Source of the DNA: a virus
Length of the DNA stretch: 64,000 nt
Strand: one strand, 5' to 3'
IMG/VR virus record: IMGVR_UViG_3300033144_006256
Coordinates: 1 to 64,000 of that record
Shown here: positions 1-64,000 of the stretch, piece after piece
How the letters are laid out: each line of letters opens with the position of its first letter
How positions within the stretch are numbered: the stretch's first letter is position 1
The notes under the pieces: model-generated
The model's input: the letters and a program-made list of their open reading frames with translations, nothing else
Databases searched by the model: none
What the model was told of the DNA's origin: nothing
Program-made: the position numbers and the translations under genes

Positions 1-40
1 TTATTTTTAAAGTTACTGACATTGAATAGAGGCTTGGTGA

Positions 41-427
41 ATGATAACTGATTACACAAATAAAGGAACAGTAAAACCCCCCTTAGGATTATTGCCTCGT
101 TCCGACCATCCACATCGTAAAGGCTTAGTCGGTCAGTGGATAATGAACGAGGGATCTGGGCTGTTCCTAAATGATATGAGTGGGAATGGGAATGCTGGAA
201 CTGTTGTTGGTGCTGGTTGGGGTATTGGTGGAGTAGATTGTACTGGAGGGGGAATTGATTATAGTGCTTTACCTACTGCTTTATCATCCCCGTATTCATT
301 GGTTTTTACTTTTAAAGCACCAGGTACTGCATCTGGGCAATACATTTTTGATTGTGATAATGGACCTTTATTTATATACCCAGAAAGTAGCCTAATATAT
401 ATGGCACAGATACAATGGTATATATAG
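41..427 (+). CDS. N-terminal half of a LamG/concanavalin A-like domain; the domain continues in a different frame in the next ORF
   Basis: GLVGQWIMNEGSG..LNDMSGNGNAGT is the typical start of phage LamG-like domains. The matching end (YIDG...FYNRALTHQEIQSLY) opens ORF 415. Confidence 0.6.
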   Translation: MITDYTNKGTVKPPLGLLPRSDHPHRKGLVGQWIMNEGSGLFLNDMSGNGNAGTVVGAGWGIGGVDCTGGGIDYSALPTALSSPYSLVFTFKAPGTASGQYIFDCDNGPLFIYPESSLIYMAQIQWYI

Positions 428-3234
428 ATGGTATATTAGATATTACATATTCTGCGTATGTGTTGCCTTCTATTTCATTAGCTTTCTATTTAGCATATAG
501 AGATGATGCTGCTCATAGTTTAGATGGTATATTTATTAACTCAGCATTCTACAACCGAGCCCTAACCCACCAAGAAATACAATCACTATACATAGAACCC
601 TACGCCGCTTGGGAGAAGCCGAGAAAGTATTTTTTTGTGGGAGAAGCAACTACTTCTACAAGCACAACTATTTCAACAACAAGCACTTCCAGCAGTTCAA
701 CGTCTATATCCACATCTTCAACATCAGTTTCTACAAGCAGTTCATCAACAAGTATTTCTACTTCATCTACTAGTATATCAACATCAAGTTCATCTACATC
801 CATTTCAACATCTTCTACTTCAACTTCTATTTCTACAAGTTCAACATCTATATCTACATCAAGTAGTAGCACATCAATTTCAACGTCAACATCTTCTTCA
901 TCTACATCAATATCTACATCCTCTTCATCTACAAGCAGCAGTTCCATTTCAACCAGTACTTCTAGTAGTAGCACATCAATTTCTACTAGTTCCACAAGTA
1001 TTTCTACATCAAGTTCTAGTATATCAACTTCTTCCAGTTCAACTTCTATCAGTACATCTTCCAGTAGCATTTCAACTTCAAGCAGTTCAACTTCATCAAG
1101 TAGTACTTCCACAAGTTCCAGTTCAACATCTGTTTCAACATCATCATCAATAAGTACAAGTTCTTCTACTACATCAGTTTCAACATCATCATCTTCTACT
1201 TCTACAACTACAATACTAGTAGGTAATATAATAAGTACAGATATTCTTACAGATAAATTTTATAAACATAGTGGGTTTTCATCAACTATTTTAGATAGTT
1301 TCGCATCACAAGATGCTGGACGTGGGGTTGCAATTGATAATGATTATTTTTATGGTGCTGTAAGTGGCATAAAAATAATTTATAAGTTTTCTGGCTTTTC
1401 TTCAACAATTTTAGATAGTTTCAATTGGATCACTGGGAACGGACCCAGAGGGATGACAGTTCTTGATAAAAATATATATATTACAAATGGGGTATCAGAC
1501 GTTTATAAGTTTTCTGGATTTTCATCAACAGTTTTAGATAGTATAACAGGGCTTACTTCATTCACAACTGGGGTTACTATTGATAGAGATTTTCTTTATA
1601 CAGAGAACACTAATAAAATCTATAAACACAGTGGATTTTCAGCTACAATATTAGATAGTTTTTCTTCAAGTAATTCTGTTAGTGATATAACAAAAAATAA
1701 CAATTATTTCTATAGTTCTGATCTTACTGCAGATAAAATTTACAAATATAGTGGGTTCTCTCCAACAATTTTAGATAGTTTTTCTACGCCAGCCACTTCG
1801 CCATCTGGTATCACACAAGACGACTATGATGCTCGTGTAGGGACAACTACATCTACAAGTTCAAGTTCAACATCTTCATCTAGTACAAGTATTTCCACGA
1901 CATCAATTTCCACAAGTTCAAGCTCAACAAGCAGCAGTTCAACTAGCATTTCTACTTCATCAACCAGTATATCAACATCCATATCAACAAGTTCAACTAG
2001 TATTTCAACAAGCAGTACATCGATTAGTATATCATCTTCCAGCACCAGTATTTCCACTTCAATTTCTACATCTTCTACAAGTATTTCTACTTCATCAACC
2101 AGTATTTCAACAAGCAGTTCTTCAATATCTACATCTTCTAGCAGTTCATCAACTTCGATTTCCACTAGTTCAACTTCAATTTCCACAAGTTCCAGTTCCA
2201 CTTCCATTTCTACCAGTAGTTCTTCAACTTCAATTTCTACATCTTCAACCAGCATTTCTACATCAAGTAGTAGCACATCAATTTCAACGAGCAGTAGTAG
2301 CACAAGTATTTCAACATCCAGTACTTCTATTTCTACTAGCAGCACGAGCATTTCAACATCAAGTAGTTCCACTTCAATTTCCACTTCTTCAACAAGTACT
2401 TCAACATCAACATCTAGTAGTTCAACTTCCATTTCAACTAGTAGTTCTTCTACTTCAATAACAGGAATAACAACATCTACATCTATTTCTACTTCTAGCA
2501 CCAGTATTTCAACAAGTAGCACATCTATATCCACTTCAACATCATCGTCATCCACAAGCGTTTCTACGAGTTCTACGAGCATTTCAACGAGCAGTAGTAG
2601 CATTTCAATCAGCACTTCCAGTAGTTCCATTTCTACTAGTATTTCTACCAGTTCAACTTCTATATCTACAAGTAGTTCTTCAACTAGCACTAGTATTTCT
2701 ACATCATCATCTTCAACATCCACAAGCACTTCTAGCAGTTCTACATCTATAAGTTTAAGCACTAGTAGTTCGTCAATTTCAACTTCAATCTCAACTAGCA
2801 GTAGTTCAATTTCTACATCAAGCAGTTCTACATCTATAAGCACAAGTTCAACATCACTTTCAACATCTAGTAGTTCAATTTCAACAAGTATTTCCACATC
2901 ATCAACTTCTGTTTCAACAAGTATTTCTACAAGTTCCACAAGTATCAGTACATCTTCTAGCAGCACCAGTATTTCCACATCTTCAACATCAATTTCAACT
3001 TCCACATCCATTTCTACAAGTTCAAGCAGTATTTCCACATCTAGTTCATCCACAAGTATTTCTACGACATCAGTTTCCACTTCCAGCAGTTCCACGTCAG
3101 TTTCATTTATAACAACAACATCAACATCAAGTTCTTCAACATCGCTTTCCACATCTTCAAGCAGTACTTCGCTAACTACAAGTATAACTGTTCAATTTTT
3201 AAGAAGAACATTTCTAGGAACGGAGCATAACTAA
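415..3234 (+). CDS. Ser/Thr-rich mucin-like protein with LamG C-terminal half and a 5-repeat beta-propeller-like domain; putative virion protein
   Basis: Two long S/T/I tracts flank five ~40-aa repeats (KIYKHSGFSSTILDSF). It lies upstream of the neck/tail genes. Confidence 0.7.
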   Translation: MVYIDGILDITYSAYVLPSISLAFYLAYRDDAAHSLDGIFINSAFYNRALTHQEIQSLYIEPYAAWEKPRKYFFVGEATTSTSTTISTTSTSSSSTSISTSSTSVSTSSSSTSISTSSTSISTSSSSTSISTSSTSTSISTSSTSISTSSSSTSISTSTSSSSTSISTSSSSTSSSSISTSTSSSSTSISTSSTSISTSSSSISTSSSSTSISTSSSSISTSSSSTSSSSTSTSSSSTSVSTSSSISTSSSTTSVSTSSSSTSTTTILVGNIISTDILTDKFYKHSGFSSTILDSFASQDAGRGVAIDNDYFYGAVSGIKIIYKFSGFSSTILDSFNWITGNGPRGMTVLDKNIYITNGVSDVYKFSGFSSTVLDSITGLTSFTTGVTIDRDFLYTENTNKIYKHSGFSATILDSFSSSNSVSDITKNNNYFYSSDLTADKIYKYSGFSPTILDSFSTPATSPSGITQDDYDARVGTTTSTSSSSTSSSSTSISTTSISTSSSSTSSSSTSISTSSTSISTSISTSSTSISTSSTSISISSSSTSISTSISTSSTSISTSSTSISTSSSSISTSSSSSSTSISTSSTSISTSSSSTSISTSSSSTSISTSSTSISTSSSSTSISTSSSSTSISTSSTSISTSSTSISTSSSSTSISTSSTSTSTSTSSSSTSISTSSSSTSITGITTSTSISTSSTSISTSSTSISTSTSSSSTSVSTSSTSISTSSSSISISTSSSSISTSISTSSTSISTSSSSTSTSISTSSSSTSTSTSSSSTSISLSTSSSSISTSISTSSSSISTSSSSTSISTSSTSLSTSSSSISTSISTSSTSVSTSISTSSTSISTSSSSTSISTSSTSISTSTSISTSSSSISTSSSSTSISTTSVSTSSSSTSVSFITTTSTSSSSTSLSTSSSSTSLTTSITVQFLRRTFLGTEHN

Positions 3235-3235
3235 T

Positions 3236-4846
3236 ATGGGTAATATACTTTCATCAGATCAAGATGCTAATAAAATTTATAAACATAGTGGGTTTTCATC
3301 TTCAATAATTGATAGTTTTTCAGTAATTGATGTCCGTGGGATAACAGCGGATAATGATTATATATATTCAGCGGATGATGCAAGTAATAAAATAATAAAA
3401 TATTCAGGTTTTTCAAATACAATTTTAGATAGCTTCACATCTCCAACTGCAATTCCTTGGGGAGTTACTGTTGATAATAATTATTTTTATAGTTCTAATT
3501 ATAATAGTCAAGATATTTATAAATTTTCTGGATTTTCTTCAACAATTTTAAATAGTATAAGTCTTACATTCGCTGCTGCAGATATAACAGTTGATAATAC
3601 TTATATATATGCAGCAGACCCTGCTAATGATAACGTATTTAAAAATTCATTATTTTCATCAAATATATTAGATAGCTTTTCTGCCCCAGCTGGGGCGACA
3701 ACTGGCTTAACAAAAGATAATAATTATTTTTATACATCTAACAGTGCTGATGACAAAATTTATAAACATAGTGGATTTTCAAGTACTGTATTAGATAGTT
3801 TTTCATCTCCAAGCAGTGACCCAACTGGATTAACTGTCGCTAACTATTCAGAAAGAGTGACTACAACAACTTCCACATCAACTTCCATTTCCACAAGTTC
3901 ATCATCCACAAGTATTTCTTCATCTACAAGTTCCAGCTCAACTTCTATTTCCACAAGTAGCACGAGTATTTCCACGTCAAGCAGTTCCACAAGTATTTCT
4001 ACATCTACAAGCAGTTCAAGTACTTCGGTTTCAACTTCTAGCAGTTCAACTTCCACAAGTTCCAGTAGTATTTCAACATCTATAAGTACTAGCAGTTCCA
4101 GCACATCAATTTCAACATCTTCAACATCGGTTAGCACATCATCAAGCAGTATTTCCACTAGTTCATCATCAACGAGTATCAGTACAAGCAGTTCCAGTAT
4201 TTCCACTTCCATTTCCACAAGTTCAACTTCGGTTTCCACATCTTCAAGTTCTACATCTATTTCTACTAGCAGTTCCAGTATGTCCACAAGCATTTCCACA
4301 TCATCAACTTCTATTTCAACAAGTTCAAGTTCGGTTTCTACAAGTATTTCAACGAGTAGCACCAGTATTTCCACATCTTCAAGCTCAATTTCAACGAGCA
4401 TATCAACTAGCAGTTCATCAACATCAATCTCAACTTCAAGCAGTAGCACTAGCATTTCATCTTCAACAAGTTCATCATCAATTTCTACAAGTATTTCCAC
4501 CAGTTCTACATCGCTTTCCACATCTTCCAGCTCAATAAGTACCAGTACTTCAACCTCCAGCAGTTCAACTTCCGTTTCCACATCTTCATCATCAATTTCT
4601 ACAAGTATTTCCACTAGCAGTTCTTCAACTTCGGTTTCTACATCGTCCAGTAGCACCAGTATTTCTTCAAGCACGAGCAGTTCGTCCACAAGCATTTCCA
4701 CTTCAAGTTCTTCAACATCGGTTTCAACATCGTCCAGTAGCACTTCAATTTCTAGCTCTACTTCGTCCAGTAGCACAAGTTTAACTACAAGTATAACAAT
4801 ACCATTTGTTAAAGGACGAACATCACTTATATCAGCATTTAGCTAA
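3236..4846 (+). CDS. Beta-propeller-like repeat domain plus Ser/Thr-rich stalk; paralog of its neighbours
   Basis: Same KIYKHSGFSS.ILDSF repeats, a S/T tract of roughly 300 aa, and the shared SLTTSIT C-terminal motif. Confidence 0.7.
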   Translation: MGNILSSDQDANKIYKHSGFSSSIIDSFSVIDVRGITADNDYIYSADDASNKIIKYSGFSNTILDSFTSPTAIPWGVTVDNNYFYSSNYNSQDIYKFSGFSSTILNSISLTFAAADITVDNTYIYAADPANDNVFKNSLFSSNILDSFSAPAGATTGLTKDNNYFYTSNSADDKIYKHSGFSSTVLDSFSSPSSDPTGLTVANYSERVTTTTSTSTSISTSSSSTSISSSTSSSSTSISTSSTSISTSSSSTSISTSTSSSSTSVSTSSSSTSTSSSSISTSISTSSSSTSISTSSTSVSTSSSSISTSSSSTSISTSSSSISTSISTSSTSVSTSSSSTSISTSSSSMSTSISTSSTSISTSSSSVSTSISTSSTSISTSSSSISTSISTSSSSTSISTSSSSTSISSSTSSSSISTSISTSSTSLSTSSSSISTSTSTSSSSTSVSTSSSSISTSISTSSSSTSVSTSSSSTSISSSTSSSSTSISTSSSSTSVSTSSSSTSISSSTSSSSTSLTTSITIPFVKGRTSLISAFS

Positions 4847-4851
4847 AAAAT

Positions 4852-7800
4852 ATGATTAAAGATAAAAAGAAAATATTAGAATTAAAAAATAAACATTCTA
4901 AAAGAATGATGGAAAAACATTCTTTAACTGGTATTGGTATTGGCTATAAAACAACTAATGGAATAAAAACTGATAAACTTAGTATGGTTTTTCTTGTTGA
5001 AAAGAAACTTCCGAAAAATGAAATTCCAAAAGATAAATTATTGCCTCCTACATTAGAAGATGTTGAATGTGATGTTATAGAAACAGGCGAAATTAAAGCA
5101 TTGGCTTATACTGATAAAATACGTCCAGCAGAACCAGGCTATTCTATTGGACATCCAGATATAACAGCAGGGACATTAGGATGCGTTGTATATAAAGATA
5201 TTGGAAGATACATATTAAGTAATAATCACGTAATGGCTCACGAAAATGCAGCTGAAATTGGCGACCCTATATATCAACCAGGTGTATATGATGGCGGAGT
5301 GGCAGATGATACTGTCGCATATTTAGATAGTTTCGTAACGTTAGAAGATAATGCAACAGTTGATGGTGCATTAGCAATTATAACAAACAATGAATTAGTA
5401 ACAAATGTTGGGCAATGGGGTTCAGCTATAACAAGTTATTCTGACCCAGAAGTTGATGATACTGTTTATAAAACTGGAAGAACCACAGAAAATACAACAG
5501 GTACAGTATTATATGAGCATACAGATGTTAATATAAATTATACAGATTTGGGGGTATTACTTATAAAAGATTGTTTTATAACAGATTATATGGCAGATGG
5601 TGGGGATAGTGGTTCAGTAGGGCGATCAAGTGATACAAACGCAGTAGGGCTTTTATTCGCAGGGAGCAGTACACGAACAATATTTAACTATATGTCAAAT
5701 GTTGTTACTGAATTAGGATTTACTTTTACAGAACCATCCCCAAGATATTGGGTAGGGGGTGAAGATGATTGGGATAGTACAGCTGGGAGCAAATGGTCGC
5801 TAACTGATGGCGGAGCTGGCGGGGCTAGCGTTCCAACTTCTGATAATAATGTTTATATAAAATCAGGTGTTTGCACAATTACAGAAGCAGTATCAGCTGG
5901 AACACTAACACATACAGAAGGGACATTAGATACAAATGACCAAACATTAACAGTCACTGGTTCATTTATTACTTCTGGAGCAGAAAATAGAACATTAGAT
6001 TTTGGTTCAAGCACGATAAATTGTGGAAGTTTTACATATTCTGGCTCTGGTTTAACACTTATAGAGGGAACTTCAACAATAATAGTTGCTAATTCAGGAA
6101 ATTTTAATGGGAATGGTGAAACTTATTATGAAGTTCAACTTAATGATGAATTACATACAATAACAGGTGCAAATACTTTTACAACATTAACACGTACAGG
6201 AACAGCTACATTAGATAATAGATTAACATTATCAGCAAATCAAACTATAACTGGAACATTTACTTTAACAAGTAATTCTGTAACTAATCTTATTTTTGTA
6301 AGGTCAAATGAAAGCGGAACACAGCGAACAATAACCGCCGCCACTTTTACAATAAATTATGCTTCTTTTAAAGATATAGTTTGTGCTGGTGCTGGAACTC
6401 CCGCAGTCCCTACTTCCGCACAAAATTTAGGGAATAATAGCGGTATAACATTCCCAACTGCTATAAGATATTGGGTAGGCGGGGCTGGTAATTGGTCAGA
6501 TGGCACAAATCATTGGTCGCTAACTTCTAGCGGTTCAGCTGGGCATACTTCACCTGGTATAACAGATGATACTTATTTTGATAGTAACTCACATAACGAT
6601 GCTTATACAGTAACAGTAGATAAAACTTTTTATTCTAAAGATTTAACATTTGCACAGCCATCATCAGGTGCAGTTACATTCGCTGGGACTGAAACTTTAT
6701 ATATATATGGGGATTTAACATTAGTTGATGGAATGGTATATTCAAGCACTGGAAGTATTTATTTTAAAGCAACAGATGCTGGGCATACAATAACTTTGGC
6801 TGGCAATACTGCTGATAATCCTATTTATTTTGATGGTGTTAGCGGAGAATGGACATTGCAAGATGAATTTAATATTTCAGAAAATACTATAACACTTACT
6901 AATGGTTCTTTTGTTACTAATGACCAAACAGTTACTTGTGATGGTTTTGAGAGTAGTAATAGCAATACAAGAAGTTTAACATTAGGTTCAAGCGAAATAA
7001 CTTGTTCTGGTTTGATTGCTTGGGATATTAATACTATAACAAATTTAACTTTTGATGCTGGAACTTCAACTATTATTTTTACAAGTTATAGTATAATGTT
7101 TTATGGTGGTGGGCTAACATATTATGAAGTACAATTTACTTGTGCATATGCTAGAATTATTATTACTGGTGCAAACACTTTCACTAATTTGATAAAAACA
7201 AATACCGTAGAAGATTCAGGGGCTTCTTTTACAACTACTTTTCGTGGATATGAACGAATAGAGAAATCGTATATTGTAGAAGAATTTGATACATTGAGAT
7301 TATATGGAGACCAAACTATAACTGGTGTGCTTACATTAACTGGTTCTTCAACTGTCCCATTATTAGTTTATTCTAGTTCTAAGGGGACACAACGAACGAT
7401 AACAGCTGCTAATGTATCAGCATCTTATACCGATTTTCAAGATATTTTAGGTGCTGGTGCAGATGATTGGGATTTATCTAGTATAACTGGTGGTTCAGGT
7501 GATTGTGGTGGGAATACTGATATTACTTTTACAACACCAGCTACACAATATTGGTATAAAAATACTGGCGATTGGTCAGATAATACTAAATGGTTTTTAG
7601 CAACAAATGGAGGAGGTGGAGCAGGTAGAGTTCCATTACCACAAGATGATGTAGTTTTTGACGCTAATTCAATGGATACTGATAGCCAGGTTATAACAGT
7701 TGATAGGGGTAGAATTGGCAAAAATATAACTTTTGCGAATATAACTGATAACCCTATATTAGATATTACGTCTTGGGACAGATATGATACTTATTATTTT

Positions 7801-10800
7801 ATTTCAATTTTTGGTTCTTTAACAATGGGGACACTTACATTTGGAGAAACCACAATACATTATTATAGGATGACATTACTTTTTGAAGGTAGGGATAGTT
7901 ATACACTAACAAGTAATGGAGTATCATTTAATTGCCGTATTGGTTTGGATGCCCCTAGTGGAACATTAACATTACAAGATAATTTATTATCAACTGCAAG
8001 AGAAACAGTTGATAATAATACATTAGGCGGACTATTTATAGCGAATGGGACATTTAATGCTAATAATTATAATTTAAATATAGCTGGTATTTGGGTAGAC
8101 GTTGGGGCAGAGAGAACAATAAATATGGGAAGTGGAACTTGGATATTAGATGGGCATAGAGGTTCTTGGACAGCTAATCCATATGATTTAACAATAAATG
8201 CTGATACTTCTTTAATAAAATTAACAAATAATTCTAGTATAGATAAATATTTTTATGGAGATCACCATACTTATTATAATTTATGGAATGTAACAGAAGG
8301 AAGCGGAAAACTTATTTTTACAGATACAAATACTTTTAATGATATTAAAATAGATGCTGGTAGAGAAACACAATTTACGGGTGATACTACACAAACAGTA
8401 ACAACTTTTACAGCTAATGGTTCAGAAGGAAATTTAATCACACTTACAAGTTATGATGATATTGCCTATACACTTACAAAAGCTGGTGGTGGAACGATAG
8501 AATGTGATTATATAGATGTTAGTAAATGCACAGCAATGCCAGAAGATACTTGGTATGCTGGGGTAAATTCAGTAGATAGCGGGGATAATACTGGTTGGGA
8601 TTTTGCAACTACATCTACAAGTTCAACCTCTACAAGTTCATCAAGTACATCAGTTTCTACTTCATCATCTTCTACTTCTACAACTACAATACTAGTAGGT
8701 AATATAATAGGTTGTGATAGTAATAATGATAAATTTTATAAACATAACGGTTTTTCTGCTGGTATCTTAGATAGTTTTTCATCACCATCAACTGCCCCAA
8801 AAGGATTAACACACGATGGGTCTTATTTTTATAGTATAGATAGTGATTCAGATAAAGTTTATAAACATTCAGGTTTTTCAAACACAATATTAGATAGCTT
8901 TGCAACTGGGATAAATAATCCTGACGGGATAACTGTTGATGATAATTATTTTTATGTAAGTGATAATAATTTTGAAAATACAAAACATTATAAATTCTCA
9001 GGATTTTCTGCAACTATTTTAGATAGTTTTTCAACTGATGGGATAGAAGCAAAAGGGATTACAATTGATTTTTATTATTTTTACTATTCAGTGGCATATT
9101 CACCTTTAACTGGTATAAATTTATATAAAAGTTCTGCATTTGGTGGGACTGTACTTGATAGTTTTAATCACGGCAGTTATACAATAAATGGTATCACTGC
9201 AATAAATACAAATTTATGTATAACAGATAGTGGGAATAAGATTTATAAATTTTCTGGATTTTCTACTACAGTATTAGATAGTTTCGTAACAACTAATGAA
9301 CAATACTTAGCTTATGATGATTATGATGCAAGAATGGAAACAACAACTTCAACATCTACTAGTTCCACATCAATATCTACAACATCTATTTCCACGTCAT
9401 CTACAAGCACAACAGAAATAACAACATCTACATCAATTTCCACTTCATCTACAAGTATTTCAACAACCACTATTTTACAAGGGGATATAATTAGTAGTGA
9501 TTATAATACTGACAAAATTTATAAACATTCAGGATTTTCATCAACTATTTTAGATAGTTTTGCTTCTCCTTCAACATATCCACGTGAGATTACTATTGAT
9601 AATAATCATTTGTATAGTTTAGATGATGACACTAATAAAATTTATAAACATTCAGGATTTTCTCCAACTATTATAGATAGTATAAATATACCATCAAATA
9701 ACCCAAGAGGTATTACTGTCGATAATAAATATTTGTATAGTTCTAAATGGAATTCTCCTAAATTTTACAAACATAGTGGATTTTCAAGCACTATTTTAGA
9801 TAGTTTTGCATCGCCATCAACTCCTGTCCCAAGCGGGCTTACTATTGATAATAATTATTTATATAGTTCAGATAATAACACTGATAAATTCTATAAATAT
9901 TCTGGGTTTTCATCAACTATTTTAGATAGTTTTGCATCGCCATCAACTAGCCCACTTGGGTTAACTATTGATGATAATTATCTGTATAGTTCAGATAGTG
10001 CTTCAGATAAAATTTATAAACATTCAGGTTTCTCTTTAACAGTTTTAGATAGTTTTAATTCGCCTGATAGCAATCCAATCGGGCTTACCCAAGATAATTA
10101 TGATGCTCGGATAGAACCAACCACATCAACATCTACAAGTAGCAGTTCAACTTCTGTTTCAACTTCTTCTACCAGCATTTCAACATCCAGTAGCTCTGTT
10201 TCCATTTCAACTAGCACATCTAGCAGTTCAACATCAATTTCTACGAGTTCATCAAGCACATCAATTTCTACATCTTCCACATCGCTTTCAACTTCCAGTT
10301 CCAGTATTTCAACATCCATATCCACATCATCAACTTCGCTTTCTACATCAACTTCCAGTAGCAGTACTTCGCTTTCCACATCTTCATCATCTACAAGCAC
10401 AACAGAAATAACAACATCAACAAGTATTTCTACATCAAGCACATCCACTTCCAGCAGTTCCATTTCATTTTCTACATCTACATCTTCATCATCAATCTCA
10501 ACATCAATCAGTACTTCGTCCACAAGTATTTCAACATCTAGCAGTAGCACAAGCATTTCAACAAGTACATCATCTACAAGTATTTCTACTTCTTCCAGTA
10601 GCACAAGCGTTTCAACAAGTATTTCTACAAGTTCAAGTTCGGTTTCAACTTCAATTAGTATTTCAACATCTTCAACTTCGCTTTCATCTTCTACAAGCAG
10701 TAGTTCCACATCTATTTCAATAACATCCACATCATCATCATCAACAAGTTTAACTACAAGTATAACATTGTATTTCAGAGGGTACACTATATTAAATAGC

Positions 10801-10830
10801 GAACATAAATTACATACAACAATAAATTAA
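4852..10830 (+). CDS. 1992-aa multidomain protein: trypsin-like serine protease, beta-strand-rich adhesin-like region, two propeller-like domains, Ser/Thr stalk
   Basis: Catalytic-triad motifs LSNNHV / VDGAL / GGDSGS; repeated RYWVGG..W modules; two sets of GFSSTILDSF repeats; C-terminal S/T tract. Confidence 0.7.
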   Translation: MIKDKKKILELKNKHSKRMMEKHSLTGIGIGYKTTNGIKTDKLSMVFLVEKKLPKNEIPKDKLLPPTLEDVECDVIETGEIKALAYTDKIRPAEPGYSIGHPDITAGTLGCVVYKDIGRYILSNNHVMAHENAAEIGDPIYQPGVYDGGVADDTVAYLDSFVTLEDNATVDGALAIITNNELVTNVGQWGSAITSYSDPEVDDTVYKTGRTTENTTGTVLYEHTDVNINYTDLGVLLIKDCFITDYMADGGDSGSVGRSSDTNAVGLLFAGSSTRTIFNYMSNVVTELGFTFTEPSPRYWVGGEDDWDSTAGSKWSLTDGGAGGASVPTSDNNVYIKSGVCTITEAVSAGTLTHTEGTLDTNDQTLTVTGSFITSGAENRTLDFGSSTINCGSFTYSGSGLTLIEGTSTIIVANSGNFNGNGETYYEVQLNDELHTITGANTFTTLTRTGTATLDNRLTLSANQTITGTFTLTSNSVTNLIFVRSNESGTQRTITAATFTINYASFKDIVCAGAGTPAVPTSAQNLGNNSGITFPTAIRYWVGGAGNWSDGTNHWSLTSSGSAGHTSPGITDDTYFDSNSHNDAYTVTVDKTFYSKDLTFAQPSSGAVTFAGTETLYIYGDLTLVDGMVYSSTGSIYFKATDAGHTITLAGNTADNPIYFDGVSGEWTLQDEFNISENTITLTNGSFVTNDQTVTCDGFESSNSNTRSLTLGSSEITCSGLIAWDINTITNLTFDAGTSTIIFTSYSIMFYGGGLTYYEVQFTCAYARIIITGANTFTNLIKTNTVEDSGASFTTTFRGYERIEKSYIVEEFDTLRLYGDQTITGVLTLTGSSTVPLLVYSSSKGTQRTITAANVSASYTDFQDILGAGADDWDLSSITGGSGDCGGNTDITFTTPATQYWYKNTGDWSDNTKWFLATNGGGGAGRVPLPQDDVVFDANSMDTDSQVITVDRGRIGKNITFANITDNPILDITSWDRYDTYYFISIFGSLTMGTLTFGETTIHYYRMTLLFEGRDSYTLTSNGVSFNCRIGLDAPSGTLTLQDNLLSTARETVDNNTLGGLFIANGTFNANNYNLNIAGIWVDVGAERTINMGSGTWILDGHRGSWTANPYDLTINADTSLIKLTNNSSIDKYFYGDHHTYYNLWNVTEGSGKLIFTDTNTFNDIKIDAGRETQFTGDTTQTVTTFTANGSEGNLITLTSYDDIAYTLTKAGGGTIECDYIDVSKCTAMPEDTWYAGVNSVDSGDNTGWDFATTSTSSTSTSSSSTSVSTSSSSTSTTTILVGNIIGCDSNNDKFYKHNGFSAGILDSFSSPSTAPKGLTHDGSYFYSIDSDSDKVYKHSGFSNTILDSFATGINNPDGITVDDNYFYVSDNNFENTKHYKFSGFSATILDSFSTDGIEAKGITIDFYYFYYSVAYSPLTGINLYKSSAFGGTVLDSFNHGSYTINGITAINTNLCITDSGNKIYKFSGFSTTVLDSFVTTNEQYLAYDDYDARMETTTSTSTSSTSISTTSISTSSTSTTEITTSTSISTSSTSISTTTILQGDIISSDYNTDKIYKHSGFSSTILDSFASPSTYPREITIDNNHLYSLDDDTNKIYKHSGFSPTIIDSINIPSNNPRGITVDNKYLYSSKWNSPKFYKHSGFSSTILDSFASPSTPVPSGLTIDNNYLYSSDNNTDKFYKYSGFSSTILDSFASPSTSPLGLTIDDNYLYSSDSASDKIYKHSGFSLTVLDSFNSPDSNPIGLTQDNYDARIEPTTSTSTSSSSTSVSTSSTSISTSSSSVSISTSTSSSSTSISTSSSSTSISTSSTSLSTSSSSISTSISTSSTSLSTSTSSSSTSLSTSSSSTSTTEITTSTSISTSSTSTSSSSISFSTSTSSSSISTSISTSSTSISTSSSSTSISTSTSSTSISTSSSSTSVSTSISTSSSSVSTSISISTSSTSLSSSTSSSSTSISITSTSSSSTSLTTSITLYFRGYTILNSEHKLHTTIN

Positions 10831-10902
10831 AATTGATTGAATAATCAAATTATGCTATAATATAACTATAACCGTTATAGAAAACGAAATTAAAGTAAAC
10901 CA

Positions 10903-11874
10903 TTGAATACTTTATTTGCGATAACTGAAGACCATATTTTAACAGAACGGCTTGAATTATCAGCCGATGCAAGTTCTGGGCAAGCAGATGTAGCATTTAA
11001 AAATGTTACAACTGTTTTAGTAAATGATTATATAATATTAGGGACAATGGGTTCAGAAACTGCTGAAATATTACAAATAGATAGTATATCAGGATTAACA
11101 GTAACATTTAAAAGTAACCTTTTATATAACCATAAAGAATATGATATAGCCGTAAAAACACTTTTCAATAAAAGAAAATTCTGGCGTAAAAATACAGGGG
11201 AAAGCGTATATACACAATTAATTGATGAAGGTTCGCCAAAAACAATAGAAGTTGATAATCCAAATGGGACAATGTTAGAAGATTCTAATGGCGTTACTAC
11301 AAGCGTATATAAAGCAACATATTTTAATTCAACAACTAATGTAAATACAGCTGTTGATGATGCAATAGCACAATATGCAGGTGATTCAAGAAATTATGCA
11401 TCACTTTTTAAGATAAAAAGAGAAGCTGGAATGGCTAAAAACCCTTATATAGATGATGATTTAGTATATAATTATAGATTAGAAGCGGAAGGATTGATTA
11501 ACGGAATGTTAGCAGGTATTTATTCAGTTCCTTTTACATCAAATATACCAAAAATTATAACATATATAGCAACATTATTAAGTGCAGGTTACCTTTTACA
11601 AACAGAATATGGGGTAGAAGATGATATTGATATAAATAAAACAGGTACTTCAAAAATTGCTCGTGCTGAAAAATTACTTAATAAAATACTTAATGGCGAT
11701 TTACAATTATTAGATAGCAACAATGAGTTAATAGGCAAATCAAGCAACGCACAAGCATCATATAGTAATGATTATGATGATGATAAAGATGATAAAGGCG
11801 AACTATTTAATCTTGAAAATGAACAGTTTAAAGCGGCAAATCCAGATAATCCACTAAGTAGCACACGGAGGTAG
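10903..11874 (+). CDS. Head-tail adaptor/connector-like protein (C-terminus resembles Mu gp36/DUF1320)
   Basis: C-terminal YASL...AEGLINGMLAGIYSVPF...A.KLL.KI.NG pattern; first gene of the neck block. Confidence 0.5.
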   Translation: MNTLFAITEDHILTERLELSADASSGQADVAFKNVTTVLVNDYIILGTMGSETAEILQIDSISGLTVTFKSNLLYNHKEYDIAVKTLFNKRKFWRKNTGESVYTQLIDEGSPKTIEVDNPNGTMLEDSNGVTTSVYKATYFNSTTNVNTAVDDAIAQYAGDSRNYASLFKIKREAGMAKNPYIDDDLVYNYRLEAEGLINGMLAGIYSVPFTSNIPKIITYIATLLSAGYLLQTEYGVEDDIDINKTGTSKIARAEKLLNKILNGDLQLLDSNNELIGKSSNAQASYSNDYDDDKDDKGELFNLENEQFKAANPDNPLSSTRR

Positions 11875-11876
11875 CT

Positions 11877-12332
11877 ATGATTGAAATAGATGTTACGGGT
11901 GTAAAAAATGTAAATGAAATACTAATTTCTTTAAATAGGCGATTAAAAAATATCAATCAGCCATTAAAACAAAGTGGAAGGTTATTTTTAAAAGCAATCC
12001 AAGACAATTATAATACGCAAGGGAAAACATTCGGCAAGCCGTGGAAGCCGTTAAAACCAGCAACAATAAGGGCAAAACAGAAATTAGGATATTTAGGAGC
12101 GGGACCGCTTAACAGAACAGGCACAATGAAAAGAAGTTTTAAAATGAAAATGGGAAAAAGCGAAGTTATTATATCAAATCCTACAAGTTATTATCCATAT
12201 CATCAAAGTTCAGCACCAAGAAGAGTAATACCACGCAGGGTTACTATGCGGATGGATAGAGAAAGAAGAACCCAGATATTTAAAATCTTTCAAAGATATG
12301 TTGTAGATATATTGCAAAAACGGAGAAAATAG
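11877..12332 (+). CDS. Phage virion morphogenesis (Mu gpG-like) neck protein
   Basis: G.PW.PLKPAT...L.RTG.M.RS...YHQ....IP.R motif. Confidence 0.75.
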   Translation: MIEIDVTGVKNVNEILISLNRRLKNINQPLKQSGRLFLKAIQDNYNTQGKTFGKPWKPLKPATIRAKQKLGYLGAGPLNRTGTMKRSFKMKMGKSEVIISNPTSYYPYHQSSAPRRVIPRRVTMRMDRERRTQIFKIFQRYVVDILQKRRK

Positions 12333-12821
12333 GTGTATAATTCATTAACCAAAATTAAAGATATTTTAAGAACAAATATAGGCACAGGAAAAGTGAAAAA
12401 GATTTTTATTGGCGATCCGTATATGATACCAACATCGCAACTTCCTTGTGTAGCAGTAGTTCCCGTATTAACAGGTGTAGATGTGGCAGATAATACAAGG
12501 GATGCTAATATATTTGAAATAGATATAGTTGGAATAGAAAATATTAAAAGTTATTTTGGAGAAAAACTTGATGAAATGGTTGGGGTAAAAGCGTTAATAA
12601 ATATTATGGAAGAAAGAAACAGCAGTGGAACATTGCAATCAGATACAGTTTTATATCAATTAAGGGATAATCTACAATTAGGTAATAATTGGCAGATAAA
12701 TAATATTGCTGGTATAGAATATTCAAGAATAGGTGAAGGGCGACCACGACCAGAACAGTTGATAACGATAGAAGCATCTATAAGAATAACAATTACAAGA
12801 TTTAACAATAGACCAACATAA
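12333..12821 (+). CDS. Putative tail terminator/completion protein
   Basis: Size, LPCVAV motif and position between neck and tail tube genes. Confidence 0.45.
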   Translation: MYNSLTKIKDILRTNIGTGKVKKIFIGDPYMIPTSQLPCVAVVPVLTGVDVADNTRDANIFEIDIVGIENIKSYFGEKLDEMVGVKALINIMEERNSSGTLQSDTVLYQLRDNLQLGNNWQINNIAGIEYSRIGEGRPRPEQLITIEASIRITITRFNNRPT

Positions 12822-13012
12822 TGAAAAAAATTATAAATACTTATCCGAAAACATTATCGTTTTCTGATATAAGATTAAATATACAATCTAGCGAAATATT
12901 GAATGTGCCAGATAGCATAGCAAAGTATATGCTTGTAAATCCGTTCATCAAGCTAGTACAAGCGGATAAATTCCGTAAAACGGGTAATACCCGAATTAAA
13001 AAGAAAGGATAA
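12821..13012 (+). CDS. Small hypothetical protein
   Basis: Overlapping stop/start (TAATG) inside the structural operon. Confidence 0.5.
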   Translation: MKKIINTYPKTLSFSDIRLNIQSSEILNVPDSIAKYMLVNPFIKLVQADKFRKTGNTRIKKKG

Positions 13013-13014
13013 AT

Positions 13015-14010
13015 ATGCCAATTAACAGTGGGCGGTTAGGATGGCTTGGTATAGCACTTAACGCATCAGCAGGTGATGACAATGAACCAGAAAAATATAT
13101 ACCATTTAGAACTTGCACTTTAAAAAGTGTTATGGAACCAATAGAAGATAATGCAGCAAGGGGATTAAGGGAAGCTGTATCTGCTGGTTCATCAACATCA
13201 GATGAAGGCGGTCCTATAATAGGTAAAACAAGGGGGGAAGGGACTACCGAATGTTTTGTAGATGTAGAAAATGCACCTTATCTACTTATACCAGCATTAG
13301 GCTCAGTTTCAACAACAGCTGCATCAGGTGAAGCGGCAGTTTATGAGCATACTATTACAAGGAAAGCTGCAAACGCACCGAAAACAGCAACACTTACATC
13401 GTATAGGGTAGTTGATACTGAAAAATATCTTTATGCAACAGCAAATTCAACTACATTAGCTGTTAGCGATGGTGAATTTACAATATCAACCGATTGGATT
13501 AGTAAATTCCCAATAGCAGGCTCAGGTTCAAAATCATTAACAGAAGAAAGAATATTAAGTTTTAAAGATTATACTGTTAAATTCGGTGATGATTTAACCG
13601 CGGCAGATAGTGCAGAAGCAACACCATTAACAGGATTTACGCTAACTATAAATAATAATGCAGAAGCACATTATTTAAGCGGTTCAAACGATGTAAATGT
13701 AGTAAGTTTAGGAAACTTTGAATTGTCAGGTGATTTTAGTTTATTCTTTGAATCTGAAACACAAAAAGATATTTATGAAACACTTGATAAAAAAGCAATG
13801 GTAATATCAATCACAGGTGCATCAATTGGAAATTCAGAAACAGCAGAAATACAGATCAGAATACCACGTGTTTATTTTACAGATCATTCAGTTGAAACAG
13901 GAATTGATGGATTTTATGCTGAAACACCATCTTGGAAAGCAGGATATGATAGCGGACAATCAAGTTCTATAACCGTTATAATAACTAACGAAACAGCAAG
14001 TTATACTTAA
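13015..14010 (+). CDS. Major tail tube protein
   Basis: 331 aa, acidic and beta-rich, FTLTINNN motif, GAAAGG RBS, followed by a terminator, then chaperone and tape measure genes. Confidence 0.75.
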   Translation: MPINSGRLGWLGIALNASAGDDNEPEKYIPFRTCTLKSVMEPIEDNAARGLREAVSAGSSTSDEGGPIIGKTRGEGTTECFVDVENAPYLLIPALGSVSTTAASGEAAVYEHTITRKAANAPKTATLTSYRVVDTEKYLYATANSTTLAVSDGEFTISTDWISKFPIAGSGSKSLTEERILSFKDYTVKFGDDLTAADSAEATPLTGFTLTINNNAEAHYLSGSNDVNVVSLGNFELSGDFSLFFESETQKDIYETLDKKAMVISITGASIGNSETAEIQIRIPRVYFTDHSVETGIDGFYAETPSWKAGYDSGQSSSITVIITNETASYT

Positions 14011-14017
14011 AATTTAT

Positions 14018-14043
14018 AGCTGGGCTACGCTAGCCCAGCTTTT
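14018..14043 (+). terminator. Intrinsic terminator after the tail tube gene
   Basis: AGCTGGGCTA-CGC-TAGCCCAGCT followed by a T run. Confidence 0.75.
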
Positions 14044-14077
14044 AATCAACTAAGTTAAAAATATGCCAAAGATATAG

Positions 14078-14105
14078 TTGACAATTTACAGAGATATATT
14101 ATAAT
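14078..14105 (+). promoter_or_regulatory. Sigma70-type promoter for a probably leaderless tnpB mRNA
   Basis: TTGACA-16 nt-TATAAT, with ATG 6 nt after the -10 box and no SD. Confidence 0.75.
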
Positions 14106-14111
14106 CTATAT

Positions 14112-15260
14112 ATGGAAAAAGGAATAAAATATAGGTTATATCCTAATAATAAACAAAGAATATTATTAGAAAAACATTTTGGTGCTACAAGATGGTTATA
14201 TAATTATAGTTTGAATAAAAAAATAAAACTATATCAGAGAAGAAACAAGTCGATAAGTTGTTTTGATTTAATAAAAGAAATCCCTAAATTAAAAGATGAT
14301 AGAGAATGGTTAAAAGAAGTTAATTCGCAATCTTTACAGATGGAATTACGCCAACTAGATAATGCTTTCACAAGATTTTTTAGAGAGAAAAAAGGGTTTC
14401 CAAATTTTAAATCAAAGAAGAAAAAAAACTCGTTTAGTATACCACAAGGTAATAGAATAGAAGATAACAAAGTTTCTTTTATAAAGATTGGTAGTATTAA
14501 AGCTAAAATAGACAGAAAATTTGATGGGAGAATAATAAAAGCAACAATAAGTAAAAATAATATAAACCAATATTTTGTTTCATATATTATAGATACCAAT
14601 AATATATTAGAGCATACCAGAAATATCAATAAGAAAACAACTGTTGGGATTGATTTAGGGATAAAACACTTTGCTATTCTATCAAGTGGAGAAAAAATTG
14701 ATAATCCGAAATTTTTAAGAAAATCAGAGCAAAGATTAGCCATTCTTCAAAAAAGATTAAGCAAAAAGAAAAAAGGTAGTAACAATAGAATAAAAGCAAG
14801 ATATAAAGTAGCTAAAATACATAACAAAATATCAAATCAAAGGTCGTATTTCTTACATAATCTAACTTCAAAGCTAACCAACGATAACCAAGTTGATACA
14901 TACGCTATTGAAAATCTAAACATAAATGGAATGATAAAGAACCACTGTTTAGCAAAATCAATTAGTGATGTTAGTTGGGGCGAATTTGTAAGGCAATTAT
15001 CTTATAAATGCAAATGGTATGGCAAAAATCTATTAACAATCGGTAGATTTGAACCAAGTAGCAAAATGTGTAGTTGTGGGTATATAAATAAAGAATTAAA
15101 ACTTTCAGATAGAGAATGGGAATGCCCAGAATGTAAAGTAACCCACGATAGGGATATACTTGCATCGAATAACATTAAAAAATTTGCATTACAAAATCAA
15201 AACTTAATAAATAATTCACCGTTGTTGAAACGGGTAGAGCCTGTGGAGCTGTCGCATTAG
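14112..15260 (+). CDS. tnpB: RNA-guided endonuclease TnpB (IS200/IS605 family)
   Basis: N-terminal KYRLYP HTH; RuvC D/E/D intact (GIDLG, IENL, HDRD); CSCG..CPEC zinc finger. Confidence 0.95.
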   Translation: MEKGIKYRLYPNNKQRILLEKHFGATRWLYNYSLNKKIKLYQRRNKSISCFDLIKEIPKLKDDREWLKEVNSQSLQMELRQLDNAFTRFFREKKGFPNFKSKKKKNSFSIPQGNRIEDNKVSFIKIGSIKAKIDRKFDGRIIKATISKNNINQYFVSYIIDTNNILEHTRNINKKTTVGIDLGIKHFAILSSGEKIDNPKFLRKSEQRLAILQKRLSKKKKGSNNRIKARYKVAKIHNKISNQRSYFLHNLTSKLTNDNQVDTYAIENLNINGMIKNHCLAKSISDVSWGEFVRQLSYKCKWYGKNLLTIGRFEPSSKMCSCGYINKELKLSDREWECPECKVTHDRDILASNNIKKFALQNQNLINNSPLLKRVEPVELSH

Positions 15261-15320
15261 CGAGGTATTGAAGCAGGAATTAACGAAAGGATAAATCAAA
15301 TGCCAAAGATAGAAGATACT
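15219..15320 (+). ncRNA. Omega-RNA (reRNA) scaffold 1 plus predicted guide
   Basis: Stem CCGTT-GTTGA-AACGG whose loop can pair with TCAA (15296-15299); CCTG-TGGAG...GAAG-CAGG core typical of TnpB RNAs. Confidence 0.7.
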
Positions 15321-15614
15321 ATCAAAAAAATAGATATTATTTTGCCAAGTAATAAAGAAGTAAAATTAACAATTAGAAAAGGTATGTCCGTAGGTGATCT
15401 TGAAGAAGTTAATATAGAAGAAGATGATTTTAAGCGTTCAATAATAATGCTTGAAAAGATGATAGTTAGTTGGAATTTTACTGATAAAGATGAAAACCCA
15501 TTGCCGATAGTATATGATAATATACGGAAATTAAATATATCTGATATGAATTTTATCATTAAAAGTGCGGATATTAAAAACGGTTTTTTAGAGCAGAAGC
15601 AAGAAGAGAAATAG
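15300..15614 (+). CDS. Tail assembly chaperone (G form)
   Basis: IVSWNFTD...LP motif; sits between tail tube and tape measure genes. Confidence 0.75.
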   Translation: MPKIEDTIKKIDIILPSNKEVKLTIRKGMSVGDLEEVNIEEDDFKRSIIMLEKMIVSWNFTDKDENPLPIVYDNIRKLNISDMNFIIKSADIKNGFLEQKQEEK

Positions 15615-15787
15615 CGAAATCGATATGGCTAAACCAAAGGAGCTATCTTGCGACAAAACTATGGTTGTGCAGTGAAATGAGCTGGACGGAACAAGAGTTT
15701 TTAAACCAAAATATTGAATTTGTAGAGGCATTGATTGAATACAAAATACAAATCAGCAAAAAAGCTGAAAGTGATAGAAAAAAATAA
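15584..15787 (+). CDS. -1 frameshift extension of the tail assembly chaperone (GT form)
   Basis: In-frame slippery heptamer T TTT TTA at 15584-15590. The -1 frame is open to TAA 15785-15787 (..WLCSEMSWTEQEFLNQ..), abutting the tape measure ATG. Confidence 0.75.
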   Translation, partial: FFRAEARREIAKSIWLNQRSYLATKLWLCSEMSWTEQEFLNQNIEFVEALIEYKIQISKKAESDRKK

Positions 15788-17872
15788 ATGGCGACAGCAG
15801 ATAATAGTTTAAATATATTTATTAGGGTTAAAACTGAAGCAGAAAAAGCCATTAGAAATGTATCAAAAGAATTAGATACACTTACTAATAATATTTCTTC
15901 TTTTAGTAAAAAAAATGAAGAAGCTATAAAGGCTTCTAATAGATTTGCTATTGGGCTAACTGCTGTTGCTGGTGCTGCTAGTTATATGGGCAAACAAATG
16001 TTAGATGCAGCTGGAACATTTGAACAAAGCCAAATTGCTTTTACAACTATGCTTGGTAGTGCAACCCGTGCAGAAACAATGCTTGATAAACTTGCTGAAT
16101 TTGCTAAAAGAACACCTTTTGAATTAGCTGGGATAGAAGCAAATACAAAACAATTATTAGCAATGGGAATATCTAGCACTAAGATAATGCCAACATTAAA
16201 AGCATTAGGTGATATTTCAGCAGGGTTAAGTGTACCATTAGAAAGATTAGCTTTAAACTTTGGACAAGTAAAAACACAAGGGAAATTAACAGGTAGGGAA
16301 TTAAGAGATTTCTCAGTAGCTGGTGTTCCATTAGTTGCAGAACTTGCAAAACAATTAAACGTTTCTAAATCCGCAATAGCAGAAATGGTTTCTGCTGGTG
16401 ATATAGGGTTTGAAGAAGTTGAAAAAGCATTTATTTCTATGTCCTCTGAAGGTGGTAAATTTAATAATTTAATGGATAAACAATCGAAATCATTAAATGG
16501 TATGATTTCTAATCTTAAAGACGCTTGGGAATTATTTTTAAGAGGTGAAGGACAAAAATTATTAGAATGGGGAAAGCAATTTGTTCAAATGGCAATAGAT
16601 ATAGTTGATAATAAACTTCCAAAATGGATAAATAGAATTGAAGATATAACTAAATATTTAAAAGAACATAAAACTACATTAATTGTTGTTTCTGGGATAA
16701 TAATGGGTGCATTAGCACCAGCTGTTATTTCAGCAGCAACTGCCTTTAGTGCATTAGCATTATCATTAGCACCATTTTTAATAACTGGTGTAATCGCTGG
16801 TGCATTAGCCGCAGGGATAATAGCTATTATAAAAAATTTTGATAAATTAAAAAAAATTGTAGTAGATACTTGGGATAAAATTAAAAATGGTTGGAAGGCA
16901 GTAGCTAATTGGTTTAAAACTGGTGGAGCAGGGACTTGGGGATGGGTTAAAAATTTTTTCAAATCATTGATTGATAGTATAAAAAGTTTTTTTACATTCA
17001 AATGGATAAAAGATGGACTTTTATCACTTAGAGATATGACTAAACGGGTTACCAAAGAAATCACCGAGACTGATGAAGAAAGGATGGCGAGATATAAAAA
17101 AATACAAGAAGAAACGATAAAAAGGGCGTGGGGGATGGAATTAGAATGGCGAGCGAAACAAATAGAAATGGCGGAAGATGCGAAAGAAGCACAAGAAGCA
17201 ATGGCTAGAGCATCAAAAGAGGCATCAGAAGAAGCAGAAAAAGCAGCAAAAGAAGCATCTAAAGCGTGGAAAGAATATGTAAATAAAACGGTGGATAATC
17301 TTCAAAGGTTAAAAGATGAATTTTTTGGTGAAAGAGATGAAGAAGTATCAGCATTAGAAGATATGATTAGTAAAAGGCAAGAATTACAAGACGAGATTAA
17401 ACAAGAGCGTGGTTTGCTAATGGGAACATTTTTAGGCGAACAACTTACTAATAAAGAAATTGAAAAAAGAATGGCATTACACGGGGACGAAATAAAAGCA
17501 CTTGATAAAAGATTTGTAGCAGAACAAACACAAATAGAACAGGCAGAAGAAAGAATAAGGCAATTAAAATCAGAAGAAAAAATACTTGATACTAATACTA
17601 TTAAATTAAGAGCATTACAAAGACAAGCAGTAGTTGAAAAACAAATAACTGGTATGGGATTAGATTTACCAGCCAGAGAAACACCTGGGTTTCAAGCACC
17701 ACTTCCTATAGATTGGATAAAAGCTGGTATGCCATCACAAGGGTTAGCACAAAATATTCTTAACTTTGATTTTAGCGGAGCAAGAATAGAAGATAAAGAA
17801 ACATTTAAAAATGATATTATAGAAGTATTAAGGCAACAAAGTATACTAGGAGTTCAAGGATTAACACAATGA
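15788..17872 (+). CDS. Tail tape measure protein
   Basis: Tape-measure N-terminal domain (FAKRTPFEL..GQVKTQGKLTGRELR), Trp-periodic amphipathic helices, coiled coil. Confidence 0.92.
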   Translation: MATADNSLNIFIRVKTEAEKAIRNVSKELDTLTNNISSFSKKNEEAIKASNRFAIGLTAVAGAASYMGKQMLDAAGTFEQSQIAFTTMLGSATRAETMLDKLAEFAKRTPFELAGIEANTKQLLAMGISSTKIMPTLKALGDISAGLSVPLERLALNFGQVKTQGKLTGRELRDFSVAGVPLVAELAKQLNVSKSAIAEMVSAGDIGFEEVEKAFISMSSEGGKFNNLMDKQSKSLNGMISNLKDAWELFLRGEGQKLLEWGKQFVQMAIDIVDNKLPKWINRIEDITKYLKEHKTTLIVVSGIIMGALAPAVISAATAFSALALSLAPFLITGVIAGALAAGIIAIIKNFDKLKKIVVDTWDKIKNGWKAVANWFKTGGAGTWGWVKNFFKSLIDSIKSFFTFKWIKDGLLSLRDMTKRVTKEITETDEERMARYKKIQEETIKRAWGMELEWRAKQIEMAEDAKEAQEAMARASKEASEEAEKAAKEASKAWKEYVNKTVDNLQRLKDEFFGERDEEVSALEDMISKRQELQDEIKQERGLLMGTFLGEQLTNKEIEKRMALHGDEIKALDKRFVAEQTQIEQAEERIRQLKSEEKILDTNTIKLRALQRQAVVEKQITGMGLDLPARETPGFQAPLPIDWIKAGMPSQGLAQNILNFDFSGARIEDKETFKNDIIEVLRQQSILGVQGLTQ

Positions 17873-17882
17873 GCATTCAATT

Positions 17883-17911
17883 TTGACAAAAAATAAAATA
17901 TTTTGTATAAT
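17883..17911 (+). promoter_or_regulatory. Sigma70-type promoter for a probably leaderless tnpB mRNA
   Basis: TTGACA-17 nt-TATAAT, with ATG (17918) 6 nt after the -10 box; same geometry as cassette 1. Confidence 0.75.
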
Positions 17912-17917
17912 ATAGAT

Positions 17918-19042
17918 ATGTGTAAGAGTTATAGAATAAAGTTATATCCTAACAATATACAAAAACAAGAATTATTAAAATATGCTGGTGCTTGTAGATT
18001 TGTATATAATTATTTTCTTGATAGAAAGAAAACTGAATATTTAAAAAATAGTAAAAATATCCCATATAATAAACTTTCAAAAGAATTAGTAGTTTTAAGA
18101 CACAATACAAGTTGGCTAAAAAATATACCGTTTGTCCCACTCCAACAATCATTAAGGAATTTAGATACTGCATATAATAAATTTTTTAGGAAACAAGCAA
18201 AATTCCCAAAGTTTAAAAGAAAATATAGTAGGCAATCAATAAGAAAAATTAATGGGTGGCATATAAAAAATAATAAGATAGTTTTTTCTAAAGAATTACA
18301 TTTGAAATTTAGGGGTAGAATTACAGAAAACCCAGTAGGCACTTTAACTATATCAAGGAATGCAATTGGAGAATGGTTCGCCTCTGTAATGGAAGATATA
18401 GAAGTTAAAAAAGTAAAGTTAAAAGGCAATATAGGAATTGATTTAGGTATTAAAGATTTGGCTATAACAAGCGATGGCGATAAATACAAGAATTGCAAAC
18501 CATTAAAATCAAATTTAAAACAATTAAGAAAGAAATCAAAAATACTTTCTAAAAAGAAAAAAGGAAGTAATAGAAGAAAGAAAGCAAGATTTGAATTAGC
18601 AATATTGCACAATAAAATTAGTAATATAAGGAATAATCATCTTCATCATACTTCAAAAGCGATTGTTAGCAAAAACCACGCGATAATTGCATTAGAAGAT
18701 TTGGCGGTTATAAATATGATGAAGAATAGAAAACTATCGCAAGCAATATCAGATGTAGGTTGGGCTGAATTAGTAAGGCAAATTACATATAAACAAAGTT
18801 GGATAGGTGGAAAAGTAATCAAAATTAACAGATTTTTCCCTTCATCGAAGACTTGCTCCAAGTGTGGATTTGTTTTAGATAGTTTGCCATTAAATATTAG
18901 AGAATGGCAATGCCCAAAATGCAAAGCAAAACACGACCGCGATGTTAATGCTGGTAAGAATATCTTATCGCAAGCATTAAAAACCGCTAAAAATATTTTA
19001 AAACAAGGGGTTGCGGAACTGCCCCGCGTGGAGAGCAGATAA
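17918..19042 (+). CDS. tnpB: RNA-guided endonuclease TnpB; likely start ATG 17918 rather than TTG 17903
   Basis: SYRIKLYP HTH; RuvC D/E/D intact (GIDLG, LEDL, HDRD); CSKC..CPKC zinc finger. Confidence 0.95.
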   Translation: MCKSYRIKLYPNNIQKQELLKYAGACRFVYNYFLDRKKTEYLKNSKNIPYNKLSKELVVLRHNTSWLKNIPFVPLQQSLRNLDTAYNKFFRKQAKFPKFKRKYSRQSIRKINGWHIKNNKIVFSKELHLKFRGRITENPVGTLTISRNAIGEWFASVMEDIEVKKVKLKGNIGIDLGIKDLAITSDGDKYKNCKPLKSNLKQLRKKSKILSKKKKGSNRRKKARFELAILHNKISNIRNNHLHHTSKAIVSKNHAIIALEDLAVINMMKNRKLSQAISDVGWAELVRQITYKQSWIGGKVIKINRFFPSSKTCSKCGFVLDSLPLNIREWQCPKCKAKHDRDVNAGKNILSQALKTAKNILKQGVAELPRVESR

Positions 19043-19122
19043 GCCCTTAATTTATTAAGGCAAGCTCTATGAAACGCTGATATCTTAGAAAGGATAATTC
19101 CGTGAGCATTCAATATAATTCA
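19007..19122 (+). ncRNA. Omega-RNA scaffold 2 plus predicted guide
   Basis: Stem GGGGTTG-CGGAA-CTGCCCC; loop complementary to TTCCG (19098-19102); GCGT-GGAG...GAA-ACGC core; terminal hairpin TATCTT-AGAA-AGGATA. Confidence 0.75.
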
Positions 19123-20364
19123 ACTGAATTAGAAAACGCAACTTATAATGCAGAATTTGTTAAACACGAAAGCACACCGAATAGAGAATTAAATATAATC
19201 CCGCATATTAAACAAACAGGTGGTATATTAGTTAATGAAAGATTCCCATATAAAACAATACCATTAAGGGGATATATAGTAGGTTCATCACAATCAGATT
19301 TAGATAGTAAAATTGATACACTTAAAAATTTATTTAATACAAGCGAAAAAAATTTAGATGTTAGCTGGGCAGGCGGGACAAGAAGATATGTAGCAACGCC
19401 AAGAAATTTTATATGCGATAGAAACCATTATAATGTTTCATCAGTTAATTTTAGTGTTGATTTTGTTGTGCCAAGTGGTGTAGGTAAAGCTACAAGTTTA
19501 ACCCCAGTTATAAATGCTTTGTCAGTAACATCAACGCCATACACTAACACTACTATGAATTTAAGTAGTGGTTCATCAAGAATACGCCCTTTGATAACAA
19601 TAACAACAAACAGTGGGACGATACACGGATATAAAGTAACTAATACAATAACTGGCGATTATTTTATCTTAACAAGAGGTGGAACTGGGTTAATCTCTGG
19701 ACGAACTATAGATTGCGATGCAAAAACGATAAATGGTGTTTATGATAATTTTATAGGTGATTTTTTAGATTATTCCCCATTGGCGAATAGGCGATTGAGA
19801 ATAGATGTTGGAGAAATATTAGATGAACATTTTGATAGTTATGAGTATGGTGTTGCTATATATAATGATGGTGCTAATGACATTGAAAGAGCCGTAAGTT
19901 TTAAAACAAAACATTCTGATGATACATATAGAAAAATGGCTTGTTTTATTAAAAAAACAGGGACACCAGTTGGGAACTTAAATTGGAGAATAGAAACTGA
20001 TAATAATGGAGAGCCATCAGGGACTTTAATCCACGCACAAGCGTATGGAGCAATATCTGCTGGAGAGGTAACAACAAGTCTTGATTGGGTAGAAGATTAT
20101 ACAAATAGCACATTTACTGGGATAAAAGCTAACACTACATATTGGTTAAGATTTGCCGCATCTGCATCTGGGGGTGATAGTTCAAATTGTTTTGTGATTG
20201 GGTATGGTGCTGAATATAGTAAGGGGACTGGTGCTACGACAGATGACGGTGGGACAACTTGGACAATATCAACTAAAGCATATCCATTTAGATTATATAT
20301 AGGTGGAGCAACACCTGGATTTAATTTTACTCTTGATCTTGATTATTATCCAACATATTTATGA
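19102..20364 (+). CDS. Distal tail (Dit-like) protein with an inserted beta-sandwich domain
   Basis: I.LRGYI...DLDSKIDTLK..F, RRYVA and FSVDF motifs; first structural gene after the tape measure. Confidence 0.6.
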   Translation: MSIQYNSTELENATYNAEFVKHESTPNRELNIIPHIKQTGGILVNERFPYKTIPLRGYIVGSSQSDLDSKIDTLKNLFNTSEKNLDVSWAGGTRRYVATPRNFICDRNHYNVSSVNFSVDFVVPSGVGKATSLTPVINALSVTSTPYTNTTMNLSSGSSRIRPLITITTNSGTIHGYKVTNTITGDYFILTRGGTGLISGRTIDCDAKTINGVYDNFIGDFLDYSPLANRRLRIDVGEILDEHFDSYEYGVAIYNDGANDIERAVSFKTKHSDDTYRKMACFIKKTGTPVGNLNWRIETDNNGEPSGTLIHAQAYGAISAGEVTTSLDWVEDYTNSTFTGIKANTTYWLRFAASASGGDSSNCFVIGYGAEYSKGTGATTDDGGTTWTISTKAYPFRLYIGGATPGFNFTLDLDYYPTYL

Positions 20365-21557
20365 AAACATTATTTTATAAAGTCAAAGATAGTTCTGGTG
20401 AAATCTTAAAAGATAGTAACGGCTATCCATATTTTTGGGACGATGTTACATTTAGCGGTTTTACTAAAAGAATAAATGCTGGGAATAGTGACTGCCAACT
20501 TATTTTAGCAAGAGCATTTGATAATTATGGCGAAGATGAAGATGTATCATTAGGGAATATTGTAGAAATTTATATAAACGATGAAGATGCTAAAAATTTG
20601 CTTATTTATTCAGGATATATTTCAACAATTCGTCCAATTACAGAAGGCGGAAAAGAAAAAGTAGATATACAATTATTAGGGCAACAAACCCGATTATCAA
20701 AAGCAGTTTTGAAAAATAGCACACAAACAACACTTTATACAGATACAACAGCAGGATTAACAACTGCTGCGGCTGGTTCAGTAGCGGATTTAGGACTTGT
20801 TATGAGAGCGATAATAACAAGGTGGCAAGCAGAAGAAACTAATCCGATTATTACAACAACAGCAGGGCAATGTAAAGATACAAACACAACAGAAACTTAT
20901 ACTTTTACATCAAGAACTTATTTAGATGCAATTAATACAGTAAAAGGATTATCACCATCAGCATTATGGTATTGGTATTTAGATGAAAATAATGTTTTCA
21001 ATTTTAGAAGTGATGCAATTACAGAACACACCTTTTATTTTGGCAAGCATCTTTCAAGTTTAAAGGTAGAAAAACGCATTGACACAATCGTTAATTTCGT
21101 GTTAATATACAATCGTGATACAGGTTCACCGATATACAGAATGTATACAGATAATAATTCAGTTAATCTATATGGGACACGAACATTAAAAATACAAAAT
21201 AAAAGTATTATAAACACAGATATTGCAGATAAAATAGGAAATAGAATTATAAATGAAATGAAAAATCCAGATGTTCGTGTTGAAATGGATATAATTGATA
21301 ATAATGAAAGCAGTGATGGATATGATATTGAAAGTATCCGTCCAGGCGATACTTTCAAATTGCGTGGCGTTAATGACGCTTTGGCAAATACAATTTACGA
21401 TGATATGCAAATTACAGAAGTTCAATATAGATTAGATGGGGCAAGGGTTATAGCAGAACCAGTAAAATCAGGGATTATTCAATCAATAGTGAATGTAAAT
21501 ACAAAACTAGATGAAATAGGGAGCGAAGGTGTAGGCACAACATACACCGCAGCGTAA
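20361..21557 (+). CDS. Baseplate hub/Tal-like tail protein
   Basis: WYWYLDENNVFNF, SVNLYG and IRPGDT motifs; follows the Dit-like gene. Confidence 0.6.
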   Translation: MKTLFYKVKDSSGEILKDSNGYPYFWDDVTFSGFTKRINAGNSDCQLILARAFDNYGEDEDVSLGNIVEIYINDEDAKNLLIYSGYISTIRPITEGGKEKVDIQLLGQQTRLSKAVLKNSTQTTLYTDTTAGLTTAAAGSVADLGLVMRAIITRWQAEETNPIITTTAGQCKDTNTTETYTFTSRTYLDAINTVKGLSPSALWYWYLDENNVFNFRSDAITEHTFYFGKHLSSLKVEKRIDTIVNFVLIYNRDTGSPIYRMYTDNNSVNLYGTRTLKIQNKSIINTDIADKIGNRIINEMKNPDVRVEMDIIDNNESSDGYDIESIRPGDTFKLRGVNDALANTIYDDMQITEVQYRLDGARVIAEPVKSGIIQSIVNVNTKLDEIGSEGVGTTYTAA

Positions 21558-21558
21558 A

Positions 21559-22032
21559 ATGGAAAGTGATATTATAAAAGCAATAGATAAATTAAAAGAA
21601 AGCAACGAAAAATTAATTTCAGTTGCATATAATCAAGGGTTTAAATCATACGGAGAACATATTAAACCAGCAGAAGAAACAAAGATAGAACTTAATAAAT
21701 TAAATGTAGAAGTATCAACTATGAAAGATTATATGAAAGCCATTGATAAAAAAATGGAAAACCACGATGAAGTATTAGATAAAATACATAACGAATTGAA
21801 AGATTTTATAAATAATGCTAATATAAAATTTGAACAAAAAGATTTAAACAGAAACGAACATAAAGAATTAAGGGTTAGCTTAGAAGAATATAAAGATAAA
21901 GCAGAAAGCAAGTTTGCTTCTAAAGGTATTGAAGATATGCTAACATCAATAAATAGGAAAGTTTGGATAACAATTATTATTTTTATATTAAGCACTTGTG
22001 CATTTGTGGCAGTAAAATTTGGGTTATTATAG
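21559..22032 (+). CDS. Coiled-coil protein with C-terminal transmembrane helix (holin/lysis accessory-like)
   Basis: Heptad-rich body, hydrophobic C-terminus, upstream of the amidase. Confidence 0.45.
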   Translation: MESDIIKAIDKLKESNEKLISVAYNQGFKSYGEHIKPAEETKIELNKLNVEVSTMKDYMKAIDKKMENHDEVLDKIHNELKDFINNANIKFEQKDLNRNEHKELRVSLEEYKDKAESKFASKGIEDMLTSINRKVWITIIIFILSTCAFVAVKFGLL

Positions 22033-22203
22033 TTCAATTTTTTACAACTAAACAAAAGTATATCGTTAACGGTTATCTTTATGCGTAAATGCGTATAAAA
22101 GCGTATTATTTGAAACATAAAGGTAATTATGCTATCTCAGATTATATGTAAATTGCAATTTATATATAACTTTGCTTAGTTTTAAGTAATTAAAAAAATA
22201 TTG

Positions 22204-22423
22204 TAGTTTTTAACAACTTAGCGAATGACATTCTGAAAGAAGAATAGGGCAACCAACGCCCGAACTATTAAAACAATTCCGCATAGTTAGTTTATAGCTT
22301 TTATCAAGTATCCAAGCCATTCGTTTGGTTTGGGATTATATACTTAGATAGAACACGCAAGTGGGAAGATAATGCGAGCAACTGCTGTAAGTGTTGCATT
22401 TTTCGCTAAGTTGTTAAAAACTA
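22204..22423. repeat. 22-bp perfect inverted repeat enclosing ~176 nt of non-coding DNA
   Basis: TAGTTTTTAACAACTTAGCGAA (22204-22225) / TTCGCTAAGTTGTTAAAAACTA (22402-22423). Confidence 0.85.
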
Positions 22424-22445
22424 TAACAGGTTATAAGATAAAACA

Positions 22446-23111
22446 ATGATTACATATTTTAATTGTGCGGGACATAATAAAAAATCAGTAGGGGCGGCAT
22501 ATTTTAATACAACAGAAGAACGGCAAACAAGAGAAACAAGAGATGAAGTATCAACTAACCTTTTACCATATAATATAAATGTAGTAAAAGATAATGATGA
22601 TTTTTCATTAACTGATACTATTAAATGGATAAATAAAAATTGTAAATCTGGCGATATTGCGATTGAAATTCATTTTAACGCTTCTAAAAAACATAATGCA
22701 AGGGGTGTAGAAGGTTGGGTATATACTGGAAATGCTAAAATTGGTTTATTATGCCGTAATATAGTTAAAAGAATTAGCGATTATACAGGTATGAAAAATA
22801 GGGGAGTTAAATATAGTGATAAGTATGCTTTTATAAGAGATACTAAATGTGATGCTATAATTCTTGAATGTGGATTTTTAGATAGTGAATTTGATGCAAA
22901 GATAATTCTTGATCCGAATAACGATGATTTGATTTCTAAGGCGATTTCAGATGAAATGGTATCTTATATGGGGTTATCGCTTAAAACCCCGCAGAACGCA
23001 GATTTGAGCGAACCAGAGCAACTTGATGATGAAGATTTTGAAGAACTTGATGAAAAACTTGATGAAATTTTATATGATTTAGATGAAATTATCAAAATAT
23101 TAAGCAAATAA
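22446..23111 (+). CDS. N-acetylmuramoyl-L-alanine amidase (Amidase_3) endolysin
   Basis: Zinc/catalytic motifs AGH, E, IEIHFNA, ILECGF. Confidence 0.9.
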   Translation: MITYFNCAGHNKKSVGAAYFNTTEERQTRETRDEVSTNLLPYNINVVKDNDDFSLTDTIKWINKNCKSGDIAIEIHFNASKKHNARGVEGWVYTGNAKIGLLCRNIVKRISDYTGMKNRGVKYSDKYAFIRDTKCDAIILECGFLDSEFDAKIILDPNNDDLISKAISDEMVSYMGLSLKTPQNADLSEPEQLDDEDFEELDEKLDEILYDLDEIIKILSK

Positions 23112-23426
23112 CATAAAAACTTATTAGTATATTCAAAAGATATTTTCGCAAAGATATGAATAAGCGTATATGTTATTAAGGGAAAATTTATTTGTAAGCG
23201 TATTTTCATACCTGCAATAATTATAGCATTCGTTATACCTCCGCTTCTATCGTATTATTTAACAAAAAATAATACCTTAAAAGAAAATAAAATACTTATA
23301 GAAGAAATTGATGAAGAAATAATCGGTGGATCTGATTATACTTTATTTGAATATACAATACCACCTAAGTCTAAACCAAAAAAAATAACATCATCTAAAA
23401 AAAGAAATGTTATTGCTAGTGAAAGT

Positions 23427-23777
23427 TTGGGCTTTTTTATTTGCCCTGCTACTGGAATATCTTGGGGAAAGTATCACGGAAGAAATGCTGTTGATATAGC
23501 GAATGCTAGTGGAGGAAATATTATAGCTTCTGCTTCTGGCATCATCACCAAAGTTGGCAAAGGCTATAATGGCGGTTTGGGCAACTATGTTATAATTGCC
23601 CACTCAGAGGGCGTAGAAACTCTGTATGCACACTTATCGGCTATTTATATATTTGAGGGTCAAGAAATTCAACAGGGGGCAATTCTGGGGCTTATGGGGG
23701 CTACTGGACACTGTATACCCGCAGGAGCTGTTCATCTTCATTGGGAAGTTCACGGAGCTGATAATCCTTTAAACTAA
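23427..23777 (+). CDS. M23 family peptidase; reading frame is open upstream to 23160 and includes a TM segment
   Basis: HxxxxVD, GNYVIIAH, YAHL and HLHWEV motifs. Confidence 0.9.
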   Translation: MGFFICPATGISWGKYHGRNAVDIANASGGNIIASASGIITKVGKGYNGGLGNYVIIAHSEGVETLYAHLSAIYIFEGQEIQQGAILGLMGATGHCIPAGAVHLHWEVHGADNPLN

Positions 23778-24427
23778 GATTTCAAAAAGTTCTTTTTTAA
23801 AATCATATTTTCTATAATCTATATAACCGCATTTATCACATTCAAAGTAGTGACCCCAATTGCTGTTATCTATAAGCGGATTTCTAATTGCAAAAGGGTT
23901 TTTACCAATTTCATTATTACAATGTAAGCATTTCATATTTTTTATTTAAAATCGTTTATTATATTTTTAAAACTTTCCCAAAAAGTATGTTCGCTATAAG
24001 TATAATATCCAAAAGCCATTAAAAGGATAAAAGGTAATCCTAGTGTTATTGCAAAAATAAATATAAGTTTTCTATACAGTTTTTCCATTTTATTTTATTA
24101 AACTTATTACAAATTATATTCTAATCCTGATTTATCCCATAAACTTTTCAATTCTTTATCTTTTAATTTTGAAAATAAACATAAACTTCTAAACCCTAGT
24201 GCTTCATTTAATAAATTTTTATCCATTTCTGTTGCTGTATTATTTTTAACATTAAATAATCTAGCTGAACCATTTATATTTATTGCTTCTAATATTTTTA
24301 TTCTTGTTTTACTTAATATTTTCATATTATTTTATTATACTTATTACACAAGCAAACCATAATCCCCATATACCAACAAAAAAATAAACTTTTAAGATAG
24401 TTAGCTTAGGATTTTTCCACTTGGATT

Positions 24428-24703
24428 TCATAAATATTCTACTACTTTAATCCCCAGTTTTTTACAAAGTTTTTTAAAATCATTTTTCCCATTATAATAT
24501 TGATAAAAGATTATTGAAACATCATCTGATTTTCCTTTATAATATCTATCCACAAAATAAGCAAATCCGCATTCTTTTTTATCTATTAAACCGCAGATAT
24601 TATCCATATCACCAATATTTTTTCCTTCATAAGGGCAGAACCTTTTTACCTTTAAAGGAATTTCTATTACAAGATTATTGTTTTTTACAGATATTTTTTC
24701 CAT
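24428..24703 (-). CDS. Hypothetical protein
   Basis: ORF coupled to the upstream methyltransferase in a short minus-strand operon. Confidence 0.55.
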   Translation of the reverse strand: MEKISVKNNNLVIEIPLKVKRFCPYEGKNIGDMDNICGLIDKKECGFAYFVDRYYKGKSDDVSIIFYQYYNGKNDFKKLCKKLGIKVVEYL

Positions 24704-25368
24704 TATAATATTCTTTTATTTGCTATATTACAATAATTTTTACTTAATTCTATCCCTATAAATTTCCTATTAAATTGTTTTGCAATTTTTAATATAGTCC
24801 CACTACCACAGAAAGGATCAATTATTAAATCATTTTCTTCTGTTGTCGATAATATTATTCTTTTTGCAATTTCTTCAGGAATTGGACAGCTATGATTATT
24901 ATTCTTTTTACTAACATTTTTAATTTGATTTACTTTCCACCAATCGTAACTTCTACAAGTTTTTCCTTCTGCAATTCTTTTTTTTATTCTTTTATCATTA
25001 GGATTTTTATATTCTTGAGGTATTTTTCTAAAATCTGGTTTGCAATTCCACCAAGTTATAATCCTATGTTGTTTTGCTGTATTGCTATTATATACCCAAC
25101 TTACAGATTGTTGGCATAAACCCAAATCAAGTGTTGCTAAAATATTTATTGTTTCTTCTGGATAATGAATTATTATTGATTTTTTATTTGAAAAAACATT
25201 ATATAATAAATCCCTATATTCATCTACATCTAAATTATCAGTGTAATTATCATAATGATATTTTTGGTTATAAGGTGGATCGCTTATAAAAAATGCTTTA
25301 GATAATATTTTATTATCAATATTATCTAAAATTTCTAAACAGTCACCTTGTATAATTTTATTTTCCAT
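24703..25368 (-). CDS. N6/N4 DNA methyltransferase (beta class); likely start at MENKIIQGD
   Basis: IIQGDCLE, DPPY, H.CPIPE and DPFCGSGT motifs. Confidence 0.9.
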   Translation of the reverse strand: MENKIIQGDCLEILDNIDNKILSKAFFISDPPYNQKYHYDNYTDNLDVDEYRDLLYNVFSNKKSIIIHYPEETINILATLDLGLCQQSVSWVYNSNTAKQHRIITWWNCKPDFRKIPQEYKNPNDKRIKKRIAEGKTCRSYDWWKVNQIKNVSKKNNNHSCPIPEEIAKRIILSTTEENDLIIDPFCGSGTILKIAKQFNRKFIGIELSKNYCNIANKRIL

Positions 25369-25463
25369 TTTGTTTTCACAACAAGTTATAGTTATTTTTC
25401 CAAAGAATGCCACTAGCGATTGATGAACTAATGGCATTTTCAAGAAATACAACTTATATTTTT

Positions 25464-25557
25464 ATTATAGCAGATATTTAAAAAATGTCAAGCGACCATA
25501 TAACCATTATAACTTTAAAAACAAGGATTTGACATTTTTAGTAGTATGAATTATAAT
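25464..25557. promoter_or_regulatory. Divergent sigma70-type promoter pair
   Basis: Minus strand TTGACA(25491-25486)-16-TATAAT with extended TG; plus strand TTGACA(25529)-17-TATAAT(25552). Confidence 0.75.
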
Positions 25558-25562
25558 ATAGT

Positions 25563-25672
25563 TAATGTATAGGGAAGATAGTTATAAAATTGATAACAGT
25601 TTTATAATCCGAGAAATCGGTGAAAACTTTTCTATACATTGCATTTAACACCCGTAAGGGTGTTTTTTGCTT
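25563..25672 (+). ncRNA. Putative structured small RNA, copy 1 (multi-stem junction plus terminator)
   Basis: Follows a promoter; stems AATGTATAGGGAAG/CTTTTCTATACATT and CCGA-GAAA-TCGG; terminator ACACCC-GTAA-GGGTGT-T5; homolog on the minus strand near 49.8 kb. Confidence 0.6.
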
Positions 25673-26293
25673 GTTGAATAATGCGAATTATGTTCAACAA
25701 AAATACAATTATGTTTTTTGATATAAAAAGTTTTCGCTATATCGGAGTAGGCGTACGAAACTGACGAGTGTTTAGCCAGTTAAGTTTTCTGGTGAATTAA
25801 AAAAACGATATTTCTTAATTACCTAGTGACTGGGTTAAGAAATAATGATAAGCGATTAAAATTAAATAACAAATATTCTAATTAAAAGGATTTTATATCG
25901 CCACCAATGCTTCTGTGTGCTTGTTATGTAGCTACAGATAACCGTCACGAAAAGGGTGCTGGGGTGCGGATCCTCTAAATATCCGCCACTTCTTGAAGAA
26001 TAAATTTTTAATATTCTAACGCACAAAATCTAAACATCCCTTTTTATATCAACATTCATATAAATATCCAATTTATTAATTCCATTTCAAAAGCGGGATA
26101 ACTACAACAATTTTTGAAGAATAAATTATAAAGAAATAATATTAAACAAGTAAGAATAAAAAGAAATAAAAAAAAGAAAAAAACCGCTTGCGATAGCAAG
26201 CCACGAAGCGTAGCGAAGTGTGTATCGGAAATAAAAAATAAAAAACAAAATATTAAATAATAGTAATAATTTTAAAAAAAGATAATACAACAC

Positions 26294-26321
26294 TTGACAT
26301 TTTTCCTATATCTGTTATAAT
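26294..26321 (+). promoter_or_regulatory. Early promoter
   Basis: TTGACA-16-TATAAT with extended TG. Confidence 0.75.
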
Positions 26322-26351
26322 AAAGATATAATAAATTAAAGGAACAAAAAT

Positions 26352-26915
26352 ATGTCTAAAATAACAATATCTATAATAAAAAGTTTTATTAAAAAGAACT
26401 TTAAAAAAATATACATAAAAATAACAAGTAATTTTGATACTAATGATGATTGCTTAATTGGGTTTAAAGATAGCGAATTTAATATTATGGCAGAAAGCAT
26501 AAGATACCCTAAAAATACATTGGGGATAGAAGGTGCTTGGTTTATAGGAAACAGCAGGGATTATTTTGAAAAATATGAAGATGATGAATTTACTGGATAT
26601 ACAGTTAGTAATTGTTGCGGTTCATTTATAATAGCAATTAAAAAACCAACAGATAAAAATATATTAGATGATTATATACAATTAAAAACTAATTTTTATG
26701 GTAAAAAGTTTTCAATATACCAGTTATTCTTAAATGAATTTCGGGGGAAAGATAAAAAATTTAGTGAACTTACAGATATACCAGCAGATTTAATACCTTG
26801 CCTAGCAATATTTAATGATAATAAAATACAATTATGGTTTCATCTTAACAATGGGGCAACAGTAAAAGAATATTTAACAAATAAATTTTTAAATAAAGAA
26901 TTTGGAAGGAAATAA
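26352..26915 (+). CDS. Hypothetical early protein
   Basis: ORF directly after a promoter and AAGGA RBS. Confidence 0.6.
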   Translation: MSKITISIIKSFIKKNFKKIYIKITSNFDTNDDCLIGFKDSEFNIMAESIRYPKNTLGIEGAWFIGNSRDYFEKYEDDEFTGYTVSNCCGSFIIAIKKPTDKNILDDYIQLKTNFYGKKFSIYQLFLNEFRGKDKKFSELTDIPADLIPCLAIFNDNKIQLWFHLNNGATVKEYLTNKFLNKEFGRK

Positions 26916-27687
26916 AAATATGAAATTTAATTTAAAAGAAGAATATAAGGAAGCAGATTTAACTAATATAGAAACACTTAAACAAATAGTTATAAATAAA
27001 TTTAAAGAATATAAGTTGCCTTTAAACAAGATTATAAAGAAAGATGATGGAATGTTTATTTATGGTAAATATTGCACAGAACATTGCAGAATAGTAAGAA
27101 AATTAGTTAAAGAAATATCTAATAATGAATATTTATACGAAAGAAAAAAGAAATATTATAATTGCAATTTTATTGGTACAGAAAATTTAGAAGAATTTCA
27201 AAATATACTTGAAATGATAATTAGTGAAAATTTAAGAAGAAAGGAATTTAAATTATATGAAAAAATATAAAAAAACTATGAAAAAATTTGGTTTCATAAT
27301 AGGTGTAAATGGTTTTCCAATTGATGTACAAGAAACTACGGAGAAAAAAGCTTTATTAAAATTTATAGATAAATATTATAAAAGGTTAGAAGATGAAAAT
27401 TTTATATTTAGTTGTTTGGGGGAAATGGTTAAATAGATATAATAAATTAAGAAATTAAAAATATGATTGATACAAACATTATATTACAAAAAGAAATAAA
27501 CAATGCACTTATTGAAAGTAATAAAATTACTGCTAAACTTCAAACAAGTATATTAGAAGATATAGAAAAAATTAAAAAGCGATTAGATAAATTAGAAAAA
27601 AGGATAAAATAAAAATATGAATTATAAAGATGAATTAAAATTTCAAGAAATATTAAATAGATTATATGTTAAAGATGAAACAAAAAA

Positions 27688-28368
27688 ATGAAAAAATCTT
27701 GGAAATATTCATCACCAAATGGCAAGGAAGTTTGGAAAGAACTTGAAAAAATATCTAATGTTGGATATTCAAATTTCTTTACTGATTGGCTTGATTTAAT
27801 ATTAGCATCGCTTCTTTCTTTAACTGATAATTTAAAAAGGGATAATATTAAAGAAAAACTACTTAATAATAAACTTGATGGCATATACGAAGAAAGATAT
27901 TTGCAAATCGCCAATAAATATAAAAGCGAAAAAGAAATAGGAAATCGTCCAATAGATTTTTTTGCAAATGCTTGGAACAAACTTTTTAAAGAAACATTAG
28001 AAAAACAAAAAGATATTTTAGGTGATATTTATCAGGGCAGAATAACAATGGGAGAAGCAGGACAGTTTTTTACGCCAGAACATATCACAGAAGCGATGGC
28101 AGAAATGCAAATAACAGAAGATAATAAAAATATAATCGATCCGTGTTGCGGTAGCGGAAGATTTTTAATATCAGCTAATAAGAAGAATAAAAACTGTTAT
28201 CTTAATGGTATTGATATTGATAATAGATGTGCCAAAATGTGTGCTATAAATATGTGGATATTTGATTGCAATGCAACAGTTAGACAAGGCAATCCTTTAA
28301 CAAATGAATTTTACAATCAATGTGATATACGAAAAGGCTGGTTTATTTATGAACGAATTTTAGCTTAA
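27688..28368 (+). CDS. N6 DNA methyltransferase-like protein (HsdM-type SAM-binding half, no NPPY motif)
   Basis: DILGDIY, GQFFTP and DPCCGSGRFL motifs; ends before any catalytic motif IV. Confidence 0.75.
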   Translation: MKKSWKYSSPNGKEVWKELEKISNVGYSNFFTDWLDLILASLLSLTDNLKRDNIKEKLLNNKLDGIYEERYLQIANKYKSEKEIGNRPIDFFANAWNKLFKETLEKQKDILGDIYQGRITMGEAGQFFTPEHITEAMAEMQITEDNKNIIDPCCGSGRFLISANKKNKNCYLNGIDIDNRCAKMCAINMWIFDCNATVRQGNPLTNEFYNQCDIRKGWFIYERILA

Positions 28369-28386
28369 CAAAGCGGGAAGATAAAG

Positions 28387-28442
28387 TTATCCACTTTTAT
28401 CCACCTTTGAACGCTTGACATTTATTCTACATCTGCTATAAT
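28387..28442 (+). promoter_or_regulatory. Early promoter preceded by two DnaA-box-like sites
   Basis: TTATCCACT and TTATCCACC (8/9 match to TTATCCACA), then TTGACA(28415)-16-TATAAT. Confidence 0.65.
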
Positions 28443-29703
28443 AAAAATAACAAAGAAAAGCGAACCCTATCGGGCAAGATATAATAAACACAAGTTACTA
28501 ATTATATCTACAACGACGGGCTGGCAATTCTATAAATAATAATATAATTTAGAAGGAGAACAAAAAAATTAATTCAACAACAAAATATATAAAAGCAAAA
28601 ATTAAAATAATAAAAAAAGATGTTGAAAATTATGATACAGAATCAGCACACGAGACAGAAGATAGTTTACGGGATGAAATATTAAAAAATATAGCTTCTG
28701 GTGAATATACAAAACAAGAATGTATAGATATGGCAAAAGAAGTATTAAAAACTAATAAAATAAATTTTACTAGATGGTGTGCATAATAAAATAAAAATAT
28801 GGGAATACTAATTATAACAACAATAATAATATCACTGATAACATTAATAGCTTGGATTGCTGATATGAATGTAAAATACATCTTAAAAGTAATTTTCTGG
28901 ATAATATTAGCAATAGTATTTTTCAAGATAATATCATTAGGGATTAAACAACACGAACAGAACGAATGTACAGCTTTACTAAAACAGAAAGAAAATATAG
29001 GCGAAATATGGTTTTCGGCAGATTGGCAAAAGAAAATGTGCTCAACTTTCAACATAGAACTTTAAAACATAATAAATTTAGCTTGCTTGACTGCTACTCA
29101 TTTACATAGGTTTTTTTAGCAAGTATTTAAGACATAGGTATTTGCAATTTTTGTTCTCCTATGTATCTGGAGTAGCAATTTAGCAAGCTAACTAAAAGGA
29201 GGCAATGTGAAAACAAAACAAGAATATTGGTTAAATATCGCCAACCAATTAAAAAACAGGGGCGATAACGAACAGAAAATAAAAAGAATAATTACAACTT
29301 GCAGTGATGATAAAACCGCTAATCAAGTGATAAACTATATAAGGAAATAATTTTATGGATACAAAACAAGAATTCAAAAAATTTAAAAAGGAACATACAT
29401 TAAAAGATATGCAGGAAGAAAAAAACCAACAAGATTATATTAATAAAGATACTGCTGTTAATCTTGAAAAAGAAATCCTGCTAAAAGAAGAAAAAATTAG
29501 TGATATGCTATATCAAGGTGAAGCGAACATTAGGTTTTGTAATATGCTAAGTGAAATGTTAAAAGAAGAAGAAAAAAAGATTTTCTGGTTTGCACGACCG
29601 AAATATAAAGTGATTTTAAAGATTTACAGAAAAGCGATTAAGGATTGGAGAGAATTAAATATCAATTTAAAAATGGATATAGATAAAAAAGTAAAATAAA
29701 AAT

Positions 29704-30288
29704 ATGAAACAAAAATTAAAATGCAAGTTTTGTAAAAAAACATTCATAGATATAATCGGACAGGATAAAAATAATGCAATTTGTGATAATTGTGTAAATG
29801 GAAATGTCAGAATAATAAAAACATCTTGGTTCAGCTTAGTAGTTTTGATACTTTTAACAGCATTATTGATAAGTTGTTTTATGCTAAAAGTTGTATTGTT
29901 TGAAAGAGAATTAAAATCTATAACGGTTATAAAGATTGAAAGGCAAGAAATAATTGAAGAACCAGAAATTTTACCAGCGATTCCGCAACCAAAAAAGATA
30001 TTATCATTAAAAGCCAGCTACTATGTAAATAACTGCTGTGGTAAAGATGTTTGTATTACAGCTAATGGCGAAGTATATGACGATAGCCAGCTTACCGCAG
30101 CGTGCAATCTTGTGCCACTAGGAACGATTTTAAATGTTCAGCATAAAGAAAAAGAAATCACAGTAAGGGTAAATGATAGAATTAGCAAGAAATATGGCAA
30201 TAGCAGAATAGATTTGTCCAAAGGGGCATTTGCAAAATTAGGGAATTTAGAAGCGGGGTTGTTAAATGTAAAAGTTTTAATAAACTAA
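29704..30288 (+). CDS. Membrane-anchored RlpA-like (DPBB) lytic transglycosylase
   Basis: ASYY, TANGE, LTAA, PLGT, VRVNDR and IDLSKGAF motifs; TM helix near the N-terminus. Confidence 0.85.
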   Translation: MKQKLKCKFCKKTFIDIIGQDKNNAICDNCVNGNVRIIKTSWFSLVVLILLTALLISCFMLKVVLFERELKSITVIKIERQEIIEEPEILPAIPQPKKILSLKASYYVNNCCGKDVCITANGEVYDDSQLTAACNLVPLGTILNVQHKEKEITVRVNDRISKKYGNSRIDLSKGAFAKLGNLEAGLLNVKVLIN

Positions 30289-30693
30289 ATTAAAATTATG
30301 AAAGATTATAAAATTGAAACAAAACCTAGTTTTTGGGAAGTGATATTAAAAAGAGGTTGTTATTCTGACAAGGAAGAAAAACATTTATTTTTCAGAGCGA
30401 ATGATGAGAATGAAGTTTGGAATTTTCTTTGTAGATATTTAGAAGATACTTTTGTAGATATATATAATTATGATGGTATTAGTCATATTGGTGCGATAAA
30501 AATTTACGGAGAAGATAAAAAAATTATAAAAAAGTTTGTTACAAACAAATTAAAAAAATATTTGGTAGAAATGGAATATAGGGATGAAGATGAGATAGAA
30601 TGGGATACTGATTATGGATATGCTTGGGCTTGTAAAATATTAAGATTAAATGTAATAGAATTTAAAAAATAAATAAACTAAAAAGGAGCAATA

Positions 30694-31545
30694 ATGGATA
30701 ACTTAAATATAGAAAAATTTAATCCCACTAAGGCAGAAGTAATTAAAATAACTGATAAATACAAGAATATACAGATTAAAGGGTTAGAAGATAAACAAGG
30801 GTATTTAATTGCAAAATCAGGCAAGCAAGAATTATCAGCATTAAGAACAGCTGTTAAAAGTTATGGAAAAGAACAGCGGGTAGAAGCATTAAAATATCAG
30901 AAAGCAGTTATAAAAGCAGAGAATGAACTTTTAAAAATTATAAAACCGATTGAAGATAAAATTAAATTAAAAATAGATTTAATAGATGGTGAAAAAGAAA
31001 AAATAAGAATGCAAAAATATCTTCCAGATAGAAAAGCAAGACTAAAAGAAATTGATATTGAACTTGAAGATAGTGAATTATTAGAAATGGATAATACAGA
31101 ATTTGAAAACTTTTTTAATGAAAAGAAAACTGAAATTCTTGCAGAAAAAGAAAGAAAATTACAAGAAGCAGAAGATAAACTTGTAGAAGAAAAAAAGAAA
31201 ATTGAAATTGATAAAGGGATTGCAAAAGCAAAAGAAGAAGCAAGAAAAGAAGCTATGAAACAAGCAAAAATAAATATAGAAAATGCAAAAATACAAGCTG
31301 AAAAAGATAAAAAGAAAGCAGTTGAAGAAGCAAAGCAGAAAATACTTGATGAACAACAAGAAAAAGAAAATGCAAAAATAGTAGAAGAAGAAAAGAAAAA
31401 ACAAGAAGCAGAAGAATTACGAAAACAAGAAAAATATCAACTTTTTCTTGAAAGAAATGATTATAAAGATGATGGAAGTTTCAAAATAGAAACAGAAGAT
31501 GGTTTAGTTGTCCTTTATAAGAAGATTGATGAAATAATAATTTAA
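30694..31545 (+). CDS. Long coiled-coil protein of the recombination module
   Basis: K/E-rich heptads; directly upstream of the annealase. Confidence 0.5.
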   Translation: MDNLNIEKFNPTKAEVIKITDKYKNIQIKGLEDKQGYLIAKSGKQELSALRTAVKSYGKEQRVEALKYQKAVIKAENELLKIIKPIEDKIKLKIDLIDGEKEKIRMQKYLPDRKARLKEIDIELEDSELLEMDNTEFENFFNEKKTEILAEKERKLQEAEDKLVEEKKKIEIDKGIAKAKEEARKEAMKQAKINIENAKIQAEKDKKKAVEEAKQKILDEQQEKENAKIVEEEKKKQEAEELRKQEKYQLFLERNDYKDDGSFKIETEDGLVVLYKKIDEIII

Positions 31546-31562
31546 TAAAGAAAGGTAAAATT

Positions 31563-32180
31563 ATGGCAAATGAAATTAAAAAACTACAAATAACAGAAGA
31601 AATAAGAAAACAGTTAAATGCACCGCTTCCAGCAGAAGCAATATCAAAGCATCCAACTAAAACATTTCTAAGCACAATAAAATCTATTTTTATCATAGAA
31701 CGATTAAACAGTGTATTCAAATTAGGCGGGTGGCATTTATCAACAGAAATTATTAAAGAAACACCTGATTATGTTTTGGTAAAAGGTGAATTAAAAATAC
31801 ACGATTATGATGTGAAGATAACACCACAATTTGGAGGGCATAATACAACAGGTAAAGGAACAGAAATTGCAGATGGTTATAAAAGTGCTGTTACTGATTG
31901 CCTTAGTAAATGTGCTAGTTACCTTGAAATAGGCATAGATGTTTTTAAGGGGAAATCAACACCAGCACAAAGTTATAACAGTTATAGCAAACCAGCTTAT
32001 ACACCAAAACTAGCACAACAACAAACAACAGAACAACAGATGAATAATCAAGACAAAAAAGATTTAACCTGCACAGAATGTTTAGTTGAAATCTCAGTTG
32101 CTGAATATGAATTTTCTAAGAAAAAATTTGGAAAAGCACTTTGCAGAAACTGTCAAGGCATAGCAAGGGGTAATGAATAA
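31563..32180 (+). CDS. Rad52/Sak-family single-strand annealing protein with C-terminal zinc finger
   Basis: ERLNSVF..GW and YKSAVTDCLSKCASYLEIG.DV motifs; CxxC...LCxxC tail. Confidence 0.8.
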   Translation: MANEIKKLQITEEIRKQLNAPLPAEAISKHPTKTFLSTIKSIFIIERLNSVFKLGGWHLSTEIIKETPDYVLVKGELKIHDYDVKITPQFGGHNTTGKGTEIADGYKSAVTDCLSKCASYLEIGIDVFKGKSTPAQSYNSYSKPAYTPKLAQQQTTEQQMNNQDKKDLTCTECLVEISVAEYEFSKKKFGKALCRNCQGIARGNE

Positions 32181-32681
32181 TGAATATTTGGGTTACCACT
32201 GATACACATCTAAATCATACTAAATTGATTGAATATGGGCGACCAGAAAATTTTGAAGATAAGATTAAAAAAGGGTTGGTTAATAATATTAAAAAAGATG
32301 ATTTGTTAATCCATTTAGGTGATGTTTGTATAGGGGATGATAAGAAAAATAATAATTGGTTTAAAAAAAAGATTGAAGTGCAAAACTATTCTTGTATTAG
32401 GAACCCACGATAATAAAACGATCAATTTTTATTTATCTAATGGCTGGGATTTTGCCTGTGAAAGATTTGATTTCAAAATGTTTGGTAAACGAATTGCCTT
32501 TACACATATGCCGATTGCTTGGGATGGATATTTTGATATAAATCTACACGGGCATTTCCATAATACAGATTATAGAAGGAACGAACCAGACTTTAATAAA
32601 GTTATAAGTGGTTATAATAAACTTATATCATTAGAATTTACTAATTATCAACCATTAAATCTTCGTAAAATAATAAAATGA
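32180..32681 (+). pseudogene. Calcineurin-like metallophosphoesterase, frameshifted at an A8 run
   Basis: TDTH and HLGDV in one frame; GTHD, TH.P and HGHFH in the next; removing one A at 32363-32370 joins them. Confidence 0.75.
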
Positions 32682-33235
32682 AACCCCCAAAAAATTACAT
32701 TTCGTATAGCCAGCTTTGTCTATTCTTAGAAGATAGGGAAGAATACTTTAACAGATATTACAGGAATATAAAGCGAGAGCCAAATGAAAAAATGCAATTT
32801 GGTAAATTAGCACATAAAGTTTTAGAAGATAGAACATTTATAGTAAGTAATTTAACTGATAAACAGAATAAAATTATTGAAAAAATAAGAACAGAAATAC
32901 CAATAACTGAACAATGCGAAGTTAAAATTGAAGTTGAATATAAGCCGATAAATTTACTTGCTATTTTTGATGGGATACAAGGTGATACTATTGTTGAATA
33001 TAAAACAGGGCAATTATGGAACCAGAAACGTGTAGATGAACATTTGCAATTAACATTTTATTCATTAGTTTATTGGTCAAAATATAAGAAAATGCCACGG
33101 CTAAAGTTAATATCAATTAGTTCTGCAAGCGGAGCAATCAGAACATTCTGGACAGCAAGAACTTATGAAGATATTAAAGATTTACAGGATAAAATAAATT
33201 ACTTTTATAGTGAAATTAAAAGTTGGAAAGGGTAA
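32678..33235 (+). CDS. PD-(D/E)XK exonuclease (RecB/Cas4-like)
   Basis: SYSQL, G.LAH, E, D, EYKTG and QL.FY motifs. Confidence 0.85.
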   Translation: MKPPKNYISYSQLCLFLEDREEYFNRYYRNIKREPNEKMQFGKLAHKVLEDRTFIVSNLTDKQNKIIEKIRTEIPITEQCEVKIEVEYKPINLLAIFDGIQGDTIVEYKTGQLWNQKRVDEHLQLTFYSLVYWSKYKKMPRLKLISISSASGAIRTFWTARTYEDIKDLQDKINYFYSEIKSWKG

Positions 33236-33467
33236 TATGAGAATATCAAAAAAATTAAAACTTAATTATGAACTTTGTATAAAATATCTAAAACAGGCAG
33301 ATTTAGCAGATTTAGAAACTGCTTGTAGAAGTTTAAGTATGTTTGGTTATATTCTTAACTTTTATAACGATGCTAAAAGATTTTCAGAATATTGTGAAAG
33401 TATAGGTGAACACGAAATAGCTAAATATGCAGTTCGTAATTGGAATAAATAGAAAGGAAAAATAAAA

Positions 33468-33905
33468 ATGGATAAATTAATTTACGAAGAATATGACGAA
33501 AATGGTAATATAATCCCTTGTGAATATCATAATGAAATTAGAAAATGCAAATTATGTGAAATTTTACTTTCTAAAACGAGAGAATGCCATAAATTAAGAA
33601 TTAAAGGTGATAATGAAGAATGGATAACTATTAAATACGGTGATTATTATGATGAAACTCCGAATTATTGTAAAAATTGTTATAATAAGTTTATAAAAAA
33701 TAACGATATCAAGAAGAAAAAAAATAATGGTGGTTCAAAACCAAAGAAAGTTAAACAATTAACATATCAGAATGATGTTGTTAAAATATGGGATAGTATA
33801 TCAGATGCAGCTGATGAGCTTAATTTTACACGGCAAGGTATATCTAACTGTATAAATGGCTATATTAAATCATATAAAAACTATAAATGGGAATTAATTA
33901 AATGA
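33468..33905 (+). CDS. Protein with C-terminal NUMOD1 DNA-binding motif
   Basis: KKVKQL...WDSISDAA..L.....ISNCING...Y..YKW. Confidence 0.7.
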   Translation: MDKLIYEEYDENGNIIPCEYHNEIRKCKLCEILLSKTRECHKLRIKGDNEEWITIKYGDYYDETPNYCKNCYNKFIKNNDIKKKKNNGGSKPKKVKQLTYQNDVVKIWDSISDAADELNFTRQGISNCINGYIKSYKNYKWELIK

Positions 33906-34554
33906 ACATTAATGATAATTATTTAGAAACATTTAAAAGATTAGAAAAAGATATTATTAAATGGGACGATCTTGAACATCAAGAAGAAGCAACAGAAACA
34001 GTATTTAGTATTTCAAGACAATTATTTATGATAGCAAAAGGAACTATTGATAAAGATAGATTAAAAAAGATGATGGCGGAACTTTCAGCAATGCTTATTT
34101 ATCTGAAAACAAAAAAAGTAGTATATAAAAATACTATGGAAAAGCAAGAAAAATCACTAAAATATGTTTATGCTACAAAAATGAAAGATGAAAAAATAAG
34201 CAAAGAAAGAACTATAACAATGATAAAAAATGAAATTGAAAGTGAAACGATAGAAATTGAAAATGAAATATTGAAAAGTAGGCAATTATTTGAATTTTAT
34301 TCTGGTTGTTGTGATGTTTCGGAAACACTAATAACTGTAATACAAAGTATTTGTAAAACCGCATAATTCGCCAAAAATTGCCACGTGTTGCGTTTTTAGA
34401 AGCGAATTGGTATATATATCCATCTTTGAAAATTAAATCACTTAGCTTGCTGTAGTGTTCCGTTCGGTGCGATCATCGTTTAACCCTCCTTTTTCGGTGT
34501 TTTTATATCCGAACGGAATATTTTAGCAAGCTAACAACTAGAAAGGTAAAAATT

Positions 34555-35277
34555 ATGGAAAACATAATTAAACAAGGTAAACTAGAAAATAATATTTACT
34601 ATTTACCAGAGATACAACTAGATAGAAAAGAATATTTAGAAGTTGCAAAACACTTAAAATTCTTAGGTGGAAAATGGAAAGGCGGTAAAATAGGCGGGTT
34701 TATTTTTGATAGAAATATAAACAGTATTGATGAACTTTTAGGCAATAATACAAAAAAGAAAAAAGAATTACAGTTTTTTGAAACACCTGAAAAATTAGCG
34801 AAAGAACTTGTAGAATTAGCAGAGATAAATAATTATGTAGATATTTTAGAACCTTCTGCTGGCAGAGGAGCGATTATTAAAGAAATAAAAAAAGTATGCG
34901 ACAGGCAAATACAATTTTGTGAAATTGATAAAACAAATTTAAAATATCTTGATAAAATTGATAATTTAGAGAATGTATCAGATAATGGCGATTTTTTGGA
35001 ATTTAACCATATGACATTTGATAGAATAATTGCTAATCCCCCATTTTTTAAAAATCAAGATATTAAACACATATTGCATATGTATGATTTATTAAGGAAT
35101 AAAGGCATATTAGTTTCTATCGCTTCTAAACATTGGGAAAATTCTAAAAATAAGAAAGAAACAGAATTTAGAAAGTTTTTAGAATATACAAAAGCTGAAA
35201 TTATAGATATAAAAGAAGGAGAATTTAAAGAAAGCGGGACAACTATTGGAGGGGTAATAATTAAAATTAAAAACTAG
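34555..35277 (+). CDS. N6-adenine DNA methyltransferase (gamma-type order)
   Basis: QFFETP, LEPSAGRG, IANPPF and FKESGT motifs. Confidence 0.88.
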   Translation: MENIIKQGKLENNIYYLPEIQLDRKEYLEVAKHLKFLGGKWKGGKIGGFIFDRNINSIDELLGNNTKKKKELQFFETPEKLAKELVELAEINNYVDILEPSAGRGAIIKEIKKVCDRQIQFCEIDKTNLKYLDKIDNLENVSDNGDFLEFNHMTFDRIIANPPFFKNQDIKHILHMYDLLRNKGILVSIASKHWENSKNKKETEFRKFLEYTKAEIIDIKEGEFKESGTTIGGVIIKIKN

Positions 35278-35290
35278 AAAGGAAAAAATT

Positions 35291-35488
35291 ATGCGTAATA
35301 AAATTGTAGCAGGATTATTAGCTTTATTACTTGGCTGGACAGGGTGTCACAAATTTTATTTGGGTAAAGCATCAGGTATATTTTATATCTTATTCTGCTG
35401 GACATTTATTCCAACAATTATCGCTTTTTTTGAAGGAATATCATATCTTTTGATGTCCGATGAAGAATTTGATAAGAAGTATAATTAA
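35291..35488 (+). CDS. TM2 domain membrane protein
   Basis: K.VAGLLALLLG..G.HKFYLG signature. Confidence 0.9.
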   Translation: MRNKIVAGLLALLLGWTGCHKFYLGKASGIFYILFCWTFIPTIIAFFEGISYLLMSDEEFDKKYN

Positions 35489-36006
35489 CCCCTTGATATT
35501 TTTCAGAAATACGGTATAATAATAGTAAGCTTTGCGACATATTAAAACTATAATAGGTTATAAAAAAAATACCAAATATATATATTTTACAAGAAGCCAC
35601 TTAGTTGCAAAGCTTAATAGGTGGTTTTTTGTTTAAGCTACAAGATAAAATCTTGATTAAAAATAGAAAAGTAAAAAAACAATGAATAAAATAAAACTTG
35701 ATAAAAAAGAAAAGGCATTTAAAAAAAGATTATGTAAAATATCTGGCATTTTTAGCGATGAATATTCAATTTTTACAGAATTTAATACATTAAAAAATAT
35801 TTCTTCTAATGATATAATGCATTTGTCATCTGCTGGATTTTTTTGCTTAGCTGGCGAAGATATGATTAGTCCTTTTAACAATATAGTAGAGGATAATGTT
35901 GAAAATTTATTTATAAAATGGATTTTTAGTGGTGATTTAGTAGCAAGAGATAAAATAGTTGAAATTATAAATAATACAATAATAGAAAAAAAAGGAAAAT
36001 CATATT

Positions 36007-36303
36007 TTGCCTAAAATTAAAAAAACTATTTTAAAAGAAAGTGGCTATATCTATATTTTAAAAAACAAAGAATTTTATAAAATTGGTAGATCTAAAAATC
36101 CTAAGAATAGAATAAAAAGCTATGTCACAGAAAATCCTGATGAAATTGAAATAATATTATGTGAATATGTTGATGATTATAAAAAGGCAGAGGAAGAATT
36201 GCATATATTATTTAAAGATAAAAAACATAGGGGAGAATGGTTTAAACTTAATAATGAAGATATAGAACTTATAAAAAATTATATAAATAAAGAAAGGATA
36301 TAA
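36007..36303 (+). CDS. GIY-YIG nuclease (T5orf172-like)
   Basis: GYIY..YKIG.S..P..R, E..LH and RGEWF motifs. Confidence 0.85.
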   Translation: MPKIKKTILKESGYIYILKNKEFYKIGRSKNPKNRIKSYVTENPDEIEIILCEYVDDYKKAEEELHILFKDKKHRGEWFKLNNEDIELIKNYINKERI

Positions 36304-36305
36304 TT

Positions 36306-37061
36306 ATGCGAAGCACAAGAAAACAGCCATTTTGTTGGCAAGAGAAAAAAATAACACGGCTTATAAGAGAACAATATAAAAAATCAATGAGGTCTAAAAT
36401 GTTGTTACTATATGTTACTATAACTGAGATAGATAGTGATTTTAATGGTAAAGATATAAAATACTACACAAAAACAATATCTACATATAGCGGGCTAAGT
36501 AAAGATTTCATACCAACAGGATTAAAATATTTAGAAAAGTTAGGGATAATAATATTAGAAGAAGATAGGGAAAATGGGAAGTTTAAAGGTAAAAGGATAA
36601 ATTTTACACCTGAGAATGTTGAAGAAATGCCCCGAAAAACCATTGCCGTAAAACCCACTAACGGTAAACCCCTTAATGAAAAAAACGAACCATCAGAAGA
36701 TAGTATTATTATAGAAGATAGTAAAGATAAAGAAGATAATATTATACAAGCAGAGCTTGTGGATGATAAAAATTCTTCTTCTAAAGAACCAAACCAAATA
36801 AATACACTAATAGATAAATTTAAACCGATAAACCCTTCTTGTTATAAGTTATTCCCTAATAAAGGTCAGCGTAATGCTTTAGACAGGATGATTAAAAAAC
36901 ACGGCTTTGAAGAACTAAGCAAATTATTAGATGCTTTACCAGATATACTAAGTAAAAAGTATTCCCCAAATATAACAACCCCAGTAGCATTAGAAAATAA
37001 ATTAGGCGATTTGATGATGTTTATTAAGAAAAATAATAAGAAAGGATATATAGAAGTATGA
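36306..37061 (+). CDS. Putative replication initiator (N-terminal winged helix, linker, C-terminal helical domain)
   Basis: LLYV...ISTYSGLS...LKYLEKLGII winged-helix pattern, low-complexity linker, position in the early region. Confidence 0.55.
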   Translation: MRSTRKQPFCWQEKKITRLIREQYKKSMRSKMLLLYVTITEIDSDFNGKDIKYYTKTISTYSGLSKDFIPTGLKYLEKLGIIILEEDRENGKFKGKRINFTPENVEEMPRKTIAVKPTNGKPLNEKNEPSEDSIIIEDSKDKEDNIIQAELVDDKNSSSKEPNQINTLIDKFKPINPSCYKLFPNKGQRNALDRMIKKHGFEELSKLLDALPDILSKKYSPNITTPVALENKLGDLMMFIKKNNKKGYIEV

Positions 37062-37752
37062 AAATTTTAAAAATGATGTCTGGAATTGAATTTTTATTAG
37101 AAGATGTTGAAGCAGAAAATATAGCAAGAATATTTGGTCAACAAAAATTAGTTAAACTTAGAAGCGGTGAATATGTTAATACTGCCAGTATAGAAGTTAT
37201 TAAAGATATAGATACTGTCCCATATTGGGACGGGTATATGCTTGAACCAGACGGAAGAAGTTTTATTAGAGATGGCGTAAAAGTAAAAATGGAAACTGAT
37301 ACCTTCTCAGAAATTGAATATAAGCCACATCCAAAATATCTTGCTATGAAAAAACAATTAGATAAAAAACTATCAATGCCTAAAGCTAGGTAACTAGAAA
37401 GCGGTAGATATGGAAGTTAAAAATTTTTGGGAATATACAGATGATGAATTAAGGAAATTATGGGTTGAAAAAAATATTTGGGAATTTGAAAAAAAATATA
37501 AAGAACTTTGCAATGGTGATAGAATAATGAACCAAGTTTTAGGAAGCACATTTAAACCATTAGTAGATTATTGTTTAAAAGAAAAAATAATATCAAAAAC
37601 AATACAAAATGGAAAAAATTATTATGCTATATATTTGCCAAAATTCTTATGGTGGAAAGAAAAATATAATATTATGGCTGAATGCCAAAAAAGAAAAGAA
37701 GATAAAAGAAAATATGCAGAAAAACTTGAAAAAGAAAAAAATAAACAACTAA

Positions 37753-38250
37753 ATGAAAATAATGTTTGAACCTAAAATTGAATATTTTGAAAAATTAAAT
37801 GAAATTAAAAAAAGATACAAAGAATTATGGAAACCAAAAATTGCCCCGTATAAAATTTATTATTGGTTAAATATTTTTACTCCGATAGAAGAAAATATTT
37901 GGAGTGATATAAGATATTTAGGATTGACATTTTATCCACAATATCCAGTTGATAAATATTTTATAGATTTTGCCGACCCGATTAAAAAAATAGGCATAGA
38001 AGCAGATGGTAAAATACATTTTAATCAATTAGAAAAAGATGAATTGCGTGATAAAAAATTAGCTAAATTAGGTTGGGATATTATTAGAATACAAGGTCGC
38101 CAAACATATAAAACAATTAAAGATTATTTTCCAGAAGAATATAATAAAGAAGATTATGATGAAAAAATAATGGAAGAATATGAAAATGATTGTTCAGAGG
38201 GAATACTTAGAAAATTACTAAGAAACTATTATTCTGATAGTAGGATATAG
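37753..38250 (+). CDS. DUF559/Vsr-like endonuclease
   Basis: TPIE, QYPV.KY.IDF, IEADG..H and RD..L..LGW.IIR motifs. Confidence 0.85.
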   Translation: MKIMFEPKIEYFEKLNEIKKRYKELWKPKIAPYKIYYWLNIFTPIEENIWSDIRYLGLTFYPQYPVDKYFIDFADPIKKIGIEADGKIHFNQLEKDELRDKKLAKLGWDIIRIQGRQTYKTIKDYFPEEYNKEDYDEKIMEEYENDCSEGILRKLLRNYYSDSRI

Positions 38251-38270
38251 AAATATGCTTTTTAGATAAC

Positions 38271-38298
38271 TTGACATTTTCAGCAGTTGTAGTATAAT
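38271..38298 (+). promoter_or_regulatory. Promoter
   Basis: TTGACA-16-TATAAT. Confidence 0.65.
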
Positions 38299-38453
38299 AA
38301 GAATATGGATAAAAAAGAAAAATTAAAAAAAATTTGGAAAAGTATCGCAAGAAATTATAAGTATAAACAATGAAAAAAATAATATAGAAAACAGATTAAA
38401 AATACTAAGAAAAAGATTAAAAGAATTAGGAAAAGAAATAGAAAGGTAAAATT

Positions 38454-39008
38454 ATGAAACTACAAAAATTTCTTAAAAAAGATATACAAGAAGCATTTAA
38501 CCTTAACCAAGAACTTAAAAAATATGTAGAAGGAACAACACTTTTCTATCTGCAAACAGGAAGAATATCAAAAATAATTCGCGATAATAAATATTATCTT
38601 GCCTTAGATGAAGAATGTAAAACATTTAATCAATACATCGCTACATTAGGAATATCACAAGGGCATATTTATAACTCTATAAGAATTTATGAAAAATGGG
38701 TATTAGAATATGGATATAATGTAGACGATTTAGCAGAAGTCCCATATTCTAAACTGTTAATGATAAGCCCGATTACAACAGCAGAAAATAAAGATGAAAT
38801 GCTGGCACAAGCAAAAGTATTATCCAGATCTGATTTAAAACATAATATAAGTGGAGAACAAGGGAAAACAGAAGATTGCTATCTTGCTAAAATAAATTTT
38901 GAAATAGTATGTGATAAATATCAGAATGGAAATTGCACACTTAGAAATGAACCTTGTAAACAAGAACAGAAGATTTTAAATATTGTTAATAATAAAGAAA
39001 TAAAATGA
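38454..39008 (+). CDS. Hypothetical DNA-binding protein
   Basis: TFNQYI..LGISQ..IYNSI HTH-like segment. Confidence 0.4.
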   Translation: MKLQKFLKKDIQEAFNLNQELKKYVEGTTLFYLQTGRISKIIRDNKYYLALDEECKTFNQYIATLGISQGHIYNSIRIYEKWVLEYGYNVDDLAEVPYSKLLMISPITTAENKDEMLAQAKVLSRSDLKHNISGEQGKTEDCYLAKINFEIVCDKYQNGNCTLRNEPCKQEQKILNIVNNKEIK

Positions 39009-39391
39009 AGAAAAAATTAACAACACAGCAAAAAATAAGAAAGCTACAAAAAAAGGCAGATAGTTTATATCATCAAATAATTTGTAAAAGATTTCCAAAA
39101 TGTTTAGTATGCGAAGTTAATGATAGCCAATGTGCTCACCACTTTGTCAGGAAAAGCCAGTCAGCAGAATTACGCTATAATTTTTCTAATGGGATAAATA
39201 TCTGTGCAAAATGCCATACACTACATCATAGAACAGGCGATCCTAGAATACACGATACAATTATAAGAAAAAAAGGCACAAAATGGGCAGATGAACTTTA
39301 TAAGATTAAAAATAAAGTTAATAAACAATACAAAGGTATTGAATATTACGAAAATATAATTAGTAATTTTGAAAGAATATTAAATGAATAA
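39005..39391 (+). CDS. NinG/Rap-like HNH nuclease
   Basis: CxxC, CAHH, LRY..N...C..CH motifs. Confidence 0.75.
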   Translation: MKKKLTTQQKIRKLQKKADSLYHQIICKRFPKCLVCEVNDSQCAHHFVRKSQSAELRYNFSNGINICAKCHTLHHRTGDPRIHDTIIRKKGTKWADELYKIKNKVNKQYKGIEYYENIISNFERILNE

Positions 39392-40289
39392 AGAAAAAGA
39401 ATTTTTAACTAAAAGAATGATAGGCGAAAAAATAAGCCCTGTTTTAGAAGAAATAGAAGATGCACTTTGGGGTTTTGAATATAACAAAGCAGGTGAAAAA
39501 CCAAAATTCACAGAAGCAGGATTTAGAGCAAGTATAAAAATTTTTATGGCAAACCTTTTAGAAAGAATGTATAATAAACAAGAAAAAGAAAATATGCCAC
39601 AAAAAGAACGTCAAAAACAAGCAGAATATTTTGGTAAAGAAATAAGGGAATTAGTTATACTTGCAACTGGCATAGATACGCATAAATTATATAAATAGAA
39701 AGGTAAAAATTATGGTTCATACAGAAGAAAAATGTAGATATTGTAAATATTTCCATAACCCAGATGGAAAAGTAAAAATACTATATCACGATAATATTTG
39801 TTGTGTTGTAGAAGATAAATTTAGAAAGCGATTATTAGTAGTATATAAAAACCATTTCTTAGCTCCACCAATTCAAAAAGATGATATACATATGGTTTTA
39901 ATCGCAAGAAAATTCGGTGATATAGATCCGAAAAAAGGTAAAACAATAAAAGGACACTATATAATTCAAGTAATCCCTGAAAAAGGGAGCGAAGCGGAGG
40001 GCAATCTGAAAGGAAAAAAACGTGAAACCAAGAAAATTCAAAAAGATATGTAAAGTTTGTAAAAAAATATTTTTAGGAAATTCACCAACAGCTAAATATT
40101 GTCAAGAATGCAAATTAACAGCGGTAGAAAATATAAGGCATAAACAAAATTTAACTTATTGGGAAGAAAAAGGAAAAATAAGGAATAAGATAGGCAGAAA
40201 TATGGTTAGAATACTTAGAAATAAAGGGTATGAACACGAACAGATGTTGGAATATTGTGAACAAGCAAAAGTTATCAACAGTTGAACGC

Positions 40290-40317
40290 TTGACATTTAT
40301 CCTATATATGCTATAAT
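40290..40317 (+). promoter_or_regulatory. Promoter, near-copy of the one at 28415
   Basis: GAACGC-TTGACA-TTTAT..CTA.AT.TGC-TATAAT; 16-nt spacer. Confidence 0.75.
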
Positions 40318-41541
40318 ATAATTATATTATAGAAATATTGAAAACCAACCATCCCCCTAACTCTCTACACAACCCCGAGTTTCTACCCTCCTTGAAACTG
40401 TGGTAGGTTGTGTGGGGTATTAGGGGGGAGGAATAAAGCAATGTGCCTTAAAATAAACTTAATAATTTTATTAAATAACTAAGGATGAACTTTAAATAAT
40501 TAACTACATCATTTGCATTCTTAGTTGAGGGTGGAACTCTTTTGCTCATTCTCAACTAAGATTTCAAGTGATTTAATAAATTAAGTAAAAAATATGGAGA
40601 AAAAAGAATTATTAGAAATGAAATTACACGAAGAATGTGTCGTTAATAAATATTATTCGGTATTAAGAGTTTTTGGAGGATGGATTTATAATCAAATGTT
40701 GGAAAATCAAGATGGAATTTGGACTTCCACGTCAACATTTGTCCCTGAAGTATTAGATTGTGAAGTAATAATGAAAAGTTAAAAAACCGCCTAAGTTCTT
40801 TACAATTAAGGAGGATAAGATGAAAACTTATATTGCTACACTGTGCTTTATAACTCTTTTAAACTTTTTTATATCAAGGGGGTGTAATAATGAATATAAA
40901 AGAAGTTCCGAAAGAAAAAGCAATAAAAAGGTATGAGGGTTTTATCAGGTTTGTTTTACGAAAACCAAGTAGATATACTAAAGCTAATTTAGCCAGAGCA
41001 GACTTATTACGAAGGAATATTTGCAAGAACGGTGGGACTATCATAGATGCAGAGAAAGCATATAGAAGAGCAATAGTAAGGATAGATGAAGAAAGGAAAC
41101 TAAGGGAACAAAGGGTAGCCATAAAACAACAGCAATTAAGAGGGTGGTAATATGGCAGGCACGCCGAACCAAATTAACGAAAAGCTAAGTAAGCAGATAG
41201 AGGAACAGTTTGATACATTTGTTGATAAAGCCACAAAGTTAGGAATGATAAGCAAGGTGGTAAATATCCGCAATAAGAAACCGATTGATAAATATACTTA
41301 TCTAACAGAGCTTTTATTCAGAAATCCAGTATTCATTGATAAAGATATGCTCATCTTGATGACCTTAGTAGAACGGCAATGTATCAACTACGGATATGAT
41401 AGCAAAACACTATCAGAAGCAACGGTAAAGGCAATGAAAATATAGTTGGCAGGTTTCCTCCTCCTTAACCGCCAACCTCAAAAGAGCAGACACCTTAGGC
41501 AAGTGTCTGCTCCCACCTTAAATAAATAATAAATAGGAAGT

Positions 41542-42033
41542 ATGAAGAAATATTTTAAACATTTTTGGACAATCGCAAAACACAAATATTATGTTGGGAT
41601 AGAATGTTTTAAGGTTGGGCTATATTGGCAAGGGATAATACACGATTTTTCAAAGTATAGTTTAACTGAATTTTTTATCTCCGCTAAATATTTTCAAGGA
41701 AAAAGTAGTCCGATAGATGCAGAAAGAATTAAAAATGGATATTCTGTCGCGTGGCTTAACCATAAAGCTAAAAATAAACATCATTTTGTTTATTGGGTTG
41801 ATTTAGACAGGGGAAAAGCAATCCCTTGTGATATGCCAGATAAGTATATTTTAGAAATGGCTTGTGATTTTATAGGTGCTGGGAAAGCGTATAACAATGT
41901 TTCAAGCGATACAAGCGAACCACTAAAATATTATAACGAAAAAATAGACAAGCAATTTATGACCAAAAATACACAAGATAAATTTGAGAAGCTATTACAG
42001 AAATATTCTGATACAGGGAGATTAACACCTTAG
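41542..42033 (+). CDS. HD-like protein (DUF5662-type)
   Basis: HDFSKYS, AWLNH...NKHH..YW and MP..Y..EM.CD.IGA motifs. Confidence 0.75.
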   Translation: MKKYFKHFWTIAKHKYYVGIECFKVGLYWQGIIHDFSKYSLTEFFISAKYFQGKSSPIDAERIKNGYSVAWLNHKAKNKHHFVYWVDLDRGKAIPCDMPDKYILEMACDFIGAGKAYNNVSSDTSEPLKYYNEKIDKQFMTKNTQDKFEKLLQKYSDTGRLTP

Positions 42034-42835
42034 GCAAGCACTCTCTCCCAATAATAAATTAAATTAAATAATATGAAGACAATAGCGATTGATGAAGAGG
42101 CAATAAAAGGGCTTATAACCAAAAAAGATATAATCGGCGACCTTTATGCAATTTTACTAATGGTTAGTGGTATGGAGAAAAATCAATTTGTTGGAGGGGG
42201 TAGGCTAGAAGAATTAAAAAGTGTAGCTCCTTATCAAATAGCAAAAAAAATAATGCAATTACAAACTGAGATAGAAACAAAGGTTTTATTAGGTGATACT
42301 GAAATAAAAGCGAATAAGTAGTTTCATACGACGGTATGTCTGGTGCAAACCCAGAGTTCGCTGTCAAGAAACACCTCCACTTTTCCGCTTAAAATACCGG
42401 GAAATTAGAGAAAATATTTTGTTGTAAAGTGGACTTTACAAGGAATAAATTAAATTAAAAAATATGAAGACAATAGATATTCCCCACAAAGAAATATGTA
42501 GAATGTGGGAAGAAAAATGCAAAGAATTTTCAGATTTGCAGTTAAAAAATATTGGTTTAAATAAAGAAATTAAAAATCTTAACAGTATAATTCTAAAAAT
42601 TAGAGGTTTAATAAATTAAGGATAAAAAATATGGAATTATTTGCATATATTTTAATAGGAATTGGGATTAGTGTGATATTATATTCTATCAGAATTATAA
42701 CCAAAAAATGAATGAAGATTTAACAAATTAAGATAAAAAATATGAATATAGAAAAAAAATAAAGAGAATATAAAGTTAAATGATATTTCTAGTAGCAAAG
42801 TATTTAAAAATTACCTTAGTGAAATAATAAAAATT

Positions 42836-43666
42836 ATGAAAAATAAAATTATACAAGGTGAAGCATTAGAAGAATTAAAAAAACTTCCAGATGAAAGTGT
42901 CAATATGTGTATTACGAGTCCACCTTATTGGACTTTAAGAGATTACGGAGTTGAAAGGCAACTAGGGTTAGAGCCAAATTTTAATATTTATATTACTAAT
43001 CTCTGTAATATTTTTGATGAGGTTAAAAGAGTATTAAAAAAAGAAGGAACTTGTTGGGTTATTTTAGGAGATACATATATGACACAAAAAAGAAAATTGC
43101 CTGATAAATGCCTCTGTCAAATTCCATCCCGCTTTGCAATAGAAATGACAAATAGAGGTTGGATATTAAGAAATGAATTGATATGGCACAAATCAAACTG
43201 TATGTCCTCATCAGTAAAAGATAGATTTACAGTAGATTTTGAAAAGATATTTTTCTTTGTTAAGGGTAAAAAATATTATTTTGAAACGCAATATGAACCG
43301 ATGAATGATAAAAGTAAAGAAAGATATAAATATAACTTTACTGGGAATAAAAATAATGATGGTAAACTTACATTGCAAGAACCAAAGGGGAAATCAATAC
43401 AATCAAATAAAGGTAGAAATAAACGCTGTGTTTGGAAAATTACAACTAAATCATATAAAGAAGCACACTTTGCAACATACCCAGAAAAACTTATAGAGAC
43501 ACCTATATTAGTTGGTTGTCCAGAAAATGGGATAATTCTTGACCCATTTTTCGGTGCAGGAACAACAGGAGTAGCTTGTAAAAACCTTAATCGTAGATTT
43601 ATAGGTATAGAAAAAGATAAAGAATATTTTAAAATAGCAGAAGCGAGAATAAAATCAACACCATAA
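42836..43666 (+). CDS. N4/N6 DNA methyltransferase (beta class)
   Basis: TSPPYW, HFATYP and [10 protein letters not shown] motifs. Confidence 0.92.
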
Positions 43667-43719
43667 CCGCTGTTTTAAAAGAGTTTAACCTTAAATAAAT
43701 AACAAGAAAGGATAAAAAT

Positions 43720-44190
43720 ATGAATATGGATAAAAAAGAAATTCAAAAAAGAGTTTTACAAAATGGGGAACCATTAGACTTAGATAAATTTACTTGGGAT
43801 AAAGATACTAAAACATTTTCAAGTTTAGAAGATAATTTAGTACTTGATTTTAATGGTATAGATTACTGTGTTTTTTCTGCTGGCTCTGACTGTGTTTTCA
43901 AAACTGGCTCTGGTTGTATCTTCAAAACTGGCTCTAACTGTGTTTTTGATACTGGCTCTGGCTGTGTTTTTTCTACTAGCTCTTACTGTATTTTTTCTAC
44001 TGGTTTTAACTGTGCAGTAGTTAGAAGAGATGTTTATGGAGTTATAGAATTAAAAGAAAATCAGAAAATTAAATTAAATGGATGGAATATTAAAGGTTAT
44101 AAAATCCTAGATGAGGAAGAAAAATCTCTATCTGGCAAAAAAGTAAAAGTAGAACTAGACGGTAAAAGTTATACAGCTACTATCGATTAA
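43720..44190 (+). CDS. Protein with tandem 8-aa repeats (TGSxCVFx)
   Basis: About six 24-bp repeats at 43865-44010. Confidence 0.7.
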   Translation: MNMDKKEIQKRVLQNGEPLDLDKFTWDKDTKTFSSLEDNLVLDFNGIDYCVFSAGSDCVFKTGSGCIFKTGSNCVFDTGSGCVFSTSSYCIFSTGFNCAVVRRDVYGVIELKENQKIKLNGWNIKGYKILDEEEKSLSGKKVKVELDGKSYTATID

Positions 44191-44720
44191 TAAATTAAAT
44201 AAATATGGATAAGAAATTAATATACAATTATAAAGAATTATACGACCCATTAGATGATATTACTTTTAGTTCAGAACTGCTAATCAGAAAATTAAATAAA
44301 AGAGAATACCTCAATAATGATGAAAGAGAATTATTGATAGAAGCAATTGAAGTGTGCGTTAATCTTTTAAAATGTTAGATTATATTATTGCAATTGGGTT
44401 ATTAACTTTATTTTTTGGAAGTATTTTAGCTGTAATTTTAGGGGGGGGGTAAAATGGATAAGCAAGAAATGAATATAAAAATAATGACAGATTATCGCTT
44501 AGCATTAGAAGAAATATTTAGAAATGTTAGAAATTTAGACGAAGATAGATTAGTAGAATTAGATATTAATAGTGCCTTTTTAAAAGAAGAAGAAATACAA
44601 TTAGTTTGGAAAAGTATTTTCAAAAAAAGAAGAAGATAATAAAAGGAGGCATAAGTTGCCTCCTTGACTTTTTCATAAAAAAAGCGTATAATTACAACAT
44701 AAACTATAACGGTTATAACT

Positions 44721-45587
44721 ATGAAAATCAATCAAATAAAAGTTTGTAAAAGGTTTAGAAAAGATCTTGGTGACTTAGAAGAATTAAAAAAATCAATTAA
44801 AGAAATAGGGCTTTTACAACCAATAGTTGTTGATGAAAATAATAATTTAATAGCTGGACAAAGAAGATTACAAGCATTTAAAGAATTAAGTATCACTGAT
44901 ATAGATGTGAATATAATAAAAATAGATAGTAGTTTAAAAGGTGAATATGATGAAAATGTTATAAGGAAACAATTTACACCGACAGAGGGGGTTAAAATAT
45001 GGGAAGCAATGAAAAGTTATCAGGGGAAAAATCAATATACACAAGAGGATGTGTCCAATTTGGACACAAGCAAAAAAAGAGATAGGGCAGCTAAAGCAAC
45101 AAAGATAGGAAGAACAAATCTTTCAAAGGCAAAACAAGTTATAGAATATGGGGATAAGGATATAATAAAAGAAATGGATAAAACCGAGAATATTAGTGGA
45201 GCATACAGTAAAATTAAAACAGCAAAAACACTAGCAGATATTGAACAACAAAAAAAAGATATAGCAAGTGGCAAAATAAAACTTCCAGAAGGTGTATTTG
45301 AAAATATAGTTGTAGATCCGCCTTGGGATTACAAATCAGAATATAATGCAGAAACACGAAGATCAGCTAATAAATATCCACCAATGACGTTAGAAGAAAT
45401 AGAAAATATTAAATTACCATTAGCGGATGATTGTATATTATGGTTTTGGACAACACAAGCATTTATCTTTGAAGCTAAAAGAATACTTGATAATTGGGGT
45501 TTTGATTATAAAGGAATGTTAATTTGGGATAAAGGGCAAATGGGTCAAGGTTATTGGCTAAGAATGCAATGTGAGTTCTGTGATTAG
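44721..45587 (+). CDS. ParB-N domain fused to MT-A70-type adenine methyltransferase, C-terminally truncated
   Basis: GLLQPIVV..LIAGQRRL (ParB); VDPPW, Y..M..EEI and WGF.Y...IWDK (MT-A70); stops just after QCEF. Confidence 0.8.
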   Translation: MKINQIKVCKRFRKDLGDLEELKKSIKEIGLLQPIVVDENNNLIAGQRRLQAFKELSITDIDVNIIKIDSSLKGEYDENVIRKQFTPTEGVKIWEAMKSYQGKNQYTQEDVSNLDTSKKRDRAAKATKIGRTNLSKAKQVIEYGDKDIIKEMDKTENISGAYSKIKTAKTLADIEQQKKDIASGKIKLPEGVFENIVVDPPWDYKSEYNAETRRSANKYPPMTLEEIENIKLPLADDCILWFWTTQAFIFEAKRILDNWGFDYKGMLIWDKGQMGQGYWLRMQCEFCD

Positions 45588-45897
45588 ATTTTTTAAACAA
45601 GGGGTAAATGCATCTGATTTATTTAATGGTAATTATTTTAATACAAGAAGATTAGCTTTAAATAAACCAGCACCAACAATTACAAAAACTAAAGCATTAT
45701 TACATCCGACAGAAGACAGATGGCTTACAATAGAAGAATGTAAAGCTATATCAACTTTCCCAAAAGATTTCAAATTTATTGGCTCATATAATAACCAATG
45801 GGCAAGAATAAGGAATGCTGTTATGCCAAAATTTATGGAAGCGATTGCGTTACATATTAAAAAAGAAATATTAGAAAAATACTATGAAAACAATTAA
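45571..45897 (+). pseudogene. C-terminal fragment of a C5-cytosine DNA methyltransferase
   Basis: PAPTIT, HP..DR.LTIEEC..I.TFP..F and Q..(I)RNAV.P (motifs IX/X); no N-terminal FxGxG or PC motif. Confidence 0.8.
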
Positions 45898-46374
45898 CCT
45901 TATATGCCAACAATGTGGCACAAAACTATTAAAACAACCACAGAACATAAATAAGAGGCAACAACCTTTTTCTACTTGGTATAATGGCTTTTGTGATGTA
46001 TGTGGTAAAGAAAAAACAGTGACTGAAAACCGTGATTTTGGCTATTTAAAAGAAAAAAATGATTAACTATAAAAACAAATATCCATTATCTACCCTTAAT
46101 ACTTAATAAAATAACAGATATAGAAATAATGGGTAATAATCATTCAACAGAGCAAGGAATACAATATAAGCATATTAGAAACGCAATTAATAATATAATA
46201 GAAAGTTAAAAAATATGAAAACTAAAAAACCTTGTCCAAGTTCAAAAATCCGTTCTAAAGGTAAAGGACGTGGGTTAGGTATAGGAAAAGGTAAGGGACC
46301 GATAGGAAGAAGAAAATAACTTATAACCTGTTATAACTTTAATAAATTAAAAAAAACATATAGTAAAGGATAAA

Positions 46375-46530
46375 ATGCCTACTGTATCAGAAGAAAAGAA
46401 AAAAGAATATTTAGCACTTATAAGAAGATTATTAGTTATGAATCCAAATATAACTGTTTTAGGTATTCAATCAGCATTAGAAAATAGTAAAAATAGTTTT
46501 AATCGATTTTTTTATAAAAATATGTTATAA
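46375..46530 (+). pseudogene. Orphaned 5' part of the terminase small subunit gene (51 aa)
   Basis: MPTVSEEKKKEYLALIRRLLVMNPNITVLGIQSALENSK aligns with the N-terminus encoded at 47301; has an AAAGGA RBS. Confidence 0.8.
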
Positions 46531-46607
46531 TATATTTATAGGGACGAGAAATATTTTTTATGCCTGCCAATGGCTCGTCCCTGAGGTAGGCTTTTAAGTA
46601 TATTATT

Positions 46608-47296
46608 ATGCCATCAGGAGTTTATAAAAGAAGTGAATTAGAAAAAAATAGATTATATAATAATCTAAAATATAGTATTAGGGTTGGTATGACTGGCAAA
46701 AAGCATTCAGAGCATTCAAAAAAGAAGATGAGTAATTCTAAATTAGGTAAGCATTATTCGACAAGGACTGAGTTTAAAAAAGGTAACCCACCGTGGAATA
46801 AAGGCAAAAAATTATCAGATGAATATAGAAAAAAATTAAGTGAATCACATAAGGGGTTGCAATCTTATTGGAAAGGCAGAAAAAGAGGAGCGATGTCAGA
46901 TGAATGGAAAAGAAAAATATCAGAAGCTAATAGGGGGGGGCTAAAGGGAACGCTTGGAAAGGTGGTATAACAAAAAAACATTTTGCAGAAAGAAATAATG
47001 TTGAAATTAAAATTTGGAAGGCTAATATTTTTAAAAAATATAATTGGTCTTGTAGAAAATGTGGTAAAATAGGTGGTAGGTTGCAAGCCCACCATATATA
47101 TAATTTTTCTAGTCACATTAATTTTAGATCTAAGATTGATAATGGTATATTACTATGCAACGAATGCCATAAAGAATTTCATAAAATATATAAAAGGGTA
47201 AATAATAATATAGAGCAAATAGATATTTTTATAAATGGTTATAATACTATAAAACAGTTTTTAAGGGATAATTATAAAGAAATATTTTGTGATTAA
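46608..47296 (+). pseudogene. NUMOD3-HNH homing endonuclease, frameshifted at a G8 tract
   Basis: NUMOD3 repeats (GKKHSEHSKKKMS). After 46933-46940 another frame reads AWKGG..CRKC..QAHHI..NGILLCNECH. Confidence 0.8.
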
Positions 47297-47300
47297 AAAT

Positions 47301-47792
47301 ATGCCAGCATATAGTGAAGAGAAAAAAAATCAATTTATGGAGTATATTAGAAGGCTATTAGTTATGAGTCCTAATATTTCTATTTTATCAATACAAGAAT
47401 CTCTTGAAAAAAGTAAAGGGATAAGGCTAGATAAAGATTATATACATAAACTAAGAAACAAAATATTTGCAGAAAGAGCGAATAGGTATAATTATTATAC
47501 TATAAAAAAATTGTTGCCAGAATATAGTGACGAAATAGAAATAATTAAAAGTAGATTGTGGAGCATATTAAATAACAAAGATGCTGAAGATAGAGATAAA
47601 ATTAGGGCTCTAAGTGAAATAAGAAATTCAAGTAAAGATTTACTAAACGCTATGGCTGATGCTGGCGTATTTACAAGGGAGATAGGAAAACTTGATACTG
47701 GTATGGCTGAAATAGTAAAGATGATTAAAGAATACTACCCTAAAAAAGAAATAAAGCCAGAAGATGTGCCAGGTGAAGCACCGCAGGAATAG
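47301..47792 (+). CDS. Putative terminase small subunit
   Basis: Helical N-terminal HTH-like region, DKIRAL..I motif, position upstream of terL. Confidence 0.55.
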   Translation: MPAYSEEKKNQFMEYIRRLLVMSPNISILSIQESLEKSKGIRLDKDYIHKLRNKIFAERANRYNYYTIKKLLPEYSDEIEIIKSRLWSILNNKDAEDRDKIRALSEIRNSSKDLLNAMADAGVFTREIGKLDTGMAEIVKMIKEYYPKKEIKPEDVPGEAPQE

Positions 47793-48462
47793 TGTTAGAA
47801 GCCCCAAAATTGCGTTCTAAGGGGTTTTAAAGTAAAAAGTAATTATAATATACATTATGGAAAAAGAAACATTTGATGCAATAAGAATAATAATATCTTG
47901 TTTTGGCTTATCTGTCGCAATAATAGGATTTTTTTATGGAAGTAATCACAGGATATACAGGGTTTATGGTTTTTAATGCTTTGGCTATATTCGCTTGGAG
48001 TATTTATTTAAGAAAAATTTATATTGAAAATAAGTAGCTTATCTAAGCCAAAAGTGCTAATTCTATGGGGGGTTCATTTTACATAATAGTTAAAATATGA
48101 AACAAGAAGATTGGCAAAAAATATAAGGTTTATTAGAAAGGCAAAAAAATGAAAAAACATAATCCATATAAACTAACTATAGAAAAAATAGAAAACGGCT
48201 TTTTGCTAACCCATAATGAACAACTTGACGATGATTGGGTAAAAGAACGCAAGGAAGCAATCATAGAAGATGATGATGAAGAAAAAGAAATAGTAGCAGT
48301 GCTTCAACAAGTAGCTGAATATTTTGGTATTTATAATAGCAAACATAAAGAAAGAAATTTAGAGATAGGATTTAAAAAAAATTGATAAAGTATTTGATAT
48401 AGTATATTGTTTTAGAATGATTAAAATTATTTGGTGAATATTGGGATAGTATGTGGTATTAA

Positions 48463-48535
48463 GCAGATGTAGTTTAACTGTTAAAACTATCATTCCAACA
48501 AAATGATTTTAGCGGTACAACTCCGTTCATCTGCA
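48463..48535 (+). tRNA. Degenerate tRNA-like cloverleaf (Gly-like body, identity uncertain)
   Basis: Acceptor GCAGATG/CATCTGC, D stem GTTT/AAAC, anticodon stem ATCAT(T)/(A)ATGAT, T arm AGCGG-TACAACT-CCGTT; loops non-canonical. Confidence 0.55.
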
Positions 48536-48568
48536 CAGGTTTTTTAACATTAAATAAAGGAGGGAATA

Positions 48569-49063
48569 ATGACAATAATACCAGTAGTAATTATTGTATT
48601 AAAGAAATGTAACCATTTTGTATTAGTAGTTAATTCAACTAAACTCAATGGAAAAGCATTCCCAGGTGGTAAAATTAAATTTGGTGAAACAATAAGAGAA
48701 GCAACAATGCGTGAAGCGAAAGAAGAATTAGGTATTGATGTTAAGGTTGAAAGAATAATCGGGTATGGTGAAATGATAACAGCTGGATATGCAGGTGATA
48801 GAAAATATTTATCATATGCAGAACTAAACGCACTGCCAGAAACACAGAAAAGAAATTTTATTAATCCGTGTAGTAAAAAACATTATTTATTCTATACAGT
48901 CCTTTGTTCAAAGAAATTTAAGAATAGCAGAGTAGTATTGAATGAAGAAGCCACAGAATGTTTTTGGGTCACAATTAATGAGTTAGAAGAATGTGGGTTA
49001 AATGGAATTTGGGAACAGCCGATAGGACACATTAAACAATCAATGTTTAAAAATCCATATTAG
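48569..49063 (+). CDS. Nudix hydrolase
   Basis: Nudix box GGKIKFGETIREATMREAKEELG. Confidence 0.92.
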   Translation: MTIIPVVIIVLKKCNHFVLVVNSTKLNGKAFPGGKIKFGETIREATMREAKEELGIDVKVERIIGYGEMITAGYAGDRKYLSYAELNALPETQKRNFINPCSKKHYLFYTVLCSKKFKNSRVVLNEEATECFWVTINELEECGLNGIWEQPIGHIKQSMFKNPY

Positions 49064-49733
49064 TTCTTTATCAAATAAGAAATATGGTATAACTGTTAAA
49101 AGAATACAAAGATTTTGTTTATAATACTTCCAATATTCTTAAAAGGGGGCGGAATGCTAATGATGCAATATCCGCCCCAAAATACTAATATTTCCAAGTA
49201 TTATTTAAGGTTTTGTTATTAGTTTTATACTTCCGATACAAACTTCGCTACGCTCGTTGCTTTTGTATAAAACACCCTTCGCTACGCTACGGGGTTTTCT
49301 ATCAAAAGCGGTTTTCTTTTTTCTATAATCTTTTCTAAACTTTTTCTTTATTGTTTATATTTATCTGCTTAGTGTTGGCATAGTTATCCCATAGCGATAT
49401 TTAAAAAAATATAACCTTATAATGCCTTCTGTGGAGTTTTTCTAAAGACTAAGTTACTATCCTTAAACAAATGTTACAAAAAAAATGTAAATTTGGCGGC
49501 CTCTTTTCCTATATTACCATTGGATAGCATCCCATTTCGGAAAGGTCGTGCTTTTGCACACATAGAGTATTGATTTTGCTGATGCAACTATCACGCTTTA
49601 GAATTAAGGAGGAGTGGTTACCTTCAAGTATGCTCTCCCCACAGGATTAACAAACTATATCATATGTAGTAGGGTGATTAGATAAAAGCACATAAGCACA
49701 CTTACTTTATCTTATTCGTTCCCTACATTTTAC

Positions 49734-49844
49734 AAGCAAAAAACACCCAATAAAGGGTGTCTGATGCAATGAGATATAATATTTTACCAATTTCTTGGCA
49801 TACAAATTTGTCGATAAAATTGTAATTTATATTATATTCCATTA
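49734..49844 (-). ncRNA. Putative structured small RNA, copy 2
   Basis: Minus-strand promoter TTGACA(49878-49873)-17-TATAAT; homologous to 25563-25672 with compensatory changes. Confidence 0.6.
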
Positions 49845-49878
49845 ACCATATTATAATTTACTTTTAAAAAATTGTCAA

Positions 49879-51348
49879 ATGGATAAACAAGAATTAGAAA
49901 ATATAGCAGAGTCACAATTAAATTTTAGTGAATTTATTAAAAGAATATTCTCTAAAAGTTTTGATAAATTTATCGGTGGGCAATACCCAACAGATGTTGC
50001 TAATTTTATGCAATATTATCACGATAAAGGGAAAAATACGATTAGAATATCAGCAAGGTTGCACGGAAAATCAACTTTTATTTATGCATATATAATGTGG
50101 CTAATATTCAGAATGGATAAAGATTTATCCATTATTTATTTTTCATATAGCGGGAAAATGTCCGCATACCATATAACTAAGATAAAAAAACTAATACAGA
50201 ACAATCCATACTTTAATGAACTTATTGATTTAAAACCAACAGCAGAAACACTAATGGCATATAGGTGGAAGAACAGCAAACACGAAGTAACAGTTAACCC
50301 ACAAGGGCTATTAGGGTTTAAGCGAGGTTTACACAGCTCAGTAGTTATTATAGATGACCCATATTCTATTGACAAAGAAATTGTAAATGAAGTAGTAAAC
50401 TTTTCAAATGTTGCCAAAATAAATAATATTATTAAAGCACAGGTGTTAGATATACCATATGTTGATGGCGGTGAAATACATATAGTTGGCACGCCATTTT
50501 CAAATGATGATGTGTTTTTTGATAAAGAATTAAGAAAGATGTTTGCATTCTGGCAAGCCCCAGCGATTAAAGATGAAAAGAATAAAATAGCATTATGGCC
50601 TGAATATATGGATTGGGATGAATTAATGAAAAGGAAAGTAACCAGAAGTAATTTTTTTGCCCGTGAATATCTTTGCCAGCCGATAATTGCAAGCGAAGGG
50701 TATCTTACAAAAGAACAAGTATTAAGTGTAGTTGACGATAGCTTAACAAATAACGATATTTATGATATAATGACAACGCCTGCAAATACAATAGCAGGAT
50801 TTGATATAGGAAAGAAGCTACACCCATCAGCAATAACTGTCCTTAGATGGGATGGGACAGCTTATAAAGAGATATACAATAGATTTTTAGATAATTGGGA
50901 TTATACAAATGGCGGAGAATTTGACCCTGATAATCCAACACAATTAGAATTATTAAAACTTGTAGTAAAGAATTTAAAAGTTGATATTTTATACTTTGAT
51001 AATACTCGTGGGGAATTTGAAGCGTTTATAGAAACACAGAGCTTGCCACAACAGGCAATCCCAGTAGTATTTTCTTTAAAAGAAAAAACAGCTATGGCAA
51101 TGCATCTTAGCAATGCCATAACTGAAAAACTAATTTTAATACAAAACAAACAGAGATCTATCAACAGTTTATTATCTGTTATGAAAGATTTACAATCAAT
51201 AGAAACACCAGAAGGTCACGGGGATATGTTTTGGGCAATGGCATTGGCTGCAAAAGCCCTTTATGAAATACACCCAAGAGAAGGTGGGGCAAAAGTATCC
51301 ACAGGTTCACCATCAATAGTAGATGGCGAAATACCGAAAGGATACTAA
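49879..51348 (+). CDS. terL: Terminase large subunit
   Basis: Walker A ARLHGKST, Walker B VIIDD, VGTP coupling motif, nuclease motifs GFDIG and HGDMFWA. Confidence 0.9.
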   Translation: MDKQELENIAESQLNFSEFIKRIFSKSFDKFIGGQYPTDVANFMQYYHDKGKNTIRISARLHGKSTFIYAYIMWLIFRMDKDLSIIYFSYSGKMSAYHITKIKKLIQNNPYFNELIDLKPTAETLMAYRWKNSKHEVTVNPQGLLGFKRGLHSSVVIIDDPYSIDKEIVNEVVNFSNVAKINNIIKAQVLDIPYVDGGEIHIVGTPFSNDDVFFDKELRKMFAFWQAPAIKDEKNKIALWPEYMDWDELMKRKVTRSNFFAREYLCQPIIASEGYLTKEQVLSVVDDSLTNNDIYDIMTTPANTIAGFDIGKKLHPSAITVLRWDGTAYKEIYNRFLDNWDYTNGGEFDPDNPTQLELLKLVVKNLKVDILYFDNTRGEFEAFIETQSLPQQAIPVVFSLKEKTAMAMHLSNAITEKLILIQNKQRSINSLLSVMKDLQSIETPEGHGDMFWAMALAAKALYEIHPREGGAKVSTGSPSIVDGEIPKGY

Positions 51349-51363
51349 TATTAAGAATATACA

Positions 51364-53205
51364 ATGAAAATTTTTGGCTTTGAAATAAATAGAAAAGAAA
51401 AAAAAGAAGATGCTAATTATAATATAGCAAGAATAATGCGTGAAATTGGCGTACCTCGTGATGCTGTTATTGGTGAATATAAAACAGAAGAAAACCCTGA
51501 TGAATTGAATATTGATACATATATAAGAATGCAACAAAACGATGGCACAGTTCAAGCTATTATAAGAATGTTGTCTCTGCCTATACAATCCGCAGAACCT
51601 TTTATCATAGGTGCAGAAAATGATAATGGGGAGGCGGATTTTATTCGTACTGTTTTATTTGGCTCAGAATTTGAAGGTGGGATGTCAACACCAATGGCAT
51701 TAGTTATATCAGATATGACAAGAGCAATAGCAGAAGGGTTTAGAGCATATAATAAAGTCCCGCAAGTTATAACACAAGGGGATTATAAAGGGAAAATAGG
51801 TTGGCGTAAAATAGCCCCACGAGATGCACAAACGATTAAGATAAAGGTAGATAAACACGGAGGATTTGATGGGTTACACCAAATAGCAACATTAGGTGAT
51901 CAAACAATAGATAAAAATATTCCAAAAGATTATGCTTTACTATATACATTTCAAAAAGAAAAACACGGGTTGTATGGTGAATCAATATTAAAATCCGCTT
52001 TTTACCATTATGATAAAAAGCATAAACTTTACTACATAGCTTGTAAAAAGGCAGAAGTAGAAACGATGGGGATACGAACAGTTGAACTCCCACAAGCACC
52101 AAATCCATCAGATAGAACTGCGATAGAAAAAGCAGTTGATAATATAGGGATTAATACAAGAATATCTGTCCCACATAATTATAAATTTGATGTTAAATTT
52201 CCTTCTAATGGTGGTTCAGATTTTATAATGAAGAATATAGAACACCACGATTTAGAAATGGCAAAATCTGCTTTATGCGGTATGCTTGAACTAAATTCGG
52301 GAGGTAGTTATGCACTATCAAAAGATAAAAGTAATTGGTTAGTATTAGCAATAAATGGGATTATGAAGGGAATGGAAGCAACAATAAATTCTTATGTAAT
52401 AGCTCCATTGATAAATTATAACTATGGGACATATAATTATCCTAAATTTAAATTCCCTGCGATAACAACAGAAGCGGAAGATTTACTTACAGAAGTTTCT
52501 AAAAGTATATTTAGTAAAGCTGAAATGTTGCCAACAGAAGTATTTAATGATGTTGTTAATAGAGCAGTAGAAAAAATGGGGATTAAAAAAGAACCACAAG
52601 ATGCTACAAAAGAATTAAAGAAAATAGAAAAAGAAAGTGATGAAAAAGAAAAAATAGATAACCTTGTCGAAAAGGCGAAGACAGAAGTTAAATTAGAAGA
52701 ACCAGAGTGTCCATTCTGGCGTGAAAAAAACAAATATGAACAATCAGTATCATTTGAAGATATAGAAGAAAGAATGGATTTACAGAGTGTTGATTTAGAA
52801 GAAAAACTATTGCCTATATTTAAAAAGCAAAGAGCTCAGTTAAAAGTAGCAATTAAAAAAGCAATTAGAAATAATGATATTAAAAGTATCAAGAAATTAA
52901 AATTAATTAAACAAGATAAAATGCAAGAAATACTTTTAGAAGAAATGAATGATACATTTGAGTTTTCTAAAAGGAAAGCAGCAGATGATGATAAGAACCA
53001 ATCGCCAAAAACATCTAAAGCGACAGAAAAAATACTAAAAGCTAAAGCTAAAGAATATGCTGATATGCACGAAGATAGTGTAAAGGAAAGTACCATTAAA
53101 TATCTTGAAGAAGCATTAAAAGATAAAAATCTTAAACTTGAAGAACAAAAGGAAGAAGATTGGAATGATACATTAGAAGAAATAATAGAGAAAGTAAATG
53201 GATAA
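51364..53205 (+). CDS. Portal protein (Mu gp29/DUF935-like) with C-terminal extension
   Basis: YGESILKSAF..Y, HHD.EMAK, GSYAL and PLI.YN....YPKF motifs; follows terL. Confidence 0.85.
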   Translation: MKIFGFEINRKEKKEDANYNIARIMREIGVPRDAVIGEYKTEENPDELNIDTYIRMQQNDGTVQAIIRMLSLPIQSAEPFIIGAENDNGEADFIRTVLFGSEFEGGMSTPMALVISDMTRAIAEGFRAYNKVPQVITQGDYKGKIGWRKIAPRDAQTIKIKVDKHGGFDGLHQIATLGDQTIDKNIPKDYALLYTFQKEKHGLYGESILKSAFYHYDKKHKLYYIACKKAEVETMGIRTVELPQAPNPSDRTAIEKAVDNIGINTRISVPHNYKFDVKFPSNGGSDFIMKNIEHHDLEMAKSALCGMLELNSGGSYALSKDKSNWLVLAINGIMKGMEATINSYVIAPLINYNYGTYNYPKFKFPAITTEAEDLLTEVSKSIFSKAEMLPTEVFNDVVNRAVEKMGIKKEPQDATKELKKIEKESDEKEKIDNLVEKAKTEVKLEEPECPFWREKNKYEQSVSFEDIEERMDLQSVDLEEKLLPIFKKQRAQLKVAIKKAIRNNDIKSIKKLKLIKQDKMQEILLEEMNDTFEFSKRKAADDDKNQSPKTSKATEKILKAKAKEYADMHEDSVKESTIKYLEEALKDKNLKLEEQKEEDWNDTLEEIIEKVNG

Positions 53206-54370
53206 TGGAAAGTTTATTAAAAAAATATCTTTAATATGTGAGAAAGAAGGAATATATAACTCCGAACTTATACAATTAAAAAAAGAAAATTTAACAAAAG
53301 ATGAATTTATATCAGGCATAACAAATCTTATAGAAGAAAAAAGAAAACAACGGATAATAGAACTCAAAGAAGCAAAAAAAAATGAAACACAGGAAAATAT
53401 AATATCTATAACAGGTTATATAAAAAATATAAATGAAAAGTTATTTAAAAAATTTATAAATGAAAAACCAAACTGGTATAAAGAACCAGTAGCAAAAGTA
53501 GAAGTGACTAATCTCAATACACCAAGAGAAGAAATAAAGGTTTCTAACTTCCCTAAGCAGATAGAATTTCCAGAAGAAATAAAAGTCTCTAACTTTCCAG
53601 AACAACAAAAGCCATTAAAGAAAATTGAAATAACTAATTTCCCAGATTACCCAGAGCCATTAAAAGAAATAGAAGTAAAGAATTTTCCAAAACAGATTGA
53701 TATTAAAAAACCAGATTGGTATAAAGAACCGAAAGATAAAGTAGAAATAACTAATTTCCCAGAACAGAAAGAATTTCCAAAAGAAATAAAAGTTACAAAT
53801 CCTCAAGAAAATGTTATAATAAAGAATGATATAACAGTTAAAGAGCCAAACTGGATAGCAAAATTACTTCCAGATAATAATATTGTTAAAAAGATATCAG
53901 ATAGTGTAAGTAAGATATTAGATAAAGTTACAAGCACATCAGTTGGCAGAATAATTAAAAATAAGTTTATAGTTAAAACAGAAAAAGAAAATCCTTTAAA
54001 TGTTGTGCTAGTAGATCCAGTTACTAAACAACCAACAGAATTAAATGTTAGGGTAGCAGGAGGCGGTGGAGGTTATCAAGATACGATAGGGATAAAAAAT
54101 GCTAGTGAAGAAACTATTAACCCAGCGACAGAAGAAAAGCAAGATAATACTATAACTGCGATAGAAGATGTAGAAACATCTGCTGACGAAACTACAACGG
54201 CAGTAAGCTCATTAGAAACAGCATTAACAGAAGGTGATGGACTTAGAAGAAATATAGAACAAGGGGAAACATTAGAACTTATATTAATAGAACTTAAAAA
54301 AATAAATAAACATTTTGAAACTATCACTGATGAAGAAATAAACAGTGATGATATAAACCTAGAAAGTTAA
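53198..54370 (+). CDS. Repeat protein (EIKVSNFP/KKPDWY repeats)
   Basis: Several imperfect V.NFP repeats; INPATEEKQD motif; inside the head gene block. Confidence 0.55.
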   Translation: MDNGKFIKKISLICEKEGIYNSELIQLKKENLTKDEFISGITNLIEEKRKQRIIELKEAKKNETQENIISITGYIKNINEKLFKKFINEKPNWYKEPVAKVEVTNLNTPREEIKVSNFPKQIEFPEEIKVSNFPEQQKPLKKIEITNFPDYPEPLKEIEVKNFPKQIDIKKPDWYKEPKDKVEITNFPEQKEFPKEIKVTNPQENVIIKNDITVKEPNWIAKLLPDNNIVKKISDSVSKILDKVTSTSVGRIIKNKFIVKTEKENPLNVVLVDPVTKQPTELNVRVAGGGGGYQDTIGIKNASEETINPATEEKQDNTITAIEDVETSADETTTAVSSLETALTEGDGLRRNIEQGETLELILIELKKINKHFETITDEEINSDDINLES

Positions 54371-54375
54371 AAATT

Positions 54376-54924
54376 ATGAAAATACAAGATGGCACAGGTA
54401 GTGGTAATATGCAGAAAATTAATAATGAAAACCAAGCACATACATTATCAATAAGTATGCCTGTACAGCACCACGTAAATCACGATCACAAAAAAGTATA
54501 TTCTGTATTAATAAATAAAACACCAACTGCTGCAGGAGATTGTTTTTGTTATATTAAAAATACAGATGATGATGATTTGATAATTACAGATACGAAATTT
54601 TTTGCTGCGACAGATGAAATTATACAAATTAAACTGTCTGATATAGGGACGCCTATAGGCGGAACAGATGTAACCCCAGTTAATAAAAACGCAGGCAGTG
54701 GAGAAGAAGCATCTGGGATATTCCAAACAGGCGTTGATATAACAGGGTTATCTGGTGGAGCAACAGTAGATGAATTCCAAGTTGATGGTGGAACAGGTAC
54801 AAACTATAATAGATGGTTATCTGGGCTTATTATACCTAAGAATAAAATAGCCACATTTTATGTAGTAACAGGAGGAATAGCAATAAGGGGTTCTATCACG
54901 TTTTATATCCACGAATCATTATAA
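54376..54924 (+). CDS. Putative minor virion protein
   Basis: Gly/Thr-rich beta protein within the head block. Confidence 0.4.
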   Translation: MKIQDGTGSGNMQKINNENQAHTLSISMPVQHHVNHDHKKVYSVLINKTPTAAGDCFCYIKNTDDDDLIITDTKFFAATDEIIQIKLSDIGTPIGGTDVTPVNKNAGSGEEASGIFQTGVDITGLSGGATVDEFQVDGGTGTNYNRWLSGLIIPKNKIATFYVVTGGIAIRGSITFYIHESL

Positions 54925-54927
54925 AAT

Positions 54928-56037
54928 ATGGCTATAAGGAACACTATAATTGATCCTGAAACTGGACGTGAAGCATCAGTAGTTGATGGGGCAGAAGTAA
55001 ATGCTCTAGCTGTAGCAACACGTCCGCTTAAAACTTTTGAAAATAAAGATATATATTTTCAAAATGAAACATACGGTGCAGAAATGAACCAAAATGTAGC
55101 GACTGGCGGTACTCCTATACATATACACGATGGTACGGATAATATATATTGGACAGCATCAGCAATATCTGGGAATTGGGTATTTGATAGTACAGATCAG
55201 AATCATACTCCTGCTGGTTCAAAAAGTATTGATGCAACAGGGACAACAAATAATAGCATAGCACAAATAGCAAAAGGTAGCTCACAAGATTTAACTGGAT
55301 ATGTTTCAATAACTGGTTGGATATATATCTCTAGTTGGTCGGCAGCTGGCACGAAACACATTGAATTATATGGGTGGGACACTGGGACAGGACTAATTGT
55401 AGGTAATTCTGTTAATATAGATGATTATATAAATACAGGGCAAATAGGAAGCTGGCAGAAATTTACAATTAATCTTAAAGATTTTGGGATAAAAAATAAA
55501 ACTATAGATTCTATAAGAATACAAACTACAACAACTGCGGTAGCACCTAATTATTATTTAGATGATATACAGATAGAAGAAACAGGAGCCCCATTAGAAT
55601 ATAATATACAGCCAGAAACAGATACTTGGTTACATATACACGAAATAAGTATGGTATTAGCAGATGCTTATACAGGGACGATAACAGGGCTTGATGATGG
55701 GACAGAAAATACAACAATGCAAGCATTATCATATAACAAGATATTGGGCGTTAGCGAATTAGATAGCGGGATTATTTATAAACATACTGCTAATGGTAAT
55801 ACAAAGTTTTCTTATAATATGAAGAGTCTAGCAGATATACTTGATAACACTTGTTCAAGGATAATAACGTCTGGGTCTGATAGAATAAATACTTTTATAA
55901 AAATATGTTTTGTATATACTGAACCAATAATTCTTAAATGGGAAGAAATGGATAAATTATCATTTACTATTTCAGATGATTTAAGTGGGTTATTAAGGTT
56001 TAGAATTAAAGCAGGGTGTAAAGAGGAAAAAAGATGA
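54928..56037 (+). CDS. Putative virion protein with carbohydrate-binding-like beta-sandwich
   Basis: ITGWIYI, WQKFTI.L.DF and YYLDDIQI motifs typical of galactose-binding folds. Confidence 0.45.
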   Translation: MAIRNTIIDPETGREASVVDGAEVNALAVATRPLKTFENKDIYFQNETYGAEMNQNVATGGTPIHIHDGTDNIYWTASAISGNWVFDSTDQNHTPAGSKSIDATGTTNNSIAQIAKGSSQDLTGYVSITGWIYISSWSAAGTKHIELYGWDTGTGLIVGNSVNIDDYINTGQIGSWQKFTINLKDFGIKNKTIDSIRIQTTTTAVAPNYYLDDIQIEETGAPLEYNIQPETDTWLHIHEISMVLADAYTGTITGLDDGTENTTMQALSYNKILGVSELDSGIIYKHTANGNTKFSYNMKSLADILDNTCSRIITSGSDRINTFIKICFVYTEPIILKWEEMDKLSFTISDDLSGLLRFRIKAGCKEEKR

Positions 56038-56621
56038 ATTTAGAAGAAAAAAAGAAAAAAGAAGAAGAAATAATTGAAGAAGAATTTGATTTAGACGAAT
56101 TTACAGAAGAAGTTGTTAAAAAGAATAAACCATTGTCAGATGGTGTATTAGCTGGATTAGCGGCAACAACTATTACATATGCAGTCAATACTGGACGGAA
56201 TGAATATTTTGAAAGTGTTAAAAAAGATACTTATGCTTATGAATTTTCGGCGTTATTAGATAGCAAAACTTGTAATCGTTGTTTATCACTGGACGGCAGG
56301 GTAATAGAAGCTAATGATTCTGCATATCAAGAACAAATGCCTAGTTTGCATATTTTCTGCCGCTGCCTATGGATAAGAATAGATAAAAGCGAAGATGATT
56401 TACCAAAGATAACAGGTATCCCAGAAAACATACCAACTGAATTTAATGAAATACCAAAATACCCGACACTTAGGAAGGATCAGAAAGAAGCAAGGATTGA
56501 AGTAGAAAAAAGAATTAAACGATTAGAAAAAAAAGTTAAAAAATATGAAACATCAGAAACATATCCGAACAGGGTTAAGAGTTTAAGCAAAACTATAAGC
56601 GGATTAAAGAGGGCATTATAA
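56034..56621 (+). CDS. Head morphogenesis protein (Mu gpF/SPP1 gp7-like), C-terminal domain only
   Basis: SALLDSKTC.RC..LDG and P.LH..CRC motifs. Confidence 0.85.
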   Translation: MNLEEKKKKEEEIIEEEFDLDEFTEEVVKKNKPLSDGVLAGLAATTITYAVNTGRNEYFESVKKDTYAYEFSALLDSKTCNRCLSLDGRVIEANDSAYQEQMPSLHIFCRCLWIRIDKSEDDLPKITGIPENIPTEFNEIPKYPTLRKDQKEARIEVEKRIKRLEKKVKKYETSETYPNRVKSLSKTISGLKRAL

Positions 56622-56788
56622 TGGGAACTAAAATATACAAAGGGGAAACAATTAGTTGTCTGTATTGCGGAGAAAAGAATATAAAAGGAAGAGATTACTG
56701 TTGGAAGTGCTTCAAACCACTTCGTCCGATTAACAAACCAATAACATAATATACAAAAATTGTTATATGTGGTATAATACAAATAAAT

Positions 56789-57262
56789 ATGGAAAAAATA
56801 CAATTATTATTAAATATAAAAAAAGATATTCAGCTTGAAGAAGCTGAAAAAGGTGATTGGATAGTTGAAGGATATGCAACTACACTTGGAAGAAATTCAC
56901 ATAGAATGCGAATGACAGAAGAAGCATTAAGACAAGTAGCTGAAAACTTTAAAACATATACAACTGTTTTATTTAATCACGATAGCAATGCATTAATTGG
57001 AAAAATACTTGATGCAACAGCAGACGGGGATGGTGTTTGGGTAAAAGTAAGAATATCAAAAAGCGAACCTGATTATTGGGCAAAAATTCAAGATGGAACA
57101 TTAAACAAATTTTCTATACAATATGAAGCTAAAACAAGGAGAATATTTGTAGATGGTGAATTTATAGATGAAATAATAGAAGCATTTGCTGTTGAAGCAA
57201 GTTTGGTATCAATCCCAGCACAAAATAAGGCAGAGGCAATATTAAGCTATGTAGTAACATAG
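56789..57262 (+). CDS. HK97-type prohead protease
   Basis: VEGYA, VLFNHD...IG, FSI and EASLVSIPAQ motifs. Confidence 0.85.
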   Translation: MEKIQLLLNIKKDIQLEEAEKGDWIVEGYATTLGRNSHRMRMTEEALRQVAENFKTYTTVLFNHDSNALIGKILDATADGDGVWVKVRISKSEPDYWAKIQDGTLNKFSIQYEAKTRRIFVDGEFIDEIIEAFAVEASLVSIPAQNKAEAILSYVVT

Positions 57263-57335
57263 AATTTAAAGAATAAAATTATGGACGAAATAGTTTCAAA
57301 AACCAAGAAATTATTTCTTCGTGATAATAGTATAA

Positions 57336-57463
57336 AGAGCAGCGGTACTGCTCTACGTGGAGAGACAATAAGACCATTTATGGGTAACTGTAATAAGGCA
57401 ATCTCAGTGAAGCGTTGATATCTTATTAGAAAGGATAATACCGTGGACGAAATAAAAGCGTTA
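57336..57463 (+). ncRNA. Orphan omega-RNA scaffold 3 plus predicted guide (no tnpB)
   Basis: AGAGCAG-CGGTA-CTGCTCT stem; loop complementary to TACCG (57439-57443); ACGT-GGAG...GAA-GCGT core; TATCTT..AAGGATA hairpin; TGGACGAAATA duplicated at 57282 and 57444. Confidence 0.75.
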
Positions 57464-59233
57464 ATAACAATATTAGAAAGTGCATTAAAAAGTGAAAACA
57501 AAGAAGCGATAAAAGAAAGTATTGATAAAGTTATTGCTAAACTTAAAGGAACAACTGATAAAACAAAAGAAAATGGGTTAAAAGATAGTGTAATCCCATA
57601 TAAACAAACTCCCTTAGCAGAAGAAAAAGAAAAATGGGATGCTGGTGCAGAAGTTAAAAAGGCAACAGGCGATGCAGAAAAACTTTATACAATGCACGCT
57701 TATGTTGATAGAAGCGATGATAATTTTGATGATACAGAAAGTAAATGGTATAAATTGCCGCATCACAAAGGCGATGGCGACCAGCAGTTAGTTTGGAAAG
57801 GATTATCAGCAGCAGTAGCGGCAATGCGTGGTGCTCGTGGTGGCGTTGATGTCCCAAAAGAAGAACGAACAGGTATAATGGCACATTTAAGAAAACACTA
57901 TGCAGAATTTGATAAACCATTCCCAGAAGAAGATAGTGACATTCCTATTTTGGGGTTATCTGAAGATAAAAAAACTATTTATAGGATCGATACAGATAGT
58001 AAATCAACTGTTGACGGGAATCTTGTAAGGGCTCAAGTATTAAAAATTAAAAAGTTAATACATAGGGATGCAAAAGGCGGAGTATTAAATGTTACTAAAG
58101 AAAGCATTAAAAAAATAATCAAGAATTTTAAAGATGGCATTATAGATAATGTTTATGTCCCGCTTGGGCATACAAATGATGTTAAAAAAAATACTGGGAA
58201 AGTTGTTGATTTAATACCAACAGAAGATGGGATGGATGCAATTATAGATGTGCGTGATAAAGGAATAATAAAAAAGTTGAAAGATAAATTGATTGAAAAA
58301 GTTTCTGCTTCAATAGATGAAAATTATCTTAATAAAGAAACAGGCAAATTTGTTGGTCCCGTATTAAGGCATATAGCATTAGTATCAGAACCGTATATAA
58401 AAGGGATGAATAAAGATGGTCTTGTTTTTTTAGAAGAAGATGAAGAAAAAAATGTTGTAGTATTAGTAGAAGAAACAACAATAGAAGAAGATTTAACAAC
58501 AATTAAAGATACAATTAACTTTGCGATTGAAAGGATTGCGAAGAAACTAGTAAAGGATAAAAAAATGTATACAAATGAAACTAAAAATACATCTGATGAG
58601 GTTAAGAAAGAAGATGAAGTTATAGAAGAAAAATCAGATGAAATTAAAGATGAAAAAACTACAGAGGATGAAAAATCTGATGAAACTCCCAAGGAAAAAA
58701 CTAAGGAAGATGAAAAATCTGATAAAAAATCAGATGAAAAATCTACCGAAGATGAAACTAAGGAAGAAAAATCAGAGGATACTTCAACGGATAGCGAATC
58801 GAAAGATGAAACTACTGAAGAAGAATCAGAGTCTGTAGACAACAGCGAGAAAGATGAAGAAATCAACCTCGCAGAAGCTGAAAAAGAATATAATGAATTC
58901 TTAATAGCTGGTAAAGTACTGCCAGTTCAAAAAGATGCCGTTATAGCATTGTTAGCTTCTAAAGGAACGATTAACTTATCAGAAAGTGAAAAATCAGTTT
59001 CTGAACTAGTTAGAAGTTTACTAGAAAAGCAAAAATCTTTGGATTTTGAAGAAAAAGGTGCTGAAAATACTGATAAAGTAGAAACGAAGAGTGAAGATGC
59101 AGAAGCGATAAAAGATGAAAAAATCGGTTTTTTAAAGCAAAAAATGGGTTATTCAGAGGAAGAAGCCCAAGTTGCCTTTGAAGAATATTCAAAGATAAAT
59201 GAGGCAAAAGGCGGGATGGAAACAACAGGATAA
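57443..59233 (+). CDS. Mu-like protease/scaffold (gpI/Z-type) protein
   Basis: YKLPHH domain; PLGH, VSASI and GPVLRHIALVSEP protease motifs; acidic scaffold tail. Confidence 0.75.
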   Translation: MDEIKALITILESALKSENKEAIKESIDKVIAKLKGTTDKTKENGLKDSVIPYKQTPLAEEKEKWDAGAEVKKATGDAEKLYTMHAYVDRSDDNFDDTESKWYKLPHHKGDGDQQLVWKGLSAAVAAMRGARGGVDVPKEERTGIMAHLRKHYAEFDKPFPEEDSDIPILGLSEDKKTIYRIDTDSKSTVDGNLVRAQVLKIKKLIHRDAKGGVLNVTKESIKKIIKNFKDGIIDNVYVPLGHTNDVKKNTGKVVDLIPTEDGMDAIIDVRDKGIIKKLKDKLIEKVSASIDENYLNKETGKFVGPVLRHIALVSEPYIKGMNKDGLVFLEEDEEKNVVVLVEETTIEEDLTTIKDTINFAIERIAKKLVKDKKMYTNETKNTSDEVKKEDEVIEEKSDEIKDEKTTEDEKSDETPKEKTKEDEKSDKKSDEKSTEDETKEEKSEDTSTDSESKDETTEEESESVDNSEKDEEINLAEAEKEYNEFLIAGKVLPVQKDAVIALLASKGTINLSESEKSVSELVRSLLEKQKSLDFEEKGAENTDKVETKSEDAEAIKDEKIGFLKQKMGYSEEEAQVAFEEYSKINEAKGGMETTG

Positions 59234-59306
59234 AGCGAATTTAGTTCGTTCCAATTACTATACTGTTTGGTCGGCAGAATAGATTTAACAATACGAGACA
59301 AAAACT

Positions 59307-59717
59307 ATGACTGTATTAAGTGCTGATAATAACGCAAAAAGAAAAGATGGACAGTTCATTGAACATAAATTAGTAGCTTCTGATATTGTATATAAAGATT
59401 CGTTAGTATGTAATAATACAAGCGGGTATTTACTTCCAGGCAGTGATACTGCGGATTTGCGATTTGCAGGTGTTGCATTAGAGCAAGCTGATAACAGTTC
59501 AGGTTCTGCTGGTGCTAAATCAGTAAGAGTACAAAAAACAGGTTCATTTGTATTTGCAAAAGCTACTGCCGTTCAAGGTGATATTGGAGCTGCTGCATAT
59601 ATTCTTGATGATCAAACTGTTGGAACTACTTCTACTAATGGAATTCAATGTGGTTATATTTCCGAACTTATAAGTTCTTCAAAAGTACGTGTTCGTATTG
59701 ATGTTTCAGTGAGGTAA
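59307..59717 (+). CDS. Head decoration/cement protein
   Basis: FAGVA.E..DNS.G..G...VRV..G.F and DIG...YI.DDQTV motifs; directly upstream of the capsid gene. Confidence 0.75.
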   Translation: MTVLSADNNAKRKDGQFIEHKLVASDIVYKDSLVCNNTSGYLLPGSDTADLRFAGVALEQADNSSGSAGAKSVRVQKTGSFVFAKATAVQGDIGAAAYILDDQTVGTTSTNGIQCGYISELISSSKVRVRIDVSVR

Positions 59718-59721
59718 TCAA

Positions 59722-60663
59722 ATGATTGTTTCAAGTGATTTAATGAAACTTCTTTTAGCTGGGATGAAAACCACTTTTATGAAGAGGTTAAAAGAAACTC
59801 CAGTTATACACCCTGCAATTACTACTATAACTAACTCAACTAAAGATAAAGAAACTTATCCTTGGTTAGGGGAAGACCCAGCAGTAACAGAGTGGTTAGA
59901 TGAACGACAAGAGCAAGCAATAGCAGAACATAATTTTGAAATAACTAATAGAAGTTGGTCAAATATGATTTCTGTTGATAGAGATACGATAGAGGACGAC
60001 GCTTATTCTCAGATTAAGCTACGAGCATCTGGACTAGGCAAATCTTTTGCTCAGTTCTATGATGAATCTGTATTTACTCTATTAGCTCAAGGCAATTTAA
60101 CAACTGGGACATCTGGCGAATTCAAGGGGAAAAATATTACTTGTTGGGATGGCGGAGCATTTTTTGCTTCAACTCATACAATCCAACATACTGGTGTAGA
60201 TCAATCTAATGTTGGTTCAACTGCATTATCTTATGCTTCTTTAGCAGCTGCACGAGTATCTATGATGAAGATTAAGAATGATCACGGTAAGCCAATAACA
60301 GTAATGCCTAATTTATTGGTAGTCCCACCAGATCTTTATGACACAGCTCTAAAGATAACAGGCTCTGCAATAGATCCTTCAGAAGGAACAACTACATCTT
60401 TCACAGCGAAGAATACTCTAAGTGGTATAAAAGTAATACAATCTCCATATCTAACTGATGCTAATAACTGGTTCTTGTTTGACACAGTTAACTCTATAAC
60501 AAACCCAATTATAATTCAGATTAGACGAAAAGTTCAATTCAATTCATTAACAGATGGAACAGAATCAGCTTTCTTACGAAAGAAATTGTATTTTGGTTCA
60601 GATGCGAGAATTGGATTCGGATTTGCAGATTGGCGATATGCTTACGGAGCATTTGTGACCTAA
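59722..60663 (+). CDS. Major capsid protein (Mu gpT-like)
   Basis: ETYPWLG..P...EW, V.RD.IEDD, DG..FF...H, PNLLVVPP.L and WFL.D motifs. Confidence 0.9.
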   Translation: MIVSSDLMKLLLAGMKTTFMKRLKETPVIHPAITTITNSTKDKETYPWLGEDPAVTEWLDERQEQAIAEHNFEITNRSWSNMISVDRDTIEDDAYSQIKLRASGLGKSFAQFYDESVFTLLAQGNLTTGTSGEFKGKNITCWDGGAFFASTHTIQHTGVDQSNVGSTALSYASLAAARVSMMKIKNDHGKPITVMPNLLVVPPDLYDTALKITGSAIDPSEGTTTSFTAKNTLSGIKVIQSPYLTDANNWFLFDTVNSITNPIIIQIRRKVQFNSLTDGTESAFLRKKLYFGSDARIGFGFADWRYAYGAFVT

Positions 60664-60830
60664 ACTATAAATTAGTTTATTAACTTAGCTCTTTCGTGCT
60701 TTTCGCTCCCAATTTTGTTGCGTGCGATAATTATATGATTATTGTTGACTGCGATTATAGTTATTCTTAATAGTTTAACTTTTGAGCGGTGTCGCTTTGA
60801 AATAAACAAATTGGGAGCGGAGGTACTAGA

Positions 60831-60902
60831 AGCAGGGTAGAATAGCGGTAGCTCATTGGGCTTATATCCAAAAGGTCGTCGGTTCGAACCAGACCCCCGC
60901 CA
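60831..60902 (+). tRNA. Degenerate initiator-tRNA(fMet)-like gene with anticodon TAT
   Basis: Aligns with the tRNA-fMet body (GGTAGCTC..GGGCT-NAT-A..AAGGTCGTCGGTTC..CCCCCGC); TAT at 60863-60865; a mismatch in each stem; no CCA. Confidence 0.7.
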
Positions 60903-60962
60903 CAATTATAATATGATAGAATCATAGAAACACGTTATAGGCGTGAAATTAAGGAAAAATAA

Positions 60963-61268
60963 ATGTCAGATTATAAACCATCAATAGCACAACTTTTAAA
61001 TGATATGTTTGTGCTTGATTATAGCAATATTTCAGCAAGTACAGTGGTAAAATCAGCAACAGGAACATTTGCAGGTATTTTTGTATCTGCTGCTTCTGCA
61101 ACACCAACAATAACAGTTTATGATAATACTGCTGGTTCAGGGACAAAAATATTAGATACATTTACACCTGTTGCAGGGACATTTTATGATATACCTCCTT
61201 GTATTTTTGGAACAGGATTGTATATAACAATTAGTGGGACAGTGTCTTGCACAGTGTTCTATAAATAA
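60963..61268 (+). CDS. Small putative virion protein
   Basis: Thr/Gly-rich beta protein (ITVYDNT, FGTGLYIT) after the capsid gene. Confidence 0.45.
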   Translation: MSDYKPSIAQLLNDMFVLDYSNISASTVVKSATGTFAGIFVSAASATPTITVYDNTAGSGTKILDTFTPVAGTFYDIPPCIFGTGLYITISGTVSCTVFYK

Positions 61269-61282
61269 AGAAAGGTAAATTT

Positions 61283-61507
61283 ATGAGTAAGAGATTAAGT
61301 TTAGATAAAAAAGAATGTTCTAAAATATTAAAAGTTGCAGTTTATTCAGGAATATCTGCTCTTTTAGCTGTTTTAATAACATACTTTAAGAGCATTGACA
61401 TCTCATCACAGATGGCGTATTATTTAGTTATCGGAATACCAGTCGTTAATACAGCACTTGTAGCATTGAAACAATTTATAGATGAGAATATAACAAAAAA
61501 AAAGTAA
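61283..61507 (+). CDS. Two-TM membrane protein (holin-like)
   Basis: Two hydrophobic helices, basic C-terminus, GAAAGG RBS. Confidence 0.5.
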   Translation: MSKRLSLDKKECSKILKVAVYSGISALLAVLITYFKSIDISSQMAYYLVIGIPVVNTALVALKQFIDENITKKK

Positions 61508-61536
61508 CAAGTTAATAAACTTGAATATAAAAATAA

Positions 61537-62217
61537 ATGAATGAGCAGATCACAATTTTATTTACTACATTTAACAGGTTAGAATATACAAAACAAAGTT
61601 TGCCTGTTTTAGTAAAAAATACAGAATACGAAAATATACGGCTCATTATTATTGATAACAATTCAACAGATGGAACTCAAGAATGGCTAGAAAAAAACAA
61701 GCCAGATAATTCTTGGGTTTTTTATAATAAAAAAAATAATGGCGTTATAGGTGCTATGAACCAATGTTTGCCCCTGTGTGGCGGGCTAATGGCAAAAGTG
61801 GATAATGATACACTTGTCCCTAAAAAATGGCTTACAACGCTATATACAAAGTTGCAAGAGCATTCATTGTTCGCTATCGGAGCGAAGCATAAGATAATGA
61901 ATTCTAATTATAAAACTTGGGATGATTGGATGGAAAATTTGAAAAAATTAGATAATGATTTATATTTAACAAATTATGTTGGCGGTTCAGGTGTATTATT
62001 CAGAACAGAAGGGATAAAAAATATACCAGCTCGTGGAAGATTTTTTGGCTGGGGTGATATTCAAGAACAAATGGTTAGAAGCGATAAAAAAATAGCTTTT
62101 CATAATGGGGTGTATGTTGATTTATTAGATATGGATGCAGACAACAAGTATAATACCGATTTCATTGATTATCGTTTAGAAGTAGGAAGGGTTAAAAATG
62201 TTAAACAATTGTTATAG
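61537..62217 (+). CDS. Family 2 glycosyltransferase
   Basis: TFNR, IIIDNNSTDGT, N.G...A.N and DND (DxD) motifs. Confidence 0.9.
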   Translation: MNEQITILFTTFNRLEYTKQSLPVLVKNTEYENIRLIIIDNNSTDGTQEWLEKNKPDNSWVFYNKKNNGVIGAMNQCLPLCGGLMAKVDNDTLVPKKWLTTLYTKLQEHSLFAIGAKHKIMNSNYKTWDDWMENLKKLDNDLYLTNYVGGSGVLFRTEGIKNIPARGRFFGWGDIQEQMVRSDKKIAFHNGVYVDLLDMDADNKYNTDFIDYRLEVGRVKNVKQLL

Positions 62218-63187
62218 GATACTTTATTGTGGTGTGTTTAATCCGAAACTTATTTATCAAGCATCCCCGATTTCTAATGATGATGTTATAGCCCGTGGAT
62301 TAGAAAAAAATAATTGCAGGGTAGTTAAATTTGATTTTAGGCAAGAAACAAAAGAATTTGGTGTTGAAAATATGCGACAGGCATTATATGAAAGAGCAAT
62401 TAGTTATCAACCAGATATTATATGGTTCGCTAAAACAGATGAAATCGGTATTGAAACTTTACTTAATATTAAAAGTGCTTTGCCTAATACTAAGATTGTT
62501 AATTGGGCAGATGATATTCGTCCAGAGCCAGTAAAAGAACTTATAGAGTTTAATAAACATACAGATTTACTTTTAGCTGATTTTGGCGGTGAATGGTTGA
62601 AAAAACATAAAGAACTTGGTGTGAATAGAATAGCAAATTTTTTTACATTAGTTGATACTGAAAATTATGTGCATATTGATATACCAGAAACAGAATGGCA
62701 AGAAGATATTATATTTACAGGTAAAGACGCTCCATTTTCAGAAGATATAAGAAAGGTAGTAAAAAGTTCATTAGAAGATTATGGGGCTAAGATATATGAT
62801 GAAAATAATTGGATTGGTTATCCAGAATATAAACAAGCTATAAATGGTGCTTATATAGGTATAGGTTGCAATTCGCTTAATCACGCAGAACTTTACACAT
62901 CAGATCGTCTTGCTCATTTTATGGGATGCGGAACATTTTATATGACATATAAAATTAAAGGATTAGAAAAGATTTTTAATAGCAATGAAATAATACAATT
63001 TGATAGTATAAAAGATATGTATGAAAAAATAGAATACTATTTAATAAATGATAAAGAGCGGAAAGAAATAGCTTATAACGGTTATAAGAAGATAAGAAAA
63101 TTACTTGATTACCGCAGAGTAGTAAATGATTGGTTAAATATATTATTTAATAATAAAAGTGAATATGATTGGGTAACAATATTATGA
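62198..63187 (+). CDS. GT-B glycosyltransferase (CgeB/Glyco_trans_1_2-like)
   Basis: DIIFTG, SDRL..FMGCG.F and KIEYYL.N..ER..IA..G motifs. Confidence 0.85.
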   Translation: MLNNCYRILYCGVFNPKLIYQASPISNDDVIARGLEKNNCRVVKFDFRQETKEFGVENMRQALYERAISYQPDIIWFAKTDEIGIETLLNIKSALPNTKIVNWADDIRPEPVKELIEFNKHTDLLLADFGGEWLKKHKELGVNRIANFFTLVDTENYVHIDIPETEWQEDIIFTGKDAPFSEDIRKVVKSSLEDYGAKIYDENNWIGYPEYKQAINGAYIGIGCNSLNHAELYTSDRLAHFMGCGTFYMTYKIKGLEKIFNSNEIIQFDSIKDMYEKIEYYLINDKERKEIAYNGYKKIRKLLDYRRVVNDWLNILFNNKSEYDWVTIL

Positions 63188-63326
63188 AATTCAAAAACCA
63201 TAAAGATAAATTAAAACTTGCCAGAAAAATGATAACAAGAAACGAAATTAAAAATCACACGCCATTATTCCAAAGTAAAGCGTGGAAATTAAAAAAAATA
63301 TCAATAAATAATCGTATTAAAAAGAA

Positions 63327-63884
63327 ATGTTTGGAAAAGTAATGGAAGAAATTAAAAAAGATATTCATAACCAGCCAGATAGTGAATGGCATACAAAAGG
63401 GATAAAAGAAAGTTGCGAACATTTATTATTTGTAAGTAAAATATTCCCATTTAAAAGTGTGTTAGATTTAGGATGTGGGAGTGGCATTGCTTGCAAGATA
63501 TTAAAAGAAGCAGGGAAACAATGTATAGGGATTAGTCTATCAGATGAAGAAGCACACAAAGGGGTAGAGATATTAAAGCAAGATATACACAATTTAGATA
63601 TACCAGATAATAGTTATGATTTAATTTTTGCAAGGCATATTTTAGAACACAGCCCTATCCCATTACATATACTTTTTGAATGTAAAAGAATAGCAAAATT
63701 AAGTTATATAGTTATACCAGATTGTAATTGGATGAGCTTATCACACACTAACCATTATTCTGTTTTAACACCTGAAATGTGGGAAAAACTTTTTGAAAGG
63801 GTTGGATTAAAAATAATTGAAAAGATGCTTGGAAAATGGCACGCACACCCAAAAGGTGTAGAATATAGGTATTTATTAAAATGA
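63327..63884 (+). CDS. Class I SAM-dependent methyltransferase, likely acting on glycan or small molecule
   Basis: VLDLGCGSG and YDLIFARHILEH motifs; inside the glycosyltransferase cluster. Confidence 0.85.
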   Translation: MFGKVMEEIKKDIHNQPDSEWHTKGIKESCEHLLFVSKIFPFKSVLDLGCGSGIACKILKEAGKQCIGISLSDEEAHKGVEILKQDIHNLDIPDNSYDLIFARHILEHSPIPLHILFECKRIAKLSYIVIPDCNWMSLSHTNHYSVLTPEMWEKLFERVGLKIIEKMLGKWHAHPKGVEYRYLLK

Positions 63885-64000
63885 AAATAGGTTTTATCAC
63901 AATTTGGGCTCATCGCGGGCAAGCGTATGTTACAAAAGCAATCAAAGAAGCGTTAGATAAAGAACACGAAACATTTATATTCGCAAGAAGAGGATTTGTT
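63881..64000 (+). CDS. Probable GT4-type glycosyltransferase, 5' end only (cut by window edge)
   Basis: MKIGFITIW..RGQAYVT..I..AL...HE.FIF resembles a GT-B N-terminus. Confidence 0.5.
   Translation, partial: MKIGFITIWAHRGQAYVTKAIKEALDKEHETFIFARRGFV

Follow-up and report, generated by a model that had tools for sequence, protein, structure and literature searches.

Transposase-free omega-RNA elements at virion gene starts of an uncultured siphophage, with a layout that may reflect homing

How can genes encoding the nuclease TnpB lie at the very starts of virion genes, with no transposase and with the interrupted gene apparently rebuilt? To our knowledge, the prevailing view is that TnpB survives solely by assisting transposons that TnpA mobilises. 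The locus analysed here lies in a window of 64,000 nucleotides (positions 1 to 64,000 of the 84.6-kb IMG/VR virus record IMGVR_UViG_3300033144_006256), in which a sequence-only reading had noticed two tnpB genes placed in tail genes and proposed RNA-guided homing. We find three omega-RNA elements in this one uncultured tailed siphophage, two of them with an intact TnpB and none with a transposase. Each is placed precisely where a virion gene begins, between direct repeats of that gene's first 11-12 nt. Taken as a whole, the best explanation in our view is that these are TnpA-free omega-RNA elements at gene starts that home into empty alleles, for which we estimate a probability of roughly 0.5.

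Duplicated gene starts

The upstream repeat copies and the working genes that begin with the downstream copies are as follows.

14063..14074, + strand: element 1, upstream repeat copy, ATGCCAAAGATA, 12 nt, an exact match, with a homologous start in L003
15300..15614, + strand: working gene of 104 aa at the tail assembly chaperone position; nt 1-12 are at once the downstream copy of the repeat and nt 1-12 of the predicted guide
17870..17881, + strand: element 2, upstream 12-nt repeat copy, TGAGCATTCAAT; relic ATG at 17869
19102..20364, + strand: working gene of 420 aa, Sipho_tail/Dit-like, with GTG as start codon; downstream copy of the repeat, and start of the guide, at 19103-19114
57281..57292, + strand: element 3, relic ATG and upstream 11-nt repeat copy TGGACGAAATA (57282-57292)
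57443..59233, + strand: working gene of 596 aa that follows the prohead protease gene, with GTG as start codon; downstream copy of the repeat at 57444-57454

The repeats are exact, with lengths of 12, 12 and 11 nt for elements 1, 2 and 3, and belong to three different genes of one genome. The relic mini-ORFs described in the sequence-only reading are present as written. In element 1, ATG CCA AAG ATA TAG occupies 14063-14077 and its 12 nt recur at 15300-15311. In element 2, ATG AGC ATT CAA TTT TGA (17869-17886) overlaps and keeps the tape-measure stop TGA (17870-17872), and the second copy of TGAGCATTCAAT lies at 19103-19114, directly behind the GTG start at 19102. Allowing 11 registers, the chance expectation for each repeat is about 5e-6 to 2e-5, and the joint value about 5e-16. 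A genome-wide scan for more relic/start pairs gave no excess (14 versus 12 in the control, + strand), and no scaffold copies beyond those of the three elements were found by blastn.

An HNH cassette elsewhere in the same phage (46375-47792) has the same arrangement of relic, cassette and replacement start. Its matching layout points to break repair as a common cause.

TnpB proteins and the absence of a transposase

14112..15260, + strand: tnpB1, 382 aa, RuvC D/E/D and zinc finger intact by domain and motif search
17918..19042, + strand: tnpB2, 374 aa, D/E/D and CxxC...CxxC intact

Both genes are full length, and a domain search found OrfB_IS605, TNB and HTH domains in each. The two proteins are 42% identical and share the RuvC motifs GIDLG, AIENL or ALEDL, and HDRD, together with the zinc-finger cysteines (CxC or CxxC plus CxxC; the CxC form of tnpB1 is found throughout its clade). 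TnpB1 matches ISDra2 TnpB (8BF8/8H1J) with an E-value of 4e-66. The closest tnpB homologues are 66-72% identical. tnpB1 has relatives in Patescibacteria genomes; for tnpB2, IMG/VR yielded none and GTDB genomes gave only matches of at most 45% identity. A TTG at 17903 was rejected as the start of tnpB2, the codon lying in and just before the -10 box; the start is the ATG at 17918.

The earlier observation that the window lacks tnpA extends to the whole 84.6-kb record, which is about 80% complete: Y1 TnpA (PF01797) gave no match there, under conditions in which the controls were detected, and no serine recombinase was found.

Left ends

14078..14105, + strand: element 1 left end, promoter TTGACA-16 nt-TATAAT, 6 nt upstream of the tnpB1 ATG, 12/12 consensus matches
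17883..17911, + strand: element 2 left end, promoter TTGACA-17 nt-TATAAT, 6 nt upstream of the tnpB2 ATG

The left ends of elements 1 and 2 are thus perfect sigma-70 promoters adjoining the tnpB ATG, and the homology of element 1 to its relatives starts at TTGACA. In all three window elements, only 35-43 nt separate the repeat from the tnpB start or the scaffold. None of the three has a left-end hairpin, since the DNA folds no better than shuffled sequences (z of +1.1, -1.0 and -1.3), and no terminal inverted repeats were found in them. The claim that these are not ordinary IS200/IS605 elements is therefore upheld, given the lack of TnpA in the record, the lack of a left-end hairpin and the presence of flanking repeats.

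Right ends and the omega-RNA scaffold

15219..15299, + strand: core of the element 1 omega-RNA scaffold, which may extend further 5′; stem 1 at 15219-15233, pseudoknot of 15225-15228 with 15296-15299, RBS GAAAGGA at 15285-15291
19007..19102, + strand: element 2 omega-RNA scaffold; hairpin 19007-19025, pseudoknot of 19014-19018 with 19098-19102, RBS GAAAGGA at 19088-19094
57293..57443, + strand: element 3, a mini-element; hairpin 57336-57354, pseudoknot of 57343-57347 with 57439-57443

In the element 1 scaffold, 13 of the 17 predicted pairs covary among 10 relatives, and in 8/9 cases the loop of stem 1 can pair with the final 4 nt of the right end, in four variants. The element 2 scaffold aligns with element 3; three of its pairs have changed on both sides, and 96% of cells are paired, compared with 33-54% for slid partners. 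Judged from these alignments, the scaffold structure is under selection, the tnpB-less copy included. Other searches contributed little: Rfam gave nothing beyond a sub-threshold poplar-1 match, a pattern scan for omega-RNAs returned a single, spurious match in coding sequence, and a second scan returned no match.

The third element (57281-57454) is a tnpB-less omega-RNA of the same layout with an 11-nt repeat. It consists of a decayed left end, alignable to the promoter region of element 2, fused to a scaffold 73% identical to that of element 2, and is a core-deleted derivative that provides guide RNA only. As elements 2 and 3 have one scaffold type in common, they should use the same TnpB.

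The right ends also carry the phage's usual RBS motif, GAAAGGATAA, which serves as RBS of the native genes at 13003 and 43706, so the proposal that the element supplies the RBS holds. Where cassette 1 has GAAAGGA, its relatives have a 5-bp hairpin; most of the terminal hairpin has been given up to the RBS in this cassette. In element 2, the last G of the pseudoknot is the G of the downstream gene's GTG start. Since the right end carries an RBS and the pseudoknot ends at the start codon, the downstream gene should stay expressed while its first 16-20 nt template the guide. Together, the left-end promoter and this RBS should leave the operon functional.

Guides and the carrier allele

Covariation in the pseudoknots fixes the right ends, as the sequence-only reading had placed them, and the guides therefore begin at 15300, 19103 and 57444. 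That reading had also pointed out that guide and duplication start at one and the same position. The boundary itself stands, but the coincidence is automatic for any element flanked by a repeat, and adds no separate evidence.

For the 20-nt guides, the sole seed match of at least 9 nt in the 84.6-kb record is the element's own relic, except for a 10-nt run of the guide W1 at 71289. The match at the relic ends after 11-12 nt, as had been predicted for the carrier, and the full match adjoins the end of the scaffold rather than a TAM. On this sequence-level view, the carrier allele would be immune to its own guide. With 10-nt guides TnpB binds without cutting, and editing drops below 14 nt (PMC13507860); cutting is reported to need 12-16 bp (PMC12803034).

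Relatives, empty alleles and the TAM

The sequence-only reading called for related phages with empty sites. Without the elements, the junctions would read ACACAATGAGCATTCAATATAAT, AAAATATGCCAAAGATAGAAG and AAATTATGGACGAAATAAAAG (elements 1-3). Reconstructed empty sites of elements 1 and 2, used as exact patterns, had no match in IMG/VR, and the pattern scans of that database, from which near relatives may be missing, revealed neither an empty allele nor a filled/empty polymorphism in a close relative. The only cassette-free relative, L003, is distant. Its homologous gene begins ATGCCAAAGAT, directly after the tube-like gene, and matches the guide over 11 nt; at the element 2 junction, L003 also shares the ATGA overlap of stop and start codons. 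Among cultured phages with canonical TnpB IS copies, which have a left-end hairpin, is Enterococcus phage iF6; iF6 versus Porthos was rejected as a clean filled/empty pair, the difference being a canonical IS plus an adjacent gene replacement.

The 8 nt 5′ of the three relics (TTAAAAAT, TAACACAA and TAAAATTA) show no evident common TAM, even between elements 2 and 3. As the tnpB1 clade likewise has no consensus 5′ of TTGACA, TTGAC itself, which resembles the TTGAT of ISDra2, may be the TAM, in which case the empty allele would be no target.

Among the relatives, the metagenomic locus L034 has a 9-nt flanking repeat (control maximum, 7). At 74 other TnpB1-like loci there are no such repeats beyond similarity between their left and right hairpins. 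The repeats sit precisely at the element boundaries both for the short left ends of the window elements and for the long left end of L034, and all four duplications start at a start codon. In the tnpB1 clade the right end adjoins ATG in 6/10 loci, and AT(G/A) in 10/10, even where there is no repeat. In three relatives (L006, L030 and L034), the left and right ends form inverted repeats of 11-18 nt with one covarying G/A position; in L006 and L030 the flanking repeats are absent or at chance level. To the left of element 1, an older right-end remnant may be hinted at by a 13-mer in common with the right end of L031 (at 14047) and by a 15-mer in common with L008 (at 13891), although such k-mer matches are common in this AT-rich genome and their E-values are weak.

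Alternative explanations

The three elements could have arrived once, lost mobility and been kept because they provide tail and head genes with a promoter and an RBS, with TnpB-omegaRNA, if it acts, serving as a regulator at the relic. The relics end just 3 nt (element 1) and 1 nt (element 2) upstream of the -35 boxes, the 11-12-nt match is within the range in which TnpB binds but does not cut (PMC13507860), the RBS is part of the right end, and the cassettes have the GC content of the phage; the lack of a shared TAM and of an empty allele in the IMG/VR scans is also as this explanation would have it. Nevertheless, we consider such domestication unlikely, if deserving of serious attention. Both proteins retain the RuvC triad and so lack the hallmark of TldR-type proteins, an inactivated or truncated RuvC, the same scar at three separate sites implies repeated insertion events, and the relic of the tnpB-less element adjoins only a decayed promoter.

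Two further explanations invoke a transposase acting from elsewhere. If these were ordinary IS605/IS1341 copies moved in trans by a host TnpA, surviving where essential genes were spared, the repeats would be later by-products of repair or recombination with no role. The Patescibacteria relatives of tnpB1, the clade's preference for ATG at the right end irrespective of repeats, and the canonical IS copies with left-end hairpins in phages such as iF6 agree with this. On the other hand, IS200/IS605 elements do not duplicate their target (PMC13565253, PMC3119063), whereas exact repeats of 9-12 nt border four elements here, and the window elements lack a left-end hairpin for TnpA to bind. We therefore find movement in trans distinctly improbable. 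Alternatively, a transposase of another class could make a 9-12-nt staggered cut, so that the repeats would be true target-site duplications. Their precise position at both short and long left ends, and the inverted repeats of L006, L030 and L034 with their covarying position, are in keeping with this. Even so, it strikes us as very improbable: the window elements have no terminal inverted repeats, the record contains no transposase of the two families searched for (Y1 TnpA and serine recombinase), L006 and L030 have inverted repeats without flanking repeats above chance, and a start codon marks the beginning of each of the four duplications.

A possible homing mechanism

The three elements are probably IS200/IS605-derived, IS1341-like omega-RNA elements without a transposase, two of them with an apparently active TnpB. 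The layout fits a natural element that would cut an empty allele and copy itself in. The homing reading is favoured by this layout, the intact nucleases and the short match in the carrier, while the lack of a shared TAM and of a close empty allele in the IMG/VR scans weighs against it, as do the reduced terminal hairpin of cassette 1 and the 74 TnpB1-like loci free of such repeats. Under homing, TnpB-omegaRNA is predicted to recognise and cut the uninterrupted gene start of a closely related, cassette-free phage during co-infection. Repair templated by the carrier would then copy the cassette in, a TnpA-independent, 'non-restorative' form of homing; alternatively, the cut may simply remove a rival. 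The carrier would be spared, because no TAM precedes the full match and pairing at the relic is so short that TnpB would bind there with little cutting.

More speculatively, the repeat could be the scar of one-sided repair, in which homologous recombination restores the gene side, and the TAM side, which TnpB holds or cuts back to about 12 bp, becomes joined to the left end of the element; the relic beside the -35 box may act as an autorepression site. In its strongest form, TnpB-omegaRNA itself would make the 9-12-nt repeat, with the TAM-proximal 12 bp or so within the R-loop kept and joined to the left end, independently of TnpA, and the gene side copied from the donor, and the relic would be a bind-not-cut operator throttling the cassette promoter. 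This version is a long way from likely, but if true it would describe a self-contained RNA-guided mobile element able to colonise essential gene starts. Insertion templated by RNA through reverse transcription was rejected for elements 1 and 2, whose promoter lies inside the repeat-bounded unit.

Three transposase-free elements occupy starts of essential phage genes, and the length of their scar falls where published data put the transition from binding to cutting by TnpB. Should the elements home, they would represent a minimal RNA-guided gene drive that occurs naturally among viruses, with a scar that records the geometry of repair. They would also be useful for studying how TnpB binding differs from cutting, and how guide-RNA maturation conflicts with host-gene expression. 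If they do not home, they exemplify phages domesticating IS remnants as expression modules.

Comparison with known systems

ISDra2-type TnpB (IS200/IS605; 8BF8, 8H1J) and the IS1341 group belong to the same protein family, and likewise have a scaffold overlapping the tnpB 3′ end, a pseudoknot beside the guide and a right flank that templates the guide. Unlike ISDra2-type elements, those in the window have no TnpA, no left-end hairpin, a bare promoter as left end, an RBS in the right end and (with L034) 9-12-nt repeats.

The idea of homing itself is not new. Gene drive by TnpB, with no TnpA step required, is published for IS200/605 elements in multicopy plasmids (Mears et al. 2025, PMC11870625), and the concept of 'non-restorative homing' from one phage to another has been put forward (PMC13565253). 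The proposed spread is the same, namely cutting of IS-free copies and biased replication or repair from IS-bearing ones. In the plasmid drive, however, TnpA moves the IS in the first place and the ends are canonical, whereas the window elements are carried by a phage, occupy essential gene starts and leave a repeat behind.

Element 3 resembles PATE and other terminal-only IS605-type derivatives (PMC3119063) in keeping its ends and RNA part while having lost the tnpB core, but differs in its covarying omega-RNA scaffold, gene-start repeat and location in the phage head module. IStrons, which combine a group I intron with TnpB (10.1101/2023.11.20.567912), also place a TnpB element in a gene without killing it, and face the same conflict between guide maturation and expression; the window elements have no intron, and rescue the gene in the DNA itself, through a promoter, an RBS and a reconstructed start. 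Finally, free-standing phage homing endonucleases (SegF and MobE, in intronless homing) and fungal mitochondrial mobile endonuclease ORFs with a replacement gene end likewise place a nuclease cassette between a relic and a working gene end. In contrast to these, recognition here would be RNA-guided, and the duplicate is 11-12 nt long and identical, neither diverged nor recoded.

Two intact tnpB genes in a tail module

The source is an 84.6-kb IMG/VR virus record (completeness approximately 80% by CheckV; G+C content 30%), and the window covers its first 64 kb. The record carries its tnpB cassettes, elements 1 and 2, in what its sequence indicates to be a siphophage-type tail module.

Genes of the siphophage-type tail module and the tnpB genes within it
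13015-14010, tail tube gene
14112-15260, tnpB1 (domains HTH, OrfB_IS605, TNB)
15300-15614, 104-aa gene in chaperone position
15788-17872, tape measure gene
17918-19042, tnpB2 (domains HTH, OrfB_IS605, TNB)
19102-20364, Dit-like gene

TnpB1 and TnpB2 are 42% identical, and ISDra2 TnpB (8BF8/8H1J) aligns to both over its full length (E 4e-66). As the sequence-only reading had proposed, the RuvC triad is intact in both; the zinc-finger cysteines are likewise present. The CxC spacing of the TnpB1 zinc finger also occurs in 38/40 clade members, so this zinc finger is not defective. The absence of a Y1 TnpA, previously stated for the window, extends to the whole 84.6-kb record, in which no serine recombinase was found either. 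Among named TnpB1 homologues, the closest (59-66% identity) belong to Patescibacteria (Candidatus Nealsonbacteria), a hint as to which hosts this AT-rich phage may infect.

Short repeats at gene starts

Each cassette is flanked by an identical repeat, of which the upstream copy opens a relic mini-ORF and the downstream copy the working gene, exactly as first described. The copies of ATGCCAAAGATA lie at 14063 and 15300 (element 1), and those of TGAGCATTCAAT at 17870 and 19103 (element 2). A third element (57293-57443) consists of approximately 150 nt without tnpB between a relic, ATGGACGAAATA at 57281, and GTGGACGAAATA at 57443, the start of a 596-aa gene 3′ of the prohead protease gene. Since the RNA part of this element shares 73% identity with the element 2 right end and its left part can be aligned to the promoter region of element 2, element 3 is a core-deleted derivative, similar in this respect to the PATEs known from IS605 elements (PMC3119063). 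The 84.6-kb record contains no additional copies.

For each predicted omega-RNA guide, which is templated by the right flank, the seed match in the relic is the sole other long one in the record. With a guide of 10 nt, TnpB binds but does not cleave, and editing drops below 14 nt (PMC13507860); the ISDra2 requirement is approximately 12-16 bp (PMC12803034). The relic matches lie at this published threshold between binding and cutting.

Some further matches were noticed. A 13-mer left of relic 1 (14047-14059) is identical to terminal-hairpin sequence of the right end of one tnpB1 relative (L031), and a 15-mer in the tube gene (13891-13905) to the scaffold core of another (L008); these may be older right-end traces or AT-rich chance. 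Outside the window, ATGAAAAATATA occurs three times within 900 nt as an ORF start or near-start (record positions 66149, 66193 and 67008), probably by chance in AT-rich DNA or as paralogous starts.

Covariation defines the right ends

We compared element 1 with nine relatives of the tnpB1 clade from IMG/VR and metagenomes, whose best segments have 61-72% protein identity. The 3′ region has a conserved fold, with covariation at 13 of 17 pairs. Stem 1 was found in nine sequences (element 1 and eight relatives), and in eight of these its loop pairs with the final four right-end nucleotides, in four variants (TTGA:TCAA, CCAA:TTGG, CCGA:TCGG and TTGT:ACAA). This complementarity sets 15299 as the last scaffold nucleotide of element 1. 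Elements 2 and 3 differ by compensatory changes at three pairs, two of them in the first hairpin and the third in the pseudoknot (CGGAA:TTCCG versus CGGTA:TACCG), and 96% of cells are paired, compared with 33-54% in a slid-partner control. In both, the G of the GTG start is the last pseudoknot base, which accounts for the GTG of both working starts, where both relics have ATG.

With scaffold ends set by the pseudoknots, guides begin at 15300, 19103 and 57444. These positions agree with the earlier claim that guide and duplication begin together, but such agreement is automatic for any flanking repeat and adds no weight. What is not trivial is that a repeat exists, and that each begins at a start codon.

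The right ends also supply the ribosome-binding site (RBS), as had been suggested: GAAAGGATAA is present in all three, and the same RBS serves native genes at 13003 and 43706. Because relatives of element 1 carry a 5-bp hairpin without GGA where element 1 has its RBS, this right end has been remodelled into an RBS, partly at the expense of the terminal hairpin.

Left ends

Homology shared among the relatives starts at TTGACA, and the relics end 1-3 nt upstream of the -35 boxes. Both tnpB1 and tnpB2 are preceded by a 12-of-12 consensus promoter, with the ATG 6 nt past the -10 box; across the window tnpBs (14105-14112, 17911-17918) and closest relatives this distance is 6-8 nt, so close as to suggest leaderless or nearly leaderless messages. 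The stretches from repeat to tnpB fold no better than shuffled sequence, so a TnpA would find no hairpin at the left end. In three relatives (L006, L030 and L034) the left end is longer and shares with the right end an inverted repeat of 11-18 nt (left (G/A)AATTAC(G/A)AAAT, approximately 5 nt upstream of TTGACA; right ATTT(C/T)GTAA(A/T)TCAA), within which a G/A position covaries. This is unexpected, as IS200/IS605 elements are without terminal inverted repeats.

How general is the repeat?

With each right end set by the pseudoknot, we took the longest left-flank match starting at guide nucleotide 1. This match is 12, 12 and 11 nt for the three window elements, 9 nt in the metagenomic relative L034 (64% identity to tnpB1; ATGTATTAC at 239-247 and 1476-1484) and 2-6 nt in the other seven relatives, with mismatched controls at 7 nt or less. 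In L034 the repeat adjoins a left end 20 nt longer, the downstream copy opens an ORF and the upstream copy a 10-codon relic mini-ORF. An unanchored search of 74 TnpB1-like loci revealed only left/right hairpin similarity. In the tnpB1 clade, AT(G/A) comes after the right end at 10/10 loci, and an ATG start adjoins it in six of the ten. From these results together, the scar is real but limited to a subset of elements, while the preference for gene starts is broader.

Among cultured phages, Enterococcus phage iF6 carries a TnpB IS of canonical type, left-end hairpin included, in place of a prohibitin-like gene, which is present in phage Porthos (99% identical). Ten nucleotides of the start of that gene, GCGAGAAGAC, persist immediately left of the IS, whose right end is ...GTAGTTCAA.

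Ancestral state

The related tail modules within reach are all distant (tape measure 47% identical). In one that is cassette-free (L003), the homologue of the 104-aa gene begins ATGCCAAAGATT (MPKI), 2 bases past the stop of a putative tube-like gene, and the stop of the tape measure gene and the start that follows it overlap as ATGA, exactly as at the relic at 17869. The relics thus occupy the sites of native starts. L003 matches guide 1 over 11 nt only, and so would not be a target. The search for empty sites in related phages, proposed from the sequence alone, found no close relative or empty allele among the records available, including when the exact reconstructed empty sites of elements 1 and 2 were searched in IMG/VR.

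No common TAM (the motif 5′ of a TnpB target) was found among the 8 nt upstream of the relics (TTAAAAAT, TAACACAA and TAAAATTA), not even for elements 2 and 3, which are of one scaffold type. As no consensus precedes TTGACA in the tnpB1 clade either, TTGAC itself might be the TAM, in which case empty alleles would not be targets.

Origin of the layout and relation to known systems

Peel-and-paste transposition by TnpA cannot generate the repeats, and for elements 1 and 2 the presence of the promoter inside the unit rules out an RNA-templated route. A relic, a cassette and a replaced start are the known insert-and-replace result of nuclease-driven break repair. The same phage contains a NUMOD3-HNH cassette (46608-47296; locus 46375-47792), in which a NUMOD3 ORF (46608-46970) and an HNH ORF (47081-47296) are apparently one split endonuclease gene. 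It is flanked by a 51-aa relic N-terminus (46375) and, at 47289, by the working but diverged N-terminus of the gene that follows, which is in terS position; approximately 40 aa are alike between the two termini. Although the HNH nuclease is protein-guided, this cassette shares its layout with the TnpB cassettes, and we therefore favour break repair as their origin. On this model, a TnpB cut would be mended on its gene side with a carrier as template, its TAM side would keep approximately 12 bp and be joined to the left end of the element, and the layout would thereafter be passed on by ordinary homing. Alternatively, repeat length could be set by selection for a relic that is bound and not cut.

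For plasmids, TnpB drive independent of TnpA has been demonstrated (PMC11870625), and homing from one phage to another has been put forward as a proposal (PMC13565253). Our literature search found no description of gene-start rebuilding or of such flanking repeats. Compared with these systems, the new features are the short identical repeat at TnpB cassettes, the presence of three elements in one genome, one of them guide-only, and cassette boundaries defined by covariation.

Follow-up and report, generated by a model that had tools for sequence, protein, structure and literature searches.

Results

Left junctions of the TnpB cassettes

A TnpB/omegaRNA cassette without a transposase has its left junction at 14055–14112, and the twin junction of a second one lies at 17869–17918. 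Both cassettes (n = 2) are located in the phage tail operon, and both have kept bases 1–12 of the target of their own guide upstream of the tnpB promoter. On balance, and with some reserve, we regard these short relics as junction scars of TnpB-linked insertion into gene starts, a reading under which the data require no regulatory role. Each junction would thus be composed of (i) 12 nt that remain from the native start of the tail gene downstream and are equivalent to positions 1–12 of the own-guide target, and (ii) the true left end of the cassette, a consensus sigma-70 promoter predicted to fire a leaderless tnpB mRNA. The junctions and their surroundings are as follows.

13015–14010: tail-tube gene (Pfam Phage_tube_2)
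14018–14040, + strand: probable terminator, a G+C-rich hairpin with a 10-pair stem, in native phage DNA between the tail-tube gene and cassette 1
14063–14074, + strand: relic 1, ATGCCAAAGATA, guide-target positions 1–12; second copy at 15300–15311
15788–17872: tape-measure gene (Pfam TMP_3)
17870–17881, + strand: relic 2, TGAGCATTCAAT, with ATG from 17869; second copy at 19103–19114

Relic 1, which encodes the mini-ORF MPKI-stop, is followed by TAG and then by the −35 box TTGACA (14078–14083), so that 3 nt separate relic and box. After relic 2 there is a single nucleotide (T 17882) before TTGACA (17883–17888). These positions, re-found in the sequence, agree with the earlier note, according to which the upstream duplicates end 3 nt (14074 vs 14078) and 1 nt (17881 vs 17883) before the tnpB −35 box. 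Relative to the inferred start sites of tnpB-1 and tnpB-2, the relics occupy −49 to −38 and −48 to −37, respectively. Relic 2 is overlapped by the stop codon of the tape-measure gene (TGA, 17870–17872) and has a native AAGGA ribosome-binding site upstream; its downstream copy is preceded by G (19102), which gives GTG.

A pattern search of the window (the whole 64-kb stretch of DNA analyzed) detected ATGCCAAAGATA and TGAGCATTCAAT in two copies apiece, at the cognate places only. A third repeat pair, TGGACGAAATA (57282–57292 and 57444–57454), has a pattern like that of cassettes 1 and 2, and the relic lengths counted from the ATG are 12, 13 and 12 nt in the three cassettes. When 150 nt upstream and 300 nt downstream were compared in 67 TnpB loci, at least 12 nt in common were found only in cassettes 1 and 2 and in one other locus, where the match is the LE/RE hairpin arm.

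Promoters and tnpB genes

The following features were identified to the right of the relics.

14078–14105, + strand: tnpB-1 sigma-70 promoter (TTGACA 14078–14083, 16-nt spacer, TATAAT 14100–14105; 12/12 match)
14112–15260, + strand: tnpB-1, 382 aa (Pfam HTH_OrfB_IS605, OrfB_IS605 and Cas12f1-like_TNB; E = 3.6e-66 to ISDra2 TnpB, 8BF8)
17883–17911, + strand: tnpB-2 sigma-70 promoter (TTGACA 17883–17888, 17-nt spacer, TATAAT 17906–17911; 12/12 match)
17918–19042, + strand: tnpB-2, 374 aa (42% identity to tnpB-1; E = 1.5e-71 to ISDra2 TnpB)

A promoter scan of positions 12000–21000 returned 12/12 sigma-70 matches for these two promoters only, and in both cassettes 6 nt separate the −10 box from the tnpB ATG (14112 and 17918). 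The description of both promoters in the earlier note (consensus, with the ATG 6 nt past the −10 box) was thereby borne out. Because of this short distance the tnpB mRNAs are probably leaderless, and the relatives L005 and L007 show the same TATAAT/TATTAT-N6-ATG arrangement as cassette 1. In functional terms, the left end of cassette 1 is the tnpB-1 promoter.

The three Pfam domains are present in both TnpB proteins, in keeping with a TnpB made up of HTH/WED-REC, RuvC and a zinc-finger TNB domain, and alignment with ISDra2 TnpB revealed an intact RuvC D/E/D triad in each. No close relatives of tnpB-2 were found in viral contigs, metagenome contigs or phage records (best identity ≤45%).

omegaRNA scaffolds and the start of the guide

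The predicted RNA components of the cassettes are located as follows.

15217–15299, + strand: omegaRNA-1 scaffold, 3′ part, placed by pseudoknot covariation and right-end homology; hairpin 15219–15233
15300–15315, + strand: predicted guide 1, the start of a 104-aa tail gene (15300–15614)
19007–19102, + strand: omegaRNA-2 scaffold, 3′ part; hairpin 19007–19025, loop CGGAA (19014–19018) pairing with TTCCG (19098–19102)
19103–19118, + strand: predicted guide 2, bases 2–17 of a Dit-like gene (19102–20364)
57281–57459, + strand: cassette 3, an orphan omegaRNA; relic ATGGACGAAATA at 57281–57292, scaffold end G 57443, guide from 57444

In the omegaRNA-1 pseudoknot, the loop TTGA (15225–15228) pairs with the terminal scaffold bases TCAA (15296–15299). 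Comparison of cassette 1 with L005, L007 and L051 showed that 9/9 pairs are kept (100% of cells paired) and that 8 of the 9 are compensatory, a result equalled by none of 500 shuffles. Between omegaRNA-2 and cassette 3 all five pseudoknot pairs are kept, one of them by a compensatory change (A-U to U-A). This covariation, in two cassette families, places the start of the guide at the first base of the repeat, in agreement with the terminus at the right end of relatives, both cellular and phage; the end of omegaRNA-1 is homologous to the terminus of the cellular relatives, ...TAGTTCAC. A scaffold end at ~15283, which would turn the relic into guide positions 17–28, was ruled out by the relatives' right-end terminus and by the covariation. 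The upstream copies therefore correspond to guide-target positions 1–12; what the earlier note had called residual target copies of 11–12 nt are indeed the leading 11–12 nt of the targets predicted for the omegaRNA guides.

The final base of omegaRNA-2 is the G of the GTG start codon of the next gene. The scaffold stops precisely where the start codon of the rebuilt gene is reached, and the template of the guide is thus the gene start. Two homologs of the 104-aa tail gene product, P0002 (90% identical) and P0003 (71% identical), both start with MPKIEDTIK. The sequence GAAAGGA (15285–15291) within omegaRNA-1 is the Shine-Dalgarno sequence of the next gene; it is likewise carried by omegaRNA-2 and is the ribosome-binding-site consensus of the phage itself. 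An Rfam search gave nothing above threshold (sub-threshold poplar-1, 23 bits vs a gathering score of 110), and when the conserved omegaRNA-1 core was used as a query, the only hits were the known contigs of L005, L006 and L007.

Cassette 3, the HNH cassette and related loci

The scaffold of cassette 3 is 78% identical to that of cassette 2 and belongs to the same family. This cassette contains neither tnpB nor a consensus promoter, yet the match between relic and guide is present, and the relic lies within an 18-nt native intergenic gap. A relic was also found at the HNH cassette (46376–47420), in the form of a 5′ gene end of about 100 nt with 71% identity to the working copy. Nuclease cassettes of this phage therefore leave relic gene starts as a general footprint.

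The closest relative, L007, has kept the architecture of relic, 3 nt and TTGACA, but its relic agrees with the guide at only 6/12 positions. In L005 this match is weak (6 nt, then mismatches), and no conservation or co-variation of operator and guide was thus seen among the relatives. Over ~23 nt upstream of the −35 box, the left flanks of cassette 1 and L007 are alike at 17/23 positions although the sites are unrelated, and no new repeat was found at the present site of L007.

Searches with exact junction patterns (viral contigs), with relatives of the 104-aa gene (viral and metagenome contigs) and with relatives of the tube gene (only two found, 46–48% identity) yielded no cassette-free allele. 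The distant relatives L003 and L004 lack the cassettes, and their junction sequence is too diverged for comparison; in the related phage L003 an HNH gene occupies the same tube/chaperone slot. Enterococcus phage iF6 and Porthos were considered as an occupied/empty pair and rejected, Porthos having another gene there and no clean empty site. The classical TnpB element of iF6 has TTTAT before its left end and the right end ...TAGTTCAAC.

Sequences preceding the relics

The 5-mers before relics 1, 2 and 3 (AAAAT, CACAA and AATTA, respectively) have no motif in common, and no 5-mer is shared by relics 2 and 3, which belong to one scaffold family. The earlier note had listed CACAA and AATTA correctly, and AAATA in place of AAAAT; the latter follows from the guide register, which starts at the A of ATG (15300). 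Its view was that the bases before these sites share little beyond the A of ATG, so that the TAM is not readable from the window. The 5-mers represent the usual A-rich spacer of this phage before start codons. An apparent motif (T at −7, A at −5 and −3) was discarded as the phage's general start-codon context.

No recognizable TAM precedes the relics. The family TAM TT(T)AT, present 5′ of the left end in relatives of TnpB-1, precedes neither relic 1 nor the −35 box of cassette 1, and the full copy of the guide-1 target follows ATCAA, with no TAM-like motif. In L007, TTTAT is placed immediately before the −35 box TTGACA. The residues at the TAM-contact positions of ISDra2 TnpB (C, S, Q, Q) are common to TnpB-1 and L032, whose copy follows TTTAT. 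This is also the TAM of GstTnpB2, and TnpB binding has been reported to be strictly TAM-dependent (10.1101/2023.03.14.532601).

Discussion

The cassettes resemble IS200/IS605 (IS1341-type) TnpB-omegaRNA elements (ISDra2, ISGst2, that of Enterococcus phage iF6) in (i) a TnpB with RuvC D/E/D, (ii) an omegaRNA overlapping the 3′ end of tnpB, (iii) a pseudoknot strand directly before the right-flank-templated guide and (iv) a right-end terminus homologous to ...TAGTTCA(C/A). However, they have no left-end hairpin, the left end consisting of 0–3 nt plus the promoter, and the position of the right-end hairpin holds GAAAGGA (Shine-Dalgarno), whereas cellular relatives and iF6 have both hairpins. In addition, their right end abuts a start codon, no TTTAT-type TAM precedes the relic, and they are flanked by a direct target repeat of 11–12 nt, whereas IS200/IS605 elements make no duplication. 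The Y1 transposase TnpA (PF01797) had no match in the 84.6-kb record (~80% complete), while control genomes were positive.

In other respects the cassettes are like the free-standing homing endonucleases of phages (intronless homing, T4 Seg/Mob; reviewed in PMC13565253), since a nuclease gene with its own promoter lies between conserved phage genes, the target is in the adjacent gene and the resident allele is protected by sequence context. An HNH gene is found in the same slot in L003, and the HNH cassette of the present phage also leaves a relic. Unlike in homing endonucleases, the target is recognized by a guide RNA and not by a protein, and the relic has just 12 nt, the length of the guide duplex; homing of these cassettes is putative.

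For the favored reading of the relics as junction scars, we propose that a cut would have opened the naive allele on the side of the ~12-bp guide-target duplex away from the TAM, that the right side may have been repaired from the donor by homology, and that the left end, with target positions 1–12/13, may have been joined non-homologously to the promoter end of the donor. Longer relics would be lost because they are still cleavable, and the relic would adjoin the −35 box only because the cassette begins with its promoter. As no cassette-free allele was found, we can only infer this insertion mechanism. The uniform relic lengths match the ~12-bp heteroduplex of TnpB (PMC10097598), relic 2 lies in native context (tape-measure stop codon and native ribosome-binding site), and relics accompany both cassette 3, with neither tnpB nor consensus promoter, and the HNH cassette. 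L007 has the same relic layout with the relic-guide match gone, and the absence of Y1 tnpA and of a left-end hairpin, together with the replacement of the right-end hairpin by GAAAGGA, is in line with this reading. On the other hand, a TAM would be needed before the relic, because TnpB must have cut the naive allele, and none is recognizable there. The likeness of the cassette 1 and L007 flanks is a hint that element and relic may move together, and selection for RNP binding would explain the uniform length of 12 nt equally well.

That same likeness, at unrelated sites, is the starting point for viewing the 12-mer as part of the mobile unit, i.e. as an attachment-like core, with microhomology to the gene start and Campbell-type integration of a circle or module leaving both copies. 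A single crossover yields direct repeats around the insert, and such microhomology would easily be found, Lys-rich ATG-NNN-AAA gene starts being common. We nevertheless consider this origin improbable: relic 2 is clearly native, relic 3 lies in a native intergenic gap, no new repeat is seen where L007 now sits, and no recombinase gene was found in the cassettes, nor a Y1 transposase in the whole genome. To our knowledge, TnpB has no integration activity, which counts against a true target-site duplication bounded by the R-loop, in which TnpB or a structure-specific nuclease would cut both edges of the 12-bp duplex and the gaps would then be filled in, in effect an RNA-guided insertion. This would account for repeats that begin exactly at guide position 1 and measure 11–12 nt in three cassettes, in keeping with the TnpB heteroduplex of ~12 bp, but known TnpB cuts lie 15–21 nt from the TAM (PMC10097598). 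Moreover, 1 or 3 additional nt separate relic and promoter and no empty site was found for comparison, so we judge such a duplication very improbable. As for chance matches in A+T-rich DNA, non-cognate upstream/downstream pairs (150 × 300-nt windows) do reach 12 nt, in 1 of 600 cases. Three independent exact repeats, each confined to its cognate site pair in 64 kb, speak against this; all start at guide base 1 and two end at the −35 box. The chance that the matches of independent cassettes would also share this start and this end is negligible; these positional coincidences already refute the explanation, to which we assign practically no weight.

The earlier note had proposed that the RNP, bound to TAM plus seed, blocks its own promoter. 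In this scenario the TnpB-omegaRNA RNP would bind the relic (TAM plus the 12-nt match), cut it poorly and obstruct sigma region 4 and alpha-CTD; the outcome would be negative feedback on nuclease dose, either adaptive or a by-product of the scar. Several observations are consistent with the proposal. The relic equals guide positions 1–12 and the length of the TnpB heteroduplex (PMC10097598), and the guide complementarity of ~9–12 nt expected at an autorepressor's promoter is found, at 12/12, in both cassettes. From the positions of the relics (−49 to −38 and −48 to −37), a bound RNP would reach the −35 hexamer, which would coincide with target positions 15–21, and dose control is a plausible need of nuclease genes with 12/12 consensus promoters. 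The nuclease-dead TnpB repressors TldR act with guides of 9–16 nt and a seed of ~6 nt (PMC10705468), and Cas9 with tracr-L autorepresses via an 11-nt match (10.1101/2020.05.21.102756). Both have in common with the present cassettes a guide-target match of 9–12 nt at a promoter, and for Cas9 tracr-L only, the repressed promoter is that of the effector's own operon. In those systems, however, a PAM/TAM is present and required, binding and repression have been measured, and either a short guide or a dead enzyme is involved, whereas here the match is predicted from sequence, no TAM is evident, the enzyme is intact, the guide has full length and only the target is truncated.

The supported points are thus the identity of the relic with guide-target positions 1–12, the intact RuvC triads and the reach to the −35 box. 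Against it, the pre-relic 5-mers are generic start-codon context, share no motif and are unlike TT(T)AT. TnpB-1 has the TAM-contact residues of L032, whose copy follows TTTAT, and a strict need for the TAM has been reported for TnpB binding (10.1101/2023.03.14.532601). L007 has lost the match between relic and guide, which is weak in L005, and the relic of promoter-less cassette 3 has nothing to regulate. As for the premise that a seed-only match allows binding without cutting, a 12-bp TAM-proximal match reduces cleavage by ISDra2 TnpB but still permits it (PMC10097598), and both enzymes considered here have an intact catalytic triad; binding in place of cutting is therefore not a given. Taken together, we regard repression through the relic as possible but unlikely. 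It is more doubtful that a nuclease-active TnpB uses its truncated homing target, kept at a bindable but poorly cut length of ~12 bp, as an operator that throttles its own synthesis, in a loop created automatically by insertion.

Cas12 descends from TnpB, itself a compact genome editor. The present findings bear on how transposase-less TnpB copies spread and keep their dose harmless. The three cassettes have one layout, in which the guide is taken from the start codon of an essential gene, the scaffold supplies the ribosome-binding site and the left junction retains exactly the 12 nt that TnpB reads. If the relics are scars, they would record the insertion chemistry by which RNA-guided homing proceeds in phages and would reveal, in vivo, how long a match can be without being cleaved. 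If a relic is bound, an active TnpB would for the first time be seen to regulate itself via a truncated target, and if it does serve as an operator, the ancestor of Cas12 would possess a natural feedback loop guided by RNA.

Organization of the cassettes and their left junctions

The source phage contig (IMG/VR) is 84.6 kb long, the window being its first 64 kb. The tail module (10.9–22 kb of the window) is split by two tnpB genes, and a further cassette lies downstream:

13015–14010, tube gene (Pfam Phage_tube_2)
14063–14074, relic 1, ATGCCAAAGATA, 3 nt before TTGACA at 14078; identical copy at 15300–15311
14112–15260, tnpB-1 (cassette 1, E1)
15300–15614, 104-aa gene of the tail module
15788–17872, tape-measure gene (TMP_3)
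17870–17881, relic 2, TGAGCATTCAAT, 1 nt before TTGACA at 17883; identical copy at 19103–19114
17918–19042, tnpB-2 (cassette 2, E2)
19102–20364, Dit-like gene of the tail module
57281–57459, cassette 3 (E3): relic ATGGACGAAATA at 57281, cassette 2-like scaffold (the omegaRNA part before the guide), working start GTGGACGAAATA at 57443

The two TnpB proteins (42% identity) contain HTH_OrfB, OrfB_IS605 and Cas12f-TNB domains (Pfam), and align with ISDra2 TnpB (E about 1e-66 for TnpB-1 and 1e-71 for TnpB-2) with the RuvC D, E and D residues kept. No Y1 transposase was found in the 84.6-kb contig. Cassette 3, which has no tnpB, precedes a 596-aa gene with a working GTG start, located after the prohead protease gene. 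Its scaffold shares 78% identity with that of cassette 2 and shows compensatory changes in stem and pseudoknot; TnpB-2 could supply the protein partner of its omegaRNA in trans.

The relics (short upstream copies of the downstream gene start), the repeats and the promoter spacings described in the earlier note were all recovered by sequence inspection, pattern search and promoter scan. The 12-mers of relics 1 and 2 each occur in the window only at their two cognate places, and the tnpB-1 and tnpB-2 promoters are the only 12/12 consensus promoters in the 9 kb scanned. At both, TATAAT lies 6 nt before the tnpB ATG; transcription is thus inferred to start on the A of this ATG, giving a leaderless mRNA. 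The same promoter-N6-ATG layout is present in the related loci L005 (68% TnpB identity) and L007 (66%). Among 67 TnpB loci, an upstream/downstream flank match of at least 12 nt was detected only in E1, E2 and one locus in which the matching sequence is a hairpin arm.

A promoter family with conserved spacers and the perfect TTGACA-N17-TATAAT pattern is found at 25491–40317 and 49878 of the window; these are presumably early promoters. At 38271, too, an ATG lies 6 nt past the −10 box; the phage may thus often use leaderless starts. Elsewhere in the window, region 415–10830 contains three very large ORFs (939, 536 and 1992 aa) with Ser/Thr-rich low-complexity runs and ~120-nt repeats carrying a conserved YKHSGFSSTILDSF-like motif, which probably encode fibre or adhesin proteins; a 24-nt unit (CTGTGTTTT..ACTGGCTCTG.) is repeated in 6–7 tandem copies at 43866–44027, within ORF 43720–44190.

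Start of the guide

The position of the guide start decides whether a relic corresponds to the seed. A right end of scaffold 1 at ~15283, where E1, L005 and L007 diverge after GGAATTA, was ruled out by the right-end terminus of relatives, including cellular ones (Methanosarcina and others, 45–55% identity) and Enterococcus phage iF6. Their right end reads ...GAAGCAGGAAGC, a G+C-rich hairpin, TAGTTCA(C/A), then flank; in E1, ACGAAAGGA stands in place of the hairpin and the terminus is TAAATCAA.

A hairpin loop further upstream pairs and covaries with the last four bases of the scaffold (TTGA:TCAA in E1 and L005, CCGA:TCGG in L007, TTGT:ACAA in the related locus L051). In alignment A6 all 36 cells are paired, compensatory changes occur in 8 of 9 pairs and none of 500 shuffles was as good; shifting the partners by one column lowers pairing to 56%. 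For cassettes 2 and 3 the loop and its partner are CGGAA:TTCCG and CGGTA:TACCG, and the pairing ends on the G of the GTG start codon. Given that a pseudoknot adjoining the guide is a conserved feature of TnpB/Cas12 guide RNAs (PMC10097598), the covarying pseudoknot places the predicted start of guide 1 at 15300 (A of ATG) and those of guides 2 and 3 at 19103 and 57444 (T of GTG). These positions coincide exactly with the first bases of the repeats in all three cassettes. The premise that the relics are seed targets is thus confirmed and made more precise by the pseudoknot covariation: they are positions 1–12 of the predicted guide targets (1–11 in cassette 3).

Possible repression by the RNP

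It had further been proposed that the RNP (TnpB plus omegaRNA), bound at the truncated target, represses its own tnpB promoter. Geometry and precedent make this plausible. The guide matches the relic at 12/12 positions and TnpB reads a ~12-bp TAM-proximal duplex (PMC10097598); positions 15–21 from a TAM (the motif 5′ of the target) at the relic would coincide with the −35 hexamer, which a bound RNP should therefore cover. For TldR proteins, guides of 9–16 nt with a ~6-nt seed serve to repress promoters (PMC10705468), and Cas9 carrying a long tracrRNA uses an 11-nt match to repress the promoter that drives it (10.1101/2020.05.21.102756). However, dTnpB binding, while mismatch-tolerant, is strictly TAM-dependent (10.1101/2023.03.14.532601). 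The E1-family TAM reads TT(T)AT before CTC... in multi-copy Methanosarcina elements, TTTAT before CGTTTTAGG in phage iF6 and TTTAT immediately 5′ of TTGACA in L007, and E1 is identical to the related locus L032 in residues at the ISDra2 TAM-contact positions; relic 1, in contrast, is preceded by AAAAT. Although their scaffolds are of one family, relics 2 and 3 come after different pentamers, CACAA and AATTA. All three pentamers represent the A-rich spacer usual before most start codons of the phage, and none of 51 phage genes has TTAT or TTTAT before its start codon.

Were a TAM present, intact TnpB might cut its own promoter, since mismatches at positions 13–16 lower cleavage by ISDra2 TnpB without abolishing it (PMC10097598). 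The relic-guide match is, moreover, not conserved (6/12 in L007, which keeps the layout of a 12-nt ATG-relic, 3 nt and TTGACA; 6 nt in L005), cassette 3 has a perfect relic and nothing to regulate, and feedback on TnpB at the RNA level has been described before (PMC10278001). The relic lies next to the −35 box as a matter of course: it is flanking sequence, and the cassette opens with its promoter. The data are explained without autorepression, which we consider unlikely.

Relics as probable junction scars

The relics are best read as junction scars of cassette insertion. A NUMOD3-HNH cassette (46376–47420 of the window) likewise lies between two copies of the following gene's 5′ end, a relic of ~100 nt (46390–46491) and the working one (47316–47417), which share 71% identity. 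This cassette has an extended −10 promoter, and its HNH reading frame is apparently split (46608–46970, then on downstream). Counted from ATG, the relics of the three TnpB-type cassettes measure 12, 13 and 12 nt, a uniformity which, against ~100 nt for the HNH cassette, argues that the breakpoint is set by the guide duplex. A naive allele would be cleaved on the distal side of the ~12-bp duplex; homologous repair from the donor would follow at the right end, with copying of the guide region, scaffold, tnpB and promoter, and the left end, still protected or trimmed to the longest non-cleavable match, would be joined non-homologously. Such a course would account for relic 2 lying in native sequence (the tape-measure stop codon falls within it, and a native AAGGA ribosome-binding site precedes it), for ATG in relics versus GTG in working copies, for the strong cassette-supplied ribosome-binding site and for the relic touching the promoter.

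Two weaknesses of this reading are that no empty allele was found among viral and metagenome contigs and that it, too, requires a TAM to have been present when the cassette went in. It likewise leaves unexplained the similarity of the E1 and L007 left junctions (L007 2442–2462 versus window 14063–14083, ATGyyAAAGATwTAk-TTGACA, 17/21). This likeness, ~17/23 in the sequence leading up to the −35 box of cassettes at unrelated sites, keeps alive the alternative that the 12-mer travels with the element; either this is so, or L007 exchanged its right flank later.

Nature of the cassettes

Terminal inverted repeats (GGCACTTATAT... / ...ATATAAGTGCC), which IS200/IS605 elements lack, enclose TnpB elements in viral contigs (L009, L010, L011 and L026; ~47% identity to TnpB-1). 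In L005, a NUMOD3-like ORF (2043–2504; E=0.0065, a weak match that misses the Pfam cutoff) continues without a break into the TnpB promoter and may have been truncated by the TnpB cassette. In a related phage (L003, IMGVR_UViG_3300031920_000294), a 212-aa gene at 3534–4172, HNH-like by eye and with no Pfam match, fills the tube/chaperone intergenic slot occupied by cassette 1 in the window; the E1-type cassette L007 lies elsewhere on the same contig.

The cassettes of the window are TnpA-less IS605-type derivatives adapted to life at start codons. Their left end is cut down to the promoter, and in place of the right-end hairpin they carry GAAAGGA(TAA), which is the consensus ribosome-binding site of the phage itself. 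The start codon adjoins the right end in E1, E2, E3, L005, L007 and L051. GAAAGGATAA is part of the right end of each of the three cassettes (15285–15299, 19088–19102 and 57429–57443) and also precedes native genes (at 13003 and 43706), and the general start-codon context of the phage is TAGAAAGG-N-AAAWT-ATG; the cassettes thus imitate a native translation-initiation region, or have taken one over, within the guide-RNA scaffold. Their architecture is a variant within a known type of element, and they occupy the niche of free-standing homing endonucleases (PMC13565253).

Follow-up and report, generated by a model that had tools for sequence, protein, structure and literature searches.

The genome of an uncultured tailed phage carries two non-coding elements in inverted orientation, which are best read as diverged paralogs that arose when a boundary cassette underwent an ancient inverted duplication. 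We assign a probability of about one half to the reading that this cassette consists of an early small-RNA gene and a terminator that blocks transcription directed outward. Each cassette would produce a folded small RNA of ~108 nt from a perfect host-type promoter. The cassettes may insulate the early genes, and the small RNAs may have a regulatory action of their own.

Position and homology of the two elements

The phage record has a length of 84.6 kb and a completeness of 80% according to CheckV, and its first 64 kb form the window. The phage belongs to a lineage without cultured relatives, and relatives of its terminase often occur in genome bins of Patescibacteria and DPANN. The two longest stretches of the 84.6-kb genome without any ORF of at least 60 aa are located at 25453–26351 (899 nt) and 49064–49878 (815 nt), in agreement with the original prediction that neither copy contains a long ORF. 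The elements in these stretches are inverted relative to each other and are placed exactly at the switches between virion and early genes. The early gene block extends from 26.3 to 49.1 kb, with copy 1 at its left border, next to the tape measure and tail genes, and copy 2 at its right border, next to terL and the portal gene. The last early ORF before copy 2 is a NUDIX gene that ends at 49063. A protein-coding reading of the elements was rejected: they have no conserved frame or peptide and no start codons, and the frames are broken by a 34-nt indel.

The prediction that a pair of inverted paralogous elements brackets the early region was borne out by BLASTN comparison of copy 1 with copy 2. 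The 5′ modules align over 156 nt with 71% identity (E = 7e-19), and the 3′ modules align over 65 nt with 85% identity (E = 4e-14) and over 100 nt with 71% identity (E = 7e-13). The homology had been proposed to extend over ~700 nt; it can be demonstrated for the end modules, of ~150 nt (5′) and ~135–170 nt (3′), and is restricted to them. The 5′ module is made up of a TTGACA-17-TATAAT promoter, an ~108-nt RNA with a three-way junction, and an intrinsic terminator. The 3′ module comprises a purine-rich tract, a hairpin, AGCGTAGCGAAG, and TGTATCGGAA. Within the window, the sequence TATAATAT(A/G)GTTAATG, the hairpin CCGA-GAAA-TCGG or CCAA-GAAA-TTGG, and the identical terminator tail GGGTGTTTTTTGCTTGT are confined to the two elements.

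The modules are separated by a spacer, located at 25675–26128 on the plus strand in copy 1 (454 nt) and at 49372–49731 on the minus strand in copy 2 (360 nt). Neither spacer contains an ORF, significant similarity to the other copy, or excess structure. The local alignment score of the two middles is 12, compared with a shuffle mean of 15.3, and 90-nt windows across the middle have folding z-scores near 0. The colinear motifs that had been noticed there are present with similar spacing, including TGTGTGC at 25914, CCGCCA at 25983, and GGGATAACTA at 26095 on the plus strand of copy 1, and CGAAA.GGG.TGCT in both copies, but a chain-of-6-mers test gives them marginal support (17 versus 12.0 ± 2.4, with 16 of 300 shuffles as good, p ~0.05). 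That a compact phage genome has kept an ~400-nt spacer in both copies counts against the cassette reading.

The 5′ module and its predicted small RNA

The TTGACA-17 nt-TATAAT promoters named in the original prediction match the consensus at 12 of 12 positions in both copies, and are homologous to each other, with conserved spacers and initial transcribed sequences. The copy 1 promoter (25529–25557, plus strand) is positioned back to back with the minus-strand promoter (25491–25464) of a methyltransferase operon. The copy 2 promoter (49878–49850, minus strand) adjoins, with its −35 hexamer, the ATG of terL (49879, plus strand), and the terL of this phage has no Shine-Dalgarno sequence.

The predicted small RNA 1 has a length of ~108 nt (25563–25672, plus strand) and folds with a minimum free energy of −41.3 kcal/mol, which was equalled by none of 200 shuffles; the antisense strand folds worse, with −29.0 kcal/mol. 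The P1 stem is formed by residues 25564–25577 paired with 25627–25640, and is followed within the junction by the P2 hairpin (25581–25608) and the P3 hairpin CCGA-GAAA-UCGG (25609–25620). The fold is thus composed of a long closing stem of 14 bp, a variable hairpin, and a hairpin with a GAAA tetraloop. The predicted small RNA 2, of ~109 nt, occupies 49735–49844 on the minus strand (MFE −31.8, z = −5.15, covariance model score of 120 bits). It contains the same P1, P2, and P3, the last with the sequence GCCAA-GAAA-UUGGU. The three-way junction is thus common to both RNAs despite a sequence divergence of 28% (z-scores of −9.1 for copy 1 and −5.2 for copy 2), and a fold common to the two copies is obtained from the sense strand only. 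In the common structure 89% of the cells pair, compared with 38–50% when the partners are slid. Three pairs in P2 and P3 are altered on both sides, a covariation that comes from two sequences only and is statistically weak, as 64 of 500 shuffles match it in the number of double changes. Although P1 and P2 differ between the copies in numerous residues, they pair in the same columns, which argues for selection on the fold. These features support the description of the 5′ unit as a multi-stem RNA that covaries between the copies and has a terminator of its own.

A G+C-rich terminator of 7–8 bp with a U6 tract separates the small RNA from the body of the element in both copies. Its stem and U6 tract are located at 25647–25664 and up to 25670 in copy 1 (plus strand), and at 49762–49741 and down to 49735 in copy 2 (minus strand). 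Because the RNA is ended by its own strong intrinsic terminator, the main product is probably a discrete small RNA rather than a transcript of 700 nt. The bodies behind the terminators fold no better than shuffled sequences (z-scores of −1.7 and −1.2) and are not conserved, and the proposal of a large ~700-nt non-coding RNA is not supported.

A search of the whole window with Rfam 15 at gathering thresholds identified only one tRNA. Permissive scans of the two regions had a best E value of 0.84, with all scores far below gathering, so that neither element matches a known Rfam family. A riboswitch reading was rejected: there is no Rfam match and no antiterminator pairing. The two RNAs share no complementary target of at least 12 nt in the phage, except for an A-rich 12-mer at 64053, a result that counts against the cassette reading. 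The phage RNAs lambda OOP, P22 sar, and the 6S RNA of lambda PR′-tR′ have lengths of 77–194 nt, a constitutive host-type promoter, an intrinsic terminator, and a position at a regulatory border of the map; OOP and sar are antisense RNAs against a neighbouring transcript. The RNA predicted here is likewise short, with a host-type promoter and an intrinsic terminator at a regulatory border. It differs from them in having no sequence or Rfam relationship to any of the three, and in being present as two paralogs separated by 24 kb. A transcript that overlaps from the opposite strand, as for OOP and sar, is conceivable only for copy 2, in the form of a putative terL leader. If expressed, the RNAs would join, as an unclassified family, the small number of phage-encoded small RNAs known.

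The 5′ RNA might instead act in cis on its own polymerase, as a regulated leader like lambda nut, HK022 put, or lambda PR′-tR′, either alone or with a phage protein bound to the GAAA hairpin. The terminators would then be read through, resulting in an ~700-nt transcript and, at copy 1, in the expression of the downstream early genes. We regard such a leader as unlikely. Its terminator directly behind a strong promoter has a counterpart in lambda PR′-tR′, the GNRA-type hairpin with a covarying stem recalls boxB, and conservation extends to the initial transcribed sequence. The elements lack boxA (CGCUCUUUA), even when one mismatch is allowed, and have the GAAA hairpin only, unlike lambda nut. 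The folds of both copies show no evident alternative pairing that could act as an antiterminator, and the early block already has perfect promoters of its own at 26294, 28415, 38271, and 40290.

The putL and putR RNAs are ~70 nt long, alike in sequence, located just downstream of PL and PR, and folded into a two-stem V (PMC9378689). The present RNAs are similarly a pair of paralogous, structured, promoter-proximal RNAs in inverted orientation. They begin within ~7 nt of a perfect −10 hexamer, are 72% identical, flank a gene block, and have terminators downstream, as is also the case for nut. However, both copies form a closed three-way junction of ~75 nt, delimited by the 14-bp stem, with its own terminator directly behind, and not a two-stem V. 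Furthermore, PL and PR are divergent, each with genes downstream, whereas the two units described here converge, and copy 2 faces the 3′ end of the early block, which offers no minus-strand genes to express. In the control device, of a new kind, that such leaders could form, the two cis-acting three-way junctions would set the choice between a stop after 108 nt and run-on, and in this way time the early-to-late switch from both borders; we consider this elaboration decidedly doubtful. The device would be factor-independent or dependent on a phage factor, with the 3′ motif AGCGUAGCGAA, exposed in a loop, as a partner or processing site. Run-on at copy 1 would reach the early genes, and at copy 2 would produce antisense RNA across the early/late border by terL.

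The 3′ module, its terminators, and replication-like motifs

The 3′ module of copy 1 (26129–26262, plus strand) was delimited by inverted-repeat pairs, BLASTN, and composition. Its purine tract (71% purine) is followed by the hairpin GCTTGC-GATA-GCAAGC (26186–26201), AGCGTAGCGAAG (26207–26218), and TGTATCGGAA (26221–26230), all on the plus strand, and the module closes with a conserved A/T tail ending in TTAAATAATA. The 3′ module of copy 2 (49199–49371, minus strand) has the same order of a purine-rich tract, the hairpin GCTTTT-GATA-GAAAAC, AGCGTAGCGAAG in two positions (49288–49277 and 49254–49243, minus strand), TGTATCGGAA, and the tail ending in TTAAATAATA. The core GCGTAGCGAAG has three sites (26208, 49243, and 49277), compared with 0.2 expected by chance. 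The motif had been reported twice in copy 2, which holds for this core; the full 24-nt motif AGCGTAGCGAAGT.TGTATCGGAA has a single site there, and the second site, a 34-nt tandem duplication, has only AGCGTAGCGAAG..TGT in common with it.

Read on the complementary strand, both 3′ modules are predicted to be intrinsic terminators. That of copy 1 (26204–26165, minus strand) has the stem GTGGCTTGC..GCAAGCGGT followed by TTTTTTTCTTTTTTTT. That of copy 2 (49257–49325, plus strand), identified by folding and terminator scans, is a hairpin followed by GGTTTTCTTTTTTC and is the first canonical plus-strand terminator downstream of the NUDIX gene. The scan found no other plus-strand terminator between 44642 and 49277, and good terminators are rare in this genome. 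A G+C-rich hairpin and a subsequent T run are thus present at 25647–25670 (plus), 49762–49735 (minus), 26204–26165 (minus), and 49257–49325 (plus). In addition, a long G+C-rich hairpin, GGGGCGGA..TCCGCCCC followed by CTTTT, was read directly from the sequence at 49190–49150 on the minus strand, without a counterpart in copy 1. This predicted terminator would close the copy-2 transcription unit and keep antisense RNA out of the early genes. It makes sense only if some transcription crosses the body, which speaks for the regulated leader discussed above.

According to the cassette reading, the sigma-70-type promoter at the outer edge of each element would be used by the host RNA polymerase as soon as infection begins, giving the ~108-nt RNA, which would stop at its own intrinsic terminator as a discrete product. 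At the inner edge, the complementary strand of the 3′ module would act as an intrinsic terminator and halt transcription leaving the early block. The terminator of copy 2 would end the early operon ahead of the late gene terL, and that of copy 1 would stop any leftward antisense transcription from the early region. The spacer between the parts would be free to drift. Early in infection, the inward promoter of copy 2 may also counter transcription that would otherwise read through rightward to the late genes, acting by promoter occupancy and collision; its RNA may be antisense to any terL leader. The layout would be a clear natural illustration of a way in which a phage may fence off its domain of early transcription, each border having an inward promoter, a small RNA, and a terminator that blocks outward transcription, with one promoter touching the start codon of terL. 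The find is modest and rests on two paralogs.

Terminator function leaves the sequence conservation of AGCGTAGCGAAG, TGTATCGGAA, and the A/T tail unaccounted for, and there is no obvious leftward transcript at copy 1 for its terminator to stop; both observations count against the cassette reading.

The elements had also been proposed to be two RNA-primed replication origins, each a strand-specific priming site. This could occur in two forms: a purine-rich transcript that persists as an RNA-DNA hybrid primer, as in ColE1 RNA II and the T4 R-loop origins, or a folded single strand that serves as an ssoA-type lagging-strand origin. We consider either form very improbable. In favour of a replication role, primase, helicase, and polymerase were not recognised among the scanned part of the ORFs. 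For the first form, a strong promoter is located ~600 nt upstream of a 65–71% purine tract and a hairpin. However, a strong terminator lies between the promoter and the purine tract. ColE1-type origins have a preprimer of ~550 nt and the promoter of an antisense RNA against its 5′ end. A ColE1 RNA II/RNA I arrangement was rejected here, as neither body has an opposite-strand promoter matching at least 10 of 12 positions, and the strong terminator is positioned 100 nt into the transcript.

The second form draws on two likenesses to ssoA and palA. P3 resembles RS_B (TTATGCCGAGAAAATTT), as TATGCCAAGAAATT in copy 2 (13 of 15 positions, with one gap) and TAATCCGAGAAAT in copy 1 (10 of 12), matches that are short, found after the fact, and set in an A/T-rich context. 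The hexamer TAGCGA or TAGCGT within the conserved 3′ motif corresponds to CS-6, and all three instances are in a loop-like context between short complementary bases (CAC/GUG, AAAACCCC/GGGUGUUUU, and CAAC/GUUUG). The likeness to single-strand origin signals pointed out in the original prediction is correct for the CS-6 motif and fails for the ssoA architecture: TAGCGA at 26211 and the copy-2 motifs are ~600 nt from the RS_B-like string, on the other side of the unconserved spacer, and not ~50 nt from it within a single hairpin of ~160 nt. Moreover, the 5′-module covariance model gives pT181 palA 4.3 bits, which is noise. The 84.6-kb record contains no double-strand origin, no rolling-circle Rep (Rep_trans or Rep_1), no reverse transcriptase, and no recombinase. 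GC and AT skew track gene orientation, which makes them uninformative, and show no switch at either element; moreover, two origins that face each other over a distance of 23 kb make little replicative sense. A gene weakly matching lambda-O-type initiators, at 36.5–36.8 kb, contains four internal AGAAGATAG repeats (36558–36740), and these putative iterons make it a conventional and better origin candidate than the elements.

Relatives and related cassettes

BLASTN with copy 1 as the query found no match among 50,697 phage records, and plasmid records yielded short chance matches only. Exact-pattern scans of IMG/VR with five motif combinations returned nothing, or chance matches in coding DNA and generic terminators, and one pattern scan of GTDB genomes had no match. 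In terL-anchored neighbourhoods (80 viral, 3 metagenome, and 19 genome loci), no copy was detected by BLASTN or by the 5′-module covariance model, and the same model gave only terminator-driven, chance-level matches in 156 Patescibacteria genomes. Where relatives have a long gap upstream of terL, it contains no divergent promoter. The lack of any homolog in these searches counts against the cassette reading. In two relatives with 60% identical terL, the element is absent from the 124–454 nt of upstream DNA on their short contigs. In these relatives, the terL start is instead preceded by a small gene and a Shine-Dalgarno sequence, a contrast with the −35 hexamer adjoining terL here that speaks for the cassette reading. 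The upstream comparison covered the 60%-identical relatives; a closer one, P0002, has an 87% identical terL.

This distribution, with the element missing within 124–454 nt of terL in the 60%-identical relatives and from all more distant relatives examined, would also be expected of a decaying relic. The relic would stem from an inverted duplication, or from two insertions of a mobile promoter-plus-stem-loop cassette, of which only generic signals, namely the promoter and the terminators, survive, while the small RNA and the 3′ motif themselves would serve no function. Two TnpB copies elsewhere in the phage are present as inserted cassettes, T4-type phages spread promoter-early-stem-loop (PeSL) cassettes, and terminators of the ACACCC..GGGTGTTTTTT type are common in unrelated DNA. 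We nevertheless judge a relic quite unlikely. P1 and P2 still pair in the same columns after much change, and the 24-nt 3′ motif and tail are 85% identical next to a saturated spacer. The elements have no terminal inverted repeats, target duplications, or duplicated terL start, and there is no transposase, recombinase, or degraded TnpB in or near them.

Several mobile or programmed elements were rejected. A decayed TnpB/IS200-605 cassette does not fit, with TnpB matches in the record only at 14976–15176 and 18761–18964 and no duplicate of the terL start at the far end of copy 2. The record contains no reverse transcriptase for a retron or diversity-generating retroelement, and no resolvase or phage-integrase family match for an invertible segment of the Gin/Hin/Cin type.

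The PeSLs of T4-type phages consist of an early sigma-70 promoter and a stem-loop and are repeated at module borders; they are ~50 bp long, numerous, nearly identical, and usually direct repeats. The boundary cassette proposed here differs from them in having two old copies of 72% identity, each with an ~108-nt structured RNA and, 400–490 nt away, another conserved module. The end terminator of Tn916 is described as an insulator, which prevents transcription in one module from entering its neighbour (PMC11658703). The present elements are similar to both the PeSLs and this insulator in being short non-coding promoter and terminator units repeated at module borders.

Two elements with conserved end modules flanking the early region

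IMG/VR record IMGVR_UViG_3300033144_006256 (84,644 bases, linear, 30% G+C, CheckV completeness 80%) is a tailed phage, nearly all genes of which lie on the + strand; its bases 1–64000 form the window. The tape-measure protein is encoded at 15788–17872, and the large terminase gene terL (49879–51348, + strand) is followed downstream by a Mu-type portal (51364–53205) and a head protease (57443–59233). No cultured relatives were found, and the best tblastn match of terL in the phage collection has 28% identity over half of the protein. The segment 26352–49063 is filled with small genes, including several DNA methyltransferases, a Rad52-like annealase, a PD-(D/E)XK nuclease, HNH and NUMOD endonucleases, a ParB-methyltransferase, a NUDIX hydrolase, and a weakly lambda-O-like initiator gene. 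We accept it as the early region because it is studded with perfect sigma-70-type promoters (26294, 28415, 38271, and 40290). At least five DNA methyltransferase genes are located in or beside it (24703–25452, 27688–28368, 34555–35277, 42836–43666, and 44721–45587); among them are an N6_N4 pair, located on opposite strands and sharing paralogous N-termini, as well as a ParB-MT-A70 fusion.

The two non-coding regions at 25453–26351 (copy 1, + strand) and 49064–49878 (copy 2, − strand) are the genome's two longest stretches without an ORF of at least 60 codons; that neither copy has a long ORF agrees with the original observation. Each copy is headed by TTGACA-17-TATAAT with a 12/12 match, on opposite strands. 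The homology, previously described as extending over ~700 nt, holds for the two end modules, which are significant in BLASTN comparison of the copies, but not for the drifting spacer between them. The 5' modules match over their initial ~150 nt (71% identity, E 7e-19), and the 3' modules over the last ~135–170 nt (85% over 65 nt, 71% over 100 nt). The best local alignment of the middle parts (454 versus 360 nt) scores 12, under the dinucleotide-shuffle mean of 15.3. Colinear motifs are present in the middle with similar spacing, but their significance is marginal (chaining of 17 seeds versus 12.0 ± 2.4, equaled by 16 of 300 shuffles). Judged by sequence comparison, the pair is two conserved modules parted by a drifting spacer and not one 700-nt homologous element. 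A protein-coding reading was rejected, since there is no conserved frame and no fitting start codon, and every frame is broken by a 34-nt indel.

Predicted small RNA of the 5' module

Both copies share a common fold, which runs from the predicted start (~7 nt past the −10 hexamer) through the whole U-tract. It is formed by the long closing stem P1, the base of which (AAUG/CAUU) is conserved, hairpin P2, hairpin P3 of 4–5 bp with a GAAA loop, and a G+C-rich terminator hairpin of 7–8 bp followed by U6. The sense strand of copy 1 has a minimum free energy of −41.3 kcal/mol (z −9.1) versus −29.0 for the antisense, and that of copy 2 has −31.8 kcal/mol (z −5.15), with the junction lost in the antisense; neither sense-strand fold was matched by any of 200 shuffles. 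The promoter, fold orientation, and terminator agree; the simplest product would be a discrete ~108-nt small RNA. Perfect promoters and terminators lead us to infer that both small RNAs are transcribed.

In a MAFFT alignment of the two copies, 89% of cells are paired on the common structure, a value that drops to 38–50% on sliding the partners. In copy 2, P1 has a rewritten inner half that still pairs in its own register. Three pairs are changed on both sides (P2 U-A to C-G, P2 A-U to U-A, and P3 G-C to A-U); these compensatory changes are suggestive but not strong statistically, as they come from two sequences and 64 of 500 shuffles also give three double changes. The retention of the fold through heavy sequence change supports its importance. 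The elements have no Rfam match, consistent with the earlier statement that no known family could be assigned.

The bodies past the terminator fold no better than shuffles (sense z −1.7 and −1.2, antisense z −0.6 and −1.1), and in 90-nt windows the only structure signal outside the 5' module is in the 3' modules (z −2.4 to −4.7). A body without excess structure or conservation speaks against the proposed single large structured RNA.

Predicted outward terminators and a proposed border cassette

The 3' module is conserved in sequence and not in a shared fold. Its conserved pieces are a 65–71% purine tract, AAAACCGCTT..GATAG, AGCGTAGCGAAG, TGTATCGGAA, and an A/T tail ending in TTAAATAATA. Three instances of the motif GCGTAGCGAAG are present in the window versus 0.2 expected, all inside the 3' modules; copy 2 has it twice, through a 34-nt tandem duplication. 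The complementary strand of each 3' module is a predicted intrinsic terminator: GTGGCTTGC-TATC-GCAAGCGGT followed by TTTTTTTCTTTTTTTT in copy 1 (26204–26165, − strand), and a long hairpin followed by GGTTTTCTTTTTTC in copy 2 (49257–49325, + strand). Good terminators are few in a genome-wide scan, in which the + strand shows no further terminator from 44642 to 49277, and the early operon is therefore expected to end at the copy-2 site. Copy 2 has its own terminator at 49190–49150 (− strand). Each element is thus predicted to be bounded by terminators facing each other, and the pair would bracket the early block, with stops blocking outward and promoters firing inward.

Two related promoter-proximal RNAs in a pair (PMC9378689), together with the far-end terminator of copy 2, would also fit a leader of the nut, put, or PR'-tR' type, which would allow polymerase past terminators. 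We consider such a leader unlikely: neither element contains a boxA or alternative pairing, the fold of put RNA differs from that of this small RNA, and there is no gene into which copy 2 leads.

The pair most likely represents an inverted duplication, of old date, of a border cassette that combines a small-RNA gene with an outward terminator. The cassettes would insulate the early transcription domain. The terL ATG, which lacks a Shine-Dalgarno sequence, directly adjoins the −35 hexamer of the strong opposite-strand copy-2 promoter (49860–49881); this convergent promoter on the terL start may oppose read-through into terL, and the copy-2 RNA would be antisense to any terL leader. The copy-1 promoter and a perfect promoter on the − strand (25491–25464), which serves a methyltransferase operon, stand back to back. 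No complementary target common to both RNAs was found in the phage; a host target or protein partner is possible. Phage small RNAs with their own promoter and terminator, and boundary terminators, are of an already known kind; new here is a pair without an Rfam family or homolog, the verdict on which rests on two paralogs.

A third small non-coding unit (35493–35640), which has no sequence relationship to either small RNA, has a near-perfect promoter (TTGATA-16-TATAAT) and a strong terminator ~100 nt past it (35594–35627 plus T run). Alternative pairing is possible there, because the terminator hairpin contains GCAAAGCTT, to which the unit's 5' segment, AAGCTTTGC, is complementary. Promoter 40290 is followed by a 300-nt leader (40330–40560) with a long G+C-rich hairpin, CCCCCTAA..CTACACAACC / GGTTGTGTGGGGTATTAGGGGGG (~40335–40430), and a second hairpin at 40520–40562. 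The palindrome TATAAC(N1-2)GTTATA occurs 12 times in the whole genome (for example, window positions 10867, 22422, 44705, and 46322, and genome positions 68034 and 81589), several times directly before start codons or just past promoters, and may be an operator or translational hairpin.

Possible replication signals, and relatives

It is very improbable that the elements are priming sites or replication origins. The resemblance to single-strand origins noted earlier is correct in that TAGCG(T/A) is CS-6 of ssoA, and an RS_B-like string is found in P3; however, these are ~50 nt apart in one hairpin in ssoA and ~600 nt apart here. The covariance model does not recognize pT181 palA, no rolling-circle Rep was found in the record, and a lambda-type candidate origin is located elsewhere. 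The ORF 36306–37061 weakly matches lambda-O-like initiator families (phrog_428 2e-5, phrog_678 1e-4) and contains four AGAAGATAG(T/G/A) repeats in its middle (36558–36740), the same placement as the repeats of lambda ori inside gene O; it is a candidate replication origin.

Six tandem 24-nt repeats with consensus ACTGTGTTTTTTATACTGGCTCTG (43865–44014), inside ORF 43720–44190 of no recognized family, could be either iterons or a protein repeat of 8 residues. Just upstream of promoter 28415 are two DnaA-box-like sites in tandem, TTATCCACT and TTATCCACC (28387–28405), and the paralogous promoter 40290 has TTATCAACA in the equivalent place (40272–40280).

On the metagenome contigs L087 and L088, which carry 60%-identical terL, this gene is instead preceded by a small gene in the same orientation and by a Shine-Dalgarno sequence, and the element was not seen in the 124–454 nt of upstream DNA present on those contigs. 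Among ~60 relatives at greater distance, none shows a divergent promoter of comparable kind, and the small-RNA covariance model gave only terminator-driven noise in 185 loci and 156 Patescibacteria genomes. As far as seen, the element is specific to the phage's own lineage. Such presence would suit the decay of a mobile promoter-plus-stem-loop cassette into a relic without function, an explanation we hold to be unlikely: pairing is maintained in the small RNA, the 3' motif is 85% identical beside a saturated spacer, and the elements are not accompanied by any transposase, recombinase, reverse transcriptase, or TnpB remnant.

Upstream of terL in L087 (8–335), ~280 nt of non-coding DNA richer in G+C is enclosed by the arms of a perfect inverted repeat of 24 nt, TTGTATGCACTTTGATAGAGAGAA; it may represent an insertion of another element at the corresponding border. 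The terL relatives at 35–42% identity (L092–L110) come mainly from contigs assigned to bins of Patescibacteria (Magasanik-, Moran-, Shapiro-, and Saccharibacteria, Parcubacteria) and DPANN archaea, which hints either at a candidate-phyla-radiation host range of this clade of phages or at low G+C as the basis of the binning.

Follow-up and report, generated by a model that had tools for sequence, protein, structure and literature searches.

The viral record IMGVR_UViG_3300033144_006256 (84.6 kb) contains two copies of the start of a small terminase gene on either side of a nuclease gene; positions 1 to 64,000 of the record (the 64-kb window) were analyzed. On the plus strand, the order is a short relic ORF, a promoter-like site with a structured leader, a NUMOD3-HNH gene, and the working terS gene. 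The nuclease, which is of the homing type, is the sole gene between the two copies; promoter, leader, and HNH gene make up the 809 bp of unique, coherent sequence that separate them. All four elements claimed in a sequence-only reading of the window (relic ORF, promoter-like site, NUMOD3-HNH gene, and second N-terminus) are present at the positions it gave. Upstream of the locus lie a truncated MT-A70 gene and then the C-terminal fragment of a C5-methylase.

As that reading had it, the second N-terminus runs on as a full working gene: the ORF at 47301..47792 (plus strand) is intact, encodes 163 amino acids, and has its ATG 4 nt after the HNH stop codon. Its product, which has no sequence relative in PDB and at E up to 0.01 matches nothing in Pfam or PHROG, belongs to an uncurated family of 568 representative clusters. 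Members of this family abut or overlap a large downstream ORF in all seven relatives with flanking sequence. Three of these large ORFs are 41% identical (E about 1e-120) to the large terminase of the window (terL; 49879..51348, plus strand; PHROG terL, 1.6e-24), and a fourth matches it weakly (27%, E 4.8e-11). Because the genes of this family adjoin the large ORF in all seven relatives, the 163-aa gene is identified as terS, an assignment by synteny and a structural model of medium confidence. The two genes are separated by 2,086 bp in the window, whereas they abut in the relatives.

The AF2 model of the terS product (pLDDT 69.6) predicts two short helices, a long helix, and a helical hairpin, with helices at residues 6-22, 28-39, 45-90, and 97-120. 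The VIA-align Z scores of the model reach at most 7.9, which is within the range expected for helical proteins; the matches to the G20c small terminase (Z 7.1 over residues 8-118) and to an HTH regulator (Z 7.0 over residues 5-60) both fall within this noise range. Foldseek returned nothing at E up to 0.001, and an Atlas search with the model yielded unnamed viral clusters and DUF2280 at 0.90 only.

The relic ORF (46375..46530, plus strand; 51 codons plus stop) had been interpreted as a truncated terS start with its own ribosome binding site, and the comparisons bear this out. In a pairwise BLASTP alignment with the N-terminus of the gene at 47301, 24 of 40 amino acids are identical and 31 are similar (E 1e-15), and the match recurs in an all-ORF tblastn of the window against itself (E 3.7e-14) and in a search of the whole record (E 2.4e-10). 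The all-ORF comparison yielded no second pair of this kind in the window; its other matches are paralogous genes or repeat pairs. At the DNA level, 78 of 117 bases (67%) are identical between the first 39 codons of the relic (46375..46491) and those of the working gene (47301..47417, plus strand). Similarity stops after codon 39, with the homology ending at 46491 and 47417, respectively, and the last 12 codons of the relic show no significant similarity to terS. A MAFFT alignment had suggested that this tail is the continuation of terS from codon 62 onward, joined by a deletion, a reading rejected for lack of significance (54 of 500 shuffles scored equally well). An SD-like motif, AAAGGA (46365..46370, plus strand), precedes the relic ATG by 4 nt; the ATG of the working terS has no comparable motif. 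The suggestion that the proposed exchange of N-termini altered packaging specificity is weak: in the structural model, the part homologous to the relic comprises only helices 1 and 2 of an apparent three-helix N-terminal domain.

There is no sign of decay in the relic. It retains all of the family-invariant residues M1, S5, E7, and R17, and its score of 64.2 bits against the N-terminal family profile is above that of 90% of the 139 members (mean 53.6, sd 7.6) and of the working copy (59.5 bits). Together with an SD-like motif missing from the working copy and a run of 39 codons without stop or frameshift, this would also fit a small gene kept by selection, whose 51-aa product of the first two terS helices might act, for example, as a packaging decoy or regulator. 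Such a role, which would be compatible with either origin discussed below, is improbable: an intact frame of just 39 codons says little, the ORF continues into 12 unrelated codons, the oligomerization helices are missing altogether, as is helix 3 of the predicted N-terminal domain, and a protein search revealed no short homolog of the relic.

The 39 base differences between the copies are distributed 13/8/18 over the codon positions. With pS at 0.69, pN at 0.25, and dN/dS at about 0.15, synonymous sites are saturated, and both copies must therefore have had a long history as functional coding sequence. This pattern of divergence and the good profile fit therefore point to an allele of another lineage that was stranded recently and not to a duplicate that decayed in place. 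The low dN/dS ratio also substantiates the earlier claim that the second N-terminus is diverged from the relic and that the two stem from different alleles. Judged from their sequences, the copies were coding and belonged to separate lineages while they diverged, and at least one of them is foreign. In principle, direct repeats with a spacing of 926 bp might also stem from a tandem duplication of the terS start in place, after which the copies diverged and the HNH gene was inserted between them. Such an origin is scarcely credible, however, in view of synonymous saturation at a dN/dS ratio under which a truncated 39-codon copy could not have evolved, of the undegraded state of the relic, and of the lack of a second copy in the relative records searched. 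The sequence is a viral contig from a metagenome, and an assembler might have stitched two strain variants of the terS start in tandem, but such an artifact is very unlikely with copies too diverged, at 67% identity, for assembler confusion, separated by 809 bp of unique sequence, and with junctions that lie in otherwise normal sequence.

The closest relative of the working terS is that of L010, obtained in a metagenome scan, which is the same allele as P0002. Because the relic, the working N-terminus, and the terS of L010 are about equidistant (pN 0.246-0.248 in all three pairs), the roles of donor and recipient are not assignable. An apparently closer relationship of the relic to L010 (77.6% identity in local blastn) vanished when all 117 nt were compared (69%), and in a chimera test of the working terS against L010, identity, pS, and pN all ran across codon 39/40 without a step. 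The only defined junction is the left one, between 46491 and 46492, whereas the right-hand junction leaves no visible step. The left junction precedes the -10 site by about 30 nt and the start codon of the HNH gene by 116 nt, with the first imported bases up to the promoter-like site at 46492..46522 (plus strand), and the imported DNA therefore begins almost exactly with the cassette.

The N-terminal part of the nuclease gene (46608..46970, plus strand; stop codon at 46968-46970 as assembled) encodes three stretches of NUMOD3 repeats (Pfam, 1.8e-13), which were seen again in the search of the whole record. The C-terminal part, in the -1 frame (46934..47296, plus strand; stop codon at 47294-47296), contains the HNH catalytic domain (Pfam HNH_2, 1e-5; HNH, 4e-5), whose motif is complete: both cysteine pairs (CxxC and CxxCH), the His-His, and the Asn are visible in comparison with a Bacillus phage HNH protein. 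The alignment with the Bacillus phage protein (2e-28) begins at the first residue of this part and falls on the C-terminal module of that protein; the NUMOD3 part had no match among known phages. The two parts align to residues 1-89 (2e-8) and 129-217 (6e-23), respectively, of one and the same 219-aa ORF of another contig (L016:3617-4273).

As assembled, the HNH gene is out of frame. The frames switch at a run of eight Gs (46933..46940, plus strand), one of two G runs of at least 8 in the 64 kb (0.04 expected), and one extra G or a -1 shift at this run restores a single gene of 229 codons. Both halves are free of stops, which account for about 9% of the codons over the three frames of this stretch, and the gene has no damage other than the frame change. 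Colinear halves without stops therefore indicate that the frame break is recent or not real; it was either acquired since or is a sequencing error. A programmed -1 frameshift was rejected, with no stable structure downstream of the run (z = +0.95), and slippage at the run itself could still occur. A group I intron or ribozyme around the HNH ORF was likewise considered: Rfam models gave no hit in the window at gathering score and none at E up to 1 in positions 46000-50000, and such an element would have only 116 nt of non-ORF sequence at its disposal. Splicing would not be needed, since the working terS has its own complete N-terminus.

The closest full-length homologs of the HNH gene reside in replication or other modules of unrelated phages, and HNH homologs occur at unrelated positions in unrelated contigs. 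None of the NUMOD3-HNH genes at five other loci (L070, L016, L014, L015, and L018) has a relic beside it. The assignment of the gene between the copies as a homing-type, free-standing NUMOD3-HNH nuclease is supported by its sequence. Alternatively, the gene may be a packaging accessory of the HK97 gp74 kind, acquired with the new terS as a functional module rather than as a selfish element. This would fit its position directly 5' of terS with a spacing of 4 nt, the occurrence of some weaker HNH-domain relatives next to terS in Latilactobacillus phages, and the HK97 case discussed in PMC10448857. It is distinctly improbable, however, for a gene that is absent from the terS loci of relatives, carries three NUMOD3 repeats typical of homing enzymes, has its closest full-length homologs in replication and other modules of unrelated phages, and is out of frame in a genome with intact terS and terL.

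The extended -10 promoter-like site preceding the HNH gene (TGTTATAAT; 46523..46531, plus strand) overlaps the stop codon of the relic. Its motif occurs 20 times in the window, which is commoner than expected (10.7), so that the site alone is weak evidence of a promoter. The claim that the HNH gene has a promoter-like site of its own is supported, and promoter and leader recur at another NUMOD3-HNH gene. The leader (46538..46594, plus strand) is 80.7% identical over 57 nt to positions 3861-3915 of the unrelated viral contig L070 (E 1.8e-8 in 721 kb). There, it sits just 5' of the other NUMOD3-HNH gene and is preceded by TTGACA-N17-TATAAT. L070 lacks the terS family of the window, and the HNH domains of the two loci are barely similar. 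Recurrence of the promoter-leader-HNH module in an unrelated contig supports the view that it may be a mobile cassette. Further copies of the leader were not found: three pattern scans of IMG/VR recovered only the L070 contig, and known phages gave no match beyond two hits to the L070 copy that are at the level of chance (E 6).

The leader can form two mutually exclusive predicted helices of nearly equal predicted energy, S1 (46540-46548/46574-46582) and S2 (46562-46568/46585-46591), and the base differences from the L070 copy leave both helices paired. Its inverted repeat is unique in the window and was found in none of the shuffles. A pseudoknot of S1 and S2 was ruled out, because a linker of 2 nt is too short to span a 9-bp helix, and the two are read as alternative helices. 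The leader also contains a mini-ORF of nine codons (46560-46589). The 34 open codons in frame 2 of 46493-46594 were considered as the 3' end of a donor gene and rejected, because a stop interrupts the homologous sequence of L070. A conserved promoter-leader module with two competing helices, shared by different NUMOD3-HNH genes, is a candidate for the expression control of selfish genes.

The HNH gene is absent from the terS loci of all seven relatives with flanking sequence (L001/L005, L004, L006, L007, L008, L009, and L011), and in the five relatives whose records were searched completely, terS is present once per record. An HNH-less relative that keeps both N-termini, named beforehand as the case that would speak against the insertion, was not found among the relatives examined. 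The proposal that a homing endonuclease inserted about 39 codons into terS is thus borne out in part: the three NUMOD3 repeats, the HNH domain, and the absence from the seven relatives agree with it, whereas the end of the insert at codon 39 is undefined. The uninterrupted relic-type allele was not recovered in protein searches (longer or shorter), in a search of IMG/VR with the relic ORF, in the metagenome scan, or in two genome scans. Known phages gave no DNA or protein match to the locus or to terS, and the collections searched contained no close relative of this phage; the arrangement of relic, HNH gene, and terS is a single instance.

The locus is interpreted, with a probability somewhat better than even (about 0.55), as an allele-replacement fossil at terS that was left by one-sided homing with a non-homologous left junction; we infer the break, its position, the cutting enzyme, and the direction of transfer. 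Initially, a diverged relative would have had a self-contained cassette of promoter, structured leader, and NUMOD3-HNH gene directly 5' of its terS. When the two phages infected the same cell, the terS of the present lineage, which had no HNH gene beside it, would have been broken near codon 39-40, with the HNH-bearing genome serving as repair template. On the right side, repair would have proceeded through homologous terS sequence, and the donor terS start (at least 39 codons, possibly the whole gene) would have been copied together with the HNH gene, leader, and promoter. On the left side, there would have been too little homology; because the 5' ends are only 67% identical, the broken end would have been joined non-homologously just 5' of the cassette promoter, stranding the recipient's own ribosome binding site and first 39 codons as the 51-codon ORF. 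The resulting locus would be self-protected, with a relic that lacks the rest of the presumed target and a working copy that differs from it at one third of the bases, and the relic could double as a left homology arm for further homing into relic-type alleles.

It is possible, though not probable, that the locus arose by ordinary module shuffling, that is, by illegitimate recombination of two diverged phages with the left break in terS (a pac cut or a random break) and with the HNH gene as a passenger that was already located 5' of terS in the right-hand parent and had no part in the break. A single non-homologous junction is all that is defined at the locus, the region upstream with its truncated MT-A70 gene and methylase fragment is rearranged, a 2.1-kb insert between terS and terL indicates a plastic neighborhood, and the HNH gene is out of frame. 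By contrast, a passenger role would not be expected to place the junction so close to the HNH gene (116 nt before its start and some 30 nt before the -10 site), nor to leave a homing-type nuclease as the sole gene between the copies, within a promoter-leader-HNH module that is apparently mobile between unrelated phages. Moreover, homing endonuclease genes are documented both to cluster near terminase genes and to mark boundaries of genetic exchange between phages (PMC10448857).

If one-sided homing is the correct explanation, the locus would be a rare preserved intermediate of homing between diverged phages, in which the retained piece of the replaced allele marks the rough position of the break and the extent of co-conversion on one side. 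It would imply that weak homology need not stop a free-standing phage nuclease gene from invading, provided that one join is homologous and the other is not, and that such an invasion rewrites the start of an essential packaging gene. The predicted target of this uncharacterized NUMOD3-HNH enzyme would be terS around codon 39-40 of relic-type alleles. Should the homing interpretation fail, the locus would still be a clear-cut case of mosaic recombination at a boundary marked by a nuclease gene. A bolder extension, which is speculative and rather doubtful, considers 46492-47417 a true mobile cassette of promoter, two-state RNA leader, NUMOD3-HNH gene, and recoded terS 5' end. Such a cassette would home repeatedly at codon 39/40 of naive phages, gain immunity through recoding, and use the relic as the left arm in later rounds; slippage at the G8 run would act as an on/off switch that limits the nuclease. 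It would be a 5'-mirrored phage counterpart of the mitochondrial mORFs and might reshuffle the DNA-recognition end of terS between phages.

Free-standing homing endonucleases are known from phage T4, where SegF, SegG, and MobE carry out intronless homing with co-conversion of flanking markers. The present locus resembles these systems in that a free-standing nuclease is located between essential genes, that its presumed target lies in the neighboring gene of nuclease-less relatives, and that diverged flanking sequence is carried along. In classical intronless homing, homology resolves both sides and no duplicated gene fragment is left, whereas here, one side appears to have been joined non-homologously and a piece of the replaced allele preserved. 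The position beside terminase genes is shared with the cases in a nuclease survey (PMC10448857). The location of the HNH gene directly 5' of terS is also that of the HK97 gp74-type HNH (PMC10448857), but the gene in the window differs from this type in not being conserved among relatives, in its NUMOD3 repeats, and in being out of frame as assembled.

The parallel with TnpB cassettes that had been drawn for this locus holds for the presence of a selfish nuclease cassette at the 5' end of an essential late gene, with a repeat of the gene start. It is loose in that the repeat here is a 117-nt coding copy at 67% identity; furthermore, recognition would be protein-guided, and the mechanisms of insertion probably differ.

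To our knowledge, a layout of this kind is known from fungal mitochondria and not from phage packaging genes. The closest precedent is the mitochondrial mORF gene hybrids, which are represented by atp6 of Allomyces macrogynus, atp6, atp9, cox2, and nad3 of Glomus sp., atp9 of Rhizopus, and cox2 of Mortierella (PMC3630166). The mORFs bring in a new gene end while the native one stays behind as a relic, and the two copies are 64-81% identical at the nucleotide level (PMC3630166), a range that includes the 67% observed here. As in these hybrids, an endonuclease ORF lies between two copies of the same gene end at the present locus, one working and one truncated; the diverged, imported end would have become the working end, and the native end would persist as a relic beside it. 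Also shared is a protein identity far above DNA identity, pointing to transfer from another lineage. The native copy of the mitochondrial hybrids was matched to a close HNH-less relative, for which no counterpart was found here. Moreover, the mORFs replace the 3' end and leave the relic downstream, whereas in the window it is the 5' end that would have been replaced, and the relic, with a ribosome binding site of its own, is located upstream. The mORFs encode LAGLIDADG or GIY-YIG enzymes, often as in-frame fusions, in organelle genomes; the present locus, by contrast, has a free-standing NUMOD3-HNH gene with its own promoter-like site and leader in a tailed phage.

All elements of the locus (46365–47792) are located on the plus strand of an 84.6-kb IMG/VR viral record, which is approximately 80% complete and whose first 64 kb constitute the window. 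A ribosome-binding motif (AAAGGA, starting at 46365) precedes a small ORF of 51 codons (46375–46530), whose first 39 codons represent a diverged start of the 163-codon gene (47301–47792) that we assign to the small terminase subunit (terS). Between them lie an extended -10 site, TGTTATAAT (46523–46531), a G+C-rich inverted repeat (46540–46582) without a second copy in the window, an ORF of 120 codons in which Pfam recognises three NUMOD3 repeats (46608–46970; 1.8e-13), and an open frame with an HNH domain identified by domain search (46934–47296), whose end is followed four bases later by the start of the 163-codon gene. This confirms every element observed in the sequence-only reading: a relic, a promoter-like site, a NUMOD3-HNH gene, and a second N-terminus that continues as the full gene. 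The structure is real and well preserved. For this single example, the best explanation is a scar left by replacement of the terS 5' region, in association with a nuclease, by sequence from a diverged phage.

Over the first 39 codons, the small ORF and the 163-codon gene are identical at 24 of 40 residues and similar at 31 of 40 (pairwise E of 1e-15), a match recovered also by an all-against-all tblastn search of the window (3.7e-14) and when the entire record was searched (2.4e-10). The same all-against-all search detected no further pair of relic and gene in the window; the remaining matches were pairs of paralogous genes or repeats. The homology ends abruptly past codon 39, and the last 12 codons of the small ORF show no similarity to terS beyond chance (54 of 500 shuffles score equally). 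Within terS itself, a 27-nt repeat (47302–47328 and 47515–47541; 81%), by which the gene start resembles codons 72–80, may reflect chance in A+T-rich DNA.

The 117-nt copies differ at 39 positions (13, 8, and 18 by codon position). The near-saturated synonymous divergence (pS 0.69; pN 0.25), together with a dN/dS of approximately 0.15, indicates that most of the divergence arose while both copies encoded working proteins. Because a 39-codon stump is incapable of such divergence, relic and working copy stem from different lineages. An in-place duplication of the terS start, which is contradicted by this substitution pattern, is scarcely credible, and an assembly artefact, which conflicts with the divergence between the copies, is highly improbable. 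The relic, the working N-terminus, and that of the closest terS relative (contig L010, the same allele as protein P0002) are mutually equidistant, with 24 of 38–39 amino acids identical and a pN of 0.246–0.248 in every pair. There is no step in identity to L010 at codon 39/40; an insertion exactly at codon 39 that replaced the N-terminus alone, as had been proposed, is thus not supported by this comparison, and the entire terS may have been imported. The replacement N-terminus would, on the sequence-only reading, be resistant to cleavage. Against a profile of the family N-terminus (139 members, both window copies excluded), the relic scores 64.2 bits and the working copy 59.5 bits; the mean of the members is 53.6 bits (sd 7.6). 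The relic is thus undegraded, which means either that it was recently stranded or that selection on it continues. Its retention as a mini-protein, which would fit either origin of the locus, is unlikely.

Searches of Pfam, PHROG, and PDB sequences with the 163-codon gene gave no match. A profile of its family, built from ten relatives, retrieved 568 representative clusters (80 below 1e-30), nearly all of which comprise 150–200 residues with an alignment beginning at residue 1. In every relative with enough flank (L001/L005, L004, L006, L007, L008, L009, and L011), the family member abuts or overlaps a large ORF with a portal-sized ORF behind it. In three relatives, this large ORF shares 41% identity with the terL of the window (E of approximately 1e-120); the similarity is weaker in L009 (27%; 4.8e-11), and in one further relative the ORF has a weak Terminase_6C match; the window terL itself matches the terL of PHROG (1.6e-24). 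The AlphaFold model of the 163-codon gene (pLDDT 69.6) predicts short helices at residues 6–22 and 28–39, a long helix at 45–90, and a return helix at 97–120, an order that corresponds to the usual plan of small terminases; structure searches with the model yielded nothing above the noise for helical proteins. On the basis of synteny and architecture, the gene likely encodes TerS. According to the model, the duplicated part comprises just helices one and two of an apparent three-helix N-terminal domain, and the suggested change in packaging specificity is possible but unsupported.

The HNH frame opens within a G run and, from its first residue onward, aligns to the C-terminal module of an HNH protein (355 aa) of a Bacillus phage (2e-28). 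In another viral contig (L016), a single 219-codon ORF matches the NUMOD3 part with residues 1–89 (2e-8) and the HNH part with residues 129–217 (6e-23), and this colinearity indicates that the two ORFs of the window are halves of one gene of approximately 229 codons. The frame changes at a run of eight G (46933–46940); inserting a ninth G, or shifting by -1, would restore it. Because both halves are otherwise intact, in a region where stops represent approximately 9% of the codons over three reading frames, and because G runs of at least eight are rare (two in 64 kb vs. 0.04 expected), the break arose recently, reflects a sequencing error in the homopolymer, or marks a site prone to slippage; no structure that would stimulate programmed frameshifting was found downstream of the run. 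The other such run (G9, 44441–44449) makes up the Gly-rich end of a small ORF with a hydrophobic product, lies 4 nt ahead of the ATG of the next gene, and may double as the ribosome-binding site of that gene.

The combination of NUMOD3 repeats and HNH domain is the architecture of homing enzymes, and relatives of the gene are scattered across unrelated phages and modules. None of the terS relatives with flanks examined has an HNH gene at this locus, and the five relative records searched in full have one terS copy each. Its NUMOD3 repeats, and the lack of the gene in relatives, make an HK97-type packaging HNH very unlikely. An intron is needless as an explanation, since the working terS has its own start, and Rfam provided no support. 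A second HNH-domain ORF (128 aa, 39005–39391), located 8 kb upstream of terS, has no NUMOD repeats; its HNH domain is under the cut-off by itself (Pfam HNH, 9.6e-4).

A 57-nt stretch upstream of the nuclease gene (46538–46594) is 80.7% identical to positions 3861–3915 of an unrelated 45-kb viral contig, L070 (1.8e-8 in 721 kb searched), where it lies directly 5' of another NUMOD3-HNH gene. L070 lacks a member of the terS family of the window, and the two nucleases share only the NUMOD3 repeats (43%), their HNH domains being barely similar. In both contigs, this leader is preceded by a sigma-70-type promoter, the extended -10 site in the window and a perfect TTGACA-N17-TATAAT in L070. The leader can fold into either of two helices that exclude each other, S1 (46540–46548/46574–46582) and S2 (46562–46568/46585–46591), of near-equal energy (-15.2 vs. 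-14.0 kcal/mol in the window, -19.4 vs. -22.3 kcal/mol in L070). The differences between the contigs are compensatory and leave both paired (C-G to U-A in S1; U-A to C-G and G.U to G-C in S2). The leader also embeds a mini-ORF of nine codons; the L070 copy shares its frame with the nuclease gene, and of the five differences between the mini-ORF copies, four are synonymous. The two examples fit conservation by either RNA or peptide constraint. A third copy of the leader did not turn up in three pattern scans of IMG/VR, and there was no match in Rfam. The conserved element indicates that promoter, leader, and nuclease gene travel together as a module between unrelated phages.

Downstream of terS, a gap of 2086 bp (47793–49878) separates terS and terL, two genes that are directly adjacent in every relative examined; likewise, L010 has no terL directly downstream of terS. 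The insert contains small ORFs, a tRNA (48463–48535; 45.6 bits), a NUDIX hydrolase gene (48569–49063), and approximately 800 bp of non-coding DNA (49064–49878), whose minus strand carries a perfect TTGACA-N17-TATAAT promoter (49878–49850) and a terminator-like hairpin (49762–49741). Upstream (44721–45897), a ParB_N + MT-A70 gene ends at profile position 78 of 172; overlapping it by 17 nt in another frame, the C-terminal 80 residues of a C5 cytosine methylase follow (profile positions 243–324 of 324), an arrangement suggestive of either a deletion that joined two methylase genes or a further scar of replacement. L001 has ParB, a full C5 methylase, and terS at the corresponding place.

The most likely history of the locus is one-sided homing, a scenario in which the terS break and its site, the responsible enzyme, and the direction of transfer are inferred. 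A donor relative would have carried the cassette immediately upstream of its own terS. In a cell infected by both phages, the terS of the window lineage, which had no HNH gene, would have been broken near codon 39–40 and repaired at the right end by homology inside terS, copying leftward over the terS start and cassette of the donor. At the left end, where just 67% identity over 117 nt was available, the join would have been non-homologous, leaving the ribosome-binding site and first 39 codons of the recipient stranded. One-sided homing would explain the sharp left boundary, the foreign yet undecayed relic, the nuclease as sole gene between the copies, and a junction close to the cassette promoter; the imported DNA starts approximately 30 nt upstream of the -10 site. 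The main rival, an HNH gene that was a passenger in ordinary illegitimate recombination, is possible but less likely.

The parallel drawn with the TnpB cassettes of the window holds for position but not for mechanism; the two TnpB genes, paralogues with 42% identity (14112–15260 and 17903–19042), are placed between the tube, tape-measure, and distal-tail genes of the tail operon. The homing reading agrees with published work that places phage nuclease genes at the borders of genetic exchange and close to terminase genes (PMC10448857). In the gene hybrids formed by mobile ORFs (mORFs) of mitochondria, an endonuclease ORF supplies a new 3' end to the gene, whose original end persists as a relic 64–81% identical to the imported one (PMC3630166). 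In both systems, an endonuclease ORF lies between two copies of a gene end, of which one leads into the working gene and one is truncated, but the mORF hybrids replace the 3' end, whereas the phage locus would have replaced the 5' end; by analogy, it probably represents a phage, 5'-end counterpart of the mitochondrial hybrids.
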